From: Escherichia coli | GTDB lineage: Bacteria > Pseudomonadota > Gammaproteobacteria > Enterobacterales > Enterobacteriaceae | Length of the DNA: 64,000 bases | Strand: one strand, 5' to 3' | NCBI RefSeq assembly: GCF_001677475.2 | Contig: NZ_CP015229.1 | Shown here: positions 1 to 64,000 of the stretch, one piece after another | Numbering within the stretch: position 1 is the first letter of the stretch | How the letters are laid out: each line of letters begins with the position of its first letter | Notes under the pieces: model-generated | The model's database searches: none | Told to the model about the DNA's origin: nothing | Seen by the model: only the letters and a program-made list of their open reading frames with translations | Made by a program: the position numbers and the translations under genes

Positions 1-276
1 ATGGTCGTCAATCTGGTGTTCGATAACCATCCCTTCACCTACGCTGGCAAGATGGCGAACATAAGGATGCGGTCGGTAAGCCGGAGCTGGCGCAGGAGCC
101 ACATAGACGGTTTGCGGCACAGTCGCGACGCTGACCGCTTGTGGAACGCTGATTGAATCAGGAACCACAACCACTTTGTATCCACTCGGCACATCGACGG
201 TGACATTTTGCGCCATCGCCACACCAGTAAAGCCCATTAAAAGCGCGCCCAACAGTAGACAATTTTTCATAATCAT
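1..276 (-). CDS. ybjH: YbjH-like small secreted protein; 3' end runs off the window start
   Basis: Minus-strand open frame from ATG at 274-276 to position 1 with no stop; N-terminus MIMKNCLLLGALLMGFTGVAMAQ looks like a signal peptide; sits upstream of ybjI as in K-12. Confidence 0.7.
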   Translation of the reverse strand, partial: MIMKNCLLLGALLMGFTGVAMAQNVTVDVPSGYKVVVVPDSISVPQAVSVATVPQTVYVAPAPAPAYRPHPYVRHLASVGEGMVIEHQIDDH

Positions 277-361
277 TTCGCCTGAAATAATGCAGCGGGT
301 AAATTTCCGCGAATTATGCAGCCTTCATTCAGGCATTGTGTTGCCGGGCGTGCTGCCGTTT

Positions 362-1177
362 TTATTGGTTAAATGGCGCTTCGTGTTTAAGAACTTTATC
401 GATCACATCCAGTACGCCTTCACGGTTATTGGAGCCTGCCCGGTATTTTGCCGCTGCGACGACCGCGCTGCCGGCATTTTCCATTGCAAAACTAAAGCCT
501 GCCTGACGCAGCATCTCAATATCGTTACCGCCATCGCCAAAGACCACCACTTCGCTGTCGTCTATTCCCCATAATTTCTGCAGTTGGCGAAGGCCATTGG
601 CTTTATGTACGCCGGGGATAATCAGATCGATGCTGCCGTTGCCGGTGTGGACCGGCACCATAATATCGCCGATGGCCTCATGTAATGCTTTTTGTACTTG
701 TGGAATCAGTTCATCGGAAAGATTCAGACCAAACTTAAAGAAGATATCTTCTAAGTTGTCAAAGTTATCGACGTATTCCAGACGGTGATAATACATTTCC
801 GCCACCGTTTTCATGGCATCGTCATATTTTTTGAGGGTATAGGCGCTATTTTTTCCGCAGGCAATAATTTCCACTTCCGGGCGCGTCAGCAAATGTTCCA
901 CGACAGTAGCAAACGCATCCTTCGACAGCTCGCCATTAAAAACATCTTTGCCTTCGCTCACTACCCAGCCGCCGTTTTCAGCCACAAAGGCTATTTCATT
1001 AGCAATTTCCGGAAAGAAAGAGATCAACTGATAATATTGATTCCCGCTGGCGACCACAAAGCGAATGCCTTGTGCTTTCATTTGCTGATACTGAGCCATA
1101 AACCGCTCACGGTTATAGGTTTTTTGATCGCTTAAGAAAGTACCATCCATGTCTACCGCAATTAATTTAATGCTCAT
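362..1177 (-). CDS. ybjI: HAD-superfamily phosphatase
   Basis: ORF 362..1180; ATG at 1175-1177 gives 271 aa; N-terminus [14 protein letters not shown] carries the HAD DxDGT motif; start overlaps the ybjJ stop by 1 bp. Confidence 0.85.
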   Translation of the reverse strand: MSIKLIAVDMDGTFLSDQKTYNRERFMAQYQQMKAQGIRFVVASGNQYYQLISFFPEIANEIAFVAENGGWVVSEGKDVFNGELSKDAFATVVEHLLTRPEVEIIACGKNSAYTLKKYDDAMKTVAEMYYHRLEYVDNFDNLEDIFFKFGLNLSDELIPQVQKALHEAIGDIMVPVHTGNGSIDLIIPGVHKANGLRQLQKLWGIDDSEVVVFGDGGNDIEMLRQAGFSFAMENAGSAVVAAAKYRAGSNNREGVLDVIDKVLKHEAPFNQ

Positions 1178-2385
1178 CAATTATTCTCCATCGCCGTCTG
1201 CGTTTTGGTATCGGGTTTGGCGACGGCTTTCGCGACAATAGCCGCGAGAATAACCAGCGCCAGTACAACCAGCATTGCACTACGTAGTCCATAATGTTCG
1301 CCGAGATAGCCCAGCAGCGGCGGCCCGACGAGGAAAGCCAGATAACCGGTCGTTGCTACTACGCTGACGCGGGTCGGTGCATCGGGGCCGGTATCGCTGG
1401 CGGCAGAAATGGTCAGCGGGAAGCCCAGCGAAGCACCCAGTCCCCAAAGTACAACAGACACCCCTGCGACCCAGGCGCTATCGACAAAAATAATCAGCCC
1501 AATACCCAACGCTCCCATTAGTGCACTGGCCCGAACCACGGCAACGCGACTGTAACGGTCGATGAACCAACCGCCGGTAAAGCGTCCAACAGTCATCCCC
1601 AGGGTAAAACCGGCATAAATCAGCGAGCCGGAAGTAGGGCTAAAACCGTGACCGTCAACCATTAATAAGGGTAACCAGTCGTTGGCAGAACCTTCGGCAA
1701 AGGCCATCGCCAGCACTACAACACCAATCAGCAGCAACTGGATATCGCGATAAAAAGGTACGCCTTTTTCACCATGCTGGGTGCCATCGGCAGCATTTTT
1801 GCCCGTACCGTCAGGGATTGCCTGAATGGCGATATAAATAGGCGCGATGCCTACCAGCGCCGCCAATAAAATGTGCACCGTTGCCGGAACGCCAAAGGCC
1901 GTCAGTGCCATCCCGATACCAGCGCCTGCCAGCGTGCCCAGGCTATAAAAACCGTGCATCATCGGCAAAACCGTCTTATTCATTTCTCGCTCAACGGCAG
2001 CACCTTCAACGTTTATCGCCACTTCCGCAGAACCAAAACTTGCCCCAAAGACGCCGAGACCAACGGCAAAGAGCAGGGGCGATGTCAGCCAGAGTGCCAG
2101 ACTTAATATCATCATCCCGATCAATGCGCAGGACATCGTGACCAGGATGACATTACGCGTCCCAAAGCGTTTCACTAACCACGCCGAGCAGAGAATACCG
2201 CTCATTGAACCGATCGACAGACCAAAGAGGACTCCGCCCATTTCAGCGATCGAAACAGAAAGAATATCGCGGATAGCAGGCGTACGGGTTGCCCAGGACG
2301 CCATTAACAGGCCCGGCAAAAAGAAGAACATAAACAGCGCCCAGGTTCGGCGTTTCAATGCATTACGTGAAGAATTTAAGGTCAT
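1177..2385 (-). CDS. ybjJ: MFS-type inner membrane transporter
   Basis: 402-aa ORF, highly hydrophobic multi-helix protein; recalled as E. coli YbjJ. Confidence 0.85.
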
Positions 2386-2428
2386 AGATCACGTCAAAAT
2401 AAGAAGAGGGAAGACAACATTAGCAAGG

Positions 2429-2448
2429 TTGTGTACATTTGTACACAA
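2429..2448. promoter_or_regulatory. Perfect inverted repeat TTGTGTACAtTTGTACACAA in the ybjJ-rcdA divergent intergenic; candidate TetR-family (RcdA) operator
   Basis: Palindrome read directly; lies 20-40 bp upstream of the rcdA start. Confidence 0.5.
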
Positions 2449-2468
2449 TTGCAGAGAGAGGAAATGAC

Positions 2469-3005
2469 ATGCGTCGCGCTAACGATCCGCAACGGCGAGA
2501 AAAAATTATCCAGGCCACGCTGGAGGCGGTGAAACTTTATGGAATACATGCTGTTACGCACCGCAAAATTGCTACCCTTGCCGGGGTACCGTTGGGATCG
2601 ATGACCTACTATTTTTCAGGAATTGATGAGTTGTTGCTGGAGGCGTTCAGCAGTTTTACTGAGATCATGTCCCGGCAATATCAGGCATTTTTTAGCGATG
2701 TTAGTGATGCACAGGGCGCATGCCAGGCTATCACCGATATGATATACAGCTCACAGGTTGCAACGCCGGATAACATGGAGCTGATGTACCAGCTCTACGC
2801 GCTGGCTAGCCGAAAACCGCTATTAAAAACGGTAATGCAAAACTGGATGCAGCGCAGTCAGCAAACGCTCGAACAATGGTTTGAACCCGGAACTGCCCGC
2901 GCGCTTGATGCGTTTATTGAGGGGATGACGCTGCATTTTGTCACCGACCGTAAGCCGCTATCGCGCGAGGAGATTTTGAGGATAGTTGAGAGGGTTGCAG
3001 GGTAG
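2469..3005 (+). CDS. rcdA: TetR-family transcriptional regulator RcdA (YbjK)
   Basis: ORF 2439..3005 trimmed to ATG at 2469 ([21 protein letters not shown]...), 178 aa; N-terminal HTH of TetR type. Confidence 0.85.
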
Positions 3006-3024
3006 TAGATAAATTTTAGGCAAC

Positions 3025-3103
3025 AAAAAACCCACCAACCTTGAACCGAAATGGCGGGGTTGATGGGCTCCACAAAATGGGGACATCAAAGAAAAGCAGT
3101 GGC
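3025..3103 (-). ncRNA. rybB: sigmaE-dependent small RNA RybB
   Basis: Reverse complement reads GCCACTGCTTTTCTTTGATGTCCCCATTTTGTGGAGCCCATCAACCCCGCCATTTCGGTTCAAGGTTGGTGGGTTTTTT, ending in a GC hairpin plus U-run; lies in the ybjK-ybjL intergenic where rybB is known to sit. Confidence 0.85.
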
Positions 3104-3179
3104 ACTAATTAAGACTGATGCCCTGCGGAAAAGTTCTGCGGTTGTGCAAAAAAATTTCATTTTCAGGGCAACTTCAGTT

Positions 3180-4865
3180 TTATCCTAATCCAGGCCATAC
3201 CATGACGATGATTGTCCCTGCCAGCGTCAGCAGGACGTTGGCGATTGCGTAGGTGCCCGCATAGCCCAGCGCCGGGATGTTACTGCGAGCTGTATCACTG
3301 ATGATCTCCATTGCCGGCGCGCAGGTGCGTGCGCCCATCATTGCGCCAAACAACAGTGCGCGGTTCATTCTCAATACATAAGCACCGAACAAGAAACAGA
3401 TAACCACGGGCACCAGACTGACAATCAATCCGGCAATTAACATCTGACCGCCAATCGCGCCCAGGCCGTTATTAATACCGCTACCGGCGCTCAGACCAAC
3501 GCCTGCCATAAACACCATCAAGCCGAACTCTTTCACCATGCTTAATGCACCTTGCGGAATGTAACCGAAGGTCGGGTGGTTAGCACGCATAAAGCCCAGC
3601 ATAATTCCGGCGAATAACAACCCGGCAGCGTTCCCCATGCCGAAACTGAATGTGCTGAACTGGAAGGTGATCATCCCGATCATCAGCCCAATAACAAAGA
3701 AGGCGCAGAATGCCAGCAAATCAGTGACCTGGCTGTGAATCGAGATAAAGCCGATGCGATCGGCGATGGTTTTTACGCGGCGGGCATCGCCGCTGACTTG
3801 TAATACGTCACCTTTGTTAAGCACGACGTTGTCATCTATCGGCATCTCAATCTGGCTACGAATGACGCGGTTAAGGAAGCAACCGTGATCGGTCAACTTC
3901 AGTTGTGCGAGACGTTTGCCAACGGCGTTATGGTTTTTAACGACCACTTCTTCAGTGACGATACGCATGTCGAGAAGGTCACGATCGAAAACTTCTTTAC
4001 CGTTACGGAAGCTGGGATCGAGTCGGGCATGGGCGTCGGGATAGCCTACCAACGCTATTTCATCGCCCATTTGTAGCACGGCATCACCGTCTGGATTTGC
4101 CAGAATCCCGTTACGTCGAATACGTTCAATGTAGCAGCCGGTTTGTCGATAAATACCCAGCTCACGCAGATTTTTGCCGTCGGTCCAGGCCACCAGCTCC
4201 GGGCCGACGCGGTAGGCGCGGATCACCGGTAAATAAACCTTACGGTTGGCATCAGTGTCCAGGCCACGTTCGCGGGCGATTTGCTGGGCGCTGGTCTGTA
4301 AGTCCTGATGCTGCAATTTCGGCAAGTAACGCGCACCAACAATCAAACTCACCAGACCGATTAAATAGGTTAAGGCATACCCGAGGCTCAGATTATCCAG
4401 CGCCAGTGAGAGCTGTCTGCTTTCCATGCCGGAATGACGCAGTGTATCGCCAGCACCGACCAGAACCGGTGTCGACGTCATAGAGCCTGCTAACATACCG
4501 GCCGTCAGGCCAATATCCCAGCCAAACAGCTTACCTAACCCTAAGGCGATGACCAGCGCACTGCCAACCATCACCAGTGCTAACATTAGGTAATTTTTCC
4601 CATCGCGAAAAAAAATGGAAAAAAAGTTCGGTCCGGCTTCGACCCCGACGCAGAAAATAAACAGCATAAAGCCAAGATTAAGCGCGTCGGTGTTAATGCT
4701 GAAATGTTGTTGGCCTAATAACAGCGATACGACTAAAACGCCAATGGAATTACCCAGTTGGATCGAACCAAGTCGTAATTTCCCGAGACATAGCCCAAGC
4801 GCGAGGACCACAAATAATAACAGAATGTAATTCCCATTTAACAATTCGGCGACGTTTATATTCAC
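3180..4865 (-). CDS. ybjL: Putative transporter YbjL (AAE family with TrkA-C domains)
   Basis: 561-aa ORF; membrane domains flanking a central soluble region; N-terminus [20 protein letters not shown]. Confidence 0.85.
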
Positions 4866-5134
4866 GGAGGCTAACTTCTTGTTTACTAGTAAGCTGTTGA
4901 AAGAAATGGTAATTTACGATAATGTTTTTTACCAGAATTCAGGGCGCAGATTCATTCAGCGCACCTAAACGATAGTAAAGTAACAATATATTTTACTAGT
5001 GTAATCACATTAGGTATCAACGGCTATATGAATTGCGTTGGCCTATATTAGCATGGAATGCGAAGCGGCTTTATCTTACTGAACGCCACACTGGCGAAAA
5101 ATGTGTTCGATAGACGCAGTGTCAGGAGGAACGA

Positions 5135-5494
5135 GTGAAACATAAACAACGTTGGGCGGGGGCAATCTGCTGTTTTGTCCTCTTCATTGTGGTGTGCCTT
5201 TTTCTGGCGACGCACATGAAAGGCGCTTTTCGGGCTGCCGGGCATCCTGAAATCGGCTTGCTGTTTTTCATTCTTCCTGGAGCAGTTGCCAGCTTCTTTT
5301 CACAGCGTAGAGAAGTCCTGAAACCTCTGTTTGGCGCAATGCTGGCGGCACCCTGTTCAATGCTTATTATGCGGCTGTTTTTTTCACCGACGCGCTCATT
5401 CTGGCAAGAGCTGGCATGGTTATTAAGTGCGGTGTTCTGGTGTGCGCTGGGGGCACTGTGTTTCTTATTTATCAGTAGTTTGTTTAAACCATAG
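5135..5494 (+). CDS. ybjM: Inner membrane protein YbjM
   Basis: ORF from GTG at 5135 (MKHKQRWAGAICCFVLFIVV...), hydrophobic; exact start uncertain. Confidence 0.7.
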   Translation: MKHKQRWAGAICCFVLFIVVCLFLATHMKGAFRAAGHPEIGLLFFILPGAVASFFSQRREVLKPLFGAMLAAPCSMLIMRLFFSPTRSFWQELAWLLSAVFWCALGALCFLFISSLFKP

Positions 5495-5541
5495 CACAGA
5501 AAAAATCAATAAAGCCCTCAACGCGAGGGCTTGTCAGACGA

Positions 5542-5799
5542 TCAGGCGTCCAGATTCTCTTTCACCCATGCAGCAAAATCGGTATAGCCGCCGATATGTT
5601 GCTGATCGACAAAAATCTGCGGCACGGTTTCTACGGGTTTACCTGCCTTTTGTTGTAGATCTTCTTTAGTGATCCCTTCCGCACGAATATCAACATACTG
5701 ATACTGAAAATCATCGCGTTCATTGCTCAATTTCTCAGCCAGATCTTTTGCACGCACACAGTAAGGGCAACCCGGACGACCAAAAATAACGGTTTGCAT
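5542..5799 (-). CDS. grxA: Glutaredoxin 1
   Basis: ORF trimmed to MQTVIFGRPGCPYCVRAKDLAEKL (CPYC active site), 85 aa. Confidence 0.9.
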   Translation of the reverse strand: MQTVIFGRPGCPYCVRAKDLAEKLSNERDDFQYQYVDIRAEGITKEDLQQKAGKPVETVPQIFVDQQHIGGYTDFAAWVKENLDA

Positions 5800-5958
5800 T
5801 ATTTCTCTCCTCATAGATTTATGCCTGTAATGATCACGCTAAAATGTATTCGCTGAAAGTAGGTTTAACCTGTTGCATTAATTGCTAAAAGCTATAACTG
5901 TTAAACACAATACAGTGAAAAGTTTTAGACTGAAGGCTCACTTTGCAGAGGGAAGCGT

Positions 5959-6246
5959 ATGCGCGCGATCGGTAAATTGCCTAAAAGCGTGTTGATACTG
6001 GAATTTATCGGAATGATGTTGCTGGCGGTGGCGCTGCTGTCGGTAAGCGGCTCCCAGTCGCTGCCTGAGCCATTTTCTCGGCCAGAAGTGCAGATTCTGA
6101 TGATTTTTCTCGGTGTTTTGCTCATGCTTCCCGCTGCGGTGGTGGTTATTCTTCAGGTGGCAAAACGTCTTGCCCCACAGCTGATGAACCGTCCACCGCA
6201 ATATTCACGTTCAGAAAGAGAAAAAGATAATGACGCCAACCATTGA
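5959..6246 (+). CDS. ybjC: Small membrane protein YbjC
   Basis: 95-aa ORF with two hydrophobic segments; overlaps the nfsA start by 17 bp (operon ybjC-nfsA-rimK-ybjN). Confidence 0.8.
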   Translation: MRAIGKLPKSVLILEFIGMMLLAVALLSVSGSQSLPEPFSRPEVQILMIFLGVLLMLPAAVVVILQVAKRLAPQLMNRPPQYSRSEREKDNDANH

Positions 6247-6952
6247 ACTTATTTGTGGCCATCGCTCCATTCGCCATTTCACTGATGAACCCATTTCCGA
6301 CGCGCAGCGTGAGGCGATTATTAACAGCGCCCGTGCGACGTCCAGTTCCAGTTTTTTGCAGTGCAGTAGCATTATTCGCATTACCGACAAAGCGTTACGT
6401 GAAGAGCTGGTGACGCTGACCGGCGGGCAAAAACACGTAGCGCAAGCGGCGGAGTTCTGGGTGTTCTGTGCCGACTTTAACCGCCATTTACAGATCTGTC
6501 CGGATGCTCAGCTCGGCCTGGCGGAACAACTGTTGCTCGGTGTCGTTGATACGGCAATGATGGCGCAGAATGCATTAACCGCAGCGGAATCGCTGGGATT
6601 GGGCGGGGTATATATCGGCGGCCTGCGCAATAATATTGAAGCGGTGACGAAACTGCTGAAATTACCGCAGCATGTTCTGCCGCTGTTTGGGCTGTGCCTT
6701 GGCTGGCCTGCGGATAATCCGGATCTCAAGCCGCGTTTACCGGCCTCCATTTTGGTGCATGAAAACAGCTATCAACCGCTGGATAAAGACGCACTGGCGC
6801 AGTATGACGAGCAACTGGCGGAATATTACCTCACCCGTGGCAGCAATAATCGCCGGGATACCTGGAGCGATCATATCCGCCGAACAATCATTAAAGAAAG
6901 CCGCCCATTTATTCTGGATTATTTGCACAAACAGGGTTGGGCGACGCGCTAA
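6230..6952 (+). CDS. nfsA: Oxygen-insensitive NADPH nitroreductase A
   Basis: 240-aa ORF, MTPTIELICGHRSIRHFTDEPISDAQREAIINSARA, nitroreductase fold. Confidence 0.9.
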   Translation: MTPTIELICGHRSIRHFTDEPISDAQREAIINSARATSSSSFLQCSSIIRITDKALREELVTLTGGQKHVAQAAEFWVFCADFNRHLQICPDAQLGLAEQLLLGVVDTAMMAQNALTAAESLGLGGVYIGGLRNNIEAVTKLLKLPQHVLPLFGLCLGWPADNPDLKPRLPASILVHENSYQPLDKDALAQYDEQLAEYYLTRGSNNRRDTWSDHIRRTIIKESRPFILDYLHKQGWATR

Positions 6953-7012
6953 AACCGCCACGTCGATGTATGATACGCGGGCTTTTGACCAGGTCTGACA
7001 GAGAGGTGCAGG

Positions 7013-7915
7013 GTGAAAATTGCCATATTGTCCCGGGATGGAACGCTCTATTCGTGTAAGCGGCTGCGTGAAGCCGCTATACAGCGCGGTCACCTGGTTG
7101 AAATTCTTGATCCGCTTTCTTGCTACATGAACATAAATCCTGCGGCGTCTTCTATTCACTACAAAGGCCGCAAGTTACTCCATTTTGACGCAGTGATCCC
7201 GCGTATTGGCACCGCCATTACCTTTTATGGGACGGCGGCACTGCGCCAGTTCGAAATGCTGGGCAGCTATCCGCTCAATGAGTCGGTCGCCATTGCCCGG
7301 GCGCGTGACAAATTGCGTTCCATGCAACTGCTGGCGCGTCAGGGCATCGACCTGCCTGTCACGGGCATTGCGCATTCGCCGGATGATACCAGCGATTTAA
7401 TCGACATGGTCGGTGGTGCGCCGCTGGTGGTCAAGCTGGTTGAAGGCACGCAGGGAATTGGCGTCGTGCTGGCGGAGACGCGTCAGGCGGCCGAAAGCGT
7501 GATTGACGCTTTCCGCGGTCTGAACGCGCATATTCTGGTGCAGGAATATATCAAAGAGGCGCAAGGGTGCGATATCCGCTGTCTGGTTGTTGGCGATGAA
7601 GTGGTCGCTGCGATTGAACGGCGGGCGAAAGAGGGCGATTTTCGTTCCAATTTGCATCGTGGCGGCGCGGCAAGCGTCGCCAGTATCACACCACAGGAGC
7701 GTGAAATCGCGATAAAAGCCGCGCGAACGATGGCGCTGGACGTTGCTGGTGTGGATATTCTGCGTGCTAATCGCGGGCCATTGGTGATGGAAGTGAATGC
7801 GTCGCCGGGGCTGGAAGGAATAGAAAAAACCACCGGTATCGACATCGCGGGTAAAATGATCCGCTGGATCGAACGCCACGCTACGACAGAATATTGCCTG
7901 AAAACGGGTGGTTAG
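7013..7915 (+). CDS. rimK: Ribosomal protein S6 glutamate ligase (ATP-grasp)
   Basis: 300-aa ORF from [30 protein letters not shown]. Confidence 0.9.
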
Positions 7916-8002
7916 TCGCAATCACATTACTGATCATGGTTTTGCCTGCGCTTTTTGCGTAAGCTGTGCCGGTCTTTTTATCGAAAGAGGTTGTACAAAA
8001 TT

Positions 8003-8479
8003 ATGACATCGCTGGTCGTTCCTGGTCTGGATACGCTGCGTCAATGGCTCGATGACCTGGGGATGAGTTTTTTTGAATGTGATAACTGTCAGGCTCTGCA
8101 TCTGCCCCATATGCAGAATTTCGACGGTGTCTTTGATGCCAAAATCGATCTGATCGATAACACGATCCTGTTTTCTGCCATGGCGGAAGTCCGACCTTCA
8201 GCCGTATTGCCGCTGGCGGCGGATTTATCTGCTATCAATGCCAGTTCGCTGACCGTGAAAGCATTTCTTGATATGCAGGATGATAATCTGCCAAAGCTGG
8301 TGGTTTGCCAGTCTTTATCCGTTATGCAAGGCGTAACCTATGAGCAGTTTGCATGGTTCGTGCGTCAGAGCGAAGAGCAGATTTCGATGGTCATTCTTGA
8401 AGCTAATGCCCATCAACTGCTGTTACCGACTGACGATGAAGGGCAAAACAACGTTACCGAAAACTATTTCCTCCACTGA
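8003..8479 (+). CDS. ybjN: YbjN-family protein
   Basis: ORF 7955..8479 trimmed to ATG 8003 (MTSLVVPGLDTLRQWLDD...), 158 aa. Confidence 0.85.
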   Translation: MTSLVVPGLDTLRQWLDDLGMSFFECDNCQALHLPHMQNFDGVFDAKIDLIDNTILFSAMAEVRPSAVLPLAADLSAINASSLTVKAFLDMQDDNLPKLVVCQSLSVMQGVTYEQFAWFVRQSEEQISMVILEANAHQLLLPTDDEGQNNVTENYFLH

Positions 8480-8829
8480 TAACTCCTTTCGAGTACGCAG
8501 TCGCTGCCGCAGTGACTGCGTGCTGCAAAATTATCTGCTGTTTTTAACCTTTTCTTAAAGATTATTTCACTTCTCTTGTGCCGATTTGGCTTTATCACAT
8601 AGAGCAAATACGCATAAAAATTTGTTAAATACCGTTTTTTAATCCGAGCTATAGTCTCAAACCCTGGCTAAAGTTATTCTTGCGATGCTTTTATATAGCG
8701 AGCAGTGCTGGCCGGGAGAGAGTTCTCTTTTCTTACACCGCGCCGATAAAAAATATGCACGTTTATTGCATATCTTTCAGTGTGACAACTTTTGTTCGTT
8801 TGTTAACGAACTTTCAGAAGGAAAGAGAT

Positions 8830-9942
8830 ATGACCGCCTTAAATAAAAAATGGCTATCGGGTCTGGTTGCGGGTGCTCTGATGGCCGTCTCTGTCGGCAC
8901 GCTCGCGGCTGAACAAAAAACACTCCACATTTATAACTGGTCTGATTATATCGCCCCGGACACGGTGGCCAATTTTGAAAAAGAAACCGGTATTAAAGTC
9001 GTCTACGATGTTTTCGACTCTAACGAAGTACTGGAAGGCAAATTAATGGCGGGTAGCACCGGCTTTGACCTGGTGGTGCCGTCAGCAAGCTTTCTTGAAC
9101 GCCAGTTGACTGCGGGAGTTTTCCAGCCGCTGGATAAAAGCAAATTGCCGGAGTGGAAGAATCTCGACCCGGAACTGCTGAAGTTGGTTGCCAAACACGA
9201 CCCGGATAATAAATTTGCTATGCCCTATATGTGGGCGACGACCGGGATTGGCTATAACGTCGATAAAGTTAAAGCGGTGCTGGGCGAAAACGCGCCCGTC
9301 GATAGCTGGGACTTGATCCTCAAGCCTGAAAATCTGGAAAAACTAAAAAGTTGCGGTGTCTCTTTCCTCGATGCGCCAGAAGAAGTTTTTGCTACCGTGC
9401 TGAATTATCTCGGCAAAGATCCCAACAGCACTAAAGCGGATGATTACACCGGACCGGCTACCGATCTGCTGTTAAAGCTGCGCCCGAACATTCGTTATTT
9501 CCATTCATCTCAATACATTAACGACCTGGCAAACGGCGATATCTGCGTCGCTATTGGCTGGGCGGGTGATGTCTGGCAGGCGTCAAACCGCGCGAAGGAA
9601 GCGAAGAATGGCGTTAATGTCTCGTTCTCGATTCCGAAAGAAGGGGCGATGGCGTTCTTTGATGTCTTCGCCATGCCTGCGGATGCCAAAAATAAAGACG
9701 AAGCCTATCAGTTCCTGAATTACCTGCTGCGCCCGGATGTGGTGGCGCATATTTCCGACCATGTGTTCTATGCCAACGCGAACAAAGAAGCTACGCCGCT
9801 GGTAAGCGCGGAAGTGCGTGATAATCCAGGGATTTATCCTCCGGCGGACGTTCGTGCGAAGTTGTTCACTCTGAAAGTGCAGGATCCAAAAATAGACCGT
9901 GTGCGCACCCGCGCGTGGACCAAAGTGAAGAGCGGAAAATAA
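8830..9942 (+). CDS. potF: Putrescine ABC transporter periplasmic binding protein
   Basis: ORF trimmed to MTALNKKWLSGLVAGALMAVSVGTLAAEQ (signal peptide), 370 aa. Confidence 0.9.
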   Translation: MTALNKKWLSGLVAGALMAVSVGTLAAEQKTLHIYNWSDYIAPDTVANFEKETGIKVVYDVFDSNEVLEGKLMAGSTGFDLVVPSASFLERQLTAGVFQPLDKSKLPEWKNLDPELLKLVAKHDPDNKFAMPYMWATTGIGYNVDKVKAVLGENAPVDSWDLILKPENLEKLKSCGVSFLDAPEEVFATVLNYLGKDPNSTKADDYTGPATDLLLKLRPNIRYFHSSQYINDLANGDICVAIGWAGDVWQASNRAKEAKNGVNVSFSIPKEGAMAFFDVFAMPADAKNKDEAYQFLNYLLRPDVVAHISDHVFYANANKEATPLVSAEVRDNPGIYPPADVRAKLFTLKVQDPKIDRVRTRAWTKVKSGK

Positions 9943-10036
9943 TCCGCAGTCGTAGATGCCGGACGGGCGCACCACACCCGCCGGCAATTCGCACCATTAT
10001 GGTGCGCTTGCACACATTCAATGCCGGAGAGCAGCC

Positions 10037-11170
10037 GTGAATGACGCTATCCCTCGCCCGCAGGCGAAAACCCGTAAGGCGCTGACGCCGCTATTAGAAA
10101 TCCGCAACCTCACCAAATCCTACGATGGTCAACATGCGGTGGATGATGTCAGCCTGACCATCTACAAAGGTGAAATCTTCGCGCTGCTGGGCGCATCCGG
10201 CTGTGGCAAGTCCACGCTGCTGCGTATGCTGGCAGGTTTCGAACAACCTTCTGTCGGGCAGATTATGCTCGATGGCGTCGATTTGTCACAGGTACCGCCT
10301 TACCTGCGCCCCATCAATATGATGTTTCAGTCTTACGCGCTGTTTCCGCATATGACCGTGGAACAGAATATCGCTTTTGGCCTGAAACAGGACAAATTGC
10401 CGAAAGCGGAAATTGCCAGCCGGGTCAATGAGATGCTCGGGCTGGTGCATATGCAGGAGTTCGCCAAACGCAAACCGCATCAGCTTTCCGGCGGTCAGCG
10501 ACAGCGTGTGGCACTGGCCCGAAGCCTTGCCAAGCGCCCGAAACTATTACTGCTCGATGAGCCGATGGGCGCACTGGATAAAAAGCTGCGTGACCGGATG
10601 CAGCTTGAAGTGGTGGATATTCTGGAGCGTGTCGGTGTGACCTGCGTGATGGTCACCCACGATCAGGAAGAGGCGATGACCATGGCGGGGCGCATCGCCA
10701 TTATGAATCGTGGGAAATTTGTCCAGATTGGCGAACCGGAAGAGATCTATGAGCATCCGACCACCCGCTACAGCGCCGAATTTATTGGCTCGGTTAATGT
10801 CTTTGAAGGTGTACTCAAAGAGCGTCAGGAAGATGGTCTGGTGCTTTATTCGCCGGGGCTGGTGCATCCACTGAAAGTCGATGTAGATGCTTCGGTGGTC
10901 GATAACGTGCCGGTGCATGTGGCGCTTCGCCCGGAAAAAATCATGCTTTGCGATCAACCGCCTGCTGACGGCTACAATTTTGCGATGGGGGAGGTGATAC
11001 ACATTGCCTATCTCGGCGATCTTTCGGTGTATCACGTTCGTCTGAAAAGTGGGCAGATGATTAGCGCCCAGCTACAAAACGCCCATCGTCATCGTAAAGG
11101 GTTACCGACCTGGGGCGATGAAGTGCGTTTGTGCTGGGAAGTGGACAGCTGTGTGGTGCTGACGGTTTAA
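10037..11170 (+). CDS. potG: Putrescine ABC transporter ATPase
   Basis: GTG start (MNDAIPRPQAKTRK...), Walker A GASGCGKST, signature LSGGQRQR, 377 aa. Confidence 0.9.
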   Translation: MNDAIPRPQAKTRKALTPLLEIRNLTKSYDGQHAVDDVSLTIYKGEIFALLGASGCGKSTLLRMLAGFEQPSVGQIMLDGVDLSQVPPYLRPINMMFQSYALFPHMTVEQNIAFGLKQDKLPKAEIASRVNEMLGLVHMQEFAKRKPHQLSGGQRQRVALARSLAKRPKLLLLDEPMGALDKKLRDRMQLEVVDILERVGVTCVMVTHDQEEAMTMAGRIAIMNRGKFVQIGEPEEIYEHPTTRYSAEFIGSVNVFEGVLKERQEDGLVLYSPGLVHPLKVDVDASVVDNVPVHVALRPEKIMLCDQPPADGYNFAMGEVIHIAYLGDLSVYHVRLKSGQMISAQLQNAHRHRKGLPTWGDEVRLCWEVDSCVVLTV

Positions 11171-11179
11171 GGAGCAAAG

Positions 11180-31327: not shown

Positions 31328-32227
31328 TTACGCAGAGAAAAGGGCGATCAGAATCGGCACTAACAGGCTAAGAATAAAACCGTGAACAATCGCCGCTGGA
31401 ACCATCTCCAGCCCGCCTGTACGTTGAAGAACGGGCAGGGTGAAATCCATCGACGTCGCACCGCATAAGCCCAGTGCGGTAGAGCGGCTGCGGCGAATCA
31501 GCCCAGGAATCAACATAATAGCAATCAGCTCACGGGCAAGATCATTAAAAAACGCCGCGCTCCCGATTACCGGGCCAAAAGATTCAGTCAACAAAATACC
31601 GGAAAGAGAATACCAGCCGAAACCGGAGGCCATTGCCAGCGCGGTATTGATGGGGAGATCAAGAATAAAGGCGTTAATTAAGCCACCAATTAAAGAACTG
31701 GCAACCACCACCACAGCGACAATCATTCCCCGGCGATTAAGGACAATCTGCTTTAAGGTCATGCCATTATTGCGTAGCTGAATACCGACGAGGAAAAGTA
31801 ACAGAATTAAGGTGTATTCGCTGGCTTCAGTGGCGTGTTGTAAGAAACCTAATCCGCTAAGGCCAATGGCAAAACCAATTACGACTACGCCGCACAGTTT
31901 TAGCGACTCCAGCGCCATCGCAATACGCGATGGGAGTTTTTCTTGCTGATGGTGATTGCGCCATGGCAGGCCTCGCTCCAGCCACATAAGGGCGGCAATA
32001 TTACACAGTAAAATAACGGTAATACTGACGGCAGAATAATGCAGAATCGCCAACAGGTTACTGGCGAGGTTATCGAGAAACGCCAGACTGATACCCATAA
32101 AAAAGAGAATAAGGTAAACCATCCAGCTTAATAGCTGATTAATAACTCTTAATGCAGCTTTTTGGCGAAGAGGAATGAGGTAACCCACAATCAGGGGAAC
32201 CAGAATGATTAACAGCCCAGAAAACAT
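31328..32227 (-). CDS. lysO: Lysine exporter LysO (YbjE)
   Basis: ORF trimmed to MFSGLLIILVPLIVGYLIPLRQ, 299 aa, polytopic membrane protein. Confidence 0.85.
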   Translation of the reverse strand: MFSGLLIILVPLIVGYLIPLRQKAALRVINQLLSWMVYLILFFMGISLAFLDNLASNLLAILHYSAVSITVILLCNIAALMWLERGLPWRNHHQQEKLPSRIAMALESLKLCGVVVIGFAIGLSGLGFLQHATEASEYTLILLLFLVGIQLRNNGMTLKQIVLNRRGMIVAVVVVASSLIGGLINAFILDLPINTALAMASGFGWYSLSGILLTESFGPVIGSAAFFNDLARELIAIMLIPGLIRRSRSTALGLCGATSMDFTLPVLQRTGGLEMVPAAIVHGFILSLLVPILIALFSA

Positions 32228-32402
32228 GAAAACCCAGTCCTTGCAAAGATGAAGTCGAAATGCGCGATGACACACTACTGAAAGCGGAAGGACGAGTAAA
32301 GTTGCAATTAAAAGGAAATGTTATGCATAAGGAGCAGTAGAGTATTCGTTTTCATTTAAAGATATTCTTGCGCTTTAATTACAAACCGCACCGGTGTTGG
32401 TG

Positions 32403-32533
32403 GCGTCAAAATCGCCGACCCGGTAGCCGTAAGGGATAAGCCGAGGGCACCGCGCAGCGGCGATTTTGTTCGCCAGAGCCCGGGGGGGCAGGGGCGGCGG
32501 CGATTGGCCGCCCCCTGCGCGCTCCCTGCGCCA
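32403..32533. repeat. GC-rich structured intergenic element with nested inverted repeats (unclassified)
   Basis: CAAAATCGCCG...CGGCGATTTTG (11-bp arms) and GCAGGGGCGGC...GCCGCCCCCTGC read directly; motif CGGCGATT recurs three times. Confidence 0.5.
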
Positions 32534-32590
32534 GTGACTATATGTGGCTTAACACATCAAGGAGCGCAACAGGAAGATGAATCAATATAT

Positions 32591-32621
32591 TTAAAAAAGG
32601 CCTGACATTGCGCCAGGCCTT
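32591..32621 (-). terminator. Intrinsic terminator of aqpZ
   Basis: Hairpin AAGGCCTGacattgcgCCAGGCCTT, followed on the minus strand by TTTTTTAA. Confidence 0.7.
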
Positions 32622-32630
32622 CTGCGTTAA

Positions 32631-33326
32631 TTAATTACGCTTTTCCAGCAGGGTCCGGTAAATCAGACCACCGATAATGCCGCCGACAATTGGCACCACC
32701 CAGAAGAACCACAGTTGTTCTAATGCCCAGCCGCCCTGGAAGATAGCAACCGCGGTGCTGCGCGCTGGGTTAACAGAAGTGTTAGTCACCGGAATACTGA
32801 TTAAGTGAATCAGGGTTAAGGCCAGACCAATAGCGATCGGCGCAAAACCTGCTGGAGCGAATTTGTCGGTTGCGCCGTGGATCACCAACAGGAAACCTGC
32901 ACTCAATACCAGTTCAACTACCAGCGCGGAAAGCATGGAATAACCGCCTGGTGAATGCTCGCCATAACCGTTAGAAGCAAAACCGCTGGCTGCCGCGTCA
33001 AAACCCGTTTTACCACTGGCAATTAAATACAGCAGCGCCGCTGCAACAATACCGCCGACAACCTGGGCAATTACGTAGCCAACGACTTCTTTTGCCGGGA
33101 AACGTCCGCCAGCCCATAAACCAATAGTGACCGCCGGGTTAAAATGACCACCAGAAATATGACCAACAGCGAAGGCCATCGTCAGAACGGTCAAACCAAA
33201 TGCCAGCGCCACGCCGGCAAAACCAATGCCTAATTCCGGGAAGCCTGCGGCCAGTACAGCACTACCACAGCCACCAAAAACAAGCCAGAAAGTACCAAAA
33301 CATTCAGCTGCTAATTTTCTGAACAT
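32631..33326 (-). CDS. aqpZ: Aquaporin Z
   Basis: [24 protein letters not shown]; two NPA motifs ([14 protein letters not shown]); 231 aa. Confidence 0.93.
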
Positions 33327-33751
33327 ATCCACCTCAATTAAAAATTGACCCTGTGAAAAATATGGTCGTTTTATAGGGTCGTCGTAAAAAAGTGACGACG
33401 GAAATAATGCGCGGCTATTTTAAAAACGAAGGCGAGTCATTCACCAGATAAATAAATCCAGTAAATTTGATTTAGGGCAACAGCGGGTTGTCCCATATAG
33501 TCATTTGTCTGATTGACAGTGTAGTGCAAGCGAAAGATTTAATCCTTTAGGCGTAATAAAAAATAATTTATCATGCTAATTATTTGATTTTGTTGTTTTT
33601 GCAGGCTTATCAGCAAGAGGGAGTATAACGCGATTATTCGCTCATTTTTCAGACATTTGCCATGCTTAAATGTGATGTCATCACGTATTAGCAAGGCCTT
33701 TCCCGTTATACTGCCAGCGTAAAGGATAAGTCACATATTTCTGGAGGGGAT

Positions 33752-35410
33752 ATGATTCTTGAGCGCGTTGAAATTGTGGGTTTTCGCGGTATCAACCGTT
33801 TGTCGTTGATGCTCGAACAAAACAACGTCCTGATTGGGGAGAACGCGTGGGGTAAATCCAGCTTGCTGGACGCCTTAACCCTGCTGCTATCGCCAGAATC
33901 AGATCTCTACCATTTTGAGCGCGACGATTTCTGGTTCCCGCCGGGAGATATCAACGGGCGAGAACATCATCTGCATATTATTTTGACCTTCCGCGAATCG
34001 CTGCCAGGCCGACATCGGGTTCGCCGCTATCGGCCGCTGGAAGCGTGCTGGACGCCATGCACCGATGGCTATCACCGTATTTTTTATCGTCTGGAAGGGG
34101 AGAGTGCGGAAGACGGCAGCGTGATGACACTGCGCAGTTTTCTCGATAAAGACGGACATCCGATTGATGTCGAGGATATTAACGATCAGGCACGCCATCT
34201 GGTGCGTTTAATGCCGGTGCTGCGCTTGCGTGATGCCCGTTTTATGCGTCGTATTCGTAACGGCACGGTGCCAAATGTCCCCAATGTGGAAGTCACCGCG
34301 CGCCAGCTCGATTTCCTCGCTCGTGAATTATCCTCACATCCGCAAAATCTCTCTGATGGACAGATTCGTCAGGGACTTTCCGCAATGGTACAGCTGCTTG
34401 AGCATTATTTCTCTGAGCAGGGGGCCGGACAGGCGCGATATCGTTTAATGCGGCGGCGGGCCAGCAATGAGCAACGAAGCTGGCGCTATCTGGATATCAT
34501 CAACCGGATGATTGACCGACCTGGAGGGCGCTCGTATCGGGTTATTTTGCTCGGCCTGTTTGCTACTTTATTGCAGGCAAAAGGCACATTGCGACTGGAT
34601 AAAGACGCCCGTCCATTGTTGCTGATTGAAGATCCAGAAACCCGTTTACACCCCATTATGCTTTCAGTTGCCTGGCATCTGTTGAATCTTCTGCCATTGC
34701 AGCGCATTGCCACCACCAACTCGGGTGAGTTGCTTTCGTTAACGCCGGTAGAGCATGTTTGCCGACTGGTACGTGAGTCCTCGCGCGTTGCCGCCTGGCG
34801 TCTGGGGCCGAGCGGCTTGAGTACCGAAGACAGCCGACGCATCTCTTTCCACATTCGTTTTAACCGTCCGTCATCGCTGTTTGCCCGTTGTTGGCTGCTG
34901 GTGGAAGGCGAAACGGAAACCTGGGTTATCAATGAACTGGCGCGTCAGTGCGGACATCATTTTGATGCCGAAGGGATCAAGGTCATTGAGTTTGCCCAGT
35001 CCGGGCTAAAGCCACTGGTTAAATTTGCCCGGCGAATGGGGATTGAATGGCATGTACTGGTCGATGGCGATGAAGCAGGGAAGAAATATGCTGCTACGGT
35101 ACGCAGCCTGTTGAATAACGATCGGGAAGCCGAACGAGAACATTTAACGGCGTTACCGGCGCTGGATATGGAACATTTTATGTATCGCCAGGGATTTTCC
35201 GATGTGTTCCACCGCGTGGCGCAAATCCCGGAAAATGTACCGATGAATCTGCGCAAAATTATCTCGAAAGCGATCCATCGCTCTTCCAAACCCGATCTTG
35301 CCATTGAAGTGGCAATGGAGGCCGGACGTCGTGGTGTGGACTCCGTACCGACGCTGCTGAAAAAAATGTTCTCACGCGTACTGTGGTTGGCGCGCGGTCG
35401 CGCGGATTAA
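33752..35410 (+). CDS. ybjD: OLD-family ATPase/TOPRIM nuclease homolog YbjD
   Basis: 552-aa ORF; Walker A GENAWGKSS near the N-terminus; recalled as OLD-family with a C-terminal Toprim region. Confidence 0.85.
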   Translation: MILERVEIVGFRGINRLSLMLEQNNVLIGENAWGKSSLLDALTLLLSPESDLYHFERDDFWFPPGDINGREHHLHIILTFRESLPGRHRVRRYRPLEACWTPCTDGYHRIFYRLEGESAEDGSVMTLRSFLDKDGHPIDVEDINDQARHLVRLMPVLRLRDARFMRRIRNGTVPNVPNVEVTARQLDFLARELSSHPQNLSDGQIRQGLSAMVQLLEHYFSEQGAGQARYRLMRRRASNEQRSWRYLDIINRMIDRPGGRSYRVILLGLFATLLQAKGTLRLDKDARPLLLIEDPETRLHPIMLSVAWHLLNLLPLQRIATTNSGELLSLTPVEHVCRLVRESSRVAAWRLGPSGLSTEDSRRISFHIRFNRPSSLFARCWLLVEGETETWVINELARQCGHHFDAEGIKVIEFAQSGLKPLVKFARRMGIEWHVLVDGDEAGKKYAATVRSLLNNDREAEREHLTALPALDMEHFMYRQGFSDVFHRVAQIPENVPMNLRKIISKAIHRSSKPDLAIEVAMEAGRRGVDSVPTLLKKMFSRVLWLARGRAD

Positions 35411-36399
35411 CCGCGAAACATCGTGGCCATTTGTGGCTGAATAGCGTCGAGCATCTCATAGCGCCGACGGTATTCAGCCCGTTTTTTACTGGCGATTTCG
35501 GCAATCTCTTTTCGTGCTATCTGTGCTGGAAGGCGGTAATGGCGTTCAGCATCACATACGCCGCCAACCGATTCCCAGAAAGCGTTGTAATCAGCGTGGA
35601 TCTTGCCTTCTTTATCGCGATAACGCAGGCTGCGGTAAATATGCGTTTCATTGCTGACGGCAATAATCTGCTCTACCTGCAAACGTTGGGCAAACAGACA
35701 GGCCGCTTCCATCACGAGGCGTTTGGGAAATAGCCCGTGGCAGGCTTTCGTCGCATTCTGGATTTCCTGATGTGGAATTTCCCATTTTGCGCCTTGCAGT
35801 CCGCCAATAAACATCGTTCTTTTCCCCTGATATTCACACAGGGTAAACGTGAGCTCTGCCAGAGGAATACCTTCGCTGTTGCGGAACAGGATTGTGCTGT
35901 CACCTTCTTTATCCATTGAGATCATCATGGTCAGCTCAAGCGTGAACTGCTCGCCGTTTTTGCCTTCCAGTTTAGCCAGTTGCAGCCCGGGGGTATTCAA
36001 ATATAAGCTGAATTCTTCCGCCGACATACACCCGCGGAGTAACGCATAATGGTAACGTAACGCCTCCAGCAATTGCTTACGGCTAAGATTCGCCGCAAGG
36101 TAAGGGCGATGCAGACGCACAGGCAGTCGCGGCTGGCGCGTTAACAACACATTGAGATTGGGCCAGTGGGAAAGTTCGTTCATCCACTCAACGCTTAAAC
36201 GCGGCATAATCAACGAGCGCAGCAAAAATTTCTGGCGAAAACTACGGCGATGCCAGAATTTACCCGGCCGACACTGTCCACGTGCCAGACTAAGAAAAAG
36301 TGAGAGGCTGCTGAGAGATTCAGATGACGTAAAGGTCCGTTCGGTTAGCTGCGACATATTCATGAAATCAATGGTTGTATATGACGTCGATTTCACCAT
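35407..36399 (-). CDS. ybjX: VirK/DUF535 family protein YbjX
   Basis: 330-aa ORF; 3' end overlaps the ybjD 3' end by 4 bp; exact start (36399 or 36357) uncertain. Confidence 0.8.
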   Translation of the reverse strand: MVKSTSYTTIDFMNMSQLTERTFTSSESLSSLSLFLSLARGQCRPGKFWHRRSFRQKFLLRSLIMPRLSVEWMNELSHWPNLNVLLTRQPRLPVRLHRPYLAANLSRKQLLEALRYHYALLRGCMSAEEFSLYLNTPGLQLAKLEGKNGEQFTLELTMMISMDKEGDSTILFRNSEGIPLAELTFTLCEYQGKRTMFIGGLQGAKWEIPHQEIQNATKACHGLFPKRLVMEAACLFAQRLQVEQIIAVSNETHIYRSLRYRDKEGKIHADYNAFWESVGGVCDAERHYRLPAQIARKEIAEIASKKRAEYRRRYEMLDAIQPQMATMFRG

Positions 36400-36513
36400 T
36401 GCGTATCTTAACCAAACATCAATAGTGTGATTACTAACGTAAATTTTAGGGTTTTGTTGATATTTCGTTGAAGTTAATGACCCGGATTGGCATATGGAGT
36501 ATTCAGAATATTT

Positions 36514-37629
36514 ATGAAAAAGCGGAAAACCGTGAAGAAGCGTTACGTTATTGCGCTGGTGATAGTCATCGCCGGGCTGATTACGTTATGGAGAATTCTT
36601 AACGCACCCGTGCCGACTTATCAGACGCTGATTGTGCGCCCCGGTGATTTACAGCAAAGCGTGCTGGCGACCGGAAAGCTGGACGCGCTGCGTAAGGTTG
36701 ATGTGGGCGCGCAGGTCAGCGGTCAGTTGAAAACGCTGTCGGTGGCGATTGGCGATAAAGTAAAAAAAGACCAGCTTTTAGGGGTTATTGATCCTGAACA
36801 GGCTGAAAACCAGATCAAGGAGGTCGAAGCAACGCTGATGGAGCTACGCGCGCAGCGGCAGCAGGCGGAAGCGGAGCTGAAACTGGCGCGGGTGACGTAT
36901 TCCCGTCAGCAACGTCTGGCACAAACGCAGGCGGTTTCACAGCAGGATCTCGACACCGCCGCGACGGAGATGGCTGTGAAACAGGCGCAAATTGGCACCA
37001 TTGACGCGCAAATCAAGCGCAATCAGGCTTCTCTCGATACGGCTAAAACCAATCTCGATTACACTCGCATCGTTGCCCCGATGGCCGGGGAAGTCACGCA
37101 AATCACCACTCTGCAAGGCCAGACGGTGATTGCCGCACAACAAGCACCGAACATTCTGACGCTGGCAGATATGAGCACCATGCTGGTAAAAGCGCAGGTT
37201 TCTGAAGCGGATGTAATCCACCTGAAGCCGGGGCAAAAAGCCTGGTTTACGGTACTAGGCGATCCGCTGACGCGCTACGAGGGGCAAATCAAGGATGTGC
37301 TACCGACGCCGGAAAAGGTTAACGACGCTATTTTCTATTACGCCCGTTTTGAAGTACCCAACCCCAATGGTTTGCTGCGGCTGGATATGACTGCGCAAGT
37401 GCATATTCAGCTCACCGATGTGAAAAATGTGCTGACGATCCCTCTGTCGGCGTTAGGCGATCCGGTTGGCGATAATCGTTATAAAGTCAAATTGTTGCGT
37501 AATGGTGAAACACGCGAGCGTGAAGTGACGATTGGCGCACGTAACGATACCGATGTTGAGATTGTCAAAGGGCTGGAAGCGGGCGATGAAGTGGTGATTG
37601 GTGAGGCCAAACCAGGAGCTGCACAATGA
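36514..37629 (+). CDS. macA: Macrolide efflux periplasmic adaptor MacA
   Basis: ORF trimmed to [23 protein letters not shown], 371 aa; coiled-coil adaptor. Confidence 0.9.
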
Positions 37630-39572
37630 CGCCTTTGCTCGAATTAAAGGATATTCGTCGCAGCTATCCTGCCGGTGATGAGCAGGTTGAGGTGCTGAAG
37701 GGCATCACCCTCGATATTTATGCGGGTGAGATGGTAGCGATTGTTGGCGCTTCGGGTTCCGGTAAATCGACCCTGATGAATATTCTCGGCTGTCTGGATA
37801 AGGCCACCAGCGGCACCTATCGCGTCGCCGGTCAGGATGTTGCCACGCTGGACGCCGATGCGCTGGCGCAACTGCGCCGCGAGCATTTCGGCTTTATTTT
37901 CCAGCGTTACCATTTGCTTTCGCATTTAACCGCCGAGCAGAACGTTGAAGTACCCGCCGTCTATGCCGGTCTTGAGCGGAAACAGCGGCTGCTTCGCGCC
38001 CAGGAGTTACTGCAACGACTGGGGCTGGAAGACCGTACAGAGTATTATCCGGCACAGCTTTCGGGCGGTCAGCAACAGCGCGTCAGCATCGCGCGGGCAT
38101 TGATGAACGGCGGTCAGGTAATTCTTGCCGATGAACCGACCGGCGCACTGGACAGCCATTCTGGCGAAGAGGTGATGGCGATCCTGCATCAGCTGCGCGA
38201 TCGCGGGCATACGGTGATTATCGTCACCCACGATCCGCAGGTCGCTGCTCAGGCTGAGCGGGTGATCGAAATTCGCGACGGCGAAATTGTGCGCAATCCT
38301 TCCGCCATTGAAAAAGTGAATGTTGCTGGCGGGACGGAACCTGTTGTCAACACGGCGTCTGGCTGGCGGCAGTTTGTCAGCGGTTTTAACGAGGCGCTGA
38401 CGATGGCATGGCGGGCGCTGGCAGCGAATAAAATGCGTACTTTACTGACCATGCTGGGTATTATTATCGGTATTGCGTCGGTGGTTTCCATTGTCGTGGT
38501 GGGTGACGCCGCCAAACAAATGGTGCTGGCGGATATTCGTTCTATTGGTACGAATACTATTGATGTCTATCCCGGGAAAGATTTTGGCGATGACGATCCG
38601 CAATATCAGCAGGCGCTGAAGTACGATGACTTAATCGCCATCCAAAAACAACCGTGGGTCGCCTCAGCCACACCTGCCGTCTCGCAAAACCTGCGCCTTC
38701 GTTATAACAATGTTGATGTTGCTGCCAGTGCCAATGGCGTGAGCGGCGATTATTTTAATGTCTATGGCATGACCTTCAGTGAAGGGAACACCTTTAATCA
38801 GGAGCAGCTGAACGGTCGTGCGCAGGTCATGGTTCTCGACAGTAATACTCGCCGCCAGCTTTTCCCCCATAAAGCAGATGTGGTTGGCGAGGTGATTCTG
38901 GTCGGCAATATGCCCGCCAGAGTCATTGGTGTGGCGGAAGAAAAACAGTCGATGTTTGGTAGCAGTAAAGTGCTGCGTGTCTGGCTACCTTACAGCACAA
39001 TGTCCGGGCGAGTTATGGGCCAGTCGTGGCTTAACTCCATTACTGTCAGGGTGAAAGAAGGATTTGACAGCGCCGAGGCGGAACAGCAACTCACGCGTTT
39101 ACTTTCACTGCGCCACGGAAAGAAGGATTTCTTTACCTGGAACATGGACGGCGTCTTGAAAACTGTTGAAAAGACCACACGTACTTTACAACTGTTTCTG
39201 ACGCTGGTGGCGGTGATTTCGCTGGTGGTGGGCGGTATTGGTGTAATGAATATTATGCTGGTGTCAGTGACCGAGCGGACGCGGGAAATTGGCATTCGCA
39301 TGGCTGTAGGTGCGCGAGCAAGCGATGTTTTGCAACAGTTCCTGATCGAAGCCGTACTGGTTTGCCTGGTCGGTGGCGCGTTGGGAATAACACTGTCACT
39401 GTTAATTGCTTTCACCTTGCAGCTTTTCTTACCCGGCTGGGAGATTGGTTTTTCACCGTTGGCGCTGCTGCTGGCGTTTCTCTGCTCGACGGTCACCGGG
39501 ATTTTATTTGGCTGGTTACCCGCACGAAATGCGGCACGACTGGATCCAGTAGATGCTCTGGCACGAGAGTAA
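37626..39572 (+). CDS. macB: Macrolide export ATP-binding/permease MacB
   Basis: 648-aa ORF; Walker [19 protein letters not shown]-terminal FtsX-like permease; 4-bp overlap with macA. Confidence 0.92.
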
Positions 39573-39583
39573 TTTTTGAGATA

Positions 39584-39612
39584 AAAATGCCAGCCGATCG
39601 GGCTGGCATTTT
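39584..39612. terminator. Bidirectional terminator between macB and cspD
   Basis: AAAATGCCAGCCgatcgGGCTGGCATTTT perfect hairpin flanked by A/T runs. Confidence 0.75.
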
Positions 39613-39644
39613 GCCTTTAGGATGTACACAATGAGACAGAAGAG

Positions 39645-39869
39645 CTATGCGACTGCCGCTTCTACTTCGACGGGCACAATAACACTGGCGTGATTGCCTT
39701 TTGGCCCCTGGTGGACATCAAACTGAACGGATTGTCCAGCTTTTAGCGTTCTGTAACCATCCATCTGAATGGTGGAATAATGAGCGAAAATATCTTCGCC
39801 GCCGCCTTCAGGGCAGATGAAACCAAACCCTTTGGCATTGTTGAACCACTTAACAGTACCCTTTTCCAT
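39645..39869 (-). CDS. cspD: Cold-shock-like protein CspD
   Basis: ORF trimmed to MEKGTVKWFNNAKGFGFICPEGGGEDIFAHYS (RNP1 motif), 74 aa. Confidence 0.92.
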   Translation of the reverse strand: MEKGTVKWFNNAKGFGFICPEGGGEDIFAHYSTIQMDGYRTLKAGQSVQFDVHQGPKGNHASVIVPVEVEAAVA

Positions 39870-40192
39870 GCTTCGACATCCTTCGCAAATCTTATACAAA
39901 TAAGATGGAATAAACCGGGGTCAGAGAGGGGGGCTGTTCAAAACCTCGCCAACTCTAGAAATACAATTTAGAGAATTAGGGCGAGCCGTCAAGCATTTGA
40001 CAGGGGGCAAGGGGCAGGTATGAATCAAAAATTTGAAGCAGTTAACGCTATTGACAGGAATGTGACAGATGTCGCTGATGCCAACGATAGATGATAGTTA
40101 TCTATCATGTGGAGTAGATTGGTCAGGCAAATAAGCTCTTGTCAGCGGCAGGGCGTTCTGCCGATAACCGTAACCGAAGATGATAACTGACA

Positions 40193-40513
40193 ATGGGTAA
40201 AACGAACGACTGGCTGGACTTTGATCAACTGGCGGAAGAAAAAGTTCGCGACGCGCTAAAACCGCCATCTATGTATAAAGTGATATTAGTCAATGATGAT
40301 TACACTCCGATGGAGTTTGTTATTGACGTGTTACAAAAATTCTTTTCTTATGATGTAGAACGTGCAACGCAATTGATGCTCGCTGTTCACTACCAGGGGA
40401 AGGCCATTTGCGGAGTCTTTACCGCCGAGGTTGCAGAAACCAAAGTGGCGATGGTGAACAAGTACGCGAGGGAGAATGAGCATCCATTGCTGTGTACGCT
40501 AGAAAAAGCCTGA
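40193..40513 (+). CDS. clpS: ClpA adaptor ClpS
   Basis: 106-aa [46 protein letters not shown]. Confidence 0.93.
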
Positions 40514-40543
40514 ATGCAGGCATAAAAATTGGGGGAGGTGCCT

Positions 40544-42820
40544 ATGCTCAATCAAGAACTGGAACTCAGTTTAAATATGGCTTTCGCCAGAGCGCGCGAG
40601 CACCGTCATGAGTTTATGACCGTCGAGCACTTGTTACTGGCGCTGCTCAGTAACCCATCTGCCCGGGAGGCGCTGGAAGCGTGTTCTGTGGATTTGGTTG
40701 CGCTCCGTCAGGAACTGGAAGCCTTTATTGAACAAACCACACCCGTTCTGCCTGCCAGTGAAGAGGAGCGCGACACACAGCCGACGCTGAGTTTTCAGCG
40801 TGTACTGCAACGTGCGGTCTTCCATGTCCAGTCCTCCGGTCGCAATGAAGTTACCGGTGCAAACGTTCTGGTCGCTATCTTTAGCGAACAGGAGTCGCAG
40901 GCGGCGTATCTGTTGCGCAAACATGAAGTCAGCCGTCTCGATGTGGTGAACTTTATTTCTCATGGCACGCGTAAAGACGAGCCATCTCAGTCTTCTGAAC
41001 CAGGAAACCAGCCGAGCAGTGAAGAACAAGCTGGTGGGGAGGACCGTATGGAGAATTTCACGACTAACCTGAACCAGCTTGCACGCGTGGGAGGAATCGA
41101 CCCGCTGATTGGTCGTGAGAAGGAACTGGAGCGCGCCATTCAGGTTCTCTGTCGCCGCCGTAAAAACAACCCGCTGCTGGTCGGGGAGTCTGGCGTCGGT
41201 AAAACCGCCATTGCGGAAGGTCTTGCCTGGCGTATTGTTCAGGGCGATGTGCCGGAAGTGATGGCTGACTGTACGATTTATTCTCTCGATATCGGTTCTC
41301 TGTTAGCGGGCACAAAATATCGCGGCGACTTTGAAAAACGTTTTAAAGCGTTGCTCAAGCAGCTGGAGCAGGACACTAACAGCATCCTGTTTATTGATGA
41401 GATCCACACCATTATCGGTGCGGGTGCAGCGTCTGGTGGTCAGGTCGATGCGGCTAACTTAATCAAACCGTTGCTCTCCAGCGGTAAAATTCGCGTAATT
41501 GGTTCGACAACCTATCAGGAGTTCAGCAACATTTTCGAGAAAGACCGTGCTCTGGCGCGTCGCTTCCAGAAAATTGATATTACTGAACCGTCAATCGAAG
41601 AAACTGTTCAAATCATCAATGGCCTGAAACCGAAGTATGAAGCGCACCACGACGTGCGTTATACCGCAAAAGCGGTGCGTGCGGCGGTAGAGCTGGCGGT
41701 GAAATACATCAATGATCGTCATCTGCCGGATAAAGCGATTGATGTTATCGACGAAGCGGGCGCTCGCGCACGCCTGATGCCGGTAAGCAAACGCAAGAAA
41801 ACCGTTAATGTGGCGGATATTGAGTCCGTGGTGGCCCGTATTGCACGCATTCCAGAGAAGAGTGTTTCTCAGAGTGACCGCGATACTCTGAAAAACCTCG
41901 GCGATCGCCTGAAAATGCTGGTCTTCGGTCAGGATAAAGCCATTGAGGCGCTGACTGAAGCCATTAAGATGGCGCGTGCAGGTTTAGGTCACGAACATAA
42001 ACCGGTCGGTTCGTTCCTGTTTGCCGGCCCTACCGGGGTCGGGAAAACAGAGGTGACAGTACAGCTTTCCAAAGCCCTGGGCATTGAGCTTTTACGCTTT
42101 GATATGTCCGAGTATATGGAGCGTCATACCGTCAGCCGCCTGATTGGTGCACCTCCGGGATACGTTGGTTTTGATCAGGGTGGTCTGCTGACCGATGCGG
42201 TGATCAAACATCCGCACGCGGTGCTGCTGCTGGACGAAATCGAGAAAGCGCATCCGGACGTATTCAACATTCTGTTGCAGGTGATGGACAACGGCACGCT
42301 GACCGATAACAACGGACGCAAGGCAGATTTCCGTAACGTGGTGCTGGTGATGACCACCAACGCCGGGGTACGTGAAACCGAGCGCAAATCTATTGGCCTT
42401 ATCCACCAGGATAACAGCACCGATGCGATGGAAGAGATCAAGAAGATCTTTACGCCAGAGTTCCGTAACCGTCTCGACAACATTATCTGGTTCGATCATT
42501 TGTCAACCGACGTAATCCATCAGGTGGTGGATAAATTCATCGTCGAGTTGCAGGTTCAGTTGGATCAAAAAGGCGTTTCTCTGGAAGTGAGTCAGGAAGC
42601 ACGTAACTGGCTGGCCGAGAAAGGTTACGACCGGGCAATGGGTGCACGTCCGATGGCTCGCGTCATTCAGGACAACCTGAAAAAACCGCTCGCTAACGAA
42701 CTGCTGTTTGGCTCGCTGGTGGACGGCGGCCAGGTCACCGTTGCACTGGATAAAGAGAAAAATGAGCTGACCTACGGGTTCCAGAGTGCGCAAAAGCACA
42801 AGGCGGAAGCAGCGCATTAA
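40544..42820 (+). CDS. clpA: ATP-dependent Clp protease ATPase subunit ClpA
   Basis: ORF trimmed to [24 protein letters not shown]; two AAA+ modules ([18 protein letters not shown]); 758 aa. Confidence 0.93.
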
Positions 42821-42843
42821 TCTGATTGTCAGGTAGGTTGGTC

Positions 42844-42884
42844 AAGTCCGTAATCTCGAAAGAGGTTGCGGACTTTTTATTTAT
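42844..42884 (+). terminator. Putative intrinsic terminator after clpA
   Basis: AAGTCCG...CGGACTT stem with a large loop, followed by TTTTTATTT. Confidence 0.45.
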
Positions 42885-43034
42885 GGGGTGGAACGGTGAA
42901 AACCCTATTTTTGGAGGTGAAGGTAAGTTGTTGATAATTAGTGCTGCTGGAAAAGGTAAGGATAAAAAAGGGTGACAGCAGGAAAATGAGATGGTTTTGC
43001 TTTATTAACAACGGGCTAAACGTGTAGTATTTGA

Positions 43035-43122
43035 GTTCACTGCCGTACAGGCAGCTTAGAAATTCACAGGTAACATACTCCACCCGCCCACCATGTTCAC
43101 TGCCGTACAGACAGATAAAATG
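43035..43122 (+). CRISPR. Orphan type I-F (Ypest-type) CRISPR mini-array: 2 repeats, 1 spacer, no cas genes
   Basis: Repeat 1 GTTCACTGCCGTACAGGCAGCTTAGAAA (43035-43062), 32-bp spacer TTCACAGGTAACATACTCCACCCGCCCACCAT, degenerate repeat 2 GTTCACTGCCGTACAGACAGATAAAATG (43095-43122); AT-rich leader-like region upstream. Confidence 0.8.
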
Positions 43123-43165
43123 CGAAAAAAAAGCTCGCACTTTCGTACGAGCTCTTCTTTAAATA

Positions 43166-43253
43166 TGGCGGTGAGGGGGGGATTCGAACCCCCGATACGT
43201 TGCCGTATACACACTTTCCAGGCGTGCTCCTTCAGCCACTCGGACACCTCACC
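43166..43253 (-). tRNA. serW: tRNA-Ser (anticodon GGA)
   Basis: Reverse complement GGTGAGGTGTCCGAGTGGCTGAAGGAGCACGCCTGGAAAGTGTGTATACGGCAACGTATCGGGGGTTCGAATCCCCCCCTCACCGCCA: long variable arm, GGA anticodon, 3' CCA. Confidence 0.92.
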
Positions 43254-43442
43254 AAATTGTTTTGTCGCCTGACCTCATGGGGGCAACGGGGCGCTACTAT
43301 AGGGAGTTGGAGTAAAACGGTCAAGAAGAATTTTAATGATAATTATTGTTTGCTCATACTGTAAACAAGTTGTGCAGTATATCTACATCGAGACAAGTTA
43401 TGGATTTATACTTCCAAAGTACTTCATACATATCACAAAATA

Positions 43443-43468
43443 AAAAGGTCGGCTAAACCGACCTTTTA
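43443..43468 (-). terminator. Intrinsic terminator of infA
   Basis: AAAAGGTCGGctaaaCCGACCTTTT hairpin with flanking A/T runs. Confidence 0.65.
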
Positions 43469-43505
43469 CTCGTTCTTTCTCTTCGCCCATCAGGCGGTAA
43501 AACAA

Positions 43506-43727
<222 letters not shown>

Positions 43728-44008
43728 ATCCTCTGGGGTATCACTACCGTAATTTGAACCGGCAAGATAATGCCGAAGTTCTGTAAATAAGTAAAGATTT
43801 GCGCGCTAAATCGCAACAAACAGGTTCGGCACATTACTCCGAAAACACACGGCTAAGCCGCACCAAAAGCGCAACGTATAAGGGAGCGGTGAGATAAACG
43901 ATGGGCGTTACCTGACGCGAAAAATTCCTTATCGGCAGCGGGGTAATGAGCGTAACCAACTCTGCGACCGCAATTATAACACTCTGGGGAGAAATGTGCC
44001 GAAAACAT

Positions 44009-44713
44009 TCATTCTTGTGGTGAAAACAAGCACCGTGGTACCCAGAAATTATTCGGCAATCGTCCGAGGCGCATTTGATTGAGATAATTGAGATAATCCC
44101 GGCGAGGAATTTCGCAGGCACCAAGCGACGCTGTGTGATCGTTAAGTACCTGGCAGTCGATAAGTTTACCGCCATGACCAATAAATTCCTCACAGAATAC
44201 CAGAAGCGCCGTTTTAGACGCATTTTCCATCCGGCTGAACATGGACTCGCCACAAAATAGCGTTCCCTGGGCCACGCCGTACATACCGCCGACAAGCTCA
44301 TCTTCACGCCAGACTTCAATAGAGTGGGCATGACCGAGTTCGTGAAGGCGATGGTAGGCTTCGACCACGCCACGCGTGATCCAGGTTCCTTCTTCGCGAT
44401 CGCTGGCACAGCCTTCAATGACCTGACCAAAAGCGTAATTCATCGTGACTCGATAGGGCGAGCGTTTATGAAATCGCTTCATACTACGGCTGATATGCAG
44501 TGATTCTGGCCATAGCACCGCGCGAGGATCGGGCGACCACCAGAGGATGGGGTCGCCTGGAGAAAACCACGGAAAAATACCACGCTGGTAAGCCATTAAC
44601 AGGCGCGCAGGGCTAAGATCGCCCCCCAGTGCCAGCAGGCCGTTAGGCTCACGTAATGCGCCTTCCGGGGAAGGGAAGGCTATTGAATGGCGAGAAAGCT
44701 GAACCAGGCGCAT
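44009..44713 (-). CDS. aat: Leucyl/phenylalanyl-tRNA-protein transferase
   Basis: 234-aa [38 protein letters not shown]. Confidence 0.9.
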
Positions 44714-44754
44714 GACCGCAAAACTCCACGCTAGTCGGATCGTTCAATAATAGC

Positions 44755-46476
44755 TTACAAACCCTGCTTAAACTGGTAATAACGCCCCTGTCTGGCAAGC
44801 AGTTCTGCGTGAGTACCTTGCTCAATAATTTGCCCGTTGTCCATCACTATTATTTTCTGGAAACGAGAGAGTCCGCGAAGTCGATGGGTGACCATTAACA
44901 CCGTTTTCTCATGCATCATTTCTGCAAGCAATTCAAGGATCTGACTTTCGGTTGTGGCATCTAAGCCTTCTGTAGGTTCATCCAGCAATACCAGCGGCGC
45001 ATCATGTAACAGCGCACGGGCGATAGCCAGACGGCGCAGTTCACCACCGGAGAGCTGGCGTCCGCCTTCACCTAACCAACTGTTGAGACCTGCATCCTCG
45101 AGCAGCTTCTCCAGACCAACGCGACGTAAGATCTCCGCCAGAGCCTCATCACTACTGCCAGGTGAGGCGAGTAACAGATTATCACGCAGCGTGGCGCTAA
45201 ACAGATGCACTCGCTGTGGCACAACGCTGATGGTCTGTCGTAGAGTCGCTTCATTCAGACTGGCTATGGGGCTATCGTTAAGCAAAATCTCGCCCTGTTG
45301 CGGGTCCCATGCGCGGGTCAGCAGTTGTAACAGTGTTGATTTGCCGCATCCGGTTCGCCCGAGAATCGCTATATGTTCCCCGGCGTTTACCTGAAGAGAA
45401 ATCCCTTTAAGTGCCTGTTGGGATTGCTCCGGATAAGTGAACTGAACATCCCGTAATGTCAGCGAAACGCGATCGGCAACACGAGTTTGGGTATCAGGGA
45501 AGGTGACCTCCGGTTTTTGATCCGTTAAATCAGTGATCCGAACGGCAGAGGCAATGACTTGCCCCAGATGCTGAAATGCACCCGTTACTGGTGCCAGTGC
45601 TTCAAACGCGGCTAACGCGCAGAAGACAAACAGGGCAATTAACGCGCCGGGTTGAGCATTGCCGCCAACGCCGCCAGACGCCATCCACAGCATCAGGATC
45701 ACCGCTAACGCGCCAATGAGCAGCATTATCGCTTGCGACAATGCGGTTAGTTCAGATTGACGGCGTTGCGCTTCCAGCCATTGAATTTCTGTATTCTCTA
45801 GTTGCGTGCGATAACGATCGCTGGCACCAAAAATGGTCAGCTCAGCTTGCCCTTGCAGCCAGGCCGTCAGTTGTTGGCGATACTGCCCGCGAAGATGAGT
45901 CAGATTTTGCCCGGTGCTTTTTCCCGCACGATAAAACAGCGGTGGCATCAGGAAAAGCGTCAGTAACATAATGCCGCCCAGCGTAAAGGCGAGGGTGAAA
46001 TCAAGGAAACTTAACCCGACTGTCACCACCATAATCACCACAAAAGCGCCCACCAGCGGCGAAATAACGCGCAGGTAAAGATGATCGAGCGTATCAACAT
46101 CCGCCACCACGCGGTTGAGCAATTCGCCCTGACGATAGCGCGCCAGTCCGGCAGGGGAGAGGGGTAGCAATTTGCTGAAGGTGTAAATGCGCAGATGCTG
46201 CAACACGCGGAAAGTCGCGTCGTGACTTACCAGACGTTCAAAATAACGCCCGGCAGTACGGGTGATTGCTGCGCCACGCACGCCCGCAGCGGGTAGCATG
46301 TAGTTGAAGCTGTACAGTCCGGCAACCCCCGCAATCGCTGAGGCGGAGAGGAACCAGCCCGAAAGTGTCAACAGACCGATACTGGCGAGCAGCGTGACAA
46401 TTGCCAGCACGATACCAAGACTTAACATCCATTTATGACGTTTATACAGTGCCAGATAGGGTAGCAAAGCGCGCAT
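44755..46476 (-). CDS. cydC: ABC exporter subunit CydC (glutathione/cysteine export, cytochrome bd assembly)
   Basis: 573-aa ORF; N-terminal TMD plus C-terminal NBD (GRTGCGKST, LSGGELRR). Confidence 0.9.
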   Translation of the reverse strand: MRALLPYLALYKRHKWMLSLGIVLAIVTLLASIGLLTLSGWFLSASAIAGVAGLYSFNYMLPAAGVRGAAITRTAGRYFERLVSHDATFRVLQHLRIYTFSKLLPLSPAGLARYRQGELLNRVVADVDTLDHLYLRVISPLVGAFVVIMVVTVGLSFLDFTLAFTLGGIMLLTLFLMPPLFYRAGKSTGQNLTHLRGQYRQQLTAWLQGQAELTIFGASDRYRTQLENTEIQWLEAQRRQSELTALSQAIMLLIGALAVILMLWMASGGVGGNAQPGALIALFVFCALAAFEALAPVTGAFQHLGQVIASAVRITDLTDQKPEVTFPDTQTRVADRVSLTLRDVQFTYPEQSQQALKGISLQVNAGEHIAILGRTGCGKSTLLQLLTRAWDPQQGEILLNDSPIASLNEATLRQTISVVPQRVHLFSATLRDNLLLASPGSSDEALAEILRRVGLEKLLEDAGLNSWLGEGGRQLSGGELRRLAIARALLHDAPLVLLDEPTEGLDATTESQILELLAEMMHEKTVLMVTHRLRGLSRFQKIIVMDNGQIIEQGTHAELLARQGRYYQFKQGL

Positions 46477-48243
46477 TTAAATCTCCTCCTGACGATGGGC
46501 CAGTAATGTGGCGAATGGGCCACCAGCCACACTTAATTCCGCGTAACGTCCTTGCTCAATAATCCGGCCATCCTGCATAACCCAAATGACATCCCAGTCA
46601 GCAAGATCTTCTAACTGGTGGGTGACCATTAACGTTGTCTGGCGCAGAGAGGCGGCATTCAGCGCCTCCATTACGCGCTGTTCACTGTGAGCATCAAGGC
46701 TGGCAGCGGGTTCATCCAACAGTAATAGCGAGCAGGGATTCAGTAACGCACGGGCCACCGCCACGCGCTGCGCCTGCCCCACGGAAAGGCGGGCAGCCTG
46801 GTCGCCAACAGGCGTATCAACGCCTTGTGGCAGGAGCGGTAGAAACTCACTGACCCAGGCGTTATCCAGCGCTGTTTGTAACTCGTGTTCGCTGGCATCA
46901 GGTCGTGCCAGTAGTACGTTATCCCGTAGTGTTGCTGCCGGTAATTGTGGGTTTTGCCCAACCCAGGAGAGATGTTTACGCCATGATTCCGGTGATAAAT
47001 CGCGTAATTCTATCCCGTTGATTCGTAGCGATCCCTGATATGAGAGAAAACCAGAAAGCGCGTTCAACAGTGAACTTTTACCTGAACCGCTGCGACCAAC
47101 CAACACCGCACGTTGGCCAGCTGGCAAAGTAAAGTTCAGCGGTCCGGCCAGCGTTTTACCTTCTGGTGATGTAATAAACAGCTCCTCGGCTTCAATGGTC
47201 ACCGGATCGGTCGATGCTAATTCCGCCTCACCACGCTGCGGATGGGCAAGCGGGGTTTCCATAAACGTTTTCAAACTGTCAGCTGCACCAACAGCCTGGG
47301 CTTTAGCATGATAAAACGTACCGAGATCGCGTAATGGCTGGAAAAACTCCGGCGCAAGGATCAGGGCCAGAAAACCCGCAGCCAGCGTCACGCCAGTATC
47401 GTAGTGACCAAAATCCAGCTCGCCGAGATAGGAAAAACCAAAGTAGACCGCCACCAGAGCAATTGACAGCGAGGTAAAAAATTCGAGAATGCCGGAGGAT
47501 AAAAACGCCAGCCGCAGCACTTCCATTGTCCGTTGGCGGAAATCTTCCGAAGCAGAACGAATACTTTCAATTTCAGCTTCACCACGACCAAAAATACGCA
47601 ATGTTTCCATGCCGCGCAGGCGATCGAGAAAATGCCCACTTAAGCGAGCAAGAGCGAGAAAGTTGCGTCGGTTAGCATCGGCAGCCCCCATTCCAACCAG
47701 CGCCATAAATAACGGAATTAGCGGTGCAGTGCCCAGTAGAATCAGCGCTGCAGCCCAGTTAGAGGGGAAGATAGCCACCACAATCAGCAACGGCACCGAC
47801 ACTGCCAGCGCCATTTGCGGCAGGTAGCGTGCATAGTAATCATGCATATCGTCAATTTGCTCGAGTACCAGCGTCGCCCAGCTCCCCGCCGGTTTACCCT
47901 GAATCCACGCTGGCCCTGCTTGTTGCAGACGGTCGAGAACCTGACGGCGGATGGCAAAGCGGATATGCTGCCCGGCGTGATAACCCACCCGTTCGCGTAA
48001 CCAGACCACCCATGCGCGCAGTACAAAGGTCAGAACCAGTAACGTAAAGGGAAGCAGCAGAGCTTCACGGGGAATATTCTCCATAATCATATGTTGCAGA
48101 ATTCGCGCCATGAACCAGGCCTGGGCAATGATCAATATGCCGCTCACAAAGCCCAGCAGACGAGAAATATTCAGCCAACGTTGGGAGATGACGCTTTGCT
48201 GTTTTAACCAGCGGGTTAACTCTTTTTGACGGGATTTATTCAT
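46477..48243 (-). CDS. cydD: ABC exporter subunit CydD
   Basis: 588-aa ORF; NBD motifs GRSGSGKSS, LSVGQAQR; directly abuts cydC. Confidence 0.9.
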   Translation of the reverse strand: MNKSRQKELTRWLKQQSVISQRWLNISRLLGFVSGILIIAQAWFMARILQHMIMENIPREALLLPFTLLVLTFVLRAWVVWLRERVGYHAGQHIRFAIRRQVLDRLQQAGPAWIQGKPAGSWATLVLEQIDDMHDYYARYLPQMALAVSVPLLIVVAIFPSNWAAALILLGTAPLIPLFMALVGMGAADANRRNFLALARLSGHFLDRLRGMETLRIFGRGEAEIESIRSASEDFRQRTMEVLRLAFLSSGILEFFTSLSIALVAVYFGFSYLGELDFGHYDTGVTLAAGFLALILAPEFFQPLRDLGTFYHAKAQAVGAADSLKTFMETPLAHPQRGEAELASTDPVTIEAEELFITSPEGKTLAGPLNFTLPAGQRAVLVGRSGSGKSSLLNALSGFLSYQGSLRINGIELRDLSPESWRKHLSWVGQNPQLPAATLRDNVLLARPDASEHELQTALDNAWVSEFLPLLPQGVDTPVGDQAARLSVGQAQRVAVARALLNPCSLLLLDEPAASLDAHSEQRVMEALNAASLRQTTLMVTHQLEDLADWDVIWVMQDGRIIEQGRYAELSVAGGPFATLLAHRQEEI

Positions 48244-48299
48244 TGCACGCTTAGCAGGTGAGTTATCAGAATTATTTGCAGAGCAATGTTACAACGAGG

Positions 48300-48340
48300 A
48301 AAAAATAAAGGCGACCCATAGTCGCATGGTGTCGCCTTCT
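48300..48340 (-). terminator. Intrinsic terminator of trxB
   Basis: Minus strand reads AAGGCGACaccatgcgactatgGGTCGCCTT followed by TATTTTTT. Confidence 0.7.
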
Positions 48341-48365
48341 TTACTTTTGTTACTGATTTGTAAAA

Positions 48366-49448
<1,083 letters not shown>

Positions 49449-49874
49449 TCAAATTCTCCCGTCATTATCACCTCTGCTACTTAAATTTCCCGCTTTATAA
49501 GCCGATTAAATGATGAATAAACGCCCCTGGTAATGAATATCTGGCATGTTGTACTAAAAATCGATGTTTTGCTTTGACAATCCCCTGGTGTTTTGCGAAA
49601 ACATTCGAGGAAGAAAAAAACAGTATTCTTATATGCGCATAACCATGCATGTAAATACCATGTTTACCGTGCTAGTGAAATCTACGTATGGCGTGGACAG
49701 ACGCCATTCGTGATGTCGATAGCTGCCACAAGGCAACGGTCTTCTCACCGTAGACCCAGGCATTGCGCGCCGTGAATCTTCATGATTTCGGTCTATCGTG
49801 ACGGGTAGCGACTCTGAACAGTGATGTTTCAGGGTCAGACAGGAGTAGGGAAGGAATACAGAGAGACAATAATA

Positions 49875-50369
49875 ATGGTAGATAGCAAGAAGCGCCCTGG
49901 CAAAGATCTCGACCGTATCGATCGTAACATTCTTAATGAGTTGCAAAAGGATGGGCGTATTTCTAACGTCGAGCTTTCTAAACGTGTGGGACTTTCCCCA
50001 ACGCCGTGCCTTGAGCGTGTGCGTCGGCTGGAAAGACAAGGGTTTATTCAGGGCTATACGGCGCTGCTGAACCCCCATTATCTGGATGCATCACTTCTGG
50101 TATTCGTTGAGATTACTCTGAATCGTGGCGCACCGGATGTGTTTGAACAATTCAATACCGCTGTACAAAAACTTGAAGAAATTCAGGAGTGTCATTTAGT
50201 ATCCGGTGATTTCGACTACCTGTTGAAAACACGCGTGCCGGATATGTCAGCTTACCGTAAGTTGCTGGGGGAAACCCTGCTGCGTCTGCCTGGCGTCAAT
50301 GACACACGGACATACGTTGTTATGGAAGAAGTCAAGCAGAGTAATCGTCTGGTTATTAAGACGCGCTAA
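49875..50369 (+). CDS. lrp: Leucine-responsive regulatory protein
   Basis: ORF trimmed to MVDSKKRPGKDLDRIDRNILNELQKDGRISNVELSKRVGLSPTPCLERV, 164 aa. Confidence 0.95.
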   Translation: MVDSKKRPGKDLDRIDRNILNELQKDGRISNVELSKRVGLSPTPCLERVRRLERQGFIQGYTALLNPHYLDASLLVFVEITLNRGAPDVFEQFNTAVQKLEEIQECHLVSGDFDYLLKTRVPDMSAYRKLLGETLLRLPGVNDTRTYVVMEEVKQSNRLVIKTR

Positions 50370-50409
50370 CACGGAACAGGTGCAAAATCGGCGTATTTTG
50401 ATTACACTC

Positions 50410-50425
50410 CTGTTAATCCATACAG
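50410..50425. promoter_or_regulatory. LexA box (CTGT-N8-ACAG) in the ftsK upstream region
   Basis: CTGTtaatccatACAG read directly; ftsK is recalled to have an SOS-inducible promoter. Confidence 0.55.
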
Positions 50426-50503
50426 CAACAGTACTGGGGTAACCTGGTACTGTTGTCCGTTTTAGCATCGGGCAGGAAAAGCCTGTAACCTGGAGAGCCT
50501 TTC

Positions 50504-53500
50504 TTGAGCCAGGAATACACTGAAGACAAAGAAGTCACATTGACAAAGTTAAGTAGCGGCCGCCGCCTTCTGGAGGCGTTGCTGATCCTTATTGTCCTGT
50601 TTGCCGTCTGGTTGATGGCTGCCTTACTAAGCTTTAACCCTTCGGACCCCAGCTGGTCGCAAACGGCCTGGCATGAACCTATCCATAATTTAGGTGGGAT
50701 GCCCGGTGCGTGGTTGGCAGATACGCTGTTCTTTATTTTTGGCGTGATGGCTTACACCATTCCCGTCATTATTGTCGGCGGTTGTTGGTTTGCCTGGCGT
50801 CATCAGTCCAGCGACGAATACATTGATTATTTTGCCGTTTCGCTACGCATCATTGGCGTTTTGGCGCTCATCCTTACCTCCTGTGGTCTGGCGGCAATCA
50901 ACGCTGATGATATCTGGTATTTTGCCTCCGGTGGCGTCATTGGCAGCTTACTAAGTACTACGCTACAACCACTGCTACACAGTAGCGGGGGAACTATTGC
51001 GCTGCTCTGCGTTTGGGCTGCGGGCCTGACGCTGTTCACCGGTTGGTCATGGGTGACCATTGCTGAAAAACTCGGCGGCTGGATTTTAAACATTCTCACC
51101 TTCGCCAGTAATCGTACCCGTCGCGATGATACCTGGGTCGATGAAGATGAATATGAAGATGACGAAGAGTATGAAGATGAAAACCACGGCAAACAGCATG
51201 AAACACGCCGTGCCCGTATTCTTCGCGGCGCGCTAGCGCGTCGTAAACGGTTGGCGGAAAAATTCATTAATCCGATGGGGCGGCAAACAGACGCTGCGTT
51301 GTTCTCCGGTAAGCGGATGGATGATGAAGAAGAGATTACCTACACTGCACGCGGTGTGGCTGCCGACCCGGACGACGTCCTATTTTCGGGCAATCGTGCA
51401 ACGCAGCCAGAATATGACGAATACGATCCATTATTAAACGGTGCGCCAATTACCGAACCTGTCGCTGTAGCAGCTGCTGCTACCACGGCGACACAAAGCT
51501 GGGCTGCGCCGGTTGAACCTGTGACTCAGACGCCGCCTGTTGCCTCTGTTGATGTTCCACCTTCGCAACCTACAGTAGCCTGGCAGCCTGTACCGGGTCC
51601 ACAAACGGGAGAGCCGGTTATTGCTCCTGCACCGGAAGGTTACCCACAGCAGTCACAATATGCGCAGCCTGCAGTGCAATATAATGAGCCGCTGCAACAA
51701 CCAGTACAGCCGCAGCAGCCGTATTATGCACCTGCAGCTGAACAACCTGCGCAACAGCCGTATTATGCCCCTGCGCCAGAACAACCGGTGGCAGGTAACG
51801 CCTGGCAAGCCGAAGAGCAGCAATCCACTTTTGCTCCACAGTCTACATACCAGACTGAGCAAACTTATCAGCAGCCAGCCGCTCAGGAGCCGTTGTACCA
51901 ACAGCAGCAACCCGTTGAACAGCACTCTGTTGTGGAGCCTGAGCCCGTTGTAGAAGAGACAAAACCCGCGCGTCCGCCGCTTTACTATTTTGAAGAAGTG
52001 GAAGAGAAGCGTGCCCGTGAACGTGAACAACTTGCGGCCTGGTATCAACCGATTCCTGAACCGGTTAAAGAACCAGAACCGATCAAATCTTCGCTGAAAG
52101 CACCTTCTGTTGAAGCAGTATCTCCAGTGGAAGCCGCTGCCGCTGTTTCCCCTTTGGCATCTGGCGTGAAAAAAGCGACACTGGCGACGGGGGCTGCTGC
52201 AACCGTTGCCGCGCCAGTCTTCAGTCTGGCAAATAGCGCTGGACCGCGTCCGCAGGTCAAAGAGGGGATTGGCCCGCAGTTGCCACGACCGAAACGTATC
52301 CGCGTGCCAACTCGTCGTGAATTGGCGTCTTACGGTATTAAGCTGCCCTCACAGCGTGCGGCGGAAGAAAAAGCCCGTGAAGCCCAGCGCAATCAGTATG
52401 ATTCTGGCGATCAGTATAACGATGATGAAATCGATGCGATGCAGCAGGATGAACTGGCACGTCAGTTCGCCCAGACACAGCAGCAACGCTATGGCGAACA
52501 GTATCAACATGATGTGCCCGTAAACGCAGAAGATGCAGATGCTGCGGCAGAGGCTGAACTGGCTCGTCAGTTTGCGCAAACTCAACAACAACGTTATTCC
52601 GGCGAACAACCGGCTGGGGCGAATCCGTTCTCGCTGGATGATTTTGAATTTTCGCCAATGAAAGCGTTGTTGGATGATGGTCCACACGAACCGCTGTTTA
52701 CGCCAATTGTTGAACCTGTACAGCAGCCGCAACAACCGGTAGCGCCACAGCCGCAGTATCAGCAGCCACAACAGCCAGTTGCGCCACAGCCGCAGGATAC
52801 CCTGCTTCATCCGCTGTTGATGCGTAATGGCGACAGCCGTCCGTTGCATAAACCGACGACGCCGCTGCCTTCTCTGGATTTGCTGACACCGCCGCCGAGC
52901 GAAGTGGAGCCGGTAGATACCTTTGCGCTTGAACAAATGGCGCGCCTGGTGGAAGCGCGTCTGGCTGATTTCCGTATTAAAGCCGATGTCGTCAATTACT
53001 CTCCGGGGCCGGTTATCACTCGCTTTGAATTGAACCTGGCACCGGGCGTAAAAGCGGCGCGCATTTCTAATTTGTCACGGGACCTGGCCCGTTCACTTTC
53101 TACGGTGGCGGTGCGTGTCGTTGAAGTTATTCCTGGCAAACCCTATGTAGGTCTGGAGTTACCGAATAAAAAACGACAAACCGTTTATCTGCGCGAAGTT
53201 TTGGATAACGCCAAATTCCGCGATAATCCGTCGCCATTAACCGTGGTGCTGGGTAAAGATATCGCCGGTGAGCCGGTGGTTGCCGATCTGGCGAAAATGC
53301 CGCACTTGTTGGTTGCGGGGACTACCGGTTCCGGTAAGTCTGTCGGTGTGAACGCGATGATCCTGAGCATGCTTTATAAAGCACAGCCAGAAGATGTGCG
53401 TTTCATCATGATCGACCCGAAAATGCTGGAGCTTTCGGTTTATGAAGGCATTCCGCACCTGTTAACGGAAGTCGTTACTGATATGAAAGATGCCGCCAAC

Positions 53501-54337
53501 GCGCTGCGCTGGTGTGTTAACGAGATGGAACGTCGGTATAAACTGATGTCTGCGCTGGGTGTGCGTAATCTGGCGGGTTATAACGAAAAAATTGCTGAAG
53601 CCGATCGCATGATGCGTCCGATTCCAGACCCGTACTGGAAGCCGGGTGACAGTATGGATGCCCAGCATCCGGTGCTGAAAAAGGAACCGTACATTGTGGT
53701 GTTGGTGGACGAATTTGCCGACCTGATGATGACGGTAGGTAAAAAAGTGGAAGAGCTGATAGCACGTCTGGCACAAAAAGCCCGTGCCGCGGGTATCCAT
53801 CTCGTACTGGCAACTCAGCGTCCATCGGTTGATGTTATTACTGGTCTGATTAAAGCGAATATTCCGACCCGTATCGCCTTTACCGTATCCAGTAAGATTG
53901 ACTCACGTACCATTCTTGATCAGGCTGGCGCGGAATCACTGCTGGGTATGGGGGATATGCTTTACTCTGGGCCGAACTCCACGTTGCCGGTACGTGTTCA
54001 TGGTGCTTTTGTTCGCGATCAGGAAGTTCATGCCGTGGTGCAGGACTGGAAAGCGCGTGGTCGCCCACAGTATGTTGATGGCATCACCTCCGACACTGAA
54101 AGCGAAGGTGGCGCGGGCGGTTTCGATGGTGCTGAAGAACTGGATCCGTTGTTCGATCAGGCGGTGCAGTTTGTTACTGAAAAACGCAAAGCGTCAATTT
54201 CTGGCGTACAGCGTCAGTTCCGCATTGGTTATAACCGTGCAGCGCGTATTATCGAACAGATGGAAGCGCAGGGGATTGTCAGCGAACAGGGGCACAACGG
54301 TAATCGTGAAGTGCTGGCCCCACCGCCGTTTGACTAA
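50504..54337 (+). CDS. ftsK: DNA translocase FtsK (1277 aa here; shorter PQ-rich linker than the ~1329 aa recalled for K-12)
   Basis: TTG start [12 protein letters not shown]-terminal membrane domain, long Pro/Gln-rich linker, C-terminal motor (GTTGSGKS) and winged-helix gamma domain. Confidence 0.92.
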
Positions 54338-54347
54338 TTAATGCATT

Positions 54348-54379
54348 GCCGGATAAGGCGGTAGCGTCGCATCCGGCAC
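54348..54379. repeat. REP element
   Basis: GCCGGATAAGGCGGTAGCGTCGCATCCGGCAC downstream of ftsK. Confidence 0.8.
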
Positions 54380-54489
54380 TCTATCAACTGAAAATTCAGT
54401 ATTTTCTTCTTTCCTCAAGCTGATTATTAGCCTGGAATAGAGAGTAGAGGGAACTCCCGATCGGGAGTGACGTAATTTGAGGAATAATG

Positions 54490-55101
54490 ATGAAAAAAAT
54501 TGCCATCACCTGTGCATTACTCTCAAGCTTAGTAGCAAGCAGCGTATGGGCTGATGCCGCAAGCGATCTGAAAAGCCGCCTGGATAAAGTCAGCAGCTTC
54601 CACGCCAGCTTCACACAAAAAGTGACTGACGGTAGCGGCGCGGCGGTGCAGGAAGGTCAGGGCGATCTGTGGGTGAAACGTCCAAACTTATTCAACTGGC
54701 ATATGACTCAACCTGATGAAAGCATTCTGGTTTCTGACGGTAAAACACTGTGGTTCTATAACCCGTTCGTTGAGCAAGCTACGGCAACCAGGCTGAAAGA
54801 TGCCACCGGTAATACGCCGTTTATGCTGATTGCCCGCAACCAGTCCAGCGACTGGCAGCAGTACAATATCAAACAGAATGGCGATGACTTTGTCCTGACG
54901 CCGAAAGCCAGCAATGGCAATCTGAAGCAGTTCACCATTAACGTGGGACGTGATGGCACAATCCATCAGTTTAGCGCGGTGGAGCAGGATGATCAGCGCA
55001 GCAGTTATCAGCTGAAATCCCAGCAAAATGGGGCTGTGGATGCAGCGAAATTTACCTTCACCCCGCCGCAAGGCGTCACGGTAGATGATCAACGTAAGTA
55101 G
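54490..55101 (+). CDS. lolA: Outer-membrane lipoprotein carrier protein LolA
   Basis: [27 protein letters not shown] signal peptide; 203 aa. Confidence 0.92.
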
Positions 55102-55111
55102 AGGCACCTGA

Positions 55112-64000: not shown

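Follow-up and report, generated by a model that had tools for sequence, protein, structure and literature searches.

An inverted repeat between ybjJ and rcdA in Escherichia coli matches the published RcdA operator, overlaps the rcdA start site and has a core conserved across Enterobacteriaceae

In the tet region there are two operators, each 15 bp long and with an odd central base, for TetR, which represses its own gene and responds to a high-affinity inducer, and TetR-family operators that overlap a -10 element, as in the TetR/tetO case, normally act in repression. The rcdA and ybjJ genes have been discussed alongside eilR and eilA in work on ionic liquids. The system closest to the one considered here is that of RcdA in K-12, for which a palindromic RcdA box, TTGTGTACAttTGTACACAA, was described within the ybjJ-rcdA spacer, together with a unit consensus of TTGTnnACA (TTGTnTACA) (Shimada et al. 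2012, MicrobiologyOpen, PMC3535384). In the same study, this spacer was a top genomic SELEX target (15 or 22 clones, depending on the passage) and the strongest gel-shift probe for RcdA, and low amounts of the protein gave a single clear region of DNase I protection within it. RcdA also coated whole probes cooperatively in vitro and aggregated, forming more than 10 complexes on the spacer probe, and its boxes at other targets occurred in tandem. In an rcdA mutant, ybjJI mRNA appeared on Northern blots and ybjJ-lacZ activity rose, indicating that RcdA represses ybjJI, and the activity of rcdA-lacZ was lower, a drop interpreted in the study as positive autoregulation. The study calls the site palindromic, leaves its asymmetric TT unmentioned and gives no promoter or start-site map (PMC3535384).

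RegulonDB v12 lists RcdA as a homodimer whose Tris- and TMAO-bound forms are inactive conformations (PMC10767902). Its Kd for TMAO is 7 mM (PMC12998191), and acetate is reported to raise its DNA binding. The protein has also been reported to be an activator at several other promoters (PMC3535384; PMC6790063). Under ionic-liquid selection, loss-of-function mutations in rcdA were recurrent and the mutants were tolerant, and in this context RcdA was described as a predicted regulator of the ybjJ pump (PMC5691611, PMC6174563).

We analyzed a 64,000-nucleotide stretch of DNA, referred to below as the window, from a non-K-12 E. coli genome (contig NZ_CP015229.1). Positions 2429-2448 read TTGTGTACATTTGTACACAA, a 9+2+9 inverted repeat whose arms (2429-2437 and 2440-2448) are 100% complementary and enclose TT; a repeat finder run on 2300-2560 reported this inverted repeat and no other. 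As a dyad-symmetric site with perfect 9-nt arms and a 2-nt spacer, it falls within the 15-30 bp range, and a motif scan recovers TTGTnnACA units at 2429 (+), 2439 (+) and 2440 (-). The original prediction had described a perfect 20-bp palindrome centered about 30 bp upstream of the rcdA start, between two divergent genes. The sequence is as described, as are the divergent arrangement (ybjJ on the minus strand with its start codon at 2385, rcdA on the plus strand with its ATG at 2469, and an 83-bp spacer between them) and the position (the center, 2438.5, is 30.5 bp ahead of the rcdA ATG). The symmetry was overstated: because the central TT is not self-complementary, the 20-mer is not a perfect palindrome, and its reverse complement, TTGTGTACAAATGTACACAA, differs from TTGTGTACATTTGTACACAA at positions 10 and 11. 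Coordinates of the element and of the features around it are given in Table 1.

Table 1. Features of the ybjJ-rcdA region, in window coordinates
Feature	Position	Strand	Basis or remark
RcdA operator (palindromic RcdA box)	2429-2448	no strand	Inverted repeat; published box; identity with K-12
Left half-site, TTGTGTACA	2429-2437	+	Fits published unit TTGTnnACA / TTGTnTACA (motif scan)
Right half-site, TTGTGTACA	2440-2448	-	Half-site centers 11 bp apart
Invariant core, GTGTACATTTGTACA	2431-2445	no strand	14-mer at 2432-2445 invariant (81/81 sequences); G2431 in 80/81
rcdA transcription start site	2447 (MG1655 887401)	+	Cappable-seq; A after C, position 19 of the 20-mer
Putative rcdA -10 hexamer, TACATT	2434-2439	+	-13 to -8; inside the operator, invariant
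Putative rcdA -35 hexamer, AAGACA	2411-2416	+	-36 to -31; 17-nt spacer to TACATT
Predicted ybjJI extended -10, TGcTAATGT	2417-2425	-	Near-invariant block; fixed distance to ybjJ
Predicted ybjJI -35, TGTACA	2440-2445	-	17 nt upstream of TAATGT; equals right arm of operator; invariant
rcdA (ybjK), 178-aa TetR-family regulator	2469-3005	+	Pfam TetR_N and TetR_C_31; PDB RcdA chains
ybjJ, 402-aa MFS transporter (MFS_1), first gene of ybjJI operon	1177-2385	-	Open reading frame and domain; repression in PMC3535384
ybjI, second gene of ybjJI operon	362-1177	-	Operon named in PMC3535384

The element is the already known, published RcdA operator; it is functional and not new. The window sequence at 2429-2448 matches the published box at 20/20 positions, so that what had been put forward as a candidate RcdA binding site, to be compared with that box, is a box that has been footprinted with RcdA (PMC3535384). 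The whole 83-bp spacer is the same in K-12 MG1655, where the 20-mer occupies 887383-887402, and three SNPs relative to K-12 lie in the flanking coding sequence. The source paper is inconsistent, across its text, the legend to its Fig. 1 and its Table 1, about one assignment, in that 22 SELEX clones and a 72-bp overlap bearing the palindrome seem from one passage of the text to belong to the tfaX-appY spacer and are given to the ybjJ-rcdA spacer in the legend to Fig. 1, and it misprints the box once as TTGTGACAtttGTaCACAA (PMC3535384). The tfaX-appY spacer was considered as the home of the palindrome and rejected: K-12 positions 579000-586000 hold no match to the 20-mer at fewer than 6 mismatches, and there is no TTGTnnACA unit in the 1-kb MG1655 stretch at about 582800-583800 that contains this spacer. 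In K-12, the 20-mer is therefore a feature of the ybjJ-rcdA spacer and is absent from the tfaX-appY region.

The flanking genes are those expected from K-12. The rcdA product carries PF00440 TetR_N (31.7 bits, cut-off 24) and PF17940 TetR_C_31 (37.9 bits), and it matches over its full length the RcdA chains 5x5i, 7acl and 7aco in the PDB; the structures also include 7acm, and no RcdA-DNA complex was found among the PDB matches. Just beyond rcdA, 17 nt past its stop codon and convergent with it, lies the gene for the RybB sRNA (3022-3100, minus strand; Rfam RF00110, 104 bits), a locus annotated rybB in K-12.

Conservation was surveyed with one genome per species, which yielded 80 loci with RcdA proteins 67-98% identical to the query, among them loci from Escherichia, Citrobacter, Salmonella arizonae/diarizonae, Klebsiella, Raoultella, Enterobacter, Kluyvera, Kosakonia, Leclercia, Lelliottia and Phytobacter. 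The 14-mer TGTACATTTGTACA upstream of rcdA is identical in 80/80 of these species-level Enterobacteriaceae genomes, and the survey of orthologous intergenic regions that the original prediction had suggested thus finds the core unchanged in every species. The outer positions of the arms vary among the 81 aligned sequences (T at 2429 in 56; C at 2446 in 35 and T in 46; A at 2448 in 67), and across the spacer positions 2386-2412 the commonest base accounts for only about 40-60%. A second near-invariant block in the same 81 sequences spans 2413-2427 and reads GACAACAnTAGCAAG. RcdA's helix-turn-helix region is also conserved, with 19 of 28 residues invariant at positions 28-55.

Within E. coli, the ybjJ-rcdA region matches 5,422 of 5,426 complete genomes, in which ybjJ and rcdA are the annotated neighbors. 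A 64-mer containing the operator matches 5,295 E. coli genomes, 2,257 of them with one to three mismatches. In two divergent members of this group that were read (uk_P46212 and EC08, loci L086 and L087), AC stands in place of GT at 2428-2429, so that the outermost pair of the repeat is lost and the core stays intact. Of 5,428 ybjJ-rcdA matches in E. coli, five fall on plasmid-typed records, and up to three copies occur in some genomes.

Repeats of this kind were also counted across the window. Four inverted repeats have perfect 9-nt arms and a spacer of 0-4 nt, where dinucleotide shuffles give 1.6 +/- 1.4; if the spacer must be exactly 2 nt, two are left, where the shuffles give 0.25 +/- 0.47. 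The three other repeats with 9-nt arms (14684-14703, 57860-57881 and 62022-62043) are GC-rich, terminator-like stems, an example being AAAGCCGCAGGTGCGGCTTT, which lies across the end of rlmC (3' end at about 14682). These window-wide counts alone are compatible with chance. For the 83-bp spacer alone, the calculated expectation is about 0.002 (83 positions x 5 spacers x 4^-9). The repeat is taken to be more than a chance occurrence because its core is conserved and experiments on it have been published.

A second exact copy of TTGTGTACA occurs at 39623-39631 on the minus strand, where the 3' ends of macB and cspD face each other, and adjoins a terminator-like stem, GCCAGCCGATCGGGCTGGC. It was rejected as an RcdA site, being an isolated half-site of which about 0.5 chance matches are expected by our own calculation.

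Several other features of the window were recorded. A low-GC island of about 2.5 kb (19500-22000; 29-36% GC versus about 50-58% in its flanks) lies between ybjP and ybjQ and looks horizontally acquired. It contains an intact 600-aa open reading frame with pentapeptide-repeat matches (19950-21752, plus strand), whose counterpart in E. coli strain 7/2 carries the annotation of a truncated pseudogene. Between clpA and tRNA-Ser, GTTCACTGCCGTACAGGCAG occurs twice on the plus strand (43035-43062 and 43095-43114, 60 nt apart), and its first copy matches Rfam CRISPR-DR4; we take these repeats to be the vestigial type I-F CRISPR locus situated between clpA and infA in E. coli. Rfam matches were also obtained to the sRNA STnc130 (57852-57986, minus strand, 140 bits), at the 3' end of which lies the inverted repeat at 57860-57881, and to naRNA4, a family of REP-derived nucleoid-associated RNAs (15620-15700, plus strand), between artJ and artM.

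The position of the operator is tied to ybjJ. The two genes are divergent in 79/79 loci in which the flank is present, and, counted from the start codon of ybjJ, the core is reached after 45-49 nt in 78 of 79 species and after 55 nt in the remaining one. From the core to the rcdA start, the distance is 22-26 nt in most species and 56-123 nt in about 11, which include Salmonella, the Klebsiella oxytoca group, Raoultella and K. indica and in which the ybjJ side is unchanged (loci L022, L023, L025, L032, L041, L050, L055, L062, L064, L068 and L073). With a variable distance to rcdA and a fixed distance to ybjJ, the element therefore keeps register with the ybjJ promoter and not with the coding start of rcdA. 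The sequences inserted between the operator and rcdA are 30-100 nt long and mutually unrelated, and in Salmonella arizonae/diarizonae the RcdA reading frame gains an N-terminal extension, MKENT.

To place the rcdA promoter, we used the start sites that Ettwiller et al. 2016 listed from Cappable-seq (PMC4782308 supplement), in the portion covering plus-strand sites up to about 1.1 Mb of U00096.2. Coordinates were converted to U00096.3 with an offset of 777, calibrated on 12 start sites in the K-12 locus: under this offset, +1 is a purine and -1 a pyrimidine in 11 of 12 cases, compared with 7 or fewer under other offsets. Within that portion of the list, the interval 884045-888769 of U00096.2 contains one plus-strand site, 886624 (PMC4782308), which corresponds to the start site in Table 1. 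Because transcription starts at 2447, the repeat extends from -18 to +2 in the rcdA promoter, and the operator overlaps the rcdA core promoter with the start site inside its right arm; overlap with the ybjJ promoter is predicted.

The promoter elements themselves are putative. A scan of the spacer for the sigma-70 consensus at a threshold of 9/12 called no site, and our assignments, which draw on the mapped start of rcdA and on conservation, score 8/12 for rcdA and 7/12 plus a TG motif for ybjJ. The GACA of the putative rcdA -35 hexamer (2413-2416) is invariant or nearly so, and the conserved putative ybjJI extended -10 reads TGcTAnTGT from 2425 to 2417. Together, the putative -35 of rcdA and the ybjJ extended -10 account for the second conserved block, 2413-2427. 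On this map, as read from sequence, the operator would cover the -35 and the spacer of the predicted ybjJI promoter. What is new here is the conservation of the operator, its position lock to ybjJ and the placement of the rcdA start site inside it.

The start site also bears on whether the repeat acts as a hairpin in RNA or DNA (a terminator, a 5' stem-loop or a cruciform). As RNA, the plus strand would fold (-10.8 kcal/mol, z-score -4.3), but an rcdA transcript beginning at 2447 keeps only 2 nt of the repeat, and the predicted ybjJ transcript would begin at about 2410, leaving the repeat upstream of its start. There is, moreover, no T-run after the repeat on either strand and no terminator-like site called in the spacer, and the C-to-T change often seen at 2446 is never accompanied by a compensating one at 2431. 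The RNA hairpin or terminator reading was rejected on the 2447 start, the missing T-run and the uncompensated change at 2446, and we give a hairpin function of any kind next to no credence.

With promoter hexamers embedded in the operator, part of its extreme conservation may stem from them rather than from contacts with RcdA. In an alternative reading, the repeat is kept chiefly for the promoter elements in it (the rcdA -10 and the ybjJ -35) or because another regulator, CRP- or TyrR-like, binds there, with RcdA in a secondary role. Both TACATT and TGTACA do fall inside the invariant core, the asymmetric central TT belongs to the -10, and TGTGT-N6-GTACA agrees by eye with the CRP consensus TGTGA-N6-TCACA at 7/10 positions. 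Promoter hexamers, however, are rarely 100% identical over 15 consecutive bases across genera, the conserved bases track the RcdA half-site and not the CRP or TyrR consensus, and RcdA footprints exactly here, in the spacer that is its best SELEX target (PMC3535384). A CRP or TyrR box was rejected as a weak resemblance judged by eye, and we consider it very improbable that RcdA is secondary at this site.

The reading that we favor, and hold with high confidence, is that the element is a high-affinity operator of the TetR-family homodimer encoded alongside it, probably bound by one dimer that would occlude the ybjJI promoter. Binding, the footprint and the repression of ybjJI are experimental results of others, and the clearest published repression target of RcdA is the divergent ybjJI operon, not rcdA. 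From the arrangement of the site we infer that one RcdA dimer would put a helix-turn-helix domain on each of the two TTGTGTACA half-sites, which share one face of the DNA because their centers are 11 bp apart, about one helical turn. Bound in this way, RcdA would block RNA polymerase at the ybjJI promoter, probably by steric occlusion of the predicted -35 and spacer, and the transporter operon would be repressed. It would also occupy the putative rcdA -10 and the start site, so that the same site would set the transcription of rcdA. Release of RcdA by a physiological ligand would derepress ybjJI, as does loss of RcdA, in keeping with the ionic-liquid tolerance published for rcdA mutants.

One dimer per 20-mer may be too simple, given the cooperative spreading of RcdA. 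Two dimers or a higher oligomer might instead nucleate at the site and seed a cooperative coating of the spacer; a dimer of its own would then bind each of the self-palindromic TGTACA hexamers (2432-2437 and 2440-2445) or each of the 10-bp direct units TTGTGTACAt and TTGTACACAa, much as IR1 is bound by two QacR dimers. The invariant part of the site is exactly TGTACA-TT-TGTACA, with outer arms that vary, and the sequence can also be read as direct TTGTnnACA units at 2429 and 2439; the more than 10 gel-shift complexes, the cooperative spreading, the aggregation and the tandem boxes at other targets (PMC3535384) point the same way. The hexamer centers, however, are only 8 bp apart and leave no room side by side for two TetR-type dimers, the footprint at low protein is single (PMC3535384), and RegulonDB lists a homodimer (PMC10767902). 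Within 250 bp on either side of the operator there is also no further box with one mismatch or fewer on which ordered oligomers could assemble. We therefore judge nucleation by two dimers improbable and retain a single dimer on the 20-mer.

The sign of rcdA autoregulation is where the geometry of the operator and the literature part. An operator lying over the -10 and the start site predicts, by its geometry, repression of rcdA, that is, negative autoregulation, and a predicted repression of both promoters conflicts with the published positive autoregulation, in which rcdA-lacZ activity was lower in the rcdA mutant. The original prediction had seen here the typical geometry of a TetR-family autoregulatory operator; this stands, with the site at -18 to +2 of rcdA, subject to the qualification that the autoregulation has been reported as positive and not as the classic TetR negative loop. 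Among the rows listed from the supplement of a CRISPRi promoter-response screen (PPTP-seq, PMC10505187), there is no edge from rcdA to ybjJI or from rcdA to rcdA; knock-down in that screen was perhaps incomplete, and this absence is weak evidence.

One way out of the conflict is that the site is a tetO-like dual repressor site, at which RcdA represses both ybjJI and rcdA and positive autoregulation is indirect. It is plausible, for example, that on a reporter fragment a derepressed ybjJ promoter outcompetes the overlapping rcdA promoter for RNA polymerase. The operator does lie across the mapped rcdA start with TACATT inside it, the predicted ybjJ promoter (2445 to 2417) shares its DNA with the rcdA promoter (2411 to 2447), the reporters in pRS551 carried entire "promoter regions", and repression is the usual outcome when a TetR-family operator sits over a -10. 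Against this, the sole direct measurement is the lower rcdA-lacZ activity in the absence of RcdA (PMC3535384), and RcdA is a reported activator at several other promoters (PMC3535384; PMC6790063). We keep dual repression as a tentative alternative, less probable than not, and regard as rather doubtful the specific proposal that RcdA represses both overlapping promoters and that "positive autoregulation" reflects promoter competition after derepression of ybjJ. If that proposal were true, RcdA at its own locus would be a classic TetR-type pump repressor, and its ancestral, conserved job across Enterobacteriaceae would be the control of ybjJI. The published sign of rcdA autoregulation misfits the geometry and deserves a direct test.

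From raw sequence, the original prediction came upon an operator that experiments on a characterized regulator had already defined. For a control region that is already known, the added value of the present analysis is small and consists in a base-resolution picture. In practical terms, TGTACA-TT-TGTACA is a clean, minimal and deeply conserved operator for an RcdA/ybjJ sensor module, for use in, for example, the engineering of ionic-liquid tolerance.

Compared with the systems described to date, the element is the same as the published K-12 RcdA box, with an identical 20-mer, an identical 83-bp spacer and the same flanking genes. Like TetR/tetO of Tn10 (tetR-tetA), it combines a TetR-family dimer, a short palindromic operator that overlaps both promoters, here by prediction in the case of ybjJ, and a divergent MFS transporter gene under repression. 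Unlike the tet region, the RcdA locus has one 9+2+9 site, a reported positive autoregulation, many genomic targets, cooperative spreading and, as reported ligands, only millimolar ones such as TMAO.

In its layout, the locus also resembles EilR/eilO of Enterobacter lignolyticus ("Jungle Express", PMC6127294), in which a TetR-family dimer recognizes inverted half-sites 2 bp apart, the operator is embedded in both promoters beside a divergent MFS pump gene, and there is a link to ionic-liquid tolerance. The operators differ: eilO (AAAGTTGGACAC and GTGTCCAACTTT) has 11-bp arms and occurs twice per spacer (PMC6127294), and the RcdA site is unrelated to the eilO consensus AAAGTTGGACACGTGTCCAACTTT and does not belong to the eilO family. 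EilR (PDB 5vl9) matches RcdA weakly and in the N-terminal helix-turn-helix region only (E = 1.5e-4); with an unrelated operator and so weak a match, EilR/eilO was rejected as an orthologous system and is an analogue only. QacR/IR1 of Staphylococcus aureus likewise pairs a TetR-family repressor with a drug-pump gene and has its operator over the start site, but IR1 is 28 bp long and takes two dimers (cited in PMC6127294), whereas the RcdA site, at 20 bp and with half-site centers 11 bp apart, fits one.

Follow-up and report, generated by a model that had tools for sequence, protein, structure and literature searches.

The rybB small RNA gene in an Escherichia coli genome and its overlap with a P2-like prophage attachment site

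The question raised by this locus is whether the minus strand of the rcdA-ybjL intergenic region encodes the small RNA RybB and, if it does, whether the gene is intact. The original prediction, made from the letters of a 64,000-nucleotide stretch of E. coli DNA (contig NZ_CP015229.1; the whole stretch is called the window here), placed a near-exact copy of RybB with its intrinsic terminator in this region, noted sigma-E-like promoter elements upstream, and remarked that the gene is easily missed. We compared the locus with Rfam models, with the K-12 gene, with complete E. coli genomes and with other Enterobacterales. The features that are discussed below are collected in Table 1.

Identity and genomic setting of the small RNA gene

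Read on the minus strand from position 3103 to 3025, the window gives GCCACTGCTTTTCTTTGATGTCCCCATTTTGTGGAGCCCATCAACCCCGCCATTTCGGTTCAAGGTTGGTGGGTTTTTT. A permissive Rfam scan of window positions 1-8000 returned RF00110 (RybB) as the sole credible match (3100-3022, minus strand; model positions 1-79 of 79; 104.1 bits; E = 3.1e-21; not truncated), and a scan of the whole window at gathering thresholds gave 104.1 bits for this family again, against a curated gathering score of 40. The Rfam frame is shifted by 3 nt relative to 3025-3103 because the first model position falls 3 nt into the RNA and the last one 3 nt beyond its annotated end. In pairwise alignment, the K-12 MG1655 ncRNA rybB (b4417; NC_000913 887979-888057, between rcdA and ybjL) fell exactly onto window 3025-3103, with 78 of 79 bases identical. 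The Rfam score together with this exact mapping excludes chance as the source of the match. A search with the RybB model and an alignment to K-12 rybB were the two checks proposed with the original prediction; both came out in its favour, as its coordinates coincide with the K-12 annotation and the near-exact match is broken by one substitution, at 3035.

The predicted location between rcdA and ybjL was also right. The intergenic region spans 3006-3179, and rybB lies inside it on the ybjL strand, with the same synteny as in K-12. Of 5426 complete E. coli genomes, 5422 matched a 401-bp query around rybB, and the genes annotated at the match were ybjL and rcdA. PGAP-annotated E. coli records carry only these two genes there and no rybB feature, so it is fair to call the gene easily missed; the K-12 record does have rybB.

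Table 1. Features of the rybB locus, in window coordinates
Feature	Position	Strand	Basis or remark
rybB, 79-nt RybB small RNA	3025..3103	-	+1 G at 3103, 3' end in U-tract at ~3025; Rfam and K-12 alignment
-35 element GAACTT, sigma-E-type promoter	3131..3136	-	identical to K-12; extended form AGAACTTTT at 3137-3129
-10 element GTCTTA, sigma-E-type promoter	3110..3115	-	identical to K-12
5' seed, RNA nt 1-16, GCCACUGCUUUUCUUU, target-pairing region	3088..3103	-	identical to K-12; pairing role from literature
Terminator hairpin, 12-bp stem (RNA nt 35-46 with 64-75), 17-nt loop with 3-bp inner helix	3029..3069	-	Rfam structure and ViennaRNA
U-tract UUUUUU, expected Hfq-binding 3' end	3025..3030	-	sequence; Hfq binding expected from literature
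Single base of the RNA that differs from K-12, A to G at RNA nt 69, U-A to U-G wobble	3035	-	pairwise alignment
Empty site corresponding to the 26-nt attB core used by P2-like (Felsduovirus) prophages	3010..3035	-	overlaps last 11 nt of rybB and 15 nt downstream
rcdA (ybjK), convergent downstream neighbour	2469..3005	+	context
ybjL, upstream neighbour, same strand as rybB	3180..4865	-	context
Mechanical ORF, 43 aa	2958-3089	-	six-frame list
Mechanical ORF, 71 aa	2858-3073	-	six-frame list
Mechanical ORF, 45 aa	3051-3188	+	six-frame list

Two other candidates near the gene were set aside. A plus-strand sigma-70-like match at 2986-3015 (TTGAGA/TAAATT, 9 of 12 positions) lies over the end of rcdA, and about 0.4 such matches are expected by chance. 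A match to the UCA1 lncRNA at 4507-4585 is noise: it lies inside ybjL and scored 21 bits (E = 0.11) against a gathering score of 80.

Elsewhere in the window, two further Rfam families scored above their gathering scores: STnc130 at 57852-57986 (minus strand, 140.1 bits) and naRNA4/CssrE, a REP-derived nucleoid-associated RNA, at 15620-15700 (plus strand, 78.5 bits). Two type I-F-like CRISPR repeats (GTTCACTGCCGTACAGGCAG...) lie 60 bp apart at 43035-43122 with one spacer between them and adjoin tRNA-Ser(GGA) at 43166-43253 (minus strand); one copy scored 50.1 bits for Rfam CRISPR-DR4. This is presumably the minimal orphan CRISPR array found near serW in E. coli strains without I-F cas genes. 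Over window positions 1-20000 the best identity among the 5426 complete E. coli genomes was 98.3%, and only 8 records had a best-matching place of at least 99% identity to this part of the window. By this comparison, the source lineage lacks a close representative among complete E. coli assemblies and is no near-clone of a sequenced strain; it may belong to Shigella or to a less common Escherichia lineage.

Conservation of the promoter, 5' seed and terminator hairpin

Upstream of the gene, GAACTT is followed by a 15-nt gap, GTCTTA, 6 nt and then the +1 G, and the promoter region as a whole (3104-3179) is identical to K-12. To place these elements in a wider frame, 120 loci, of which 116 were distinct, were gathered from species-representative genomes by a 20-nt 5' pattern and anchored on +1. 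GAACTT was present at -33 to -28 in 114 of the 116 distinct Enterobacterales loci and GTCnnA at -12 to -7 in every one of them, most often as GTCATA (52 loci), GTCTTA (32, the window included) or GTCTGA (24); a T-rich tract at about -50 to -45 was moderately conserved in the same set. The sigma-E consensus has been given as GGAACTTTT for the -35 element and GTCAAA for the -10 element (Papenfort et al. 2006, PMC1804206). GTCTTA departs from that -10 consensus at 2 positions, yet K-12 has this very hexamer. Experiments have shown that the rybB promoter is strictly sigma-E-dependent, with activity at background level in a delta-rpoE strain, and have also shown the decay of omp mRNAs (PMC1804206). 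At the level of motifs, a correctly spaced, putative sigma-E-type promoter thus stands upstream of +1. The GAACTT-like and TCTTA-like elements of the original prediction (TCTTA being 3114-3110) are where it put them; their spacing is as expected, their sequence is that of K-12, and they are conserved across Enterobacterales.

The 5' end of the RNA was the least variable part of the transcript. Its first 25 nt did not vary among 90 distinct Enterobacterales sequences, which represent about 40 genera (among them Escherichia, Salmonella, Klebsiella, Serratia, Yersinia, Proteus, Providencia, Xenorhabdus and Sodalis); the search pattern itself dictated 20 of these 25 positions, and the five that follow (TCCCC) are independent of it. 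The window carries the conserved target-recognition sequence from +1 onward without change (Table 1). Among the genomes searched, Xenorhabdus eapokensis DL20 has two identical rybB copies on different contigs (L097, positions 3318-3405, and L098), and the identity takes in 70 nt of upstream sequence and 110 nt that cover the gene and its downstream flank. These twin copies may reflect either an error of assembly or a true duplication, in which a mobile element might be involved.

In the 3' half, the Rfam consensus structure and the ViennaRNA minimum-energy fold agree on a 12-bp stem, and the U-tract that follows it is nearly invariant in the 90-sequence alignment. Standard pairs filled 99.1% of the stem cells of that alignment, and 7 of the 12 stem pairs showed compensatory changes; for instance, 34 sequences had G-C in place of A-U, and 27 had U-A in place of C-G. 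The stem scored 0.337 for covariation compared to 0.165 ± 0.007 in shuffled alignments, none of 500 shuffles reached 0.337, and sliding the stem partners by 1-3 columns as a control left at most 0.052. The folding z-score was -4.4 for the hairpin alone and -2.09 for the whole 82-nt RNA, a modest value explained by a 5' half that should lack structure. A consensus terminator scan limited to loops of 3-8 nt reported no terminator at 2900-3300; this is not evidence against a terminator, because the RybB loop of 17 nt is beyond the range of the scanner. The locus therefore has a Rho-independent terminator hairpin with its U-tract at the 3' end, and the intrinsic terminator of the original prediction gains support from covariation. 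Within the loop, an inner helix absent from the Rfam consensus structure (GCC/GGU, window 3052-3062, RNA nt 48-50 with 57-59) was paired in 98.5% of cases over the 90 sequences. It varied from G-U to A-U in 15 sequences and from C-G to U-G in 11 or A-U in 2, and its covariation was weaker than that of the stem.

The same alignment bears on whether the conserved sequence might instead be a short protein-coding gene. Overlapping ORFs of 43, 71 and 45 aa do exist in the mechanical six-frame list, but the frame is broken in homologues by indels of 1 and 2 nt (alignment columns 21, 27-28, 50 and 57), and the variation tracks base-pair covariation with no codon periodicity. The two minus-strand ORFs run antisense into rcdA, the plus-strand ORF crosses the promoter, and the covariance-model match accounts fully for the conservation. 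A coding explanation is therefore hardly credible. As the promoter, seed and U-tract match K-12 exactly, we consider it almost certain that window 3025-3103 on the minus strand is a functional orthologue of E. coli rybB. The gene is already known, intact and ordinary, and presents no new biology.

Substitutions at the 3' end and a prophage attachment site

Compared to K-12 RybB, the RNA of the window has the same length, position relative to rcdA and ybjL, seed, sigma-E promoter, U-tract and predicted fold; it differs by A69G at 3035, a U-G wobble in the terminator stem, and past the transcript at 3021, 3020 and 3013. Clustered in this way, the changes could mark a decaying or impaired allele, in which the stem substitution and its downstream companions weaken termination or Hfq binding. 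These 4 substitutions fall within 23 bp, the other 190 aligned bases carry one, and G at 3035 is rare across species: the pair of RNA nt 69 is UG in 4 of 90 sequences, and U-A in K-12 and almost all other species. The U-G still pairs, however, and the predicted hairpin energy is -21.8 kcal/mol compared to -22.4 kcal/mol in K-12, a cost of 0.6 kcal/mol with the same fold. The Rfam score stays at 104 bits, the seed, promoter and U-tract are unaltered, and 3 of the 4 changes fall past the transcript end, where they make the window more similar than K-12 to the cross-genus consensus GTTGCCTGAAAT. Of 5426 complete E. coli genomes, 137 also contain the exact 65-mer of window 2996-3060 and carry the allele, which makes G69 a standing minority allele and no lesion. 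Impairment is accordingly very improbable, and we retain the reading of an intact rybB.

The 3' end of the gene has a second use. A 26-nt segment that overlaps it corresponds to the attB core of P2-like (Felsduovirus) prophages, reading GTGGGTTTTTTGTTGCCTAAAATTTA in the window and ATGGGTTTTTTGTTGCCTGAAATTTA in the phage; relative to the phage sequence, the window has 2 mismatches in 26 positions (3035 and 3017) and K-12 has 4. In about 1200 of 5422 genomes (~22%), the 401-bp match broke at window position ~3010 and resumed elsewhere. We rejected disruption of rybB in these split-match genomes, as the prophage sits downstream and rybB is intact at attL. Strain AST262 illustrates the arrangement, with a ~33-kb P2-like prophage between rybB and rcdA, its ogr end by rybB and its integrase by rcdA. 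The attL and attR junctions of AST262 have the core ATGGGTTTTTTGTTGCCTGAAATTTA in common, rybB is intact at attL, and the attR side carries the phage's own hairpin ACCCATTTACATAAATGGGTTTTTT. The integrase region of this prophage has 95-97% DNA identity to Klebsiella phages KP12 and 4LV2017 and to Escherichia phage vB_EcoM-813R9.

This role of rybB as an attB site is already published, and the site is empty in the window. Felsduovirus prophages inserted in rybB have been described as the sole occupants of hotspot #29 in E. coli (Hochhauser et al., PMC10121019), and island Kpn38RybB has been described in Klebsiella (Hudson et al., PMC4048246). The arrangement resembles the attB sites in other RNA genes (tRNA genes and ssrA), where the phage core overlaps the 3' end of the conserved gene and attL restores that gene intact.

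Sequence conservation does not stop at the end of the transcript. The consensus GTTGCCTGAAAT of the stretch downstream (window 3011-3024) is conserved over many genera, and TTGCCTGAA follows the U-tract directly in 49 of 116 species; K-12 is divergent here (GTTATCTAAAAC) and the window intermediate (GTTGCCTAAAAT). Imprinting by the phage core is one possible cause of this conservation past the rybB 3' end.

Integration at a core that overlaps the 3' end, the split of about a fifth of complete E. coli genomes at that point and the occurrence of TTGCCTGAA beyond the transcript might together suggest that the conservation of the locus comes mainly from the attachment site and not from RNA function. 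The core spans only the last 11 nt of the RNA, however, and a distance of 55 to 125 bp separates it from what is best conserved, namely the sigma-E promoter and the first 25 nt of the RNA. An intact rybB is restored at attL upon integration, as is usual where a phage makes use of an RNA gene that is conserved in its own right. We give this explanation practically no weight: use as an attachment site is an added role of the rybB 3' end rather than a true alternative to conservation of a functional RNA.

A narrower proposal concerns the polymorphisms alone. They may be traces or determinants of P2-like integration instead of neutral drift, such that the differences from the phage core (3035 and 3017) and from K-12 (3021, 3020 and 3013) alter attB use in this lineage, and the conservation of GTTGCCTGAAAT (49 of 116 species) is kept by repeated integration and excision that copies the phage core into the chromosome. 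We regard this proposal as speculative and rather unlikely.

Predicted role in the envelope stress response

Work in K-12 and Salmonella has shown experimentally the sigma-E dependence of RybB, its binding to Hfq and its repression of omp mRNAs (PMC1804206, PMC3333887). The decay of ompD mRNA after polymyxin B is RybB-dependent (PMC3333887), and rybB deletion phenotypes are published (PMC1804206). The same three properties are expected of the gene in the window by virtue of the identity of its promoter, seed and 3' end with K-12. Following the K-12 and Salmonella precedent, the sigma-E promoter would drive synthesis of a ~79-nt, Hfq-dependent RybB during the envelope stress response. Transcription would end at the 3' hairpin and U-tract, which would also supply the Hfq-binding end. 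The single-stranded, conserved 5' end (nt 1-16) would then base-pair with mRNAs of outer-membrane proteins, among them ompC, ompW, ompA and ompD, and this pairing would block their translation and speed their decay. With fewer unfolded porins, the load on outer-membrane protein folding would be relieved, and feedback would damp sigma-E activity. Judging by the K-12 map, we take the known RybB targets to lie outside the 64-kb window.

Comparison with related small RNAs sets the gene firmly within the RybB family. RybB of Salmonella Typhimurium (STM0869-STM0870 intergenic region, PMC1804206) shares the 5' domain, the terminator stem sequence, the synteny and a sigma-E promoter with a GAACTT -35 element; for the sequence comparison, the Salmonella locus was that of S. 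enterica diarizonae. Salmonella differs in its -10 element, GTCATA in place of the GTCTTA found here, and in the loop and downstream bases. MicA and MicL, the other enterobacterial sigma-E small RNAs, likewise have a sigma-E promoter, depend on Hfq and repress envelope protein mRNAs (PMC1804206, PMC4102768), but they are unrelated in sequence and lie at other loci (luxS-gshA, and inside cutC), and nothing in the region matches them.

The overlap with attB is relevant when strain-to-strain differences at the rybB locus are read. Beyond this, the value of the finding is one of annotation completeness only: rybB, a central part of the response to envelope stress under sigma-E, is absent from PGAP-annotated E. 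coli records at a locus where the gene itself is present.

Follow-up and report, generated by a model that had tools for sequence, protein, structure and literature searches.

TwoAYGGAY RNAs (Rfam RF01731) are of unknown function (bioRxiv 10.1101/2024.12.11.627843) and were reported by their discoverers to have very long P1 stems of up to 24 bp (Weinberg et al. 2010, PMC2864571). Genomes of gamma-proteobacteria carry it in multiple copies, and one part of the original alignment contains multi-copy Psychromonas sequences with conserved flanks, some of them carrying ACAGGGACGU as the second loop (PMC2864571). Enterobacterial spacers also harbor several classes of palindromic repeats, and in Escherichia coli K-12 there are six copies of RSA (150/151 bp), 33 of boxC and hundreds of REP (PMC5172473). 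Here we analyze a stretch of 64,000 nucleotides of DNA (the window), identified as Escherichia-type by its open reading frames and annotated homologous regions, in which a GC-rich palindromic element lies between lysO and aqpZ. We consider, with a probability of roughly 80%, that this element belongs to a dispersed, low-copy repeat family of Enterobacteriaceae and has undergone an internal deletion, intact copies being TwoAYGGAY-like and the one at this site an inert relic.

TwoAYGGAY is the closest described entity to this repeat family. The intact core measures 253-256 nt (anchor search), and the whole unit ca. 330 bp, with recognizable similarity among copies reaching ca. 30-35 nt beyond the left end of the core and ca. 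25-40 nt beyond its right end. On one strand the unit consists of a TwoAYGGAY-like domain of ca. 140-160 nt, followed by a 12-bp GC hairpin and then by a terminal stem of 7-9 bp. Like TwoAYGGAY, intact members possess a long closing stem (P1), an inner stem and two hairpins, here with the loops ACAUGGAUGU and ACAGGGAYGU (i.e., AUGGAU in hairpin 1 and AGGGAU or AGGGAC in hairpin 2), and the second loop also occurs in the published Psychromonas sequences of the part of the alignment mentioned above. Intact copies align end to end with the Rfam CM: in K-12 the first ca. 140 nt cover model positions 1-168 at 30.6 bits (E = 0.006 in a 411-nt search; gathering score 43 bits), with CAAAAUCGCCGAGGCGUUCCCUG and its partner placed in P1, CAGCCCACAUGGAUGUGGGCUG in hairpin 1 and GGGCGCGUUUUACAGGGAUGUUACCUCGCGCCC in hairpin 2, and a second intact E. 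coli copy reaches 33.1 bits, likewise under the gathering score. A diverged (B-type) sister element, found beside an E. coli-type copy in Pseudocitrobacter, passes the threshold with 49.2 bits and has the same three-part layout, including the downstream 12-bp GC hairpin. The family departs from TwoAYGGAY in that none of its E. coli and Klebsiella copies exceeds 30-33 bits (Klebsiella copies gave no match at E<=1), and in adding two conserved 3' modules outside the Rfam model, i.e., in all copies a GC hairpin, GCAGGGGGCGGC-GGCGAYTG-GCCGCCCCCTGC, followed by a GCGCUCC/GGAGCGC stem around a variable segment. The E. coli hairpin sequences had no match in the part of the original TwoAYGGAY alignment examined. 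As for the window copy, both of its AYGGAY hairpins are deleted while the closing stem survives as an 11-bp P1 base and a 5-bp P0, and it does not match RF01731 (E<=10 locally, E<=0.5 window-wide), so that the Rfam scan suggested in the first-pass annotation places only the intact relatives, below threshold.

Other repeat classes are more distant. RSA/BEE95 may be an older name for the palindromic domain, a comparison made by copy number and length only: both are dispersed, intergenic, enterobacterial and low-copy, and the annotated 150/151 bp (PMC5172473) is near the 140-159 nt of the palindromic domain. However, the full family unit is about twice as long, and the six K-12 copies of RSA (2 forward, 4 reverse) compare with three of the family (1 forward, 2 reverse), a blastn count that more diverged copies could escape. 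REP/BIME, ERIC (IRU) and boxC are, like the family, palindromic spacer repeats, often located between convergent genes and targeted by insertion sequences, and one repeat type may replace another at the same spacer between strains; nevertheless, the family is unrelated to them in sequence, with a much longer unit and a much lower copy number. boxC is a GC-rich repeat of ca. 56 bp with ca. 33 copies in K-12, whereas the GC module of the family, searched alone, occupies a median of three and a maximum of five places per genome even at E<=10. The original suggestion of "another class of intergenic repeat (boxC/RSA-like)" was thus right about another repeat class, which proved to be multi-copy and cross-genus, and wrong about boxC, by copy number, and the statement that the element is not REP-like holds, given its three copies and the lack of similarity to the REP in the putP-efeU spacer.

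The lysO-aqpZ copy and its deletion

The element was first described as a tract of about 70% GC with two strong inverted repeats, flanked by the aqpZ terminator and the lysO promoter. The composition (72.5% GC in 32403-32533 vs 51% over the whole window) agrees with this description, as does the position, with the aqpZ terminator on one side and the region upstream of lysO on the other (Table 1). The first inverted repeat, CAAAATCGCCG/CGGCGATTTTG, was recovered by a repeat finder with 11/11 complementary positions across a gap of 40 nt and represents the base of P1; a perfect 11-nt inverted repeat arises in 3 of 500 composition-preserving shuffles. The second, GGGGCGGC (32491-32498)/GCCGCCCC (32507-32514), was confirmed in the sequence and by the repeat finder as part of the palindrome at 32488-32518, but in the form originally written (GCAGGGGCGGC/GCCGCCCCCTGC) it is imperfect, with four G in the 5' arm and five C in the 3' arm, where other copies have GGGGG; the window GC hairpin contains a one-base bulge because one G of this run is missing. 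A motif said to be repeated three times, CGGCGATT, does have three occurrences (32410-17 on the minus strand, 32458 and 32498 on the plus strand), yet it is a by-product and not a separate feature, since two of them are the arms of the first palindrome and the third is the GC-hairpin loop. A third inverted repeat, GCGCTCC (32519-32525)/GGAGCGC (32561-32567), lies partly beyond 32403-32533 and had been missed, and the element is therefore larger than first delimited, with a core at 32398-32570 and conserved extensions from ca. 32367 to ca. 32595. The left extension is recognizably similar at unrelated loci, the flanks further out being unrelated, and the right one is weakly similar among copies (consensus about AAGATGATGAAGC...).

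Table 1 Features of the lysO-aqpZ locus and other matches in the window
Feature	Position	Strand	Basis or remark
hcp	29532-31190	-	ORF list, annotated homologous regions
lysO	31328 to about 32227	-	ORF list, annotated homologous regions
aqpZ	32631-33332	-	ORF list, annotated homologous regions
ybjD	33752 onward	+	ORF list, annotated homologous regions
Repeat unit, left extension (CTTGCGCTTTAATTACAAACCGCACCGGTGT)	32367-32397	+	multi-copy alignment with flanks
Repeat core, 173 nt here vs 253-256 nt intact	32398-32570	+	anchor search, blastn vs fetched loci
Outermost stem P0, 5' arm TGGCG	32401-32405	+	pairs with 32471-32475; 21-copy structure counts, window fold
Closing stem P1 base, 5' arm CAAAATCGCCG	32407-32417	+	placed in TwoAYGGAY P1 by Rfam alignment
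Deletion junction, CCGA microhomology	32415-32418	+	alignment vs long allele
GTAAGGGATAAG, sole GGA motif left in the TwoAYGGAY-like domain	32429-32440	+	sequence, GGA positions
P1 base, 3' arm CGGCGATTTTG	32458-32468	+	repeat finder, Rfam alignment, structure counts
P0, 3' arm CGCCA	32471-32475	+	window fold, structure counts
Module 2, GC-rich hairpin GCAGGGGCGGC - loop GGCGATTG - GCCGCCCCCTGC	32488-32518	+	
Module 3, stem GCGCTCC/GGAGCGC around a segment of ca. 35 nt varying between copies	32519-32567	+	repeat finder, RNAalifold
Repeat unit, right extension (AGGAAGATGAATCAATATATTTAAA)	32571-32595	+	multi-copy alignment
aqpZ intrinsic terminator (AAGGCCTGGCGCAATGTCAGGCCTT then TTTTTT), outside the repeat	32597-32621	-	
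CRISPR-DR4 repeat	43035-43062	+	Rfam
tRNA gene	43169-43253	-	Rfam
RybB, STnc130, naRNA4/REP-type and cspA-thermoregulator-like matches, positions given together	3022-3100, 57852-57986, 15620-15700, 39581-39975	-, -, +, -	

The alignment reveals that the window copy lacks 79 bp that most E. coli carry between lysO and aqpZ. The gap runs from just after CAAAATCG to CCGACCCGG, with CCGA at both of its edges in the long allele, and the lost segment contained the upper P1, the inner stem, hairpin 1 (CAGCCCACATGGATGTGGGCTG) and most of hairpin 2 (GGGCGCGTTTTACAGGGATGTTACCTCGCGCCC). What remains is P0, the 11-bp P1 base, one GGGAUAAG motif, the GC hairpin and the terminal stem; the site of GTAAGGGATAAG is the 3' half of the former P1 region, and GGGATAAG is invariant in the alignment of full-length copies (A5). 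A deletion between the CCGA microhomologies has thereby taken both GGA hairpins and left the base of the closing stem together with the GC hairpin. An 80-nt probe across the junction matched in one piece in 552 of 5426 complete E. coli genomes (about 10%), and the short allele is thus a common natural variant, although none of the 5426 genomes is identical to the window over the spacer (best 98.7-98.9%). At least six distinct internal deletions were found across copies in the multi-copy alignment, most of them removing one or both hairpins, which argues that individual copies are dispensable and that the palindromic core is deletion-prone. Coding potential was rejected: internal deletions of 79, 60, 25 and 11 bp are mostly not multiples of three, and the remaining ORFs are only short or spurious.

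The plus strand of 32395-32550 folds at -82.9 kcal/mol (z = -2.7). The element lies ca. 140-170 bp upstream of the lysO start codon, and its structured strand, here the plus strand of the window, is antisense to both aqpZ and lysO. Neither GC hairpin is followed by a U-run, whichever strand is read, i.e., the element itself does not resemble an intrinsic terminator, and a simple scan in and next to it returned neither a sigma-70-like promoter nor an intrinsic terminator. The K-12 feature table (NC_000913.3) has no annotation at the lysO-aqpZ repeat site, and the literature on the lysO-aqpZ and yohP-dusC spacers yielded nothing beyond a weak GalR prediction that falls outside the element. The whole repeat unit is bracketed by an AT-rich inverted repeat of 12 nt, TTTAAAGATATT/AATATATTTAAA (32355-32366 and 32584-32595; 92% complementary), and in O157-type alleles another, 9-nt inverted repeat, TTAGCATTG/CAATGCTAA, brackets the inverted unit. 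These could be due to chance or linked to the insertion or flipping of the unit.

Elsewhere in the window, an isolated CRISPR-DR4 (type I-F-like) repeat above the Rfam threshold is located ca. 100 bp from a tRNA gene, RybB, STnc130 and a naRNA4/REP-type element were also matched above threshold, and a cspA-thermoregulator-like match stayed below it (40.5 bits vs 78).

Copy number, distribution and conserved structure

The copy-number check by blastn proposed in the first-pass annotation showed the element to be multi-copy. With 32380-32560 as query, 5425 of 5426 complete E. coli genomes matched, at a median of three and a maximum of seven places, and a query with the intact domain at E<=10 reached a maximum of ten places per genome in the same set. 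Apart from lysO-aqpZ, copies are found at unrelated intergenic spacers, i.e., yohP-dusC, putP-efeU and alx-sstT. K-12 MG1655 has three places even at E<=10, of which the lysO-aqpZ and yohP-dusC copies are full-length and the putP-efeU copy is internally deleted. At alx-sstT the repeat is absent from K-12 and present in other strains. There, K-12 holds a different GC-rich palindromic repeat (CTCCCTCTCCC...GGGAGAGGGTCGGGGTGAGGG..., at 547-760 of the fetched spacer locus), one repeat class having been replaced by another; this repeat, of the GGGAGAGGG.../...CCCTCTCCCC type, we take to be boxC-like, and it is unrelated in sequence to the lysO-aqpZ family.

A scan for exact 18-mers, using one genome per species, detected copies in other Escherichia (E. 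albertii, E. whittamii and two unnamed species) and in two Pseudocitrobacter species, and missed Klebsiella owing to point differences. Many exact-word matches in Rhodobacterales and other groups are chance, and one in Providencia is not a copy. The Klebsiella copies were recovered by blastn against PLSDB (one K. pneumoniae chromosome, whose record is labeled a 'plasmid', has 13 places), together with one Citrobacter record; most of the 'plasmid' matches that were inspected appear to be chromosomes or chromosomal fragments, judging from multi-megabase records and chromosomal genes. No copy of the repeat was matched in phage sequences. Identity among E. coli, Pseudocitrobacter and Klebsiella copies is 84-92%. 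In one K. pneumoniae spacer between convergent genes, two direct copies (1077-1329 and 1514-1766 of the locus) are 437 bp apart, and a Pseudocitrobacter spacer contains two elements head to head (1868-2122 on the minus and 2183-2400 on the plus strand of the locus), an arrangement also seen at a second locus. One member of the latter pair is 92% identical to the E. coli type and the other is the diverged sister element above the Rfam threshold, a type nearly absent from E. coli (one partial match). The 92% seems more than would be expected for intergenic DNA between these genera, and suggests that the repeat may have spread horizontally. Copies of the E. coli repeat on low-coverage contigs of Bacillus sp. 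(583 bp) and Pseudobutyrivibrio (432 bp) assemblies are probably E. coli contamination; the Bacillus sp. contig combines a lysO-side left flank with a putP-side right flank, i.e., either a chimeric assembly or an inter-copy recombinant.

The structure of the repeat is under selection, and on one strand. We counted pairs on a curated structure in an alignment of 21 distinct full-length copies (A5), in which standard pairs make up 97.8% of cells (a cell being one sequence at one pair). Changes on both sides are seen in 11 pairs, a number reached by none of 500 shuffles, and sliding the partners by 1-3 columns lowers pairing to 38-46%, with 1-4 two-sided pairs; the copies being related, these changes are not counts of independent events. 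P0/P1 of the intact copies (about 25 pairs) are 98.8% paired with compensatory changes, two of them in the pairs of the P0 5' arm (columns 4-8, partner 155-159). The GC hairpin (helix 9) is 99.6% paired, with compensatory changes in three pairs: C-G to A-U in two pairs of the UTI89-type yohP-dusC copy, also in E1V33, and G-C to A-U in Klebsiella. The terminal stem (helix 10) is 100% paired in the 21 copies, and in hairpin 1 CAGCCCAC/GUGGGCUG becomes CGACGCGC/GCGCGGCG in alx-sstT-type copies and ...CCCGC/GCGGG... in Klebsiella. G.U accounts for 65 cells vs 15 for A.C (11 of these 15 at one loop-closing position), and the minimum free energy of the K-12 unit is -132 kcal/mol on the plus strand vs -114.9 on the complement; the structured strand is thus the TwoAYGGAY-sense strand, corresponding to the plus strand of the core in the window. 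Covariation and the G.U asymmetry in the intact copies suggest a single-stranded nucleic acid, for which RNA is the simplest candidate. An alternative 8-bp pairing of the P1 5' arm with the GC-hairpin loop was discarded, being unsupported by copies with the loop GGCGACTG.

Polymorphism of the spacers and the IS110-family insertion

The lysO-aqpZ spacer exists in at least five forms among E. coli strains: long; 79-bp-deleted; with an inverted element, a different adjoining spacer and no aqpZ terminator hairpin (O157:H7, C311); inverted and deleted (S87); and interrupted by an IS110-family element. The four uninterrupted forms that were compared have in common only the ca. 100 nt adjoining lysO (up to 32328), and the strain with the IS has other sequence on the lysO side of the spacer. 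The yohP-dusC element lies in opposite orientations in K-12 and UTI89, and filled and empty alx-sstT spacers differ by replacement of the whole spacer without any clean insertion. In tandem-gene contexts the element is oriented twice in sense and twice in antisense, and thus has no consistent relation to the neighboring genes.

The IS110-family element (transposase WP_000868863/868, 341 aa) interrupts the repeat precisely within the hairpin-2 loop in E. coli SCU-172 (1229-2616 of the locus) and ECCNB12-2. The insertion point on the complementary strand is GGTAACAT^ATCCCTG, with a possible AT duplication, and the IS is flanked on one side by the aqpZ-side half of the lysO-aqpZ copy and on the other by the dusC-side half of the yohP-dusC copy. 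Such hybrid flanks imply an inversion of ca. 1.3 Mb between the two repeat copies. Among the 5426 E. coli genomes, 173 contain the junction of IS and repeat. IS621 targets REP, and by its insertion site the IS110-family element may likewise target this repeat.

Explanations for the window copy and its intact relatives

In the reading that we favor, the window element is an ordinary object, a decayed copy of a low-copy enterobacterial repeat, probably an inert relic whose hairpin-forming sequence does no more than separate the aqpZ terminator from the upstream region of lysO. This is argued by the loss of the signature hairpins, the antisense orientation relative to the neighbors, the lack of promoter and terminator in the scan, and the free replacement of this spacer elsewhere. 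The remaining stems could affect RNA 3' ends or DNA topology. The first-pass suggestion of a structured RNA or regulatory element thereby fits the intact relatives and fails for the window copy, whose defining hairpins are lost.

Intact copies would act as RNA when transcribed, and our leading guess is that they would offer a CsrA dimer two high-affinity GGA hairpins, 28 nt apart. Sites separated by 28 nt can be bridged by a CsrA dimer. The SELEX consensus of CsrA is RUACARGGAUGU, with ACA and GGA invariant and GGA in a hairpin loop (PMC4347634), and CsrA binding was proposed earlier for TwoAYGGAY on the same grounds (PMC4333381). Hairpin 2 of the intact copies (UUACAGGGAUGU) fits this consensus at 11 of 12 positions, hairpin 1 (CACAUGGAUGU) has ACA, GGA and UGU, and the window copy retains neither. 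In presenting GGA within hairpin loops of this kind, the intact copies are similar to CsrB and CsrC, in which, however, GGA sites are far more numerous than the two or three of each repeat unit. Moreover, the scan identified no promoter or terminator for the family, published CsrA CLIP-seq of K-12 lists no peak for aqpZ, lysO/ybjE, dusC, yohP or putP, and none of the listed K-12 peak sequences contains the repeat hairpin sequences. We therefore regard CsrA-mediated function of the intact copies as tentative, with the odds rather against it, and see no such mechanism for the window copy.

The main alternative, which we regard as less likely, is that the repeat works as DNA, i.e., as a MITE-like mobile element or a recombinase/transposase target whose hairpins form in single-stranded DNA, the similarity to an RNA motif then being secondary and the window copy a decayed insertion. 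The dispersal at 84-92% identity in spacers of several genera, the presence/absence polymorphism at alx-sstT, the two orientations at lysO-aqpZ and yohP-dusC, the tandem and head-to-head pairs, the IS110-family element placed exactly in the hairpin-2 loop in 173 genomes and, for the part of the alignment described above, the conserved flanks of multi-copy Psychromonas TwoAYGGAY would all agree with such a role. However, we detected no target-site duplication, the ends share only a weak inverted repeat (TTGCGCT/AGCGCAA, ca. 7 nt), filled and empty alleles differ by whole-spacer replacement, the copy number is low, and neither an associated transposase nor a phage match was detected. The excess of G.U over A.C also fits RNA better than duplex DNA, even if single-stranded DNA tolerates G.T.

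We consider it improbable that the truncated copy has kept a function in cis, e.g., as an RNA stabilizer, a barrier/insulator between the aqpZ terminator and the lysO promoter or a protein-binding site regulating lysO. The remnant does fold well and is placed close upstream of lysO, and the short allele, found in about 10% of E. coli genomes, is therefore not strongly deleterious. Against this, the spacer beyond 32329 is replaced, inverted, deleted or IS-interrupted among strains while only the ca. 100 nt beside lysO are conserved, the same sequence is present at unrelated genes, neither aqpZ nor lysO is encoded on the structured strand, and promoter and terminator consensus sequences were not found by the scan.

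Membership in boxC or REP/BIME, or a chance GC-rich spacer as the first-pass annotation had allowed for, can be practically dismissed: the sequence is indeed GC-rich, palindromic and intergenic, but three copies per genome compare with 33 of boxC and hundreds of REP in K-12 (PMC5172473), the putative boxC-like repeat of the K-12 alx-sstT spacer is unrelated, and conservation in 5425 of 5426 genomes and in other genera excludes chance.

For the window copy, we retain the relic reading, and its annotation is settled by it: the palindromes are the remains of a repeat and not a regulator of lysO or aqpZ, a REP or a boxC. More speculatively, intact members might be mobile cassettes that add a two-hairpin, CsrA-type module to 3' or 5' UTRs, switched by flips and deletions, with the IS110-family element driving inversions. 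We would give this little credence, yet if true, a post-transcriptional input would be switched on and off strain by strain, and a dedicated IS110-family element would recognize the hairpin-2 loop as its target. The analysis links an unannotated, low-copy repeat of E. coli and Klebsiella to the orphan TwoAYGGAY RNA motif, and K-12, with two intact copies (lysO-aqpZ and yohP-dusC), is a tractable host for testing the function of that motif. Furthermore, the locus provides a natural allelic series within a single spacer (long, deleted, inverted and IS-interrupted), and repeats of this family can seed large chromosomal inversions.

Follow-up and report, generated by a model that had tools for sequence, protein, structure and literature searches.

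Introduction

OLD nucleases are now taken almost automatically for anti-phage genes. The founding member of Class 1, P2 Old, is a phage-borne single-gene ATPase-Toprim protein that depends on both its ATPase and its nuclease residues and kills recBC cells. The structural archetype of this class is the enzyme from Thermus scotoductus (Ts OLD, PDB 6P74), in which a four-helix dimerization domain is inserted within the ATPase (PMC7049728). Class 1 structures have a shorter C-terminal region that lacks the helical domain of Class 2 and carries a catalytic arginine or lysine in a loop, and an asparagine in place of the H-loop histidine is a recognized variant among them (PMC7049728). GajA of the Gabija system (PDB 8SM3, 8U7I and others) belongs to Class 2, which published OLD trees nest inside Class 1 (PMC12796447); in PARIS, the ATPase (AriA) and the Toprim protein (AriB) are encoded by separate genes. 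An archaeal precedent for an OLD clade that is inherited vertically and has a role outside defence is Cran1, an essential OLD ATPase of the Sulfolobales that functions in the cell cycle (PMC12796447).

In Escherichia coli, YbjD served in 2019 as the query by which OLDs of Class 1 and of Class 2 were defined, and it was itself placed in Class 1 on the basis of its genetic context (PMC6755086). A paper in MicroPubl Biol of May 2026 gave the gene the name oldB and described phenotypes (PMC13261556). A knockout strain behaved like the wild type when challenged with 68 BASEL phages. Induced ybjD, at an inducer level that was not itself toxic, reduced the plating of Bas18 and Bas20 and made the plaques of Bas64-68 smaller; these anti-phage effects were weak, and the Toprim domain with its three acidic residues was dispensable for them. 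Furthermore, a K35A exchange raised the toxicity of YbjD, and toxicity was independent of RecBC (PMC13261556). A repair, growth or cell-cycle phenotype is not on record for the non-essential ybjD gene, and literature searches for DUF2813 and b0876 turned up nothing past the 2019 paper (PMC6755086).

Results

The ybjD gene and the fold of its product

The window, a stretch of 64,000 nucleotides of E. coli DNA, is 97.5-98.7% identical to the best matching complete E. coli genome, which places its source in a slightly diverged lineage of the Escherichia/Shigella type, and contains, just as the earlier note had claimed, an ATG-start open reading frame for 552 amino acids with the Walker A motif GENAWGKSS (Table 1). 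The encoded protein is 100% identical to a common E. coli allele of YbjD. RefSeq labels the gene 'ATP-dependent endonuclease' and annotates aqpZ and ybjX as its flanks, so that gene and surroundings are those of the previously described ybjD/oldB (PMC13261556; PMC6755086). Two Pfam models match, DUF2813 (E 2e-160) and OLD-like_TOPRIM (E 4e-16), and judged by these scores the reading frame is not due to chance.

The assignment to the OLD family made in the earlier note holds, as domain models, profile matches and the AF2 model all agree on it. Profile searches retrieved Ts OLD (6p74, 2e-21) and GajA (1e-19). Among the PADLOC models, a GajA sub-family scored best (7e-80), followed by Old (2e-24), and the AriA model covered residues 1-51 only. 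The AF2 model (pLDDT 88.8, pTM 0.87) agrees in its overall fold with solved OLD proteins, and its top structural matches are GajA, in first place, Ts OLD and the retron Eco8 OLD.

[quoted passage not shown] The fusion in one reading frame distinguishes it from PARIS, and despite the matching GajA models it differs from Gabija in lacking a GajB/UvrD-like helicase and in being vertically inherited outside defence islands. No retron or other RNA family was found at the locus. Sequence identity to Ts OLD amounts to about 21% and to P2 Old to 28% over 190 residues. P2 Old and YbjD are alike in their single-gene ATPase-Toprim organization, in a D-x-E pattern, in YbjD putatively for metal B, and in a lysine that follows it, but YbjD does not share the phage-borne location of P2 Old, its need for both sets of catalytic residues or its killing of recBC cells. 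The C-terminal region of YbjD looks more Class 2-like when judged against Bp OLD. In the AF2 model, the final Toprim strand is followed by four helices (473-547), of which helix 513-527 opens with K513, and 164 residues superpose on the C-terminal region of Class 2 Bp OLD at 2.3 Å. Ts OLD, by comparison, has a loop arginine, R487, where YbjD has the invariant helical K513.

Table 1. Coordinates of ybjD, its motifs and adjoining elements within the window
Feature	Position	Strand	Remarks
Candidate ybjD promoter, -10-like hexamer TATACT	33707..33712	+	Context CG-[C/T]TATACT; about 40 nt 5' of ATG
Shine-Dalgarno GGAGG	33743..33747	+	Kept in upstream alignment
ybjD (oldB) CDS	33752..35410	+	Solitary OLD-family ABC-ATPase/Toprim nuclease, 552 aa
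Walker A/P-loop G29-E-N-A-W-G-K35-S-S37	33836..33862	+	Residues 29-37; from sequence
Helical insertion, residues 177-277	34280..34582	+	Four helices (AF2); putative counterpart of OLD dimerization domain
Walker B and D-loop L289-LLIEDPETRLH300-P301	34616..34654	+	Acidic Walker B residue is E293; also E296 and H300
H-loop position T321-T-N323-S324	34712..34723	+	Asn in place of the His of GajA and Ts OLD
Toprim core, residues 376-470	34877..35161	+	Pfam OLD-like_TOPRIM; AF2
E385-G-E-T-E389	34904..34918	+	Metal A Glu and candidate metal B Glu; all invariant in 63 relatives
Toprim DxD, D438-G-D440	35063..35071	+	Metal A; aligns with Ts OLD D431/D433
D472-M-E474	35165..35173	+	Candidate metal B ligands; 62/63 and 63/63
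K513	35288..35290	+	Candidate transition-state lysine; 63/63, followed by invariant P514
TTAA common to both stops	35407..35410		ybjD TAA 35408-35410; ybjX TAA 35407-35409 (minus)
ybjX (VirK/DUF535)	35407..36399	-	Convergent neighbour outside the ybjD unit; Pfam DUF535 E 2e-102

The nuclease site is conserved more strictly than the ATPase

Residue conservation was assessed in a set of 63 YbjD relatives with 28-54% identity. The acidic residues of the Toprim domain, on which the earlier note had made its proposal depend, are present: E385, E387, E389, D440 and E474 are invariant, as is K513, and D438 and D472 are each retained in 62 of the 63 proteins. All seven catalytic positions (E385, E389, D438, D440, D472, E474, K513) are intact in 61 relatives. 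The block 376-445 is the most conserved stretch of the entire protein (mean column identity 0.73), and the AF2 model places the parallel strands of the Toprim core at residues 380-384, 409-413, 432-437 and 465-467. E385 and E389 align in the profile alignment with E377 and D381 of Ts OLD, the roles of which were taken from the literature (PMC7049728). Both phmmer and profile alignments to solved OLD structures end around residue 443, just past the DxD motif. Further downstream, the strict conservation of D472 and E474 and the resemblance to the D-x-E pattern formed by D541 and E543 in P2 Old suggest that these two residues are ligands of metal B; Ts OLD has S478 in place of D472. By analogy to K562 in the C-terminal helical domain of Bp OLD, K513 may act as the transition-state lysine.

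The N-terminal ABC-type ATPase of YbjD conforms to the Walker A pattern GxxxxGK[ST]. Among the relatives, G29 and G34 are each present in 62, E30 in all 63 and K35 in 56 (arginine in six, serine in one). The Walker B region aligns with IIEEPEMYLHP of Ts OLD and LIEEPEISLH of GajA, and E293, E296 and H300 are found in 57, 59 and 62 of the 63 proteins, respectively. Position 323 of the H-loop is variable (N 37, Q 10, H 10, Y 5). The least conserved part of YbjD is the insertion 177-277 (mean column identity 0.31), for which helices 177-195, 202-221, 241-255 and 259-277 are modeled. In total, 12 of the 63 relatives lack a canonical ATPase residue (Walker A lysine replaced by arginine or serine, or a change at Walker B E293, E296 or H300), and the nuclease site is intact in every one of these 12.

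The upstream region

An alignment across genera of 25 Enterobacteriaceae upstream regions revealed the hexamer TATACT as the sole conserved block upstream of the gene. In most genera, it is directly preceded by a C, a feature that we take to be sigma-S promoter-like. A conserved -35 element was absent from the 25 aligned regions, and a simple sigma-70 scan 5' of ybjD called no promoter, TATACT included. SOS control of ybjD was considered and dismissed, as the aqpZ-ybjD intergenic region contains no LexA-box-like site. Likewise, the palindrome GTGATGtCATCAC (33672-33684) was rejected as an operator, since it is confined to Escherichia, imperfect in E. albertii and missing elsewhere.

ybjD is an old core gene of the Enterobacterales

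Complete E. coli genomes nearly all have ybjD, which RefSeq annotates with an intact reading frame in 5424 out of 5426, and the slot hcp-lysO-(aqpZ)-ybjD-(ybjX)-macAB is constant from Escherichia to Serratia, Hafnia and Pectobacterium. YbjD diverges in a clock-like manner: its distance matrix correlates with those of Hcp, MacB and LysO with r values of 0.89-0.92, which compares with 0.81-0.89 for these proteins among themselves, and its mean divergence of 0.18 equals that of MacB and of LysO. The dN/dS ratio lies between 0.014 and 0.03, equal to or below that of the neighbours, and is lowest for residues 376-552 (0.006-0.008 in close pairs). Relatives occur beyond the Enterobacterales in Vibrio, Aeromonas, Pasteurellaceae and others, and the eight distant ones that we sampled are encoded alone amid housekeeping genes.

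A YbjD-type gene was not found in 50,697 phage records. Full-length matches of at least 40% in a plasmid collection resided on chromids, second chromosomes or megabase records, with five exceptions, namely four E. coli records of 42-88 kb (99.6-99.8%) and one Serratia record of 145 kb. All five also contain ybjX and are probably chromosomal DNA. A phage- or plasmid-borne ybjD was therefore discarded as a possibility. None of the population hallmarks of defence genes, that is, patchiness, horizontal transfer and location in defence islands or on mobile elements, was observed. The gene is thus an old, vertically inherited, chromosomal core gene of the Enterobacterales under strong purifying selection, and the earlier note was right to describe it as a core gene rather than an islet.

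A partner gene in other genomes, which had also been envisaged, did not emerge: no gene beside ybjD behaves as a conserved partner, ybjX is often missing, and a helicase gene was found neither beside ybjD in 80 Enterobacterales loci nor beside the eight distant relatives. In view of the PADLOC match to GajA, a hidden GajB-type helicase near the distant DUF2813 relatives was considered specifically and rejected (none in eight contexts).

ybjX and the convergent 3' ends

The 4-bp overlap between the 3' ends of ybjD and the convergent ybjX is real, with TTAA contributing to both stop codons. RefSeq places the ybjX start at 36363, yielding a protein of 318 amino acids. Among 58 Enterobacterales loci with ybjX, 45 show the same stop-stop arrangement. 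An RNA-seq listing includes the gene pair as a convergent 'excludon' (PMC12288877), and a terminator-like site was not found between the two genes. In 20 of 81 loci (Klebsiella, Raoultella, Pectobacterium, Brenneria, Mangrovibacter and others), ybjX was undetected beside ybjD, and in 12 of these ybjD runs into macA across a gap of 20-157 bp. Outside Escherichia, YbjX proteins are 44-74% identical, compared with 64-91% for YbjD, and the dN/dS of YbjX is 2-5 times that of YbjD. A DUF535 neighbour was not encountered in the eight sampled contexts of more distant YbjD relatives, and YbjX matched none of the PADLOC and NCBIfam models. In light of its patchy presence, its faster divergence and its absence beside distant relatives, ybjX was rejected as a partner of ybjD; as far as can be read from these comparisons, the convergence shows no sign of functional coupling.

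Discussion

We consider it probable, at roughly 0.8, that YbjD is a solitary OLD enzyme with an intact two-metal Toprim site, that its native role is housekeeping-like and calls for the nuclease, and that ybjX is a mere neighbour. As the Toprim residues are complete in 61 of 63 relatives while ATPase residues have been lost in 12, the nuclease appears to matter natively, an importance that overexpression assays would miss. The Toprim-independent anti-phage phenotypes sit uneasily beside a nuclease-centred mechanism, and are probably a weak side effect of the ATPase/DNA-binding head. YbjD would act as a homodimer, as Thermus OLD does, and its Toprim site would cut nucleic acid, either by nicking and exonucleolytic degradation of DNA in the manner of Ts, Vc and P2 OLD, or by cleavage of tRNA, a reaction lately demonstrated for P2 Old. 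Because the K35A variant is hyper-toxic (PMC13261556) and GajA is inhibited by ATP, nucleotide binding at the ABC head may restrain rather than power this activity. Constitutive surveillance or maintenance of cellular nucleic acids would be a likelier native task than that of a typical mobile anti-phage system.

The main alternative, which we regard as rather unlikely, is that YbjD is a dedicated single-gene anti-phage system of Class 1, similar to P2 Old or V. cholerae OLD, that senses infection and responds by nicking phage DNA or with death or arrest of the cell. Relatives in the family are defensive, as reflected in the PADLOC matches to GajA and Old and in the structural neighbours GajA and retron Eco8 OLD; induced YbjD does affect Bas18, Bas20 and Bas64-68 at a non-toxic level (PMC13261556), and the toxicity of K35A would suit an ATP-restrained effector like GajA. 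However, loss of the gene is without consequence for any of the 68 phages, which proponents of a defence function would have to ascribe to low native expression or an unsuitable phage panel, and the effect of overexpression does not require the Toprim domain. Unlike that of P2 Old, toxicity does not depend on RecBC. Near-universal presence in E. coli, synteny fixed across an order, clock-like change, a dN/dS of 0.014-0.03 and the lack of copies on phages or mobile plasmids also speak against it, although vertical inheritance and low dN/dS may be compatible with a conserved immune sensor.

Two further explanations fare considerably worse. A functional pair of ybjD and ybjX, whether as a system of two genes or through mutually exclusive regulation via the overlapping 3' ends, would find a basis in the conserved stop-stop overlap, the excludon listing and the missing terminator, but is highly improbable given that ybjD persists in 20 of 81 loci without detectable ybjX, that YbjX is both less conserved and under weaker constraint, and that it has neither a counterpart beside distant relatives nor a match among the PADLOC and NCBIfam models; an obligate partnership appears already largely refuted by these data. 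Still harder to defend is the notion of an orphaned or decaying GajA, left without its GajB helicase and surviving as a functionless remnant. GajA is indeed the best PADLOC model and the top structural match, the C-terminal region matches Class 2 Bp OLD over 164 residues, and in published trees Class 2 branches from inside Class 1. Decay is nonetheless excluded by purifying selection across the whole protein, by the catalytic residues kept in the 63 relatives and by the intact reading frame in 5424 genomes, and dN/dS already refutes 'functionless'. Since no sampled relative has a helicase neighbour, any loss of GajB would be older than the entire clade.

Starting from a solitary enzyme with a housekeeping-like role, we tentatively go one step further, to a proposal that we put forward as a possibility short of an even chance: the DUF2813/YbjD clade may be a domesticated gammaproteobacterial OLD nuclease and not an immune gene, with a conserved task in the cell that would make it the bacterial equivalent of Cran1; its Toprim nuclease would act on a host substrate, in an enzyme in which the ABC head serves as a nucleotide-gated clamp and the anti-phage effect is incidental. 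Both proteins are conserved throughout an order and vertically inherited, and in both the overexpression phenotype needs the ATPase and not the nuclease (PMC12796447; PMC13261556). Cran1 differs in being an essential archaeal protein of a separate clade; YbjD can be dispensed with in the laboratory, and its nuclease residues are kept more strictly than those of its ATPase. A candidate job would be the processing of DNA or RNA intermediates, perhaps in stationary phase, a suggestion made because the -10 element is sigma-S-like.

Almost all E. coli, Salmonella and Klebsiella have YbjD as their OLD copy, and it evolves unlike a defence gene, with a fixed position, clock-like change and strong constraint that peaks at the nuclease site. 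Natively, YbjD would either carry out a nucleic-acid transaction new to the housekeeping of the best-studied bacterium or be an immune sensor of unusual age that is not mobile, and either outcome would sharpen the interpretation of 'defence' homologues in core genomes.

With regard to prior knowledge, the finding is a correct identification of a gene already in the literature. The earlier note had rated its novelty as modest, which is right and, if anything, generous, as the OLD assignment has been in print since at least 2019 (PMC6755086). Its statement that the role of YbjD is uncharacterized no longer holds in full, as phage phenotypes have been reported (PMC13261556). The additions made here concern distribution, synteny, divergence, absence from phages, the patchiness of ybjX and residue conservation in 63 relatives. 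Elsewhere in the literature, the name ybjD appears for strain-construction sites, in one expression table and for a different, uvrD-linked gene of SGI1.

Locus and published record of ybjD

The earlier note had read ybjD as an OLD-family gene of the chromosomal core that converges on a VirK-like gene. Its open reading frame, the Walker A motif and the 4-bp overlap with ybjX were all recovered in the window (see the table). RefSeq gives the two genes the same names, with ybjD annotated as 'ATP-dependent endonuclease', and the pair is flanked by hcp, lysO and aqpZ on one side and by macA, macB, cspD, clpS and clpA on the other. Core status was likewise borne out: of 5426 complete E. coli genomes, 5424 carry the ybjD segment with 97-99% identity, and the gene occupies the same slot across Enterobacterales. 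Window DNA at 25000-45000 reaches just 97.5-98.7% identity to the closest of these 5,426 genomes, while its YbjD protein is 100% identical to a common E. coli allele.

YbjD served in 2019 as the query for collecting OLD homologues, when Class 1 (solitary) and Class 2 (helicase-linked) were defined (PMC6755086), and in May 2026 Atahualpa et al. reported that ybjD is expressed and proposed the name oldB (PMC13261556). The finding is therefore the correct recognition of an already published gene, and its remaining value lies in the native function. The common name can mislead: in papers on Salmonella genomic island 1 (SGI1 backbone S023/S024, PMC9035990), 'ybjD' denotes a different gene from chromosomal ybjD, one that is linked to uvrD, lies on a mobile island and encodes a Gabija-like endonuclease.

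Features in the window
Feature	Position	Strand	Remark
RybB small RNA	3022-3100	-	Rfam gathering-level match
naRNA4 (CssrE) small RNA	15620-15700	+	Rfam gathering-level match
Palindrome GTGATGtCATCAC	33672-33684		6-1-6; aqpZ-ybjD intergenic region
CG-(C/T)TATACT	33705-33712		sole conserved upstream block, ~40 nt 5' of ybjD ATG; cross-genus alignment
ybjD ORF	33752-35410	+	552 codons, ATG start
Walker A GENAWGKSS	33836-33862	+	residues 29-37 of YbjD
ybjX ORF	35407-36399	-	DUF535/VirK, Pfam E 2e-102
TTAA palindrome	35407-35410		common to ybjD and ybjX stops; 4-bp 3' overlap
ORF at clpA position	40529-42820
Two type I-F CRISPR repeats	43035-43122		Rfam CRISPR-DR4 match 43035-43062; second copy from 43095
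tRNA	43169-43253	-
Palindrome CTGTTAATCCATACAG	50410-50425		perfect, LexA-box-like
ORF at ftsK position	50504-54337	+	1277 codons
STnc130 small RNA	57852-57986	-	Rfam gathering-level match

Fold, class and catalytic residues

YbjD, the product of a solitary core gene, has an OLD fold with an ABC head and an intact Toprim site under strong constraint, putatively of the two-metal type. Pfam DUF2813 spans residues 1-375 (E 2e-160) and OLD-like_TOPRIM residues 376-440 (E 4e-16), and the N-terminus is also matched by generic ABC/SMC-type P-loop models. With PADLOC, many sub-models of the Gabija nuclease GajA (best 7e-80) and the Old model (2e-24) were retrieved, while the AriA model covers the first 51 residues only; no NCBIfam equivalog was found for YbjD. 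The three parts expected of an OLD protein are all predicted by the structure model: the ABC head, an insertion of four helices (177-277), and a Toprim sheet with another four helices C-terminal to it. Domain matches and model together support the family assignment. The dimerisation domain of the Class 1 protein Ts OLD (Thermus scotoductus, PDB 6P74) lies at the same place as the insertion, and by analogy YbjD may form a homodimer through it. By genomic context YbjD is a Class 1 OLD. In the model, its C-terminal region includes a helical extension with the invariant lysine, and superposition of this region on that of a Class 2 OLD is good. Published trees that place Class 2 OLDs inside Class 1 agree with this (PMC12796447).

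Conservation was assessed in an alignment of YbjD with 62 full-length relatives (28-54% identity), drawn from an exhaustive search that gave 335 50%-identity clusters at E < 1e-30. Mean column identity across the 63 sequences is highest in the Toprim block (0.73), compared with 0.54 in the ATPase ends and 0.31 in the helical insert. E385, E387, E389, D440, E474 and K513 are invariant, and D438 and D472 are each kept in 62 of 63. The objection on which the earlier note had made the OLD reading depend, missing Toprim acidic residues, therefore clearly fails. Because sequence alignments to solved structures end at the DxD, D472-x-E474 and K513 are putatively assigned by pattern, matching D541/E543/K550 of P2 Old and T506/E508/K562 of the Class 2 protein Bp OLD. 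The ATPase residues K35, E293, E296 and H300 are well conserved in the same alignment without being invariant, and the H-loop position is occupied by Asn, a known Class 1 variant (PMC7049728). A canonical ATPase residue is lost in 12 of the 63 (e.g., the Walker A K replaced by R or S), and all seven nuclease residues are retained in each of these 12.

Neighbourhood and inheritance

The stop-stop overlap is kept in 45 of 58 loci carrying ybjX, and RNA-seq work has catalogued the pair as a convergent 'excludon' (PMC12288877). A search for a partner gene in other genomes, as proposed in the earlier note, came out negative: ybjX was undetected beside ybjD in 20 of 81 loci (in 12 of these ybjD lies 20-157 bp from macA), and no UvrD-like helicase was found beside eight distant relatives. 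Identity outside Escherichia is just 44-74% for YbjX compared with 64-91% for YbjD, and the dN/dS of ybjX is several-fold higher. On these grounds ybjX was rejected as a partner and is a neighbour; local antisense interference in Escherichia is possible. The ybjX gene is seemingly cleanly lost in Klebsiella, Raoultella, Trabulsiella, some Enterobacter, a Cedecea and a Serratia (loci including L016, L019, L024, L028, L030, L032, L042, L048, L049, L059 and L081), and aqpZ is likewise missing from the locus in Serratia, Pectobacterium, Brenneria and Hafnia.

When one genome per species was scanned, the best 80 loci, all from Enterobacterales, had the constant order hcp-lysO-(aqpZ)-ybjD-(ybjX)-macAB, from Escherichia, Citrobacter, Klebsiella and Enterobacter to Serratia, Hafnia, Pectobacterium and Brenneria. 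From pair to pair, YbjD distances track those of the housekeeping proteins Hcp, MacB and LysO (correlation r 0.89-0.92, Mantel p 0.001), which correlate among themselves at r 0.81-0.89, and mean YbjD divergence (0.18) equals that of MacB and LysO. The dN/dS of ybjD (0.014-0.03) is at or below that of neighbouring genes and falls to 0.006-0.008 over residues 376-552 when close pairs are compared. Among 50,697 phage records no YbjD-type gene was found; P2 Old came closest (28% over 190 residues). In the plasmid collection, full-length matches of at least 40% lie on chromids, second chromosomes and megabase records, cleanly separated from matches of at most 29% to other OLDs. The five exceptions (four E. 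coli records of 42-88 kb and one Serratia record of 145 kb) also carry ybjX, and we take them to be chromosomal DNA.

Relatives occur in Yersinia, Proteus, Aeromonas, Vibrio, Photobacterium, Salinivibrio, Tatumella, Motilimonas and one Pasteurellaceae species; eight distant relatives that were examined are solitary among housekeeping genes (thiL-pgpA/dxs, cysS/nrdAB, recQ...spoT, a SulP transporter, etc.). Some DUF2813-type OLDs (P0149, P0162-P0166 and P0175; loci L092-L094) are 800-1900 aa long, with an insertion of several hundred residues between Walker A and the remaining ATPase head and with a long extension at the C-terminus; these may represent a coiled-coil variant of the Rad50/SMC type. 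In one case a polA-like gene is found two genes away.

Possible function of YbjD

The Keio ybjD knockout equals the wild type in plating of 68 BASEL phages. Upon arabinose induction of ybjD, Bas18 and Bas20 plate less well and the plaques of Bas64-68 are smaller. These effects need the ATPase domain but persist when the three acidic residues of the Toprim domain, or that domain as a whole, are lost; K35A retains the effects and is more toxic, and YbjD toxicity is RecBC-independent, unlike that of P2 Old (PMC13261556). To judge from the evolutionary record, the nuclease is the part of YbjD under most selection, yet the sole phenotype available is Toprim-independent. We therefore read the anti-phage effect of overexpression as a by-product of the ATPase/DNA-binding head, the native role being still unseen. 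A classical defence role is less likely and hard to reconcile with the population genetics. For a function outside defence, the family offers a direct precedent in archaeal Cran1, a Sulfolobales OLD-family ATPase whose clade is vertically inherited within one order and whose overexpression phenotype needs the ATPase, not the nuclease (PMC12796447). The Toprim site of YbjD would cleave nucleic acid, and nucleotide binding may hold the activity back instead of driving it, because K35A is hyper-toxic, Walker A variants occur naturally in the clade and GajA is inhibited by ATP.

Upstream region and other features of the window

No LexA-type box was found upstream of ybjD. The cross-genus alignment revealed a GGAGG ribosome-binding site and a single conserved block, whose TATACT with preceding C resembles, in our estimation, sigma-S-type -10 elements. 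The intergenic palindrome is restricted to Escherichia, being imperfect in E. albertii and absent from other genera.

The CRISPR repeats, spaced by 60 nt, form an orphan one-spacer array between the clpA-position ORF and the tRNA, with no cas genes nearby; presumably this is the clpA-infA I-F CRISPR remnant of E. coli. The LexA-box-like palindrome lies ~80 nt upstream of the ORF at the ftsK position and is, we assume, probably the known SOS-inducible dinH/ftsK promoter.

Follow-up and report, generated by a model that had tools for sequence, protein, structure and literature searches.

The question raised by this locus was the function of a perfect inverted repeat located in the divergent intergenic region between cspD and clpS. 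It was found in a 64,000-nucleotide stretch of Escherichia coli DNA, hereafter called the window, in which the neighbouring genes follow each other in the order macB, cspD (minus strand, ATG at 39869), yljB, clpS and clpA. The repeat displayed two 7-bp arms around a 4-bp spacer (7-4-7 register), was located 85 to 102 nt 5' of the clpS ATG (40193) and was directly preceded by GATAG (40086-40090). The repeat, its arms and spacer, the preceding GATAG, the distance to clpS and the divergent arrangement had all been described in a first-pass annotation and were confirmed from the sequence. The same annotation regarded the repeat as a candidate operator for a dimeric regulator, and this claim was upheld in part. 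Protein dimers typically bind two inverted arms separated by a short centre, and the arms indeed lay in regulatory DNA (−36 to −19 relative to the promoter start mapped at 40127); the evidence gathered here points to the tyrosine integrase of a mobile island as the protein recognising them, and not to a host regulator. The coordinates of all features are collected in Table 1.

Table 1. Features of the cspD-clpS intergenic region and its surroundings, in window coordinates.
Feature	Position	Strand	Remarks
yljB small ORF, 24 codons	40020-40094	+	RefSeq annotation and ORF list
CRP-like site TGTGA-N6-TCGCT	40061-40076		overlaps PhoB site; CRP core 8/10
Second overlapping perfect dyad GATAGAT-GATAGTT-ATCTATC (7-7-7)	40086-40106		created by the extra GATAG
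Conserved 17-bp core ATAGATGATAGTTATCT	40087-40103	+	nearly invariant in 34 sequences
ATAG	40087-40090		100% conserved (34 sequences)
ATGATAGT	40091-40098		82-97% conserved (34 sequences)
TATCT	40099-40103		97-100% conserved (34 sequences)
Inverted repeat ATGATAG-TTAT-CTATCAT (perfect 7-4-7)	40091-40108		perfect in the window and E. albertii only
att core ATGATAGTTAT	40091-40101		direct repeat at both island ends (L174, L175); segment that would confine strand exchange
−35-like hexamer ATGATA	40091-40096	+	4/6, weak; 18-bp spacer; T 91%, G 97% conserved
Middle of 7-4-7 right arm	40104-40106		essentially free (34 sequences)
T	40110		100% conserved (34 sequences)
−10 hexamer TAGATT	40115-40120	+	88-100% conserved (34 sequences): T100 A100 G88 A100 T97 T100; mapped TSS 7 nt 3'
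clpS coding sequence	40193-40513	+	gene served by the proximal promoter

A perfect 7-4-7 repeat is not rare per se: the window contained ten of them, as compared to about 4.1 ± 1.8 in first-order Markov simulations. The additional GATAG created a second perfect dyad in 7-7-7 register, and two overlapping perfect dyads at one spot were encountered in one out of 200 simulated windows. The specific pattern of the repeat, allowing up to two mismatches, was expected 0.11 times per window. A further perfect 7-4-7 repeat, ATCTTAT-ACAA-ATAAGAT (39889-39906), was located in the cspD 5' UTR, and closely similar copies occurred in other genera. The region of the cspD mRNA (39581-39975, minus strand) also matched the cspA thermoregulator of Rfam below threshold (40.5 bits, gathering score 78). 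The whole 323-bp intergenic region (39870-40192) was identical in none of 5,426 complete E. coli genomes, the best match being 99.1%; the window may thus stem from a lineage, or from a close relative such as Shigella, not covered by this genome set.

The repeat is very probably the empty chromosomal attachment site (attB, or attC in the PICI literature) of E. coli phage-inducible chromosomal islands (PICIs, phage satellites) of the EcCIIHE3034 type; this high confidence applies jointly to the two parts of the best explanation, i.e. the attachment site and its overlap with the clpS promoter. Islands of this type were 9 to 11 kb long and encoded a P4-type tyrosine integrase. In strain 28Eco12, the left edge of the repeat marked the precise end of homology, and a 10.6-kb island was inserted there between yljB and clpS. 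Besides the tyrosine integrase, its products comprised two AlpA-like regulators, an Icd-like protein, a D5-type primase, SSB, a λ gpE-like capsid protein and a decoration protein, as well as a Nu1-like small terminase. A related island of 9.2 kb, carrying a different packaging module, occupied the identical insertion point in O157:H7 strain PV15-279. In both islands, attL consisted of host-GATAG, core and TTATCAG-island, and attR of island-TATAA, core and CTATCAT-host; the empty site of the window (40060-40135) corresponded to host-left, core and host-right. Because both islands were bounded by ATGATAGTTAT at their attL and attR junctions, strand exchange appeared confined to this segment, the limits of which were set by mismatches between attB and attP at 40090 (G/A) and 40102 (C/T).

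The attR junction, diagnostic of an island inserted exactly here, was detected in 361 of the 5,426 complete E. coli genomes, in agreement with about 370 genomes displaying an intergenic region split in two. The 41-bp site was identical in 4,773 E. coli genomes. As an attachment site, the apparent orphan operator would thus be the landing pad of a mobile element present in about one out of 15 E. coli genomes, O157:H7 strains included. In Table S1 of Fillol-Salom et al. (2018, ISME J), the islands EcCIIHE3034 and EcCI18098 are entered under cspD-clpS, with ATGATAGTTAT as their att core and rdgR as their accessory gene. The same study describes eight E. coli attC sites of PICIs that are never used by prophages, and its integration assay made use of the int-attP segment of another island (Fillol-Salom et al. 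2018).

The circular, excised form was represented by a 10.8-kb viral metagenome contig (L179), in which P arm, core and P' arm were contiguous. As derived from the junction sequences, attP and attB matched at 19 of 22 positions over 40087-40108. The attP of the two different islands read TATAAAT-GATAGTT-ATTTATC, with six of seven arm pairs and a 7-bp centre identical to that of attB, which itself displayed seven of seven arm pairs around GATAGTT in the 7-7-7 register. Only five of seven pairs were kept by attP in the 7-4-7 register. Overlap regions of tyrosine recombinases usually measure 6-8 bp, and the 4-bp centre of the 7-4-7 register is shorter. On these grounds, the 7-7-7 dyad is most likely the B-O-B' core of attB, composed of two putative inverted core-binding sites of the integrase around a 7-bp overlap, and we infer that the functional register is 7-7-7 rather than 7-4-7. 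For the predicted positions of integrase contact and cleavage, symmetry and the boundaries of sequence identity were the only guides.

The integrase was a 412-aa protein with Arm-DNA-bind_3 and Phage_integrase domains, and at attL its gene started some 175 bp away from the core. Both islands displayed, at identical positions, putative arm-type repeats, namely TGTTCG (seven copies) and GGTGTAGTYAAT (four copies). Integrases about 76% identical to this one adjoined another, published core (ACATTATTAATATCGTGA). Integration may then be pictured as follows. Integrase subunits would bind the inverted 7-bp arms GATAGAT and ATCTATC, strands would be exchanged within the identical central segment with a crossover confined to ATGATAGTTAT, and the island would end up inserted between yljB and clpS. 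The conserved host sequence would offer the satellite a stable landing pad.

The interval between infA and clpA constituted a second variable spot of this neighbourhood (L161, L165, L167, L169). In Salmonella-like genomes it harbored LysR-family, pirin and isochorismatase genes, and in one E. coli-like metagenome contig it harbored a transposase together with Mor- and HicB-like genes.

Conservation was assessed on 34 distinct clpS upstream sequences of Enterobacteriaceae, which aligned gap-free across the element. They were gathered from one genome per species, from metagenome contigs recovered via an invariant upstream block, and from genomes recovered via the neighbouring infA. No indel was encountered between the conserved blocks in any of the 34 sequences. 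Conservation across Enterobacteriaceae, which the first-pass annotation had suggested as a check of the operator, was not borne out for the palindrome: the perfect 7-4-7 form was confined to Escherichia, one to six of the seven pairs were kept elsewhere, and pair counts were only marginally above those of shuffled controls. The conserved unit was instead an asymmetric 17-bp core followed by a −10 element, and not a dyad. A nested TAGAT-N7-ATCTA dyad was conserved as well, inseparably from plain sequence conservation. In four Klebsiella-like sequences (L082, L084, L162, L170), the TTAT centre was flanked by longer inverted arms of 11 nt with one mismatch (ATAGATGATAG-TTAT-CTATGATCTAT).

The conservation of the 17-bp core across Enterobacteriaceae most plausibly stems from its use by the host as the −35/spacer region of a σ70/σ38 stationary-phase promoter of clpS. 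The spacing between TTATCT and TAGATT was fixed at 10 nt in every aligned sequence. From this spacing and from conservation, the −10 element and a start near 40127 were predicted before the published start was found. Cho et al. (2014, Additional files 6 and 7) mapped a transcription start at 922070 of NC_000913.2 (40127 of the window, plus strand; 166 reads) in stationary phase (S) only and another one at 922054 (40111, plus strand; 77 reads) under heat shock (H) only. Both were assigned to σ70/σ38 and to the transcription unit clpS-clpA (Cho et al. 2014). No start was listed here for exponential phase (Kim et al. 2012). T40110 was invariant and 40111 was always a purine across genera; the −10 element of the heat-shock start was not clear. 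Outside the aligned group, Serratia, Yersinia, Rahnella, Acerihabitans and Photorhabdus displayed extended −10 elements (TGnTAAAAT and similar) 65 to 88 nt 5' of clpS, and the position of TAGATT, 71 to 74 nt 5' of clpS, matched that of these outgroup elements.

With its mapped start, conserved TAnAnT and −35-like hexamer, the clpS site resembles σ70/σ38 promoters that have a weak −35 and are used under particular conditions; it differs from a plain promoter in its 18-bp spacer and in the very high conservation of flanking bases. Promoters selective for σS are characterised by C at −13 and by an A/T-rich region downstream of the −10, both of which were absent at the clpS promoter.

Several further observations were made around this promoter. 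In some E. coli genomes (L171, L173), G40117A changed the −10 hexamer to TAAATT, together with the synonymous C40082T in yljB and with an intact repeat; about 650 of 5,424 genomes differed somewhere in the 41-bp block. In three Enterobacter asburiae-like sequences (L007, L094, L126), about 55 nt of the clpS 5' UTR were missing from a few nt past TAGATT, leaving only 19-20 nt from the −10 to the clpS ATG and no obvious Shine-Dalgarno. The clpS 5' UTR of the window carried a GC-rich hairpin, GGCAGGG-CGTT-CTGCC(G), at 40146-40163, and differently spelled hairpins (e.g. ACAGGC…GCCTGT) were present at a comparable position in other genera; RNAalifold on a MAFFT alignment revealed no consensus structure for it. 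A σ28-like GCCGATAA at 40160-40167 was attributed to chance, as it had no −35 partner and was not conserved in other genera. Far upstream, published starts on the plus strand at ~39640 (1,011 reads) and ~39597 (103 reads) were located just after the macB terminator and ran antisense through cspD toward clpS. These starts imply either a 553-nt clpS leader carrying yljB or an antisense RNA to cspD.

The left arm of the repeat also contained the yljB stop TGA (40092-94) and the next in-frame codon, TAG. YljB is among the small proteins validated by western blot and has a Salmonella homologue, STsORF27. Comparison of yljB at five loci (L003, L004, L007, L162, L165) uncovered considerable variation. 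Escherichia and Salmonella-like sequences had an intact yljB-like ORF; in the Salmonella-like ones its stop was shifted from TGA to the next codon, TAG. Klebsiella-like sequences kept the start and stop positions with the first half in another frame. The ORF was restricted to 14 codons in Citrobacter-like sequences, was extended in Leclercia-like ones and lacked an ATG in several Enterobacter-like ones. The YljB peptide sequence was not conserved across Enterobacteriaceae. Coding constraint on yljB was rejected as the cause of core conservation, the core being kept in genera in which the ORF was altered or absent.

Upstream of the repeat, a PhoB ChIP site (40050-40067, minus strand), with the table entry 'cspD/clpS TGTCACATTCCTGTCAAT' and no expression change reported, displayed a Pho box score of 14/18. 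Two CRP-like sites had their centres at distances of 83.5 and 112.5 bp from the start of cspD (~39956); these centres match the CRP sites of cspD reportedly described by Uppal et al. 2014, the one at 40061-40076 presumably being site II (−112.5). Activation of the clpS promoter by CRP bound at site II would involve a centre at −58.5, off the usual helical phase. A 24-nt block inside yljB (40028-40051, AAA(A/T)TTTGAAGCAGTTAACGCTAT) was invariant in all aligned Enterobacteriaceae and still recognisable in Serratia, Yersinia, Rahnella and Photorhabdus. The first of the two CRP-like sites, TTTGA-N6-TAACG (centre at 83.5 bp), was part of this block, the conservation of which went far beyond the need of a CRP site.

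ATAG (−40 to −37) and TATCT (−28 to −24) were more conserved than σ contacts alone require, and core DNA may be read by a host factor other than σ. Besides serving as an att site, ATAGATGATAGTTATCT could be the operator of a host regulator that binds over the −35 and controls the stationary-phase clpS promoter, a proposal which we consider unlikely. It would account for the near-invariance of the core in the 34 sequences, including positions outside normal σ70 contacts, for its maintenance irrespective of yljB coding and for the condition-specific use of the proximal promoter. The best-fitting pattern was of LysR type, either ATA-N9-TAT (Nac-like) or ATAG-N7-YTAT. LysR-type boxes follow T-N11-A, with ATA-N9-TAT for Nac and ATAG-N7-CTAT for the OxyR type. 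From 40087 onwards, ATA-N9-TAT was matched at 6/6 and ATAG-N7-CTAT at 7/8 positions, coinciding with invariant columns at a background of about 0.01, and two sequences (L130, L131) displayed a perfect ATAG-N7-CTAT.

The invariant ATA(G) at 40087-90 and (T)TAT at 40098-101 fit LysR-type boxes exactly. Unlike LysR-type systems, the site is not known to have a cognate regulator or a second half-site pair, and so short a pattern could occur by chance. Such patterns hold little information. The core sequence appeared neither in ChIP or footprint reports nor as a binding site in the literature searched, no second copy of the element was found in E. coli genomes by BLAST (a poor motif finder), the 7-4-7 dyad of the first-pass annotation was not conserved, and a centre at about −32 would be atypical for class II activators. 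A comparison with transcription factor motifs, also suggested by that annotation, was made with consensus strings, among which only the low-information LysR-type pattern fitted.

It is very improbable that the repeat acts as RNA, that is, as part of a long clpS leader (starting at ~39640 or ~39597) or of the yljB 3' end, folding over the yljB stop and thereby affecting termination, stability or translational coupling. Starts producing a long leader do exist, as mentioned above with 1,011 and 103 reads, the plus strand folded to −8.5 kcal/mol (z = −2.3), and two pairs displayed double substitutions preserving pairing. Against this, RNAalifold found no consensus structure in the 34 sequences, and two central pairs were broken in 14 and 17 of them, respectively. 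The repeat lacked a U-tract, was not called as a terminator, coincided with no RNA 3' end reported by term-seq and matched no Rfam family, and the yljB ORF was absent from several genera keeping the core. A conserved RNA or cruciform hairpin was rejected in view of the broken pairs and of the lack of a consensus structure, a 3' end and an Rfam match.

A site for a known metal or global regulator (Fur box, TetR-like operator, or IHF/Fis/Lrp site) is less credible still and, as far as motifs go, practically refuted: TGATAG and CTATCA are tetO half-sites and the GATA-rich hexamers recall a Fur box (Fur 7-1-7, 10/14), but the tetO half-sites occur here in opposite order and scores against consensus strings were at background for Fur (19-mer, 11/19; 0.37), TetO (11/19; 0.24), IHF (7/9; 0.51), Fis (7/11; 0.99) and Lrp (11/15; 0.40). 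Matches to the consensus sequences of PhoP, DnaA, ArcA and others were likewise all at background level together with those just listed. GlpR- and DeoR-like scores (12/16 and 11/16) reflected generic palindromy, the key CG core being absent. Repression of clpS by PhoP is reportedly known from work by Yeom and colleagues in 2018; no PhoP box was visible at the repeat by consensus scoring.

The preferred reading, an island attachment site overlapping the clpS promoter, assigns three functions to about 25 bp: satellite att core, −35/spacer of the stationary-phase clpS promoter, and stop codon of YljB. After integration, attR keeps the −35, the −10 and three of the four ATAG bases. Everything 5' of 40091 is replaced, with loss of the invariant G40090 and of the sites for CRP and PhoB. 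Since the upstream part of the promoter is replaced at attR, an effect on clpS expression is conceivable, and strains with an inserted island could produce altered amounts of ClpS, an adaptor, and of ClpA, an unfoldase. A more specific version of the operator proposal holds that the 17-bp core also binds a host regulator, possibly of LysR type, which gates the stationary-phase clpS promoter, and that integration would rewire ClpS/ClpA expression; it is rated slightly below the operator itself, as a rather improbable combination. If true, such rewiring would concern the ~7% of E. coli strains with an island here.

Two further comparisons concern known attachment sites. Those of the phage λ type (B-O-B') consist of two short inverted core-binding sites flanking an overlap of 6-8 bp, which is identical in attP and attB. 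In λ-type systems, attP additionally carries flanking arm-type sites, and the integrase possesses a separate arm-binding domain. The cspD-clpS site shares with them the putative inverted core sites and the identical centre, the putative arm-type repeats and the arm-binding domain of the integrase. It differs from λ attB by its unrelated sequence and by an integrase belonging to a different, P4-type clade. The second comparison is with the cspD-clpS site of EcCIIHE3034 and EcCI18098, from which nothing essential differs in the catalogue of Fillol-Salom et al. (2018). The supplementary text consulted from that catalogue gave the core and flanking genes without the inverted arms or the overlaps with the yljB stop and the clpS promoter. 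The 11-bp core, the location, the island size (10.5-10.8 kb) and the gene set were identical, the window representing the empty form. The repeat is thus explained as the catalogued attB of a PICI family, and it overlaps the stationary-phase clpS promoter, which is likewise catalogued.

Follow-up and report, generated by a model that had tools for sequence, protein, structure and literature searches.

A probable anti-cas1f orphan type I-F CRISPR mini-array between clpA and serW of Escherichia coli

We analysed a stretch of 64,000 nucleotides of an Escherichia coli chromosome, referred to here as the window. We found that the interval between clpA and serW holds an orphan type I-F CRISPR mini-array with an intact leader, and that its only spacer is very likely aimed at the cas1f gene of incoming I-F cas operons. 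The array is already known, having been described in 2010 and put to experimental test in 2016 (the latter according to a 2021 review), and the window adds no new element. Touchon and Rocha (2010) named it CRISPR3 and placed it between clpS and aat (PMC2886076), and in the naming of the Mojica group the single cassette is CRISPR4.1-2 (Almendros et al. 2014, PMC3903273). Modestly new are the large-sample counts, a change in the stem of the second repeat, and a synonymous seed mismatch that is found in every E. coli cas1f allele sampled but not in the alleles of sister clades.

Anatomy of the array and its locus

The gene order of the window is that of an ordinary E. coli chromosome (ybjI...potFGHI...clpS-clpA-serW-infA...ycaD). 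The features of the locus are the following.

42818-42820: clpA stop codon; the open reading frame ends at 42820, and clpA is annotated at homologous loci.
42844..42875, + strand: clpA intrinsic terminator, a terminator-like hairpin followed by a T-run, the upstream boundary of the locus.
42876..43034, + strand: leader of the array, with homology to that of the cas-linked I-F array (CRISPR4.1 / 'CRISPR3').
43035..43062, + strand: repeat 1 (R1), an exact I-F consensus repeat and the putative source of the 8-nt 5' handle of the crRNA, CUUAGAAA.
43063..43094, + strand: anti-cas1 spacer, antisense to cas1f codons ~33-43.
43095..43122, + strand: repeat 2 (R2), a degenerate terminal repeat that would give the 3' hairpin of the crRNA; its stem carries G17A.
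43125..43160, - strand: serW terminator, a terminator-like site where homology to I-F-positive strains resumes; the downstream junction of the cas-less configuration.
43166..43253, - strand: serW, tRNA-Ser(GGA), called by ARAGORN and scoring 53.8 bits against the Rfam tRNA family.
43506-43724, - strand: infA.

The first repeat, GTTCACTGCCGTACAGGCAGCTTAGAAA, has no mismatch to the 28-bp type I-F consensus, and as a control for chance, sequences matching the consensus with at most 3 mismatches were found in 0 of 100 dinucleotide-preserving shuffles. On the + strand it scores 50.1 bits against the Rfam family CRISPR-DR4 (RF01317), for which the gathering score is 35, and it contains the 5-bp I-F stem, CUGCC/GGCAG, together with the 3' handle CUUAGAAA. 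It is followed by a single spacer of 32 nt, TTCACAGGTAACATACTCCACCCGCCCACCAT, and then by the second repeat, GTTCACTGCCGTACAGACAGATAAAATG. The two repeats thus lie in the same orientation around one unique 32-nt spacer, which is the organisation of a two-repeat array. The initial annotation had described two 28-bp I-F repeats with a 32-bp spacer between them, and this description holds. No additional repeat-like copy was found in the window when as many as 8 substitutions were allowed.

R2 has 6 mismatches to the consensus and scores 20 bits on RF01317, under the gathering score. Five of the mismatches are within the last 8 bases, in agreement with the earlier statement that the repeat is degenerate at its 3' end; the sixth, which that statement did not mention, is G17A in the stem of the hairpin. 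This substitution converts the C9-G17 pair to a C-A mismatch, and the hairpin predicted for bases 1-20 of R2 has a free energy of -0.8 kcal/mol versus -8.0 for the consensus. The G17A allele is the K-12 type, and the GGCAG half of the stem is retained in the O55:H7/O157 and ST131 alleles. The terminal end of R2, ATAAAATG, is common to all orphan arrays that we read and is unlike both terminal repeats of strain UTI89.

The leader is about 160 bp long and lies between the clpA terminator and the array. It is AT-rich and homologous to the leaders of active arrays, and the ~45 bp that directly precede R1 do not differ between the window, K-12-like, O55:H7 and UTI89 sequences. A simple scan with the sigma-70 consensus returned 0 promoters on the + strand of the leader, a result that is uninformative on promoter absence. 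Although there are only two repeats, and mechanical minus-strand open reading frames overlap the region, there is next to no probability that the locus is a chance direct repeat or a piece of the clpA 3' region or of the serW terminator. The exact match to the 28-bp consensus, its lack of counterparts in the shuffles, the Rfam score above the gathering score, the spacing of exactly 32 nt, and a leader homologous to those of multi-spacer arrays beside cas genes all argue for a CRISPR array.

We found no I-F cas genes in the window by blastn with the UTI89 cas operon or by tblastn with its six proteins; apart from matches at chance level, the spacer was the only sequence that either search returned. 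For the I-F cas genes, this bears out the claim of the initial annotation that the window is free of cas genes. Within the window the array therefore has none of the adjacent cas1f, cas2/3f, csy1-3 and cas6f genes of a complete I-F system, and instead abuts the serW terminator. Its location between clpA and serW/infA and the lack of I-F cas genes in the window are those of an orphan array, and the locus is an orphan array and not a complete I-F system.

The same position had been proposed as the one where other strains carry a full I-F system, and UTI89 does carry cas1f-cas3f-csy1-3-cas6f here. In that strain clpA is followed by a leader, a 9-repeat array, cas1f, cas3f, csy1, csy2, csy3 and cas6f, then by the serW side, and past serW by a second leader and a 7-repeat array before infA. 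Window positions 42821-43063 align to the UTI89 leader and first repeat with 88% identity over 243 bp. Positions 43126-43333, which hold the serW terminator, serW and the region upstream of serW, align to positions 21311-21519 of the UTI89 locus, just past cas6f, and positions 43442-43520 align at its infA end. The window array lies where UTI89 has its cas-proximal array, and the window has neither the cas operon nor the second array.

The cas-linked CRISPR4.1 arrays of UTI89, LF82 and ED1a share with the window array the repeat, the leader and the place directly downstream of clpA. In contrast to the single anti-cas1 spacer of the window, the cas-linked arrays contain 8-13 spacers in E. coli and up to 41 in E. 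whittamii, 0 of which are directed against cas genes. Their terminal repeat ends TATTCACA, whereas that of the window array ends ATAAAATG, and they are followed by cas1f-cas3f-csy1-3-cas6f and by a second array between serW and infA, neither of which is present in the window. The anti-cas1 spacer itself was absent from the cas-linked arrays of the four I-F-positive E. coli strains that we read (UTI89, ETEC-2264, A22 and A13).

Set against the published orphan array CRISPR3/CRISPR4.1-2, the window array has the same locus, the same 28-bp repeat, the same terminal repeat ending and the same single cas1-matching spacer. The 88-bp array is identical to that of K-12-lineage strains and differs in nothing from the published one. 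The leader does differ: over the whole intergenic region the window is 98% like O55:H7 and 93.6% like K-12. With an O55:H7-like leader and a spacer and terminal repeat of the K-12 type, the clpA-serW intergenic region looks like a mosaic.

A separate observation concerns the UTI89 locus. Just past the cas3f stop, at ~17110-17137 on the - strand, in the cas3f-csy1 intergenic region, lies an inverted degenerate I-F repeat-like sequence, GTAAACTGCCGTACAGGCAGCTCGCGCC, in which the hairpin is intact. This might be a Cas6f-binding hairpin within the transcript region of the cas operon.

The initial annotation took the adjacent tRNA gene as a sign that the locus is an integration hotspot. This was not borne out by the UTI89 I-F locus, in which we found no repeat of serW or of its terminator of at least 12 nt. 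We also considered serW as the att site of a cas island and rejected it; the one island seen nearby, that of strain PS10-3, occupies the yljB-clpS interval and not the serW site. That island (PS10-3 positions 10356-19961), which the window lacks, is about 10 kb long and resembles a phage satellite, with genes for an integrase, an Icd-like protein, a primase, a capsid protein, a head decoration protein and a small terminase.

Elsewhere in the window, three small RNAs score above their Rfam gathering scores: RybB (3022-3100, - strand), naRNA4 (CssrE) (15620-15700, + strand) and STnc130 (57852-57986, - strand). All three are expected in this part of the chromosome. Compared with E. coli 65COLEC, there is also an insertion of ~2.5 kb between ybjP and ybjQ (19354-21901), with a GC content of 29-36% against ~55% in the flanks. 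It holds one open reading frame of 600 aa (19950-21752, + strand) whose C-terminal part is pentapeptide-repeat-like, and whose sole NCBIfam match, to the Hailong effector HalA, is weak (22 bits; cut-off 250). Among the 5,426 complete E. coli genomes, 1,128 have the segment, and its product is annotated in them as 'pentapeptide repeat-containing protein'.

The spacer and its match in cas1f

The spacer is the reverse complement (antisense strand) of cas1f codons ~33-43. Against cas1f of UTI89 it matches at 30 of 32 positions, and on the spacer-identical strand the protospacer is preceded at its 5' side by CC. The I-F PAM of E. coli has been described as a GG at the leader-proximal end of the opposite strand (PMC3506596), which corresponds to CC on the spacer-identical strand. 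A match of 30/32 with a CC PAM was likewise found in cas1f of A22, A13, PA45B, A33, APEC E19035 and AHB22, and one of 29/32 with a CC PAM in cas1f of ETEC-2264 and FDAARGOS_1254. These nine E. coli cas1f alleles read TTCGCTGGT..., and all of them mismatch the spacer at positions 4 and 6; the extra mismatch is at position 10 in ETEC-2264 and at position 11 in FDAARGOS_1254.

When 100,044 species-representative genomes were scanned with a degenerate pattern, the same codon stretch was found in four more cas1f genes. The closest belongs to Escherichia strain E69, whose full-length cas1f, reading TTCACTGGTAACATACTCCACCCGCCCACCAT, matches the window spacer at 31 of 32 positions and differs from it at position 6 only. 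The O55:H7/O157 variant of the spacer matches E69 cas1f at all 32 positions. The remaining three genes have 2 (E. whittamii), 4 (Escherichia sp. E1V33) and 5 (Pseudocitrobacter faecalis) mismatches. A CC PAM flanks the protospacer in all 12 Escherichia cas1f alleles that we read (the nine of E. coli and those of E69, E. whittamii and E1V33). The spacer has, therefore, both the match to a cognate cas gene and the I-F PAM that characterise anti-cas orphan arrays. Comparison of the spacer with I-F cas genes had been suggested as a check, and it returned cas1f with 29-31 of 32 positions matched and the correct PAM.

The two positions at which all nine E. coli alleles differ from the spacer are not alike. 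Position 4 (A in the spacer) corresponds to the wobble position of a serine codon, which is AGT in the spacer and in E69, E. whittamii, E1V33 and Pseudocitrobacter, and AGC in the nine E. coli alleles. Position 4 falls within the seed of the spacer. Position 6 is A in the window and in K-12 and T everywhere else, and the A would change Ser to Cys. Since the change would otherwise imply this replacement, the spacer was most simply mutated at position 6 after its capture. In type I effector complexes every sixth base of the spacer is flipped out and unpaired, so the change at position 6 should be neutral for targeting.

These matches are in keeping with what is known of the locus. CRISPR3 has been reported to carry spacers against Cas1, Cas3 and Csy2 of the I-F (Ypest) subtype and to occur where those cas genes are absent, and the array was proposed to act as an 'anti-CRISPR' against incoming cas systems (PMC2886076). 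The statement of the initial annotation that orphan arrays at this locus carry spacers matching I-F cas genes agrees with the literature (PMC2886076; Almendros 2016 as summarised in PMC8616872).

We found no phage or plasmid target for the spacer by blastn (E<=10) in collections of 72,556 plasmids and 50,697 phage records. The only plasmid match is a partial one of 25 nt in a Vitreoscilla plasmid, and it lies itself within a cas1f gene; the match to phage Lw1 covers 17 nt and is due to chance. This further check, also suggested beforehand, thus gave no target outside cas genes. Spacers of cas-linked I-F arrays in E. coli have been reported to match plasmids (PMC2886076), and we found no other support for the idea that this spacer is an ordinary immune memory of a phage or plasmid with an incidental similarity to cas1f. 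Given matches of 30-31 of 32 positions to cas1f with the correct PAM, and only the 25-nt cas1f-borne and 17-nt matches in the plasmid and phage records, we regard that idea as highly improbable.

Distribution among complete E. coli genomes

The occurrence of the locus was determined across a set of 5,426 complete RefSeq E. coli genomes. In 4,947 of them at least 80% of the 345-bp clpA-serW interval is covered, which represents the cas-less configuration. The 88-bp array is present with at least 99% identity in 1,422 genomes, about a quarter of the total, and is covered over at least 80% in 2,337, while cas1f is present in 241. The array is thus conserved across the population.

A search with the 32-nt spacer gave 2,570 places in 2,567 genomes. 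By best match, 1,432 genomes have an exact copy, 888 have one at 95-99% and 247 one at 90-95%; the last band would be the one with the 241 cas1f-positive genomes. Among the 60 matches listed (from 28 Gb of E. coli genomes), every match outside an array is within cas1f. Among the matches listed, those with 90-94% identity over all 32 bases are in annotated cas1f, and the others are in unannotated sequence or CRISPR features. Because 2,570 places are spread over 2,567 genomes, the spacer and its target occur together in at most 3 genomes, versus ~100 expected if they were independent, a comparison that is uncorrected for phylogeny. The array is nearly excluded from cas1f-positive genomes; this exclusion is confounded by phylogeny, since I-F cas genes are found mostly in a few lineages.

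Comparing the content of arrays at this locus across strains had also been recommended, and other orphan arrays were found to hold anti-cas3f and anti-cas1f spacers. In the orphan arrays of ST131, strain 190, FDAARGOS_497, HS and LD93-1, the best match of every spacer to the I-F operon is in cas3f or cas1f. These five arrays contain seven distinct spacers, of which six have a CC PAM and one, common to three arrays, has TC. The HS and LD93-1 arrays have the spacer of the window with a 4-nt deletion.

Several further observations were made in these comparisons. Over positions 30000-50000 the highest identity of any complete E. coli genome to the window is 97.9%, and over the accessory island it is 98.4%; the window thus represents a lineage about 2% away from all 5,426 genomes, for instance one resembling Shigella or a cryptic clade. 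The clpA-serW interval of 65COLEC, 300490 and PS10-3 exceeds that of the window by ~175 bp, and this extra sequence, which the window lacks, separates the orphan array from serW. In PS10-3 and GPEC606 the extra segment has an 'RtT sRNA' annotation, which suggests insertion of a repeat element adjoining the array in the strains with the longer interval. An identical 88-bp array was also found around positions 1151-1182 of contig JADFJT010000085.1, from the metagenome-assembled genome B43T3L14 ('Proteobacteria bacterium'). This contig is 94% identical to window positions 41911-43250 over 1.3 kb and the similarity ends at the 5' end of serW, which points to a rearrangement or a chimeric assembly; the window does not derive from it.

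Proposed mechanism and state of this allele

Most likely the array works as published and would act only when an I-F system arrives. Alone it would be inactive, as neither Cas6f nor the Csy proteins are present. Upon entry of DNA with a cognate I-F cas operon, the incoming Cas6f would cut the array transcript, and the Csy complex would load a crRNA made of the 8-nt handle of R1, the spacer and the R2 hairpin. The complex would then bind the CC-flanked protospacer within the incoming cas1f. Cas2/3 would degrade the incoming DNA, drive primed spacer uptake, or both, and the I-F system could not establish itself.

For such activity we draw on the literature. Native orphan arrays were expressed, interfered with cas-F plasmids and primed, according to accounts of Almendros et al. 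(2016, Nat Microbiol 1:16081) given in PMC8616872 and PMC13142298. The solitary or mini arrays of viruses and mobile elements likewise have a single spacer and a truncated second repeat and rely on Cas proteins in trans, but they sit on the element and use the Cas proteins of the resident host (PMC8616872). The window array, unlike these, lies on the chromosome, and the Cas proteins that it would turn against the invader's cas gene are the invader's own. We considered heterologous I-F experiments in E. coli (Vorontsova 2015, PMC4678832) as a natural test and set them aside; that study used the cas genes of P. aeruginosa, which the spacer would not be expected to target, so it has no bearing.

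We infer that the window allele still works and that it is probably weakened. The G17A change in R2, the drop in predicted hairpin stability and the Rfam score under the threshold together indicate that processing by Cas6f, and retention of the only crRNA, may be poor. In addition, position 4 lies in the seed and is mismatched in each of the nine E. coli cas1f alleles. Against present-day E. coli cas1f alleles, judged from the alignments, the array would therefore be more likely to act by priming than by direct interference. Against cas1f alleles of the E69 type the seed is, by the same alignments, predicted to be intact.

The absence of cas genes has also been explained in the opposite direction. 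In an alternative of Diez-Villasenor et al. (2010), as quoted in PMC2886076, the cas genes were lost on account of such spacers. It is conceivable, though quite unlikely, that the array is an inert fossil: spacers that an ancestor with an active I-F system acquired from its own cas genes would have led to autoimmunity and to deletion of the cas operon, and the array would persist by inertia, this allele being without a working crRNA. The stem of R2, with G17A and a hairpin of -0.8 kcal/mol, would suit such a fossil, as would the seed mismatch to all E. coli cas1f alleles sampled and the lack of a promoter match in the leader, the scan for which was uninformative. The base at position 6 of the spacer is unlike that of every cas1f allele seen, but it is unpaired in type I complexes and its change should be neutral. 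The same spacer has lost 4 nt in the HS and LD93-1 arrays; across divergent lineages, however, the spacers that survive at the locus are anti-cas only. Inertia also fits poorly with an 88-bp array that is identical in ~1,420 genomes and a leader that is conserved up to the repeat. The published experiments, as PMC8616872 presents them, found native orphan arrays to interfere and to prime. Finally, an origin in autoimmunity and a present anti-cas function are mutually compatible.

We therefore favour an array that is still directed at incoming I-F cas operons. It is possible, although we doubt it, that the spacer records an I-F lineage other than today's E. coli one and that the K-12-type allele, with G17A in R2, may be a dead copy. 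The AGC alleles of E. coli cas1f would fit variants that escape the orphan array and that its wide occurrence has selected. In another reading the spacer may be older than, or foreign to, the present I-F systems of E. coli.

The stem change in R2 and the seed mismatch matter for the question of whether the K-12-type array, which is common, still works. An array of this kind would be a CRISPR memory turned on CRISPR-Cas itself, and it would help to account for the rarity of I-F systems in E. coli (241 of 5,426 genomes).

Follow-up and report, generated by a model that had tools for sequence, protein, structure and literature searches.

The SOS operator of the dinH promoter and the RNA hairpin that follows it in the lrp-ftsK junction of Escherichia coli

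The window analyzed here, a stretch of 64,000 nucleotides of Escherichia coli DNA, contains the junction between the lrp and ftsK genes. Many complete E. coli genomes contain the 1-kb stretch around the LexA-like site of this junction with 100% identity and annotate it as lrp followed by ftsK, and the 134-bp spacer between the two genes matches positions 933090-933223 of K-12 MG1655 base for base. Throughout, window positions are converted to K-12 coordinates (U00096.3) by adding 882720. The lrp coding sequence occupies positions 49875-50369 of the + strand (164 aa plus stop), according both to a reading of the sequence and to the RefSeq annotation of identical E. coli DNA, and ftsK lies downstream on the same strand (50504-54337; 1277 aa). 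The TTG start codon of ftsK at 50504 agrees with the RefSeq K-12 start at 933224, and ftsK starts with TTG in 76 of the 81 loci inspected. The FtsK protein encoded here differs from the 1329-residue K-12 protein by 12 substitutions and by a clean 52-residue deletion, located at about position 52720 of the window, after codon 739, in which four 13-residue repeats of the PQ-rich linker are gone. At the other end of the locus, a hairpin, GGCGTGGACAGACGCC (49690-49705), is present in the 5' UTR of lrp, together with a strong Term-seq RNA 3' end at 49710 (K-12 932430; 9747 reads) that has an intrinsic-terminator score of 7.37, is not Rho-dependent and falls about 104 nt past the lrp transcription start at 49607 (K-12 932327); the element delimited by these positions (49607-49710) may be a leader attenuator or a small RNA derived from the 5' UTR.

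LexA operators follow the frame CTGT-N8-ACAG (CTG-N10-CAG), embedded in the 20-bp arrangement TACTG(TA)5CAGTA, and their heterology index is usually required to fall below about 15, with functional sites lying mostly at or below 13. An earlier note on this DNA, made from the sequence alone, had pointed to a LexA box about 80 bp before the TTG codon of ftsK, and this reading stands in both respects. The + strand reads CTGTTAATCCATACAG at positions 50410-50425, with perfect CTGT and ACAG arms, within a 20-mer, TCCTGTTAATCCATACAGCA, that spans 50408-50427 and is assigned to neither strand; the start codon of ftsK is 78 nt from the end of the box and 94 nt from its beginning. The bare CTGT-N8-ACAG pattern means nothing alone, for it is found once in the window against 0.70 expected matches, and at least once in 50 of 100 shuffled sequences, which is the level expected by chance. 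The case for a LexA operator rests therefore on its matrix score, its position, its conservation and the published literature. For the matrix score, heterology indices were calculated in the Berg-von Hippel form, as used for LexA, on a matrix derived from 17 other E. coli SOS boxes (PMC3009722). On this matrix, which was rebuilt and is not the original Lewis matrix, so that our values are approximate, the 20-mer obtains an index of 9.7 in the symmetrized version and of 10.0/11.4 in the one-strand version. Together with the published heterology index of the ftsK box, 9.2, these values are all below the usual cut-off of 15 and leave the identification of a LexA box unrefuted.

The 20-mer is the top-scoring site among the approximately 128,000 positions of the window, and an equally good site appears in only 4% of simulated 64-kb sequences (mean 0.04). 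Its score on our matrix ranks amid those of accepted sites such as uvrB, dinB, polB and dinG. With the one-strand matrix, however, three intragenic 20-mers come within about 1.5 units of the box, and sequence alone would hence not prove function. The other matrix matches in the window (at 44968, 63966, 59526 and elsewhere) were discarded as chance occurrences, being either intragenic or devoid of CTG/CAG arms. The second-best LexA-like 20-mer, TTCTGTAGGTTCATCCAGCA (44968-44987), has an approximate heterology index of 10.85 and an intact CTG-N10-CAG frame; it lies inside an open reading frame that corresponds to cydC by the K-12 offset, has a K-12 counterpart that is not identical and probably matches by chance.

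The position of the box relative to mapped transcription starts is that of an operator. Cappable-seq places a start at U00096.2 position 932358, which corresponds to 933135 in the current K-12 version, and to position 50415 of the window, under a 777-bp offset between the two versions that we take to apply here. SMRT-Cappable-seq, in turn, reports a start at 933134 (window 50414) for operon b0890, a transcription unit containing only ftsK. This second start is given in v3 coordinates and lies a single base away, which provides independent corroboration of the 777-bp offset. The start of the dinH (ftsK P2) transcript is thus an A at 50415 on the + strand, inside the LexA box and followed by an 89-nt leader, and the 20-mer overlaps the promoter from -7 to +13, with both mapped starts (50415 and 50414) within it. 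A -10 hexamer, TACACT (50403-50408, + strand), ends 6 nt upstream of the mapped start and is found in 64 of the 65 sequences aligned, with TATACT in the remaining one. The candidate -35 hexamer, GTGCAA (50380-50385, + strand), is located 17 bp upstream of the -10; it matches the consensus at 3 of 6 positions, and we infer this assignment. A promoter scan of the window did not call the dinH promoter, its -35 matching at only those 3 of 6 positions. The block AGGTGCAAAA (50378-50387), which contains GTGCAA, is nearly invariant in the 76 box-bearing loci. This conservation exceeds the apparent need of a -35 hexamer with three matches, and the block may be an additional protein-binding site or some further control site that has gone unrecognized.

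An alternative promoter, with a -35 TTGATT (50398-50403) and a -10 TACAGC (50421-50426), would start transcription inside the hairpin that follows the box; it was rejected on the grounds that TTGATT is not conserved and that the mapped start is 50415. A weak inverted repeat (50375-50389/50400-50414) was likewise set aside, as its pairing is not conserved. Farther upstream, within the lrp open reading frame, Cappable-seq detects another start at U00096.2 position 932153, or window 50210, preceded on the + strand by hexamers that we read as TTGAAG-18-TAGTAT (50173-50210 including the start). This start is likely to be the dispensable upstream ftsK promoter, P1, that has been reported.

According to a review, ftsK is transcribed from two promoters, of which the one within lrp is dispensable and the other, dinH, is essential and an SOS promoter. 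The dinH/ftsK P2 promoter and its LexA box were reportedly described by Lewis et al. in 1994, Wang and Lutkenhaus in 1998, and Dorazi and Dewar in 2000. For E. coli K-12, the SOS promoter and the box are summarized in later work (PMC4080785; PMC6590174), and the 25-mer ACTCCTGTTAATCCATACAGCAACA, which the window contains at the box, has been published as the SOS motif of ftsK, among motifs that precede genes induced by UV, ftsK being one of them (PMC3009722). The site in the window is the same locus as the K-12 dinH/ftsK P2 operator and has the same sequence, the loss of the 52-residue PQ-rich linker of FtsK in this strain being unrelated to it. Furthermore, a published list of genes known to carry an SOS box includes ftsK. 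Its expression responds accordingly: in RNA-seq experiments, ftsK is induced 1.5-fold by AZT (P = 2e-10) and is expressed at a 1.7-fold lower level in lexA3 cells (P = 8e-17), an early rise is seen under ciprofloxacin, and an ftsK promoter reporter displays expression bursts of the LexA type under the same drug.

In the range of its index and in its response, the ftsK box resembles other SOS operators of intermediate strength. The operators of dinB (heterology index 9.4), ydjM (9.0), rmuC (8.8) and polB (13) are also promoter-near CTG-N10-CAG sites in the 9-13 range, and their genes show a modest, lexA-dependent induction like that of ftsK. The ftsK box departs from them in its central bases, TTAATCCATA, which deviate from the (TA)n consensus, and in controlling an essential gene whose induction is among the weakest in the published table. 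In undamaged cells, LexA bound at 50408-50427 would compete with RNA polymerase for the -10 and +1 regions, cutting initiation by occlusion, and upon DNA damage the RecA-stimulated self-cleavage of LexA would free the dinH promoter. The box is a mediocre match (heterology index of approximately 9-10), and this would result in shallow repression and a small induction of about 1.5-1.7-fold. As ftsK is essential, its promoter must remain active under repression.

Conservation was assessed with the Lrp protein as query in one genome per species, which yielded 80 loci from Enterobacterales, in each of which ftsK follows lrp. In 76 of these 80 species the best LexA-like site of the spacer lies at the orthologous place, 37-54 nt past the lrp stop codon. 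The CTG and TACAG portions of the box are invariant, and its center varies (TTAATCCA, GTAATCCA, TGTATGTA, TTTATGCA, TGAATTTA and others); several species carry better boxes than E. coli, with approximate heterology indices of 6.5-7.6. The exceptions belong to Providencia and Moellerella (loci L055, L056, L057 and L059, at about 2040-2095), in which a 12-13-bp deletion (CGCACT|GCAGTTTC) removes the box and part of the promoter, including the -10 hexamer. In these genera, ftsK is found 400-900 bp away from lrp, with unrelated sequence in between, and the lrp-ftsK spacer contains no CTG-N10-CAG. Judging from these spacers, SOS control of ftsK seems to have been lost or moved in both genera.

The pattern of conservation bears directly on whether the palindrome is a LexA site at all. 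A LexA-like palindrome could arise by chance and be preserved by constraint on the promoter and the initially transcribed sequence, with the damage induction of ftsK being indirect, and such an origin would be compatible with the chance-level frequency of the bare pattern, with the small, 1.5-fold induction and with the fact that the adjacent -10 is equally conserved. On the other hand, a site with this matrix score is expected just 0.04 times per window, and the invariance of CTG and CAG amid varying bases is what a LexA site should display. Expression of ftsK depends, moreover, on LexA cleavage, as evidenced by the lexA3 strain (P = 8e-17), and the site itself is listed as a known SOS box, all of which makes a fortuitous palindrome extremely improbable. 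We conclude, with a probability of roughly 0.92, that the box is the LexA operator of dinH, the main ftsK promoter, a long-described site for which the binding of LexA is taken from the literature.

Immediately after the box, the earlier note had proposed a 10-bp perfect inverted repeat at 50426-50457. The repeat is real, but its perfect portion comprises 9 bp (CAACAGTAC at 50426-50434 and GTACTGTTG at 50447-50455), and the end coordinate was set 1-2 nt too far; a tenth pair, G50425/T50456, does not match as DNA and amounts to a G-U wobble in the transcript. The left arm as it had been written, ACAACAGTAC, is absent, the sequence reading GCAACAGTAC instead. In RNA, the repeat forms the center of a hairpin with a 14-bp stem and a GUAA loop on the + strand (50425-50456), which begins 55 nt past the lrp stop codon, corresponds to +11 to +42 of the ftsK leader and shares the last base of the 16-bp core of the box and three bases of the 20-mer. 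The fold has a predicted free energy of -21.9 kcal/mol (z -4.1) and is backed by covariation. Across 64 distinct sequences, 91% of the cells of the alignment are paired, vs 31-58% for slid controls, compensatory double changes occur in 12 of the 14 stem pairs, and none of 500 shuffles reaches the observed values. RNAalifold retains 9 core pairs, which are 97.7% paired. The hairpin alignment contains 116 G-U cells vs a single A-C cell, indicating that the structure belongs to the + strand transcript. A search of the spacer against Rfam at a permissive threshold returned chance-level matches only, and no family for the hairpin.

Past the stem, the transcript continues with a short U-run, UUUU, 3 nt downstream (50460-50463, + strand), which makes for a weak terminator tail. 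The run is kept mainly in core Enterobacteriaceae and Morganellaceae and lacks conservation outside some families; across species, 4-7 of the 12 nt that follow the core stem are T. A terminator scan of the window did not call the hairpin, its U-tract being too short. Several observations link it to the 3' end of lrp. Term-seq detects an RNA 3' end at K-12 933176 (window 50456), on the last base of the stem, in two growth conditions (Adams et al., 2021; PMC7815308), and classifies it as Rho-independent (Rho score 1.03, "No"; PMC7815308). In SMRT-Cappable-seq, which captures full-length transcripts, lrp is monocistronic, and lrp and ftsK form separate transcription units. Lastly, Providencia and Moellerella retain the hairpin and a TTCCGTTTTAG tail about 50 nt after lrp despite having lost the box. 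The hairpin thus stays with lrp where the box is lost, and most likely ends lrp transcripts. It is hence most likely an lrp 3'-end element, and probably a weak intrinsic terminator, which would end or protect the transcripts that originate at lrp and at the upstream start inside it, keeping lrp monocistronic. The suggestion that the repeat could be the lrp terminator is reasonably well backed by the Rho-independent 3' end, the monocistronic lrp transcript and the retention of the hairpin without the box, and is weakened by the poor U-tract and by an intrinsic-terminator score of 1.70 for the 3' end, below the predictive cut-off of 3.0 (PMC7815308). Catalogued Term-seq Rho-independent terminators, and 3' ends catalogued within 5' UTRs (PMC7815308), similarly combine a stable stem-loop, U residues and a mapped 3' end. 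In the present case there are, by contrast, just four U residues, 3 nt off the stem, the score is lower than the cut-off, and the hairpin follows a stop codon and precedes the next gene, yet is located past the transcription start of that gene, being at once part of a 3' UTR and of a 5' leader.

The step by which the 3' end arises can be envisaged in two ways. Rather than by termination at the hairpin, lrp transcripts could end, or be cleaved, farther downstream and then be trimmed by 3'-to-5' exonucleases back to the stem, with the hairpin protecting the lrp mRNA. The 3' end does fall at the last paired base and not in the U-run, its score is under the cut-off, and the authors of the Term-seq study ascribe ends that are unscored and Rho-independent to processing (PMC7815308). 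Yet the end shows no Rho dependence, in E. coli and many of its relatives the stem is followed by a U-run, and lrp and ftsK are transcribed as distinct units; weak intrinsic termination with subsequent trimming would, besides, look identical, so that trimming refines the terminator reading more than it rivals it. On balance, true termination at the hairpin appears somewhat favored, and most of what doubt is left goes to trimming back to the stem, which as an account of its own is possible, if rather unlikely.

The dinH start lies 10 nt upstream of the hairpin, and every dinH transcript consequently carries the hairpin in its 89-nt leader. This geometry alters the functional arrangement that the earlier note had envisaged, in which box and hairpin would couple lrp termination with SOS-inducible ftsK expression. 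With a start at 50415, the hairpin is part of the leader, not an insulator placed before the promoter, and the proposed coupling stays a conjecture. The hairpin can still insulate ftsK from transcription originating at lrp and P1, which would fit the dispensability of P1, but dinH transcripts must read through it for ftsK to be expressed. That an essential promoter should act through an element which halts transcripts arriving from upstream speaks against the terminator role.

The place of the hairpin in the leader allows for a different assignment, in which it would be mainly an ftsK leader element, be it an attenuator or a determinant of stability or processing, and the 3' end at 50456 would delimit a prematurely ended dinH RNA of about 42 nt (50415-50456). 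The proximity of the start speaks for this assignment, as do the listing of the end by Adams et al. under "3' ends upstream of an ORF" (ftsK, -48; PMC7815308) and the conservation of the hairpin, with covariation, even where its tail is not U-rich. Against it, Providencia and Moellerella, whose dinH -10 and box have been deleted and whose ftsK is 400-900 bp off, still have the hairpin about 50 nt past lrp, and lrp is monocistronic. Term-seq is blind to the promoter of origin, and roles in the leader and at the lrp end are compatible, but as its main function a leader element must be considered unlikely. A combination of both roles, in which the hairpin is a shared, leaky element that ends lrp and P1 transcripts and attenuates dinH close to its promoter, is a still more speculative proposal, and we think it improbable. 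Read-through, along with LexA, would then determine how much ftsK is expressed, and the SOS response would in addition give rise to the RNA of about 42 nt (50415-50456), perhaps a functional one. A true coupling could also be imagined in which bound LexA blocks the polymerases that arrive from lrp, making lrp termination dependent on LexA and relieving it during the SOS response. Polymerases making lrp and P1 transcripts do encounter the operator, which immediately precedes the hairpin. In unstressed cells, however, LexA is bound and the mapped 3' end, at 50456, is nevertheless downstream of the operator; among the entries listed in a coordinate-sorted excerpt of the 3'-end table, none falls from 932430 to 933176 exclusive of these two, and genera that lack the box still have the hairpin. 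A LexA roadblock was rejected on this basis as a most improbable arrangement.

The remainder of the ftsK leader contains elements that are more restricted in their distribution or closer to the translation start. A second, small hairpin, GCAGG-AAAAG-CCUGU (50472-50486, + strand), is located on a 15-nt insertion that is found only in Escherichia, Citrobacter, Salmonella, Klebsiella and Enterobacter. The Shine-Dalgarno sequence GGAG (50492-50495, + strand) lies 8 nt before the TTG codon, within the conserved ACCTGGAGAG. A predicted CCUGG/CCAGG pairing (50489-50513) encloses both the Shine-Dalgarno sequence and the TTG start and, if the model is correct, could hold ftsK translation down.

The SOS induction of FtsK ties the response to DNA damage to chromosome-dimer resolution and cell division, a connection documented since the 1990s. 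The dinH/ftsK SOS box is already known. To this background, the present analysis adds a precise map of the -10 hexamer, the transcription start, the operator, the hairpin and the RNA 3' end on the sequence of the window, together with the observations that the lrp 3' hairpin sits inside the ftsK leader and that most Enterobacterales keep the operator, which Providencia and Moellerella have lost. The current understanding of ftsK regulation is unchanged by these results, and the map should be of use for the annotation and the engineering of the lrp-ftsK junction.

Follow-up and report, generated by a model that had tools for sequence, protein, structure and literature searches.

We identified a tandem repeat of two 39-bp units, here called array B, in the ftsK gene of an Escherichia coli DNA stretch of 64,000 nucleotides (contig NZ_CP015229.1; hereafter, the window). 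Array B very probably represents a rare, short allele of a minisatellite long known from the PQ-rich linker of FtsK; this allele would have arisen by the loss of internal units, and its length would be tolerated. Polymorphism at this array is already known and has served as a typing marker since 2007, and within it the window allele is ordinary.

The ftsK locus and its linker

The ftsK coding sequence of the window (50504..54337, + strand), delimited from the list of open reading frames and its translation, Pfam domains and gene order, starts with TTG (50504-50506), as it does in K-12 MG1655, and encodes 1277 aa plus stop. A Pfam scan placed FtsK_4TM at residues 20-191, FtsK_alpha at 788-888, FtsK_SpoIIIE at 896-1109 and FtsK_gamma at 1212-1272. 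The product has the make-up of an FtsK, with the 4TM domain, the alpha and beta parts of the motor and the gamma domain in order, and with a long low-complexity linker (residues 201-800 contain 13% P, 13% A and 12% Q). The gene is in the orthologous position, between lrp and lolA in the order trxB-lrp-ftsK-lolA-rarA, with neighbours as in K-12, and the window is 98.35% identical to the K-12 locus at the DNA level.

The FtsK linker is unstructured and PQ-rich, and its length varies widely between bacteria (PMC5357621, PMC3870252). FtsQ, L, I and Z are reported partners of parts of the linker, and filamentation is reported to rise when the linker is mutated (PMC5357621, citing Dubarry 2010 and Bigot 2004). 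A truncated FtsK of residues 1-210, as the only FtsK expressed, keeps cells alive, although they filament (PMC3870252). An earlier reading of the window from its letters alone (the sequence-only reading) had stressed that the polymorphism falls in an essential gene; this overstates the constraint on the linker, because residues 1-210 suffice for viability and the array lies at residues 740-764.

According to Touzain et al. 2010 (PMC2884548), no E. coli gene has more in-frame variable segments than ftsK, with four. Array B and a second array of the linker (array A, below) are two such ‘small variable segments’; that study is a genome-wide catalogue and does not describe the specific allele of the window.

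Other repeats were also noted in this part of the gene. Tandem Repeats Finder (TRF) reported a GATGAA-type 6/18-bp repeat at 51140-51181, which encodes a 13-residue acidic run just past the membrane domain. Upstream of array B, at 52445-52600, a dispersed direct repeat encodes a 14-residue stretch plus (G/SG)EQ twice, about 40 residues apart, and is shared with K-12.

Two 39-bp arrays in the linker

Array B (52721..52795, + strand; FtsK residues 740-764) was defined by TRF, by its unit sequences and by alignment with K-12. TRF delimited exactly 52721-52795, with a period of 39, 1.9 copies, 88% matches and a score of 122. Unit 1 (52721-52759, CAGCAGCCGCAACAACCGGTAGCGCCACAGCCGCAGTAT) encodes the full 13-residue peptide. 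Unit 2 (52760-52795, CAGCAGCCACAACAGCCAGTTGCGCCACAGCCGCAG) encodes 12 residues, without the final Tyr codon, and GATACCCTGCTT, which encodes DTLL, follows directly 3' of it, so that the arrangement initially read from the letters, two tandem 39-bp copies with the second truncated before DTLL, was recovered in full. Of 36 positions compared, four differ between the two units, and the encoded peptide is identical. The folded translocase starts with FtsK_alpha (52865..53167, + strand; located by the Pfam scan), 23 residues past the end of the array.

The MG1655 annotation gives ftsK 3990 nt, that is, 1329 aa, and array B has six units in K-12 against two in the window. In a protein alignment, the window and K-12 FtsK proteins differ by 12 substitutions and by a single gap of 52 residues. 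This gap is the sole indel, lies wholly inside array B and equals exactly four units. Thus, both the K-12 length with its additional copies, as given in the sequence-only reading, and its equation of the 52-residue difference with four 13-residue units are borne out. The periodicity of array B is not a chance effect of a PQ-rich composition, because homologous in-register arrays of 1-9 units occupy the same place in other genomes.

Array A (51713..51790, + strand; FtsK residues 404-429; TRF 51711-51786) is a 39-bp VNTR of two 13-residue units. Its copy number is two in both the window and K-12; of 60 complete genomes sampled, 59 have two, three or four (spans of 678, 717 and 756 bp), and the array is polymorphic also across loci L003-L007. 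Array A is a VNTR independent of array B, and together the two account for most FtsK length classes, with a 15-bp partial unit adding to the variation. Intact annotated FtsK proteins in the E. coli records examined range from the 1277 aa of the window, the shortest among them, to 1381 aa.

Array B is the typing locus CVN001

The generic E. coli MLVA scheme, GECM-7/GECM-10, is reportedly that of Lindstedt et al. 2007 and Løbersli et al. 2012. Its locus CVN001 is amplified with the published primers AACCGGCTGGGGCGAATCC and GGCGGCGGTGTCAGCAAATC, and the allele is calculated as (product - 250)/39 (PMC8143711 Table 1). Both primers match the window exactly, the forward one at 52608..52626 (+ strand) and the reverse one at 52877..52896 (- strand), and in-silico PCR predicted a product of 289 bp for the window, which is allele 1, and of 445 bp for K-12, which is allele 5. 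The primers flank array B, the 39-bp unit and the 250-bp offset yield whole allele numbers for both the window and K-12, and the copy number varies between strains; array B is MLVA locus CVN001. The MLVA allele number equals the TRF-style unit count minus one.

In the MLVA literature examined, ftsK is not named as the gene of CVN001, and the link between the two was made here by in-silico PCR. A literature search for ftsK with tandem repeats or MLVA in E. coli returned an ftsK link for Salmonella MLVA only. One candidate source on the 39-bp repeat, PMC4853403, was discarded as irrelevant: the ‘39 bp’ mentioned there is the JUMPstart element only.

The Salmonella locus, STTR7/SENTR2 of Salmonella enterica ftsK, is, like array B, a 39-bp in-frame linker repeat used for MLVA, a likeness across genera that is drawn from literature descriptions. 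Salmonella ftsK repeat units are subject to indels between isolates (PMC6137255).

In a published survey of CVN001, alleles 4, 5, 6, 7 and 8 had frequencies of 1, 40, 40, 13 and 5%, respectively (PMC5217547 Table 3); the window, with allele 1, falls below this reported range of 4-8. Furthermore, one ST131 isolate carried CVN001 allele 2, whereas most other ST131 isolates of the same study carried allele 6 (PMC3407997).

Copy number across E. coli

Array B length was surveyed with a query in which the two flanks of the array were joined and the array removed, so that the span of a match gives the length of the array. The survey set comprised 5,426 complete E. coli genomes, from which two systematic samples of 60 yielded 118 distinct genomes. 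This flank-only query was used instead of a 701-bp query that included the array, for which joined and unjoined pieces were ambiguous (1,285 records were at least 80% covered) and alleles could not be counted.

Seven units were the most frequent state (49/118 genomes), followed by six (38/118), eight (11/118), five (7/118) and nine (2/118), and a further seven genomes, B2 strains such as CFT073, had six units plus a 15-bp partial unit. Single genomes (1/118 each) had five units plus 15 bp, two units, one unit, or another arrangement with a flank deletion. After the one-unit numbering offset, this distribution agrees with the published CVN001 frequencies (PMC5217547). Repeat-number polymorphism, as proposed from the window alone, is therefore evident, with alleles of 1-9 units among the E. 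coli genomes sampled. The two-copy arrangement, which would have spoken against that proposal had it been the norm in reference FtsK sequences, is absent from K-12 and from about 99% of the 118 sampled genomes.

Two-unit arrays were found in at least eight complete records, namely, RM12761 and RM13516 (O145:H28), THO-008 (two records), STN0717-11, UID2309220031, GF60 and 873.10, and one-unit arrays in several records among the matches listed. The sources of these two-copy alleles were ice cream, human blood, chicken meat and beef. Among the records examined, the two-unit alleles comprise three unit-sequence versions, none of them identical to that of the window, and are accompanied by three or four copies of array A. 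That there are three versions, all unlike the one in the window, implies that short alleles arose more than once, and with two-copy alleles present repeatedly on different backgrounds, copy number is homoplastic when considered by itself. The usefulness of the array as a strain marker, which the sequence-only reading had put forward, holds for typing, where it has been in use as CVN001 since 2007 and so is not new; it does not hold for copy number taken alone.

Several unusual arrays were encountered. The 15-bp partial unit (QQPQY) lies inside array B in strains that include 25POL, CFT073, Seattle 1946 and JCM 20135, where the array is then 246 bp long; this additional partial unit shifts the register of the later units and makes MLVA sizes non-integer. 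In strain Z1323HEC0300 (NZ_CP148366.1), a natural in-frame deletion has removed the otherwise conserved 5' neighbour of array B and the beginning of the first unit; GEQP now abuts VAPQ, with a short CAACCGG microhomology at the junction, and FtsK is annotated as intact with 1326 aa. In CRE10 (NZ_CP034404.1), the ftsK annotation shows a frameshift and the array region is garbled, with the left flank duplicated, which most likely reflects a consensus or assembly error at the array B repeat.

Origin of the short allele

The unit consists of 13 codons, and a change by whole units therefore never breaks the reading frame. Tandem units that are about 90% identical could misalign at replication (slippage) or undergo unequal sister-strand exchange, and either process would delete whole internal units in frame and leave a two-unit allele. 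Such gain or loss of units would alter only the length of the flexible tether between FtsK-N, the membrane/divisome anchor, and FtsK-C, the hexameric motor, and short alleles may persist because length is presumably weakly constrained in the last stretch of the disordered linker. Slippage and recombination are indistinguishable from sequence alone.

Arrays of intermediate length bear on this scenario. A 3-copy array consists of K-12 units 1, 5 and 6, and a 4-copy array of K-12 units 1, 2, 4 and 6; to judge from this order of units, both appear to be direct signs of interior-unit loss. In the window, the 5' half of unit 1 (…GGTAGCGCCACAGCCGCAGTAT) is typical of first units, and its 3' half, GCGCCACAGCCGCAGTAT, is otherwise found in interior units of long arrays. 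Such a hybrid of a first and an interior unit is what would be expected if the deletion junction lay within the unit.

Strand misalignment that changes copy number would be common to array B and to contingency loci, the phase-variable simple-sequence repeats. However, contingency loci switch genes on and off, whereas array B alleles of 1-9 units stay in frame and the intact ones encode full-length FtsK. With a unit of 39 bp (13 codons) inside the coding sequence, array B is not a phase-variable locus of that kind.

Alternative explanations

Three other accounts of the two-unit array were weighed. It is extremely improbable that the true genome contains more units, which an assembler collapsed to two. 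Short-read assemblers can collapse tandem arrays, the longer array B alleles do contain repeated 31-mers (two in K-12 and seven in F8704-2), and the garbled, frameshifted array of CRE10 comes from a public ‘complete’ genome. However, no 21-, 31- or 55-mer occurs twice in the two-unit array, which thus assembles unambiguously, whereas six- and seven-unit arrays have repeated 21- and 31-mers; an independent assembly (run SRR3929499) matches the window base for base over 9,834 bp; and the same 1277-aa protein is found as ANO88089.1 and in three further NCBI accessions labelled Escherichia coli (9-11 contigs, the largest of 5,498,453 bp). In addition, genuine one-, two-, three- and four-unit alleles are present in finished genomes. 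Judged from these sequence comparisons, assembly collapse of array B in the window appears unlikely. It is also improbable, if less so, that two units are the old state of a deep-branching window lineage and that expansion produced the arrays of typical E. coli. All complete RefSeq E. coli genomes diverge from the window by 1.4-2.9%, and short arrays also occur in related species, with about 3 degenerate units in E. albertii and 4 in E. whittamii. These two come from a degenerate-pattern scan of Escherichia species representatives, which also detected 5 units in strain SCPM-O-B-8794, 8 in Escherichia sp. MOD1-EC7003 and 9 in Escherichia sp. E1V33. Thus, none of the outgroups examined has fewer than three units and two of them have eight to nine, which argues against an ancestral two-unit array, as do the 9.3 copies of the Salmonella Enteritidis array (PMC2430564), the dominance of six to seven units in the sampled complete E. 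coli genomes, the hybrid appearance of unit 1 in the window and the multi-unit loss recorded within a clone, in the ST131 isolate mentioned above (PMC3407997). Contraction would then be the parsimonious direction for the window allele. The ancestral unit number is uncertain given the range of about 3 to 9 units in other Escherichia species, and the scan, with six loci that did not include the main E. coli representative, E. fergusonii, E. marmotae, E. ruysiae or Salmonella, resolves the direction of change in part. Accordingly worded, contraction by slippage or recombination, as suggested in the sequence-only reading, stands as the parsimonious account, with signs of interior-unit loss in other arrays; its direction falls short of strict proof, and its mechanism is one that we infer.

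The third account is adaptive: copy number would be under selection, with tether length or the number of motifs adjusting the coupling between septum closure and DNA translocation or the binding of partners. Across 22 distinct array B units, one variable site falls at the first codon position, three at the second and ten at the third, so the residues of the unit are conserved whereas its synonymous sites drift, and the peptide may therefore be more than an inert spacer. The linker contacts with FtsQ, L, I and Z and the filamentation of linker mutants, as reported in PMC5357621, point the same way. However, no association with host or source was seen in the samples, the two-copy alleles having come from the varied sources named above; in Salmonella, swapping ftsK alleles that differ by an 84-bp indel (28 residues; 2/9 repeats according to the authors) left the one tested phenotype unchanged (PMC6137255); and the copy-number distribution resembles that of a neutral typing minisatellite (PMC5217547). 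We consider adaptive tuning highly improbable. A related idea, to which we likewise attach very little weight, is that the conserved 13-residue motif with its (P/Q)QY end, just before the motor, is a functional module, for example for binding or spacing, and that extreme alleles, such as the two-unit one, would measurably shift the timing between septum closure and DNA translocation. If this were true, the VNTR would be a natural tuning dial for chromosome segregation.

The window lineage

The best identity of the window to any of the 5,426 complete RefSeq E. coli genomes is 97.1% (at 24000-32000) and 98.6% (at 44000-52000), and the window is 95.5% identical to Escherichia sp. MOD1-EC7003. The nearest relative with a long array is therefore not close, as the window lineage is at most 97.1-98.6% identical to complete genomes. 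The window probably represents an E. coli lineage that branches deeply, perhaps cryptic clade I; Shigella was also weighed, with no support for it. In the E. albertii locus (NBRC 107761, at about 4140-4320), a run of 11 alanines (QQQPAAAAAAAAAAAPQPQY) stands in place of the first unit.

Implications

The preferred reading, a short allele that would have arisen by the loss of internal units, makes the window a case of a two-unit allele within a lineage that is poorly represented among finished genomes. Beyond bookkeeping, the importance of array B is small, as it is an established marker in a linker with already documented variability, and its copy number is unsuitable as a lone lineage marker. 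For the FtsK family in E. coli, the length differences between annotations (1277-1381 aa) reflect in-frame repeat arrays and are not annotation errors.
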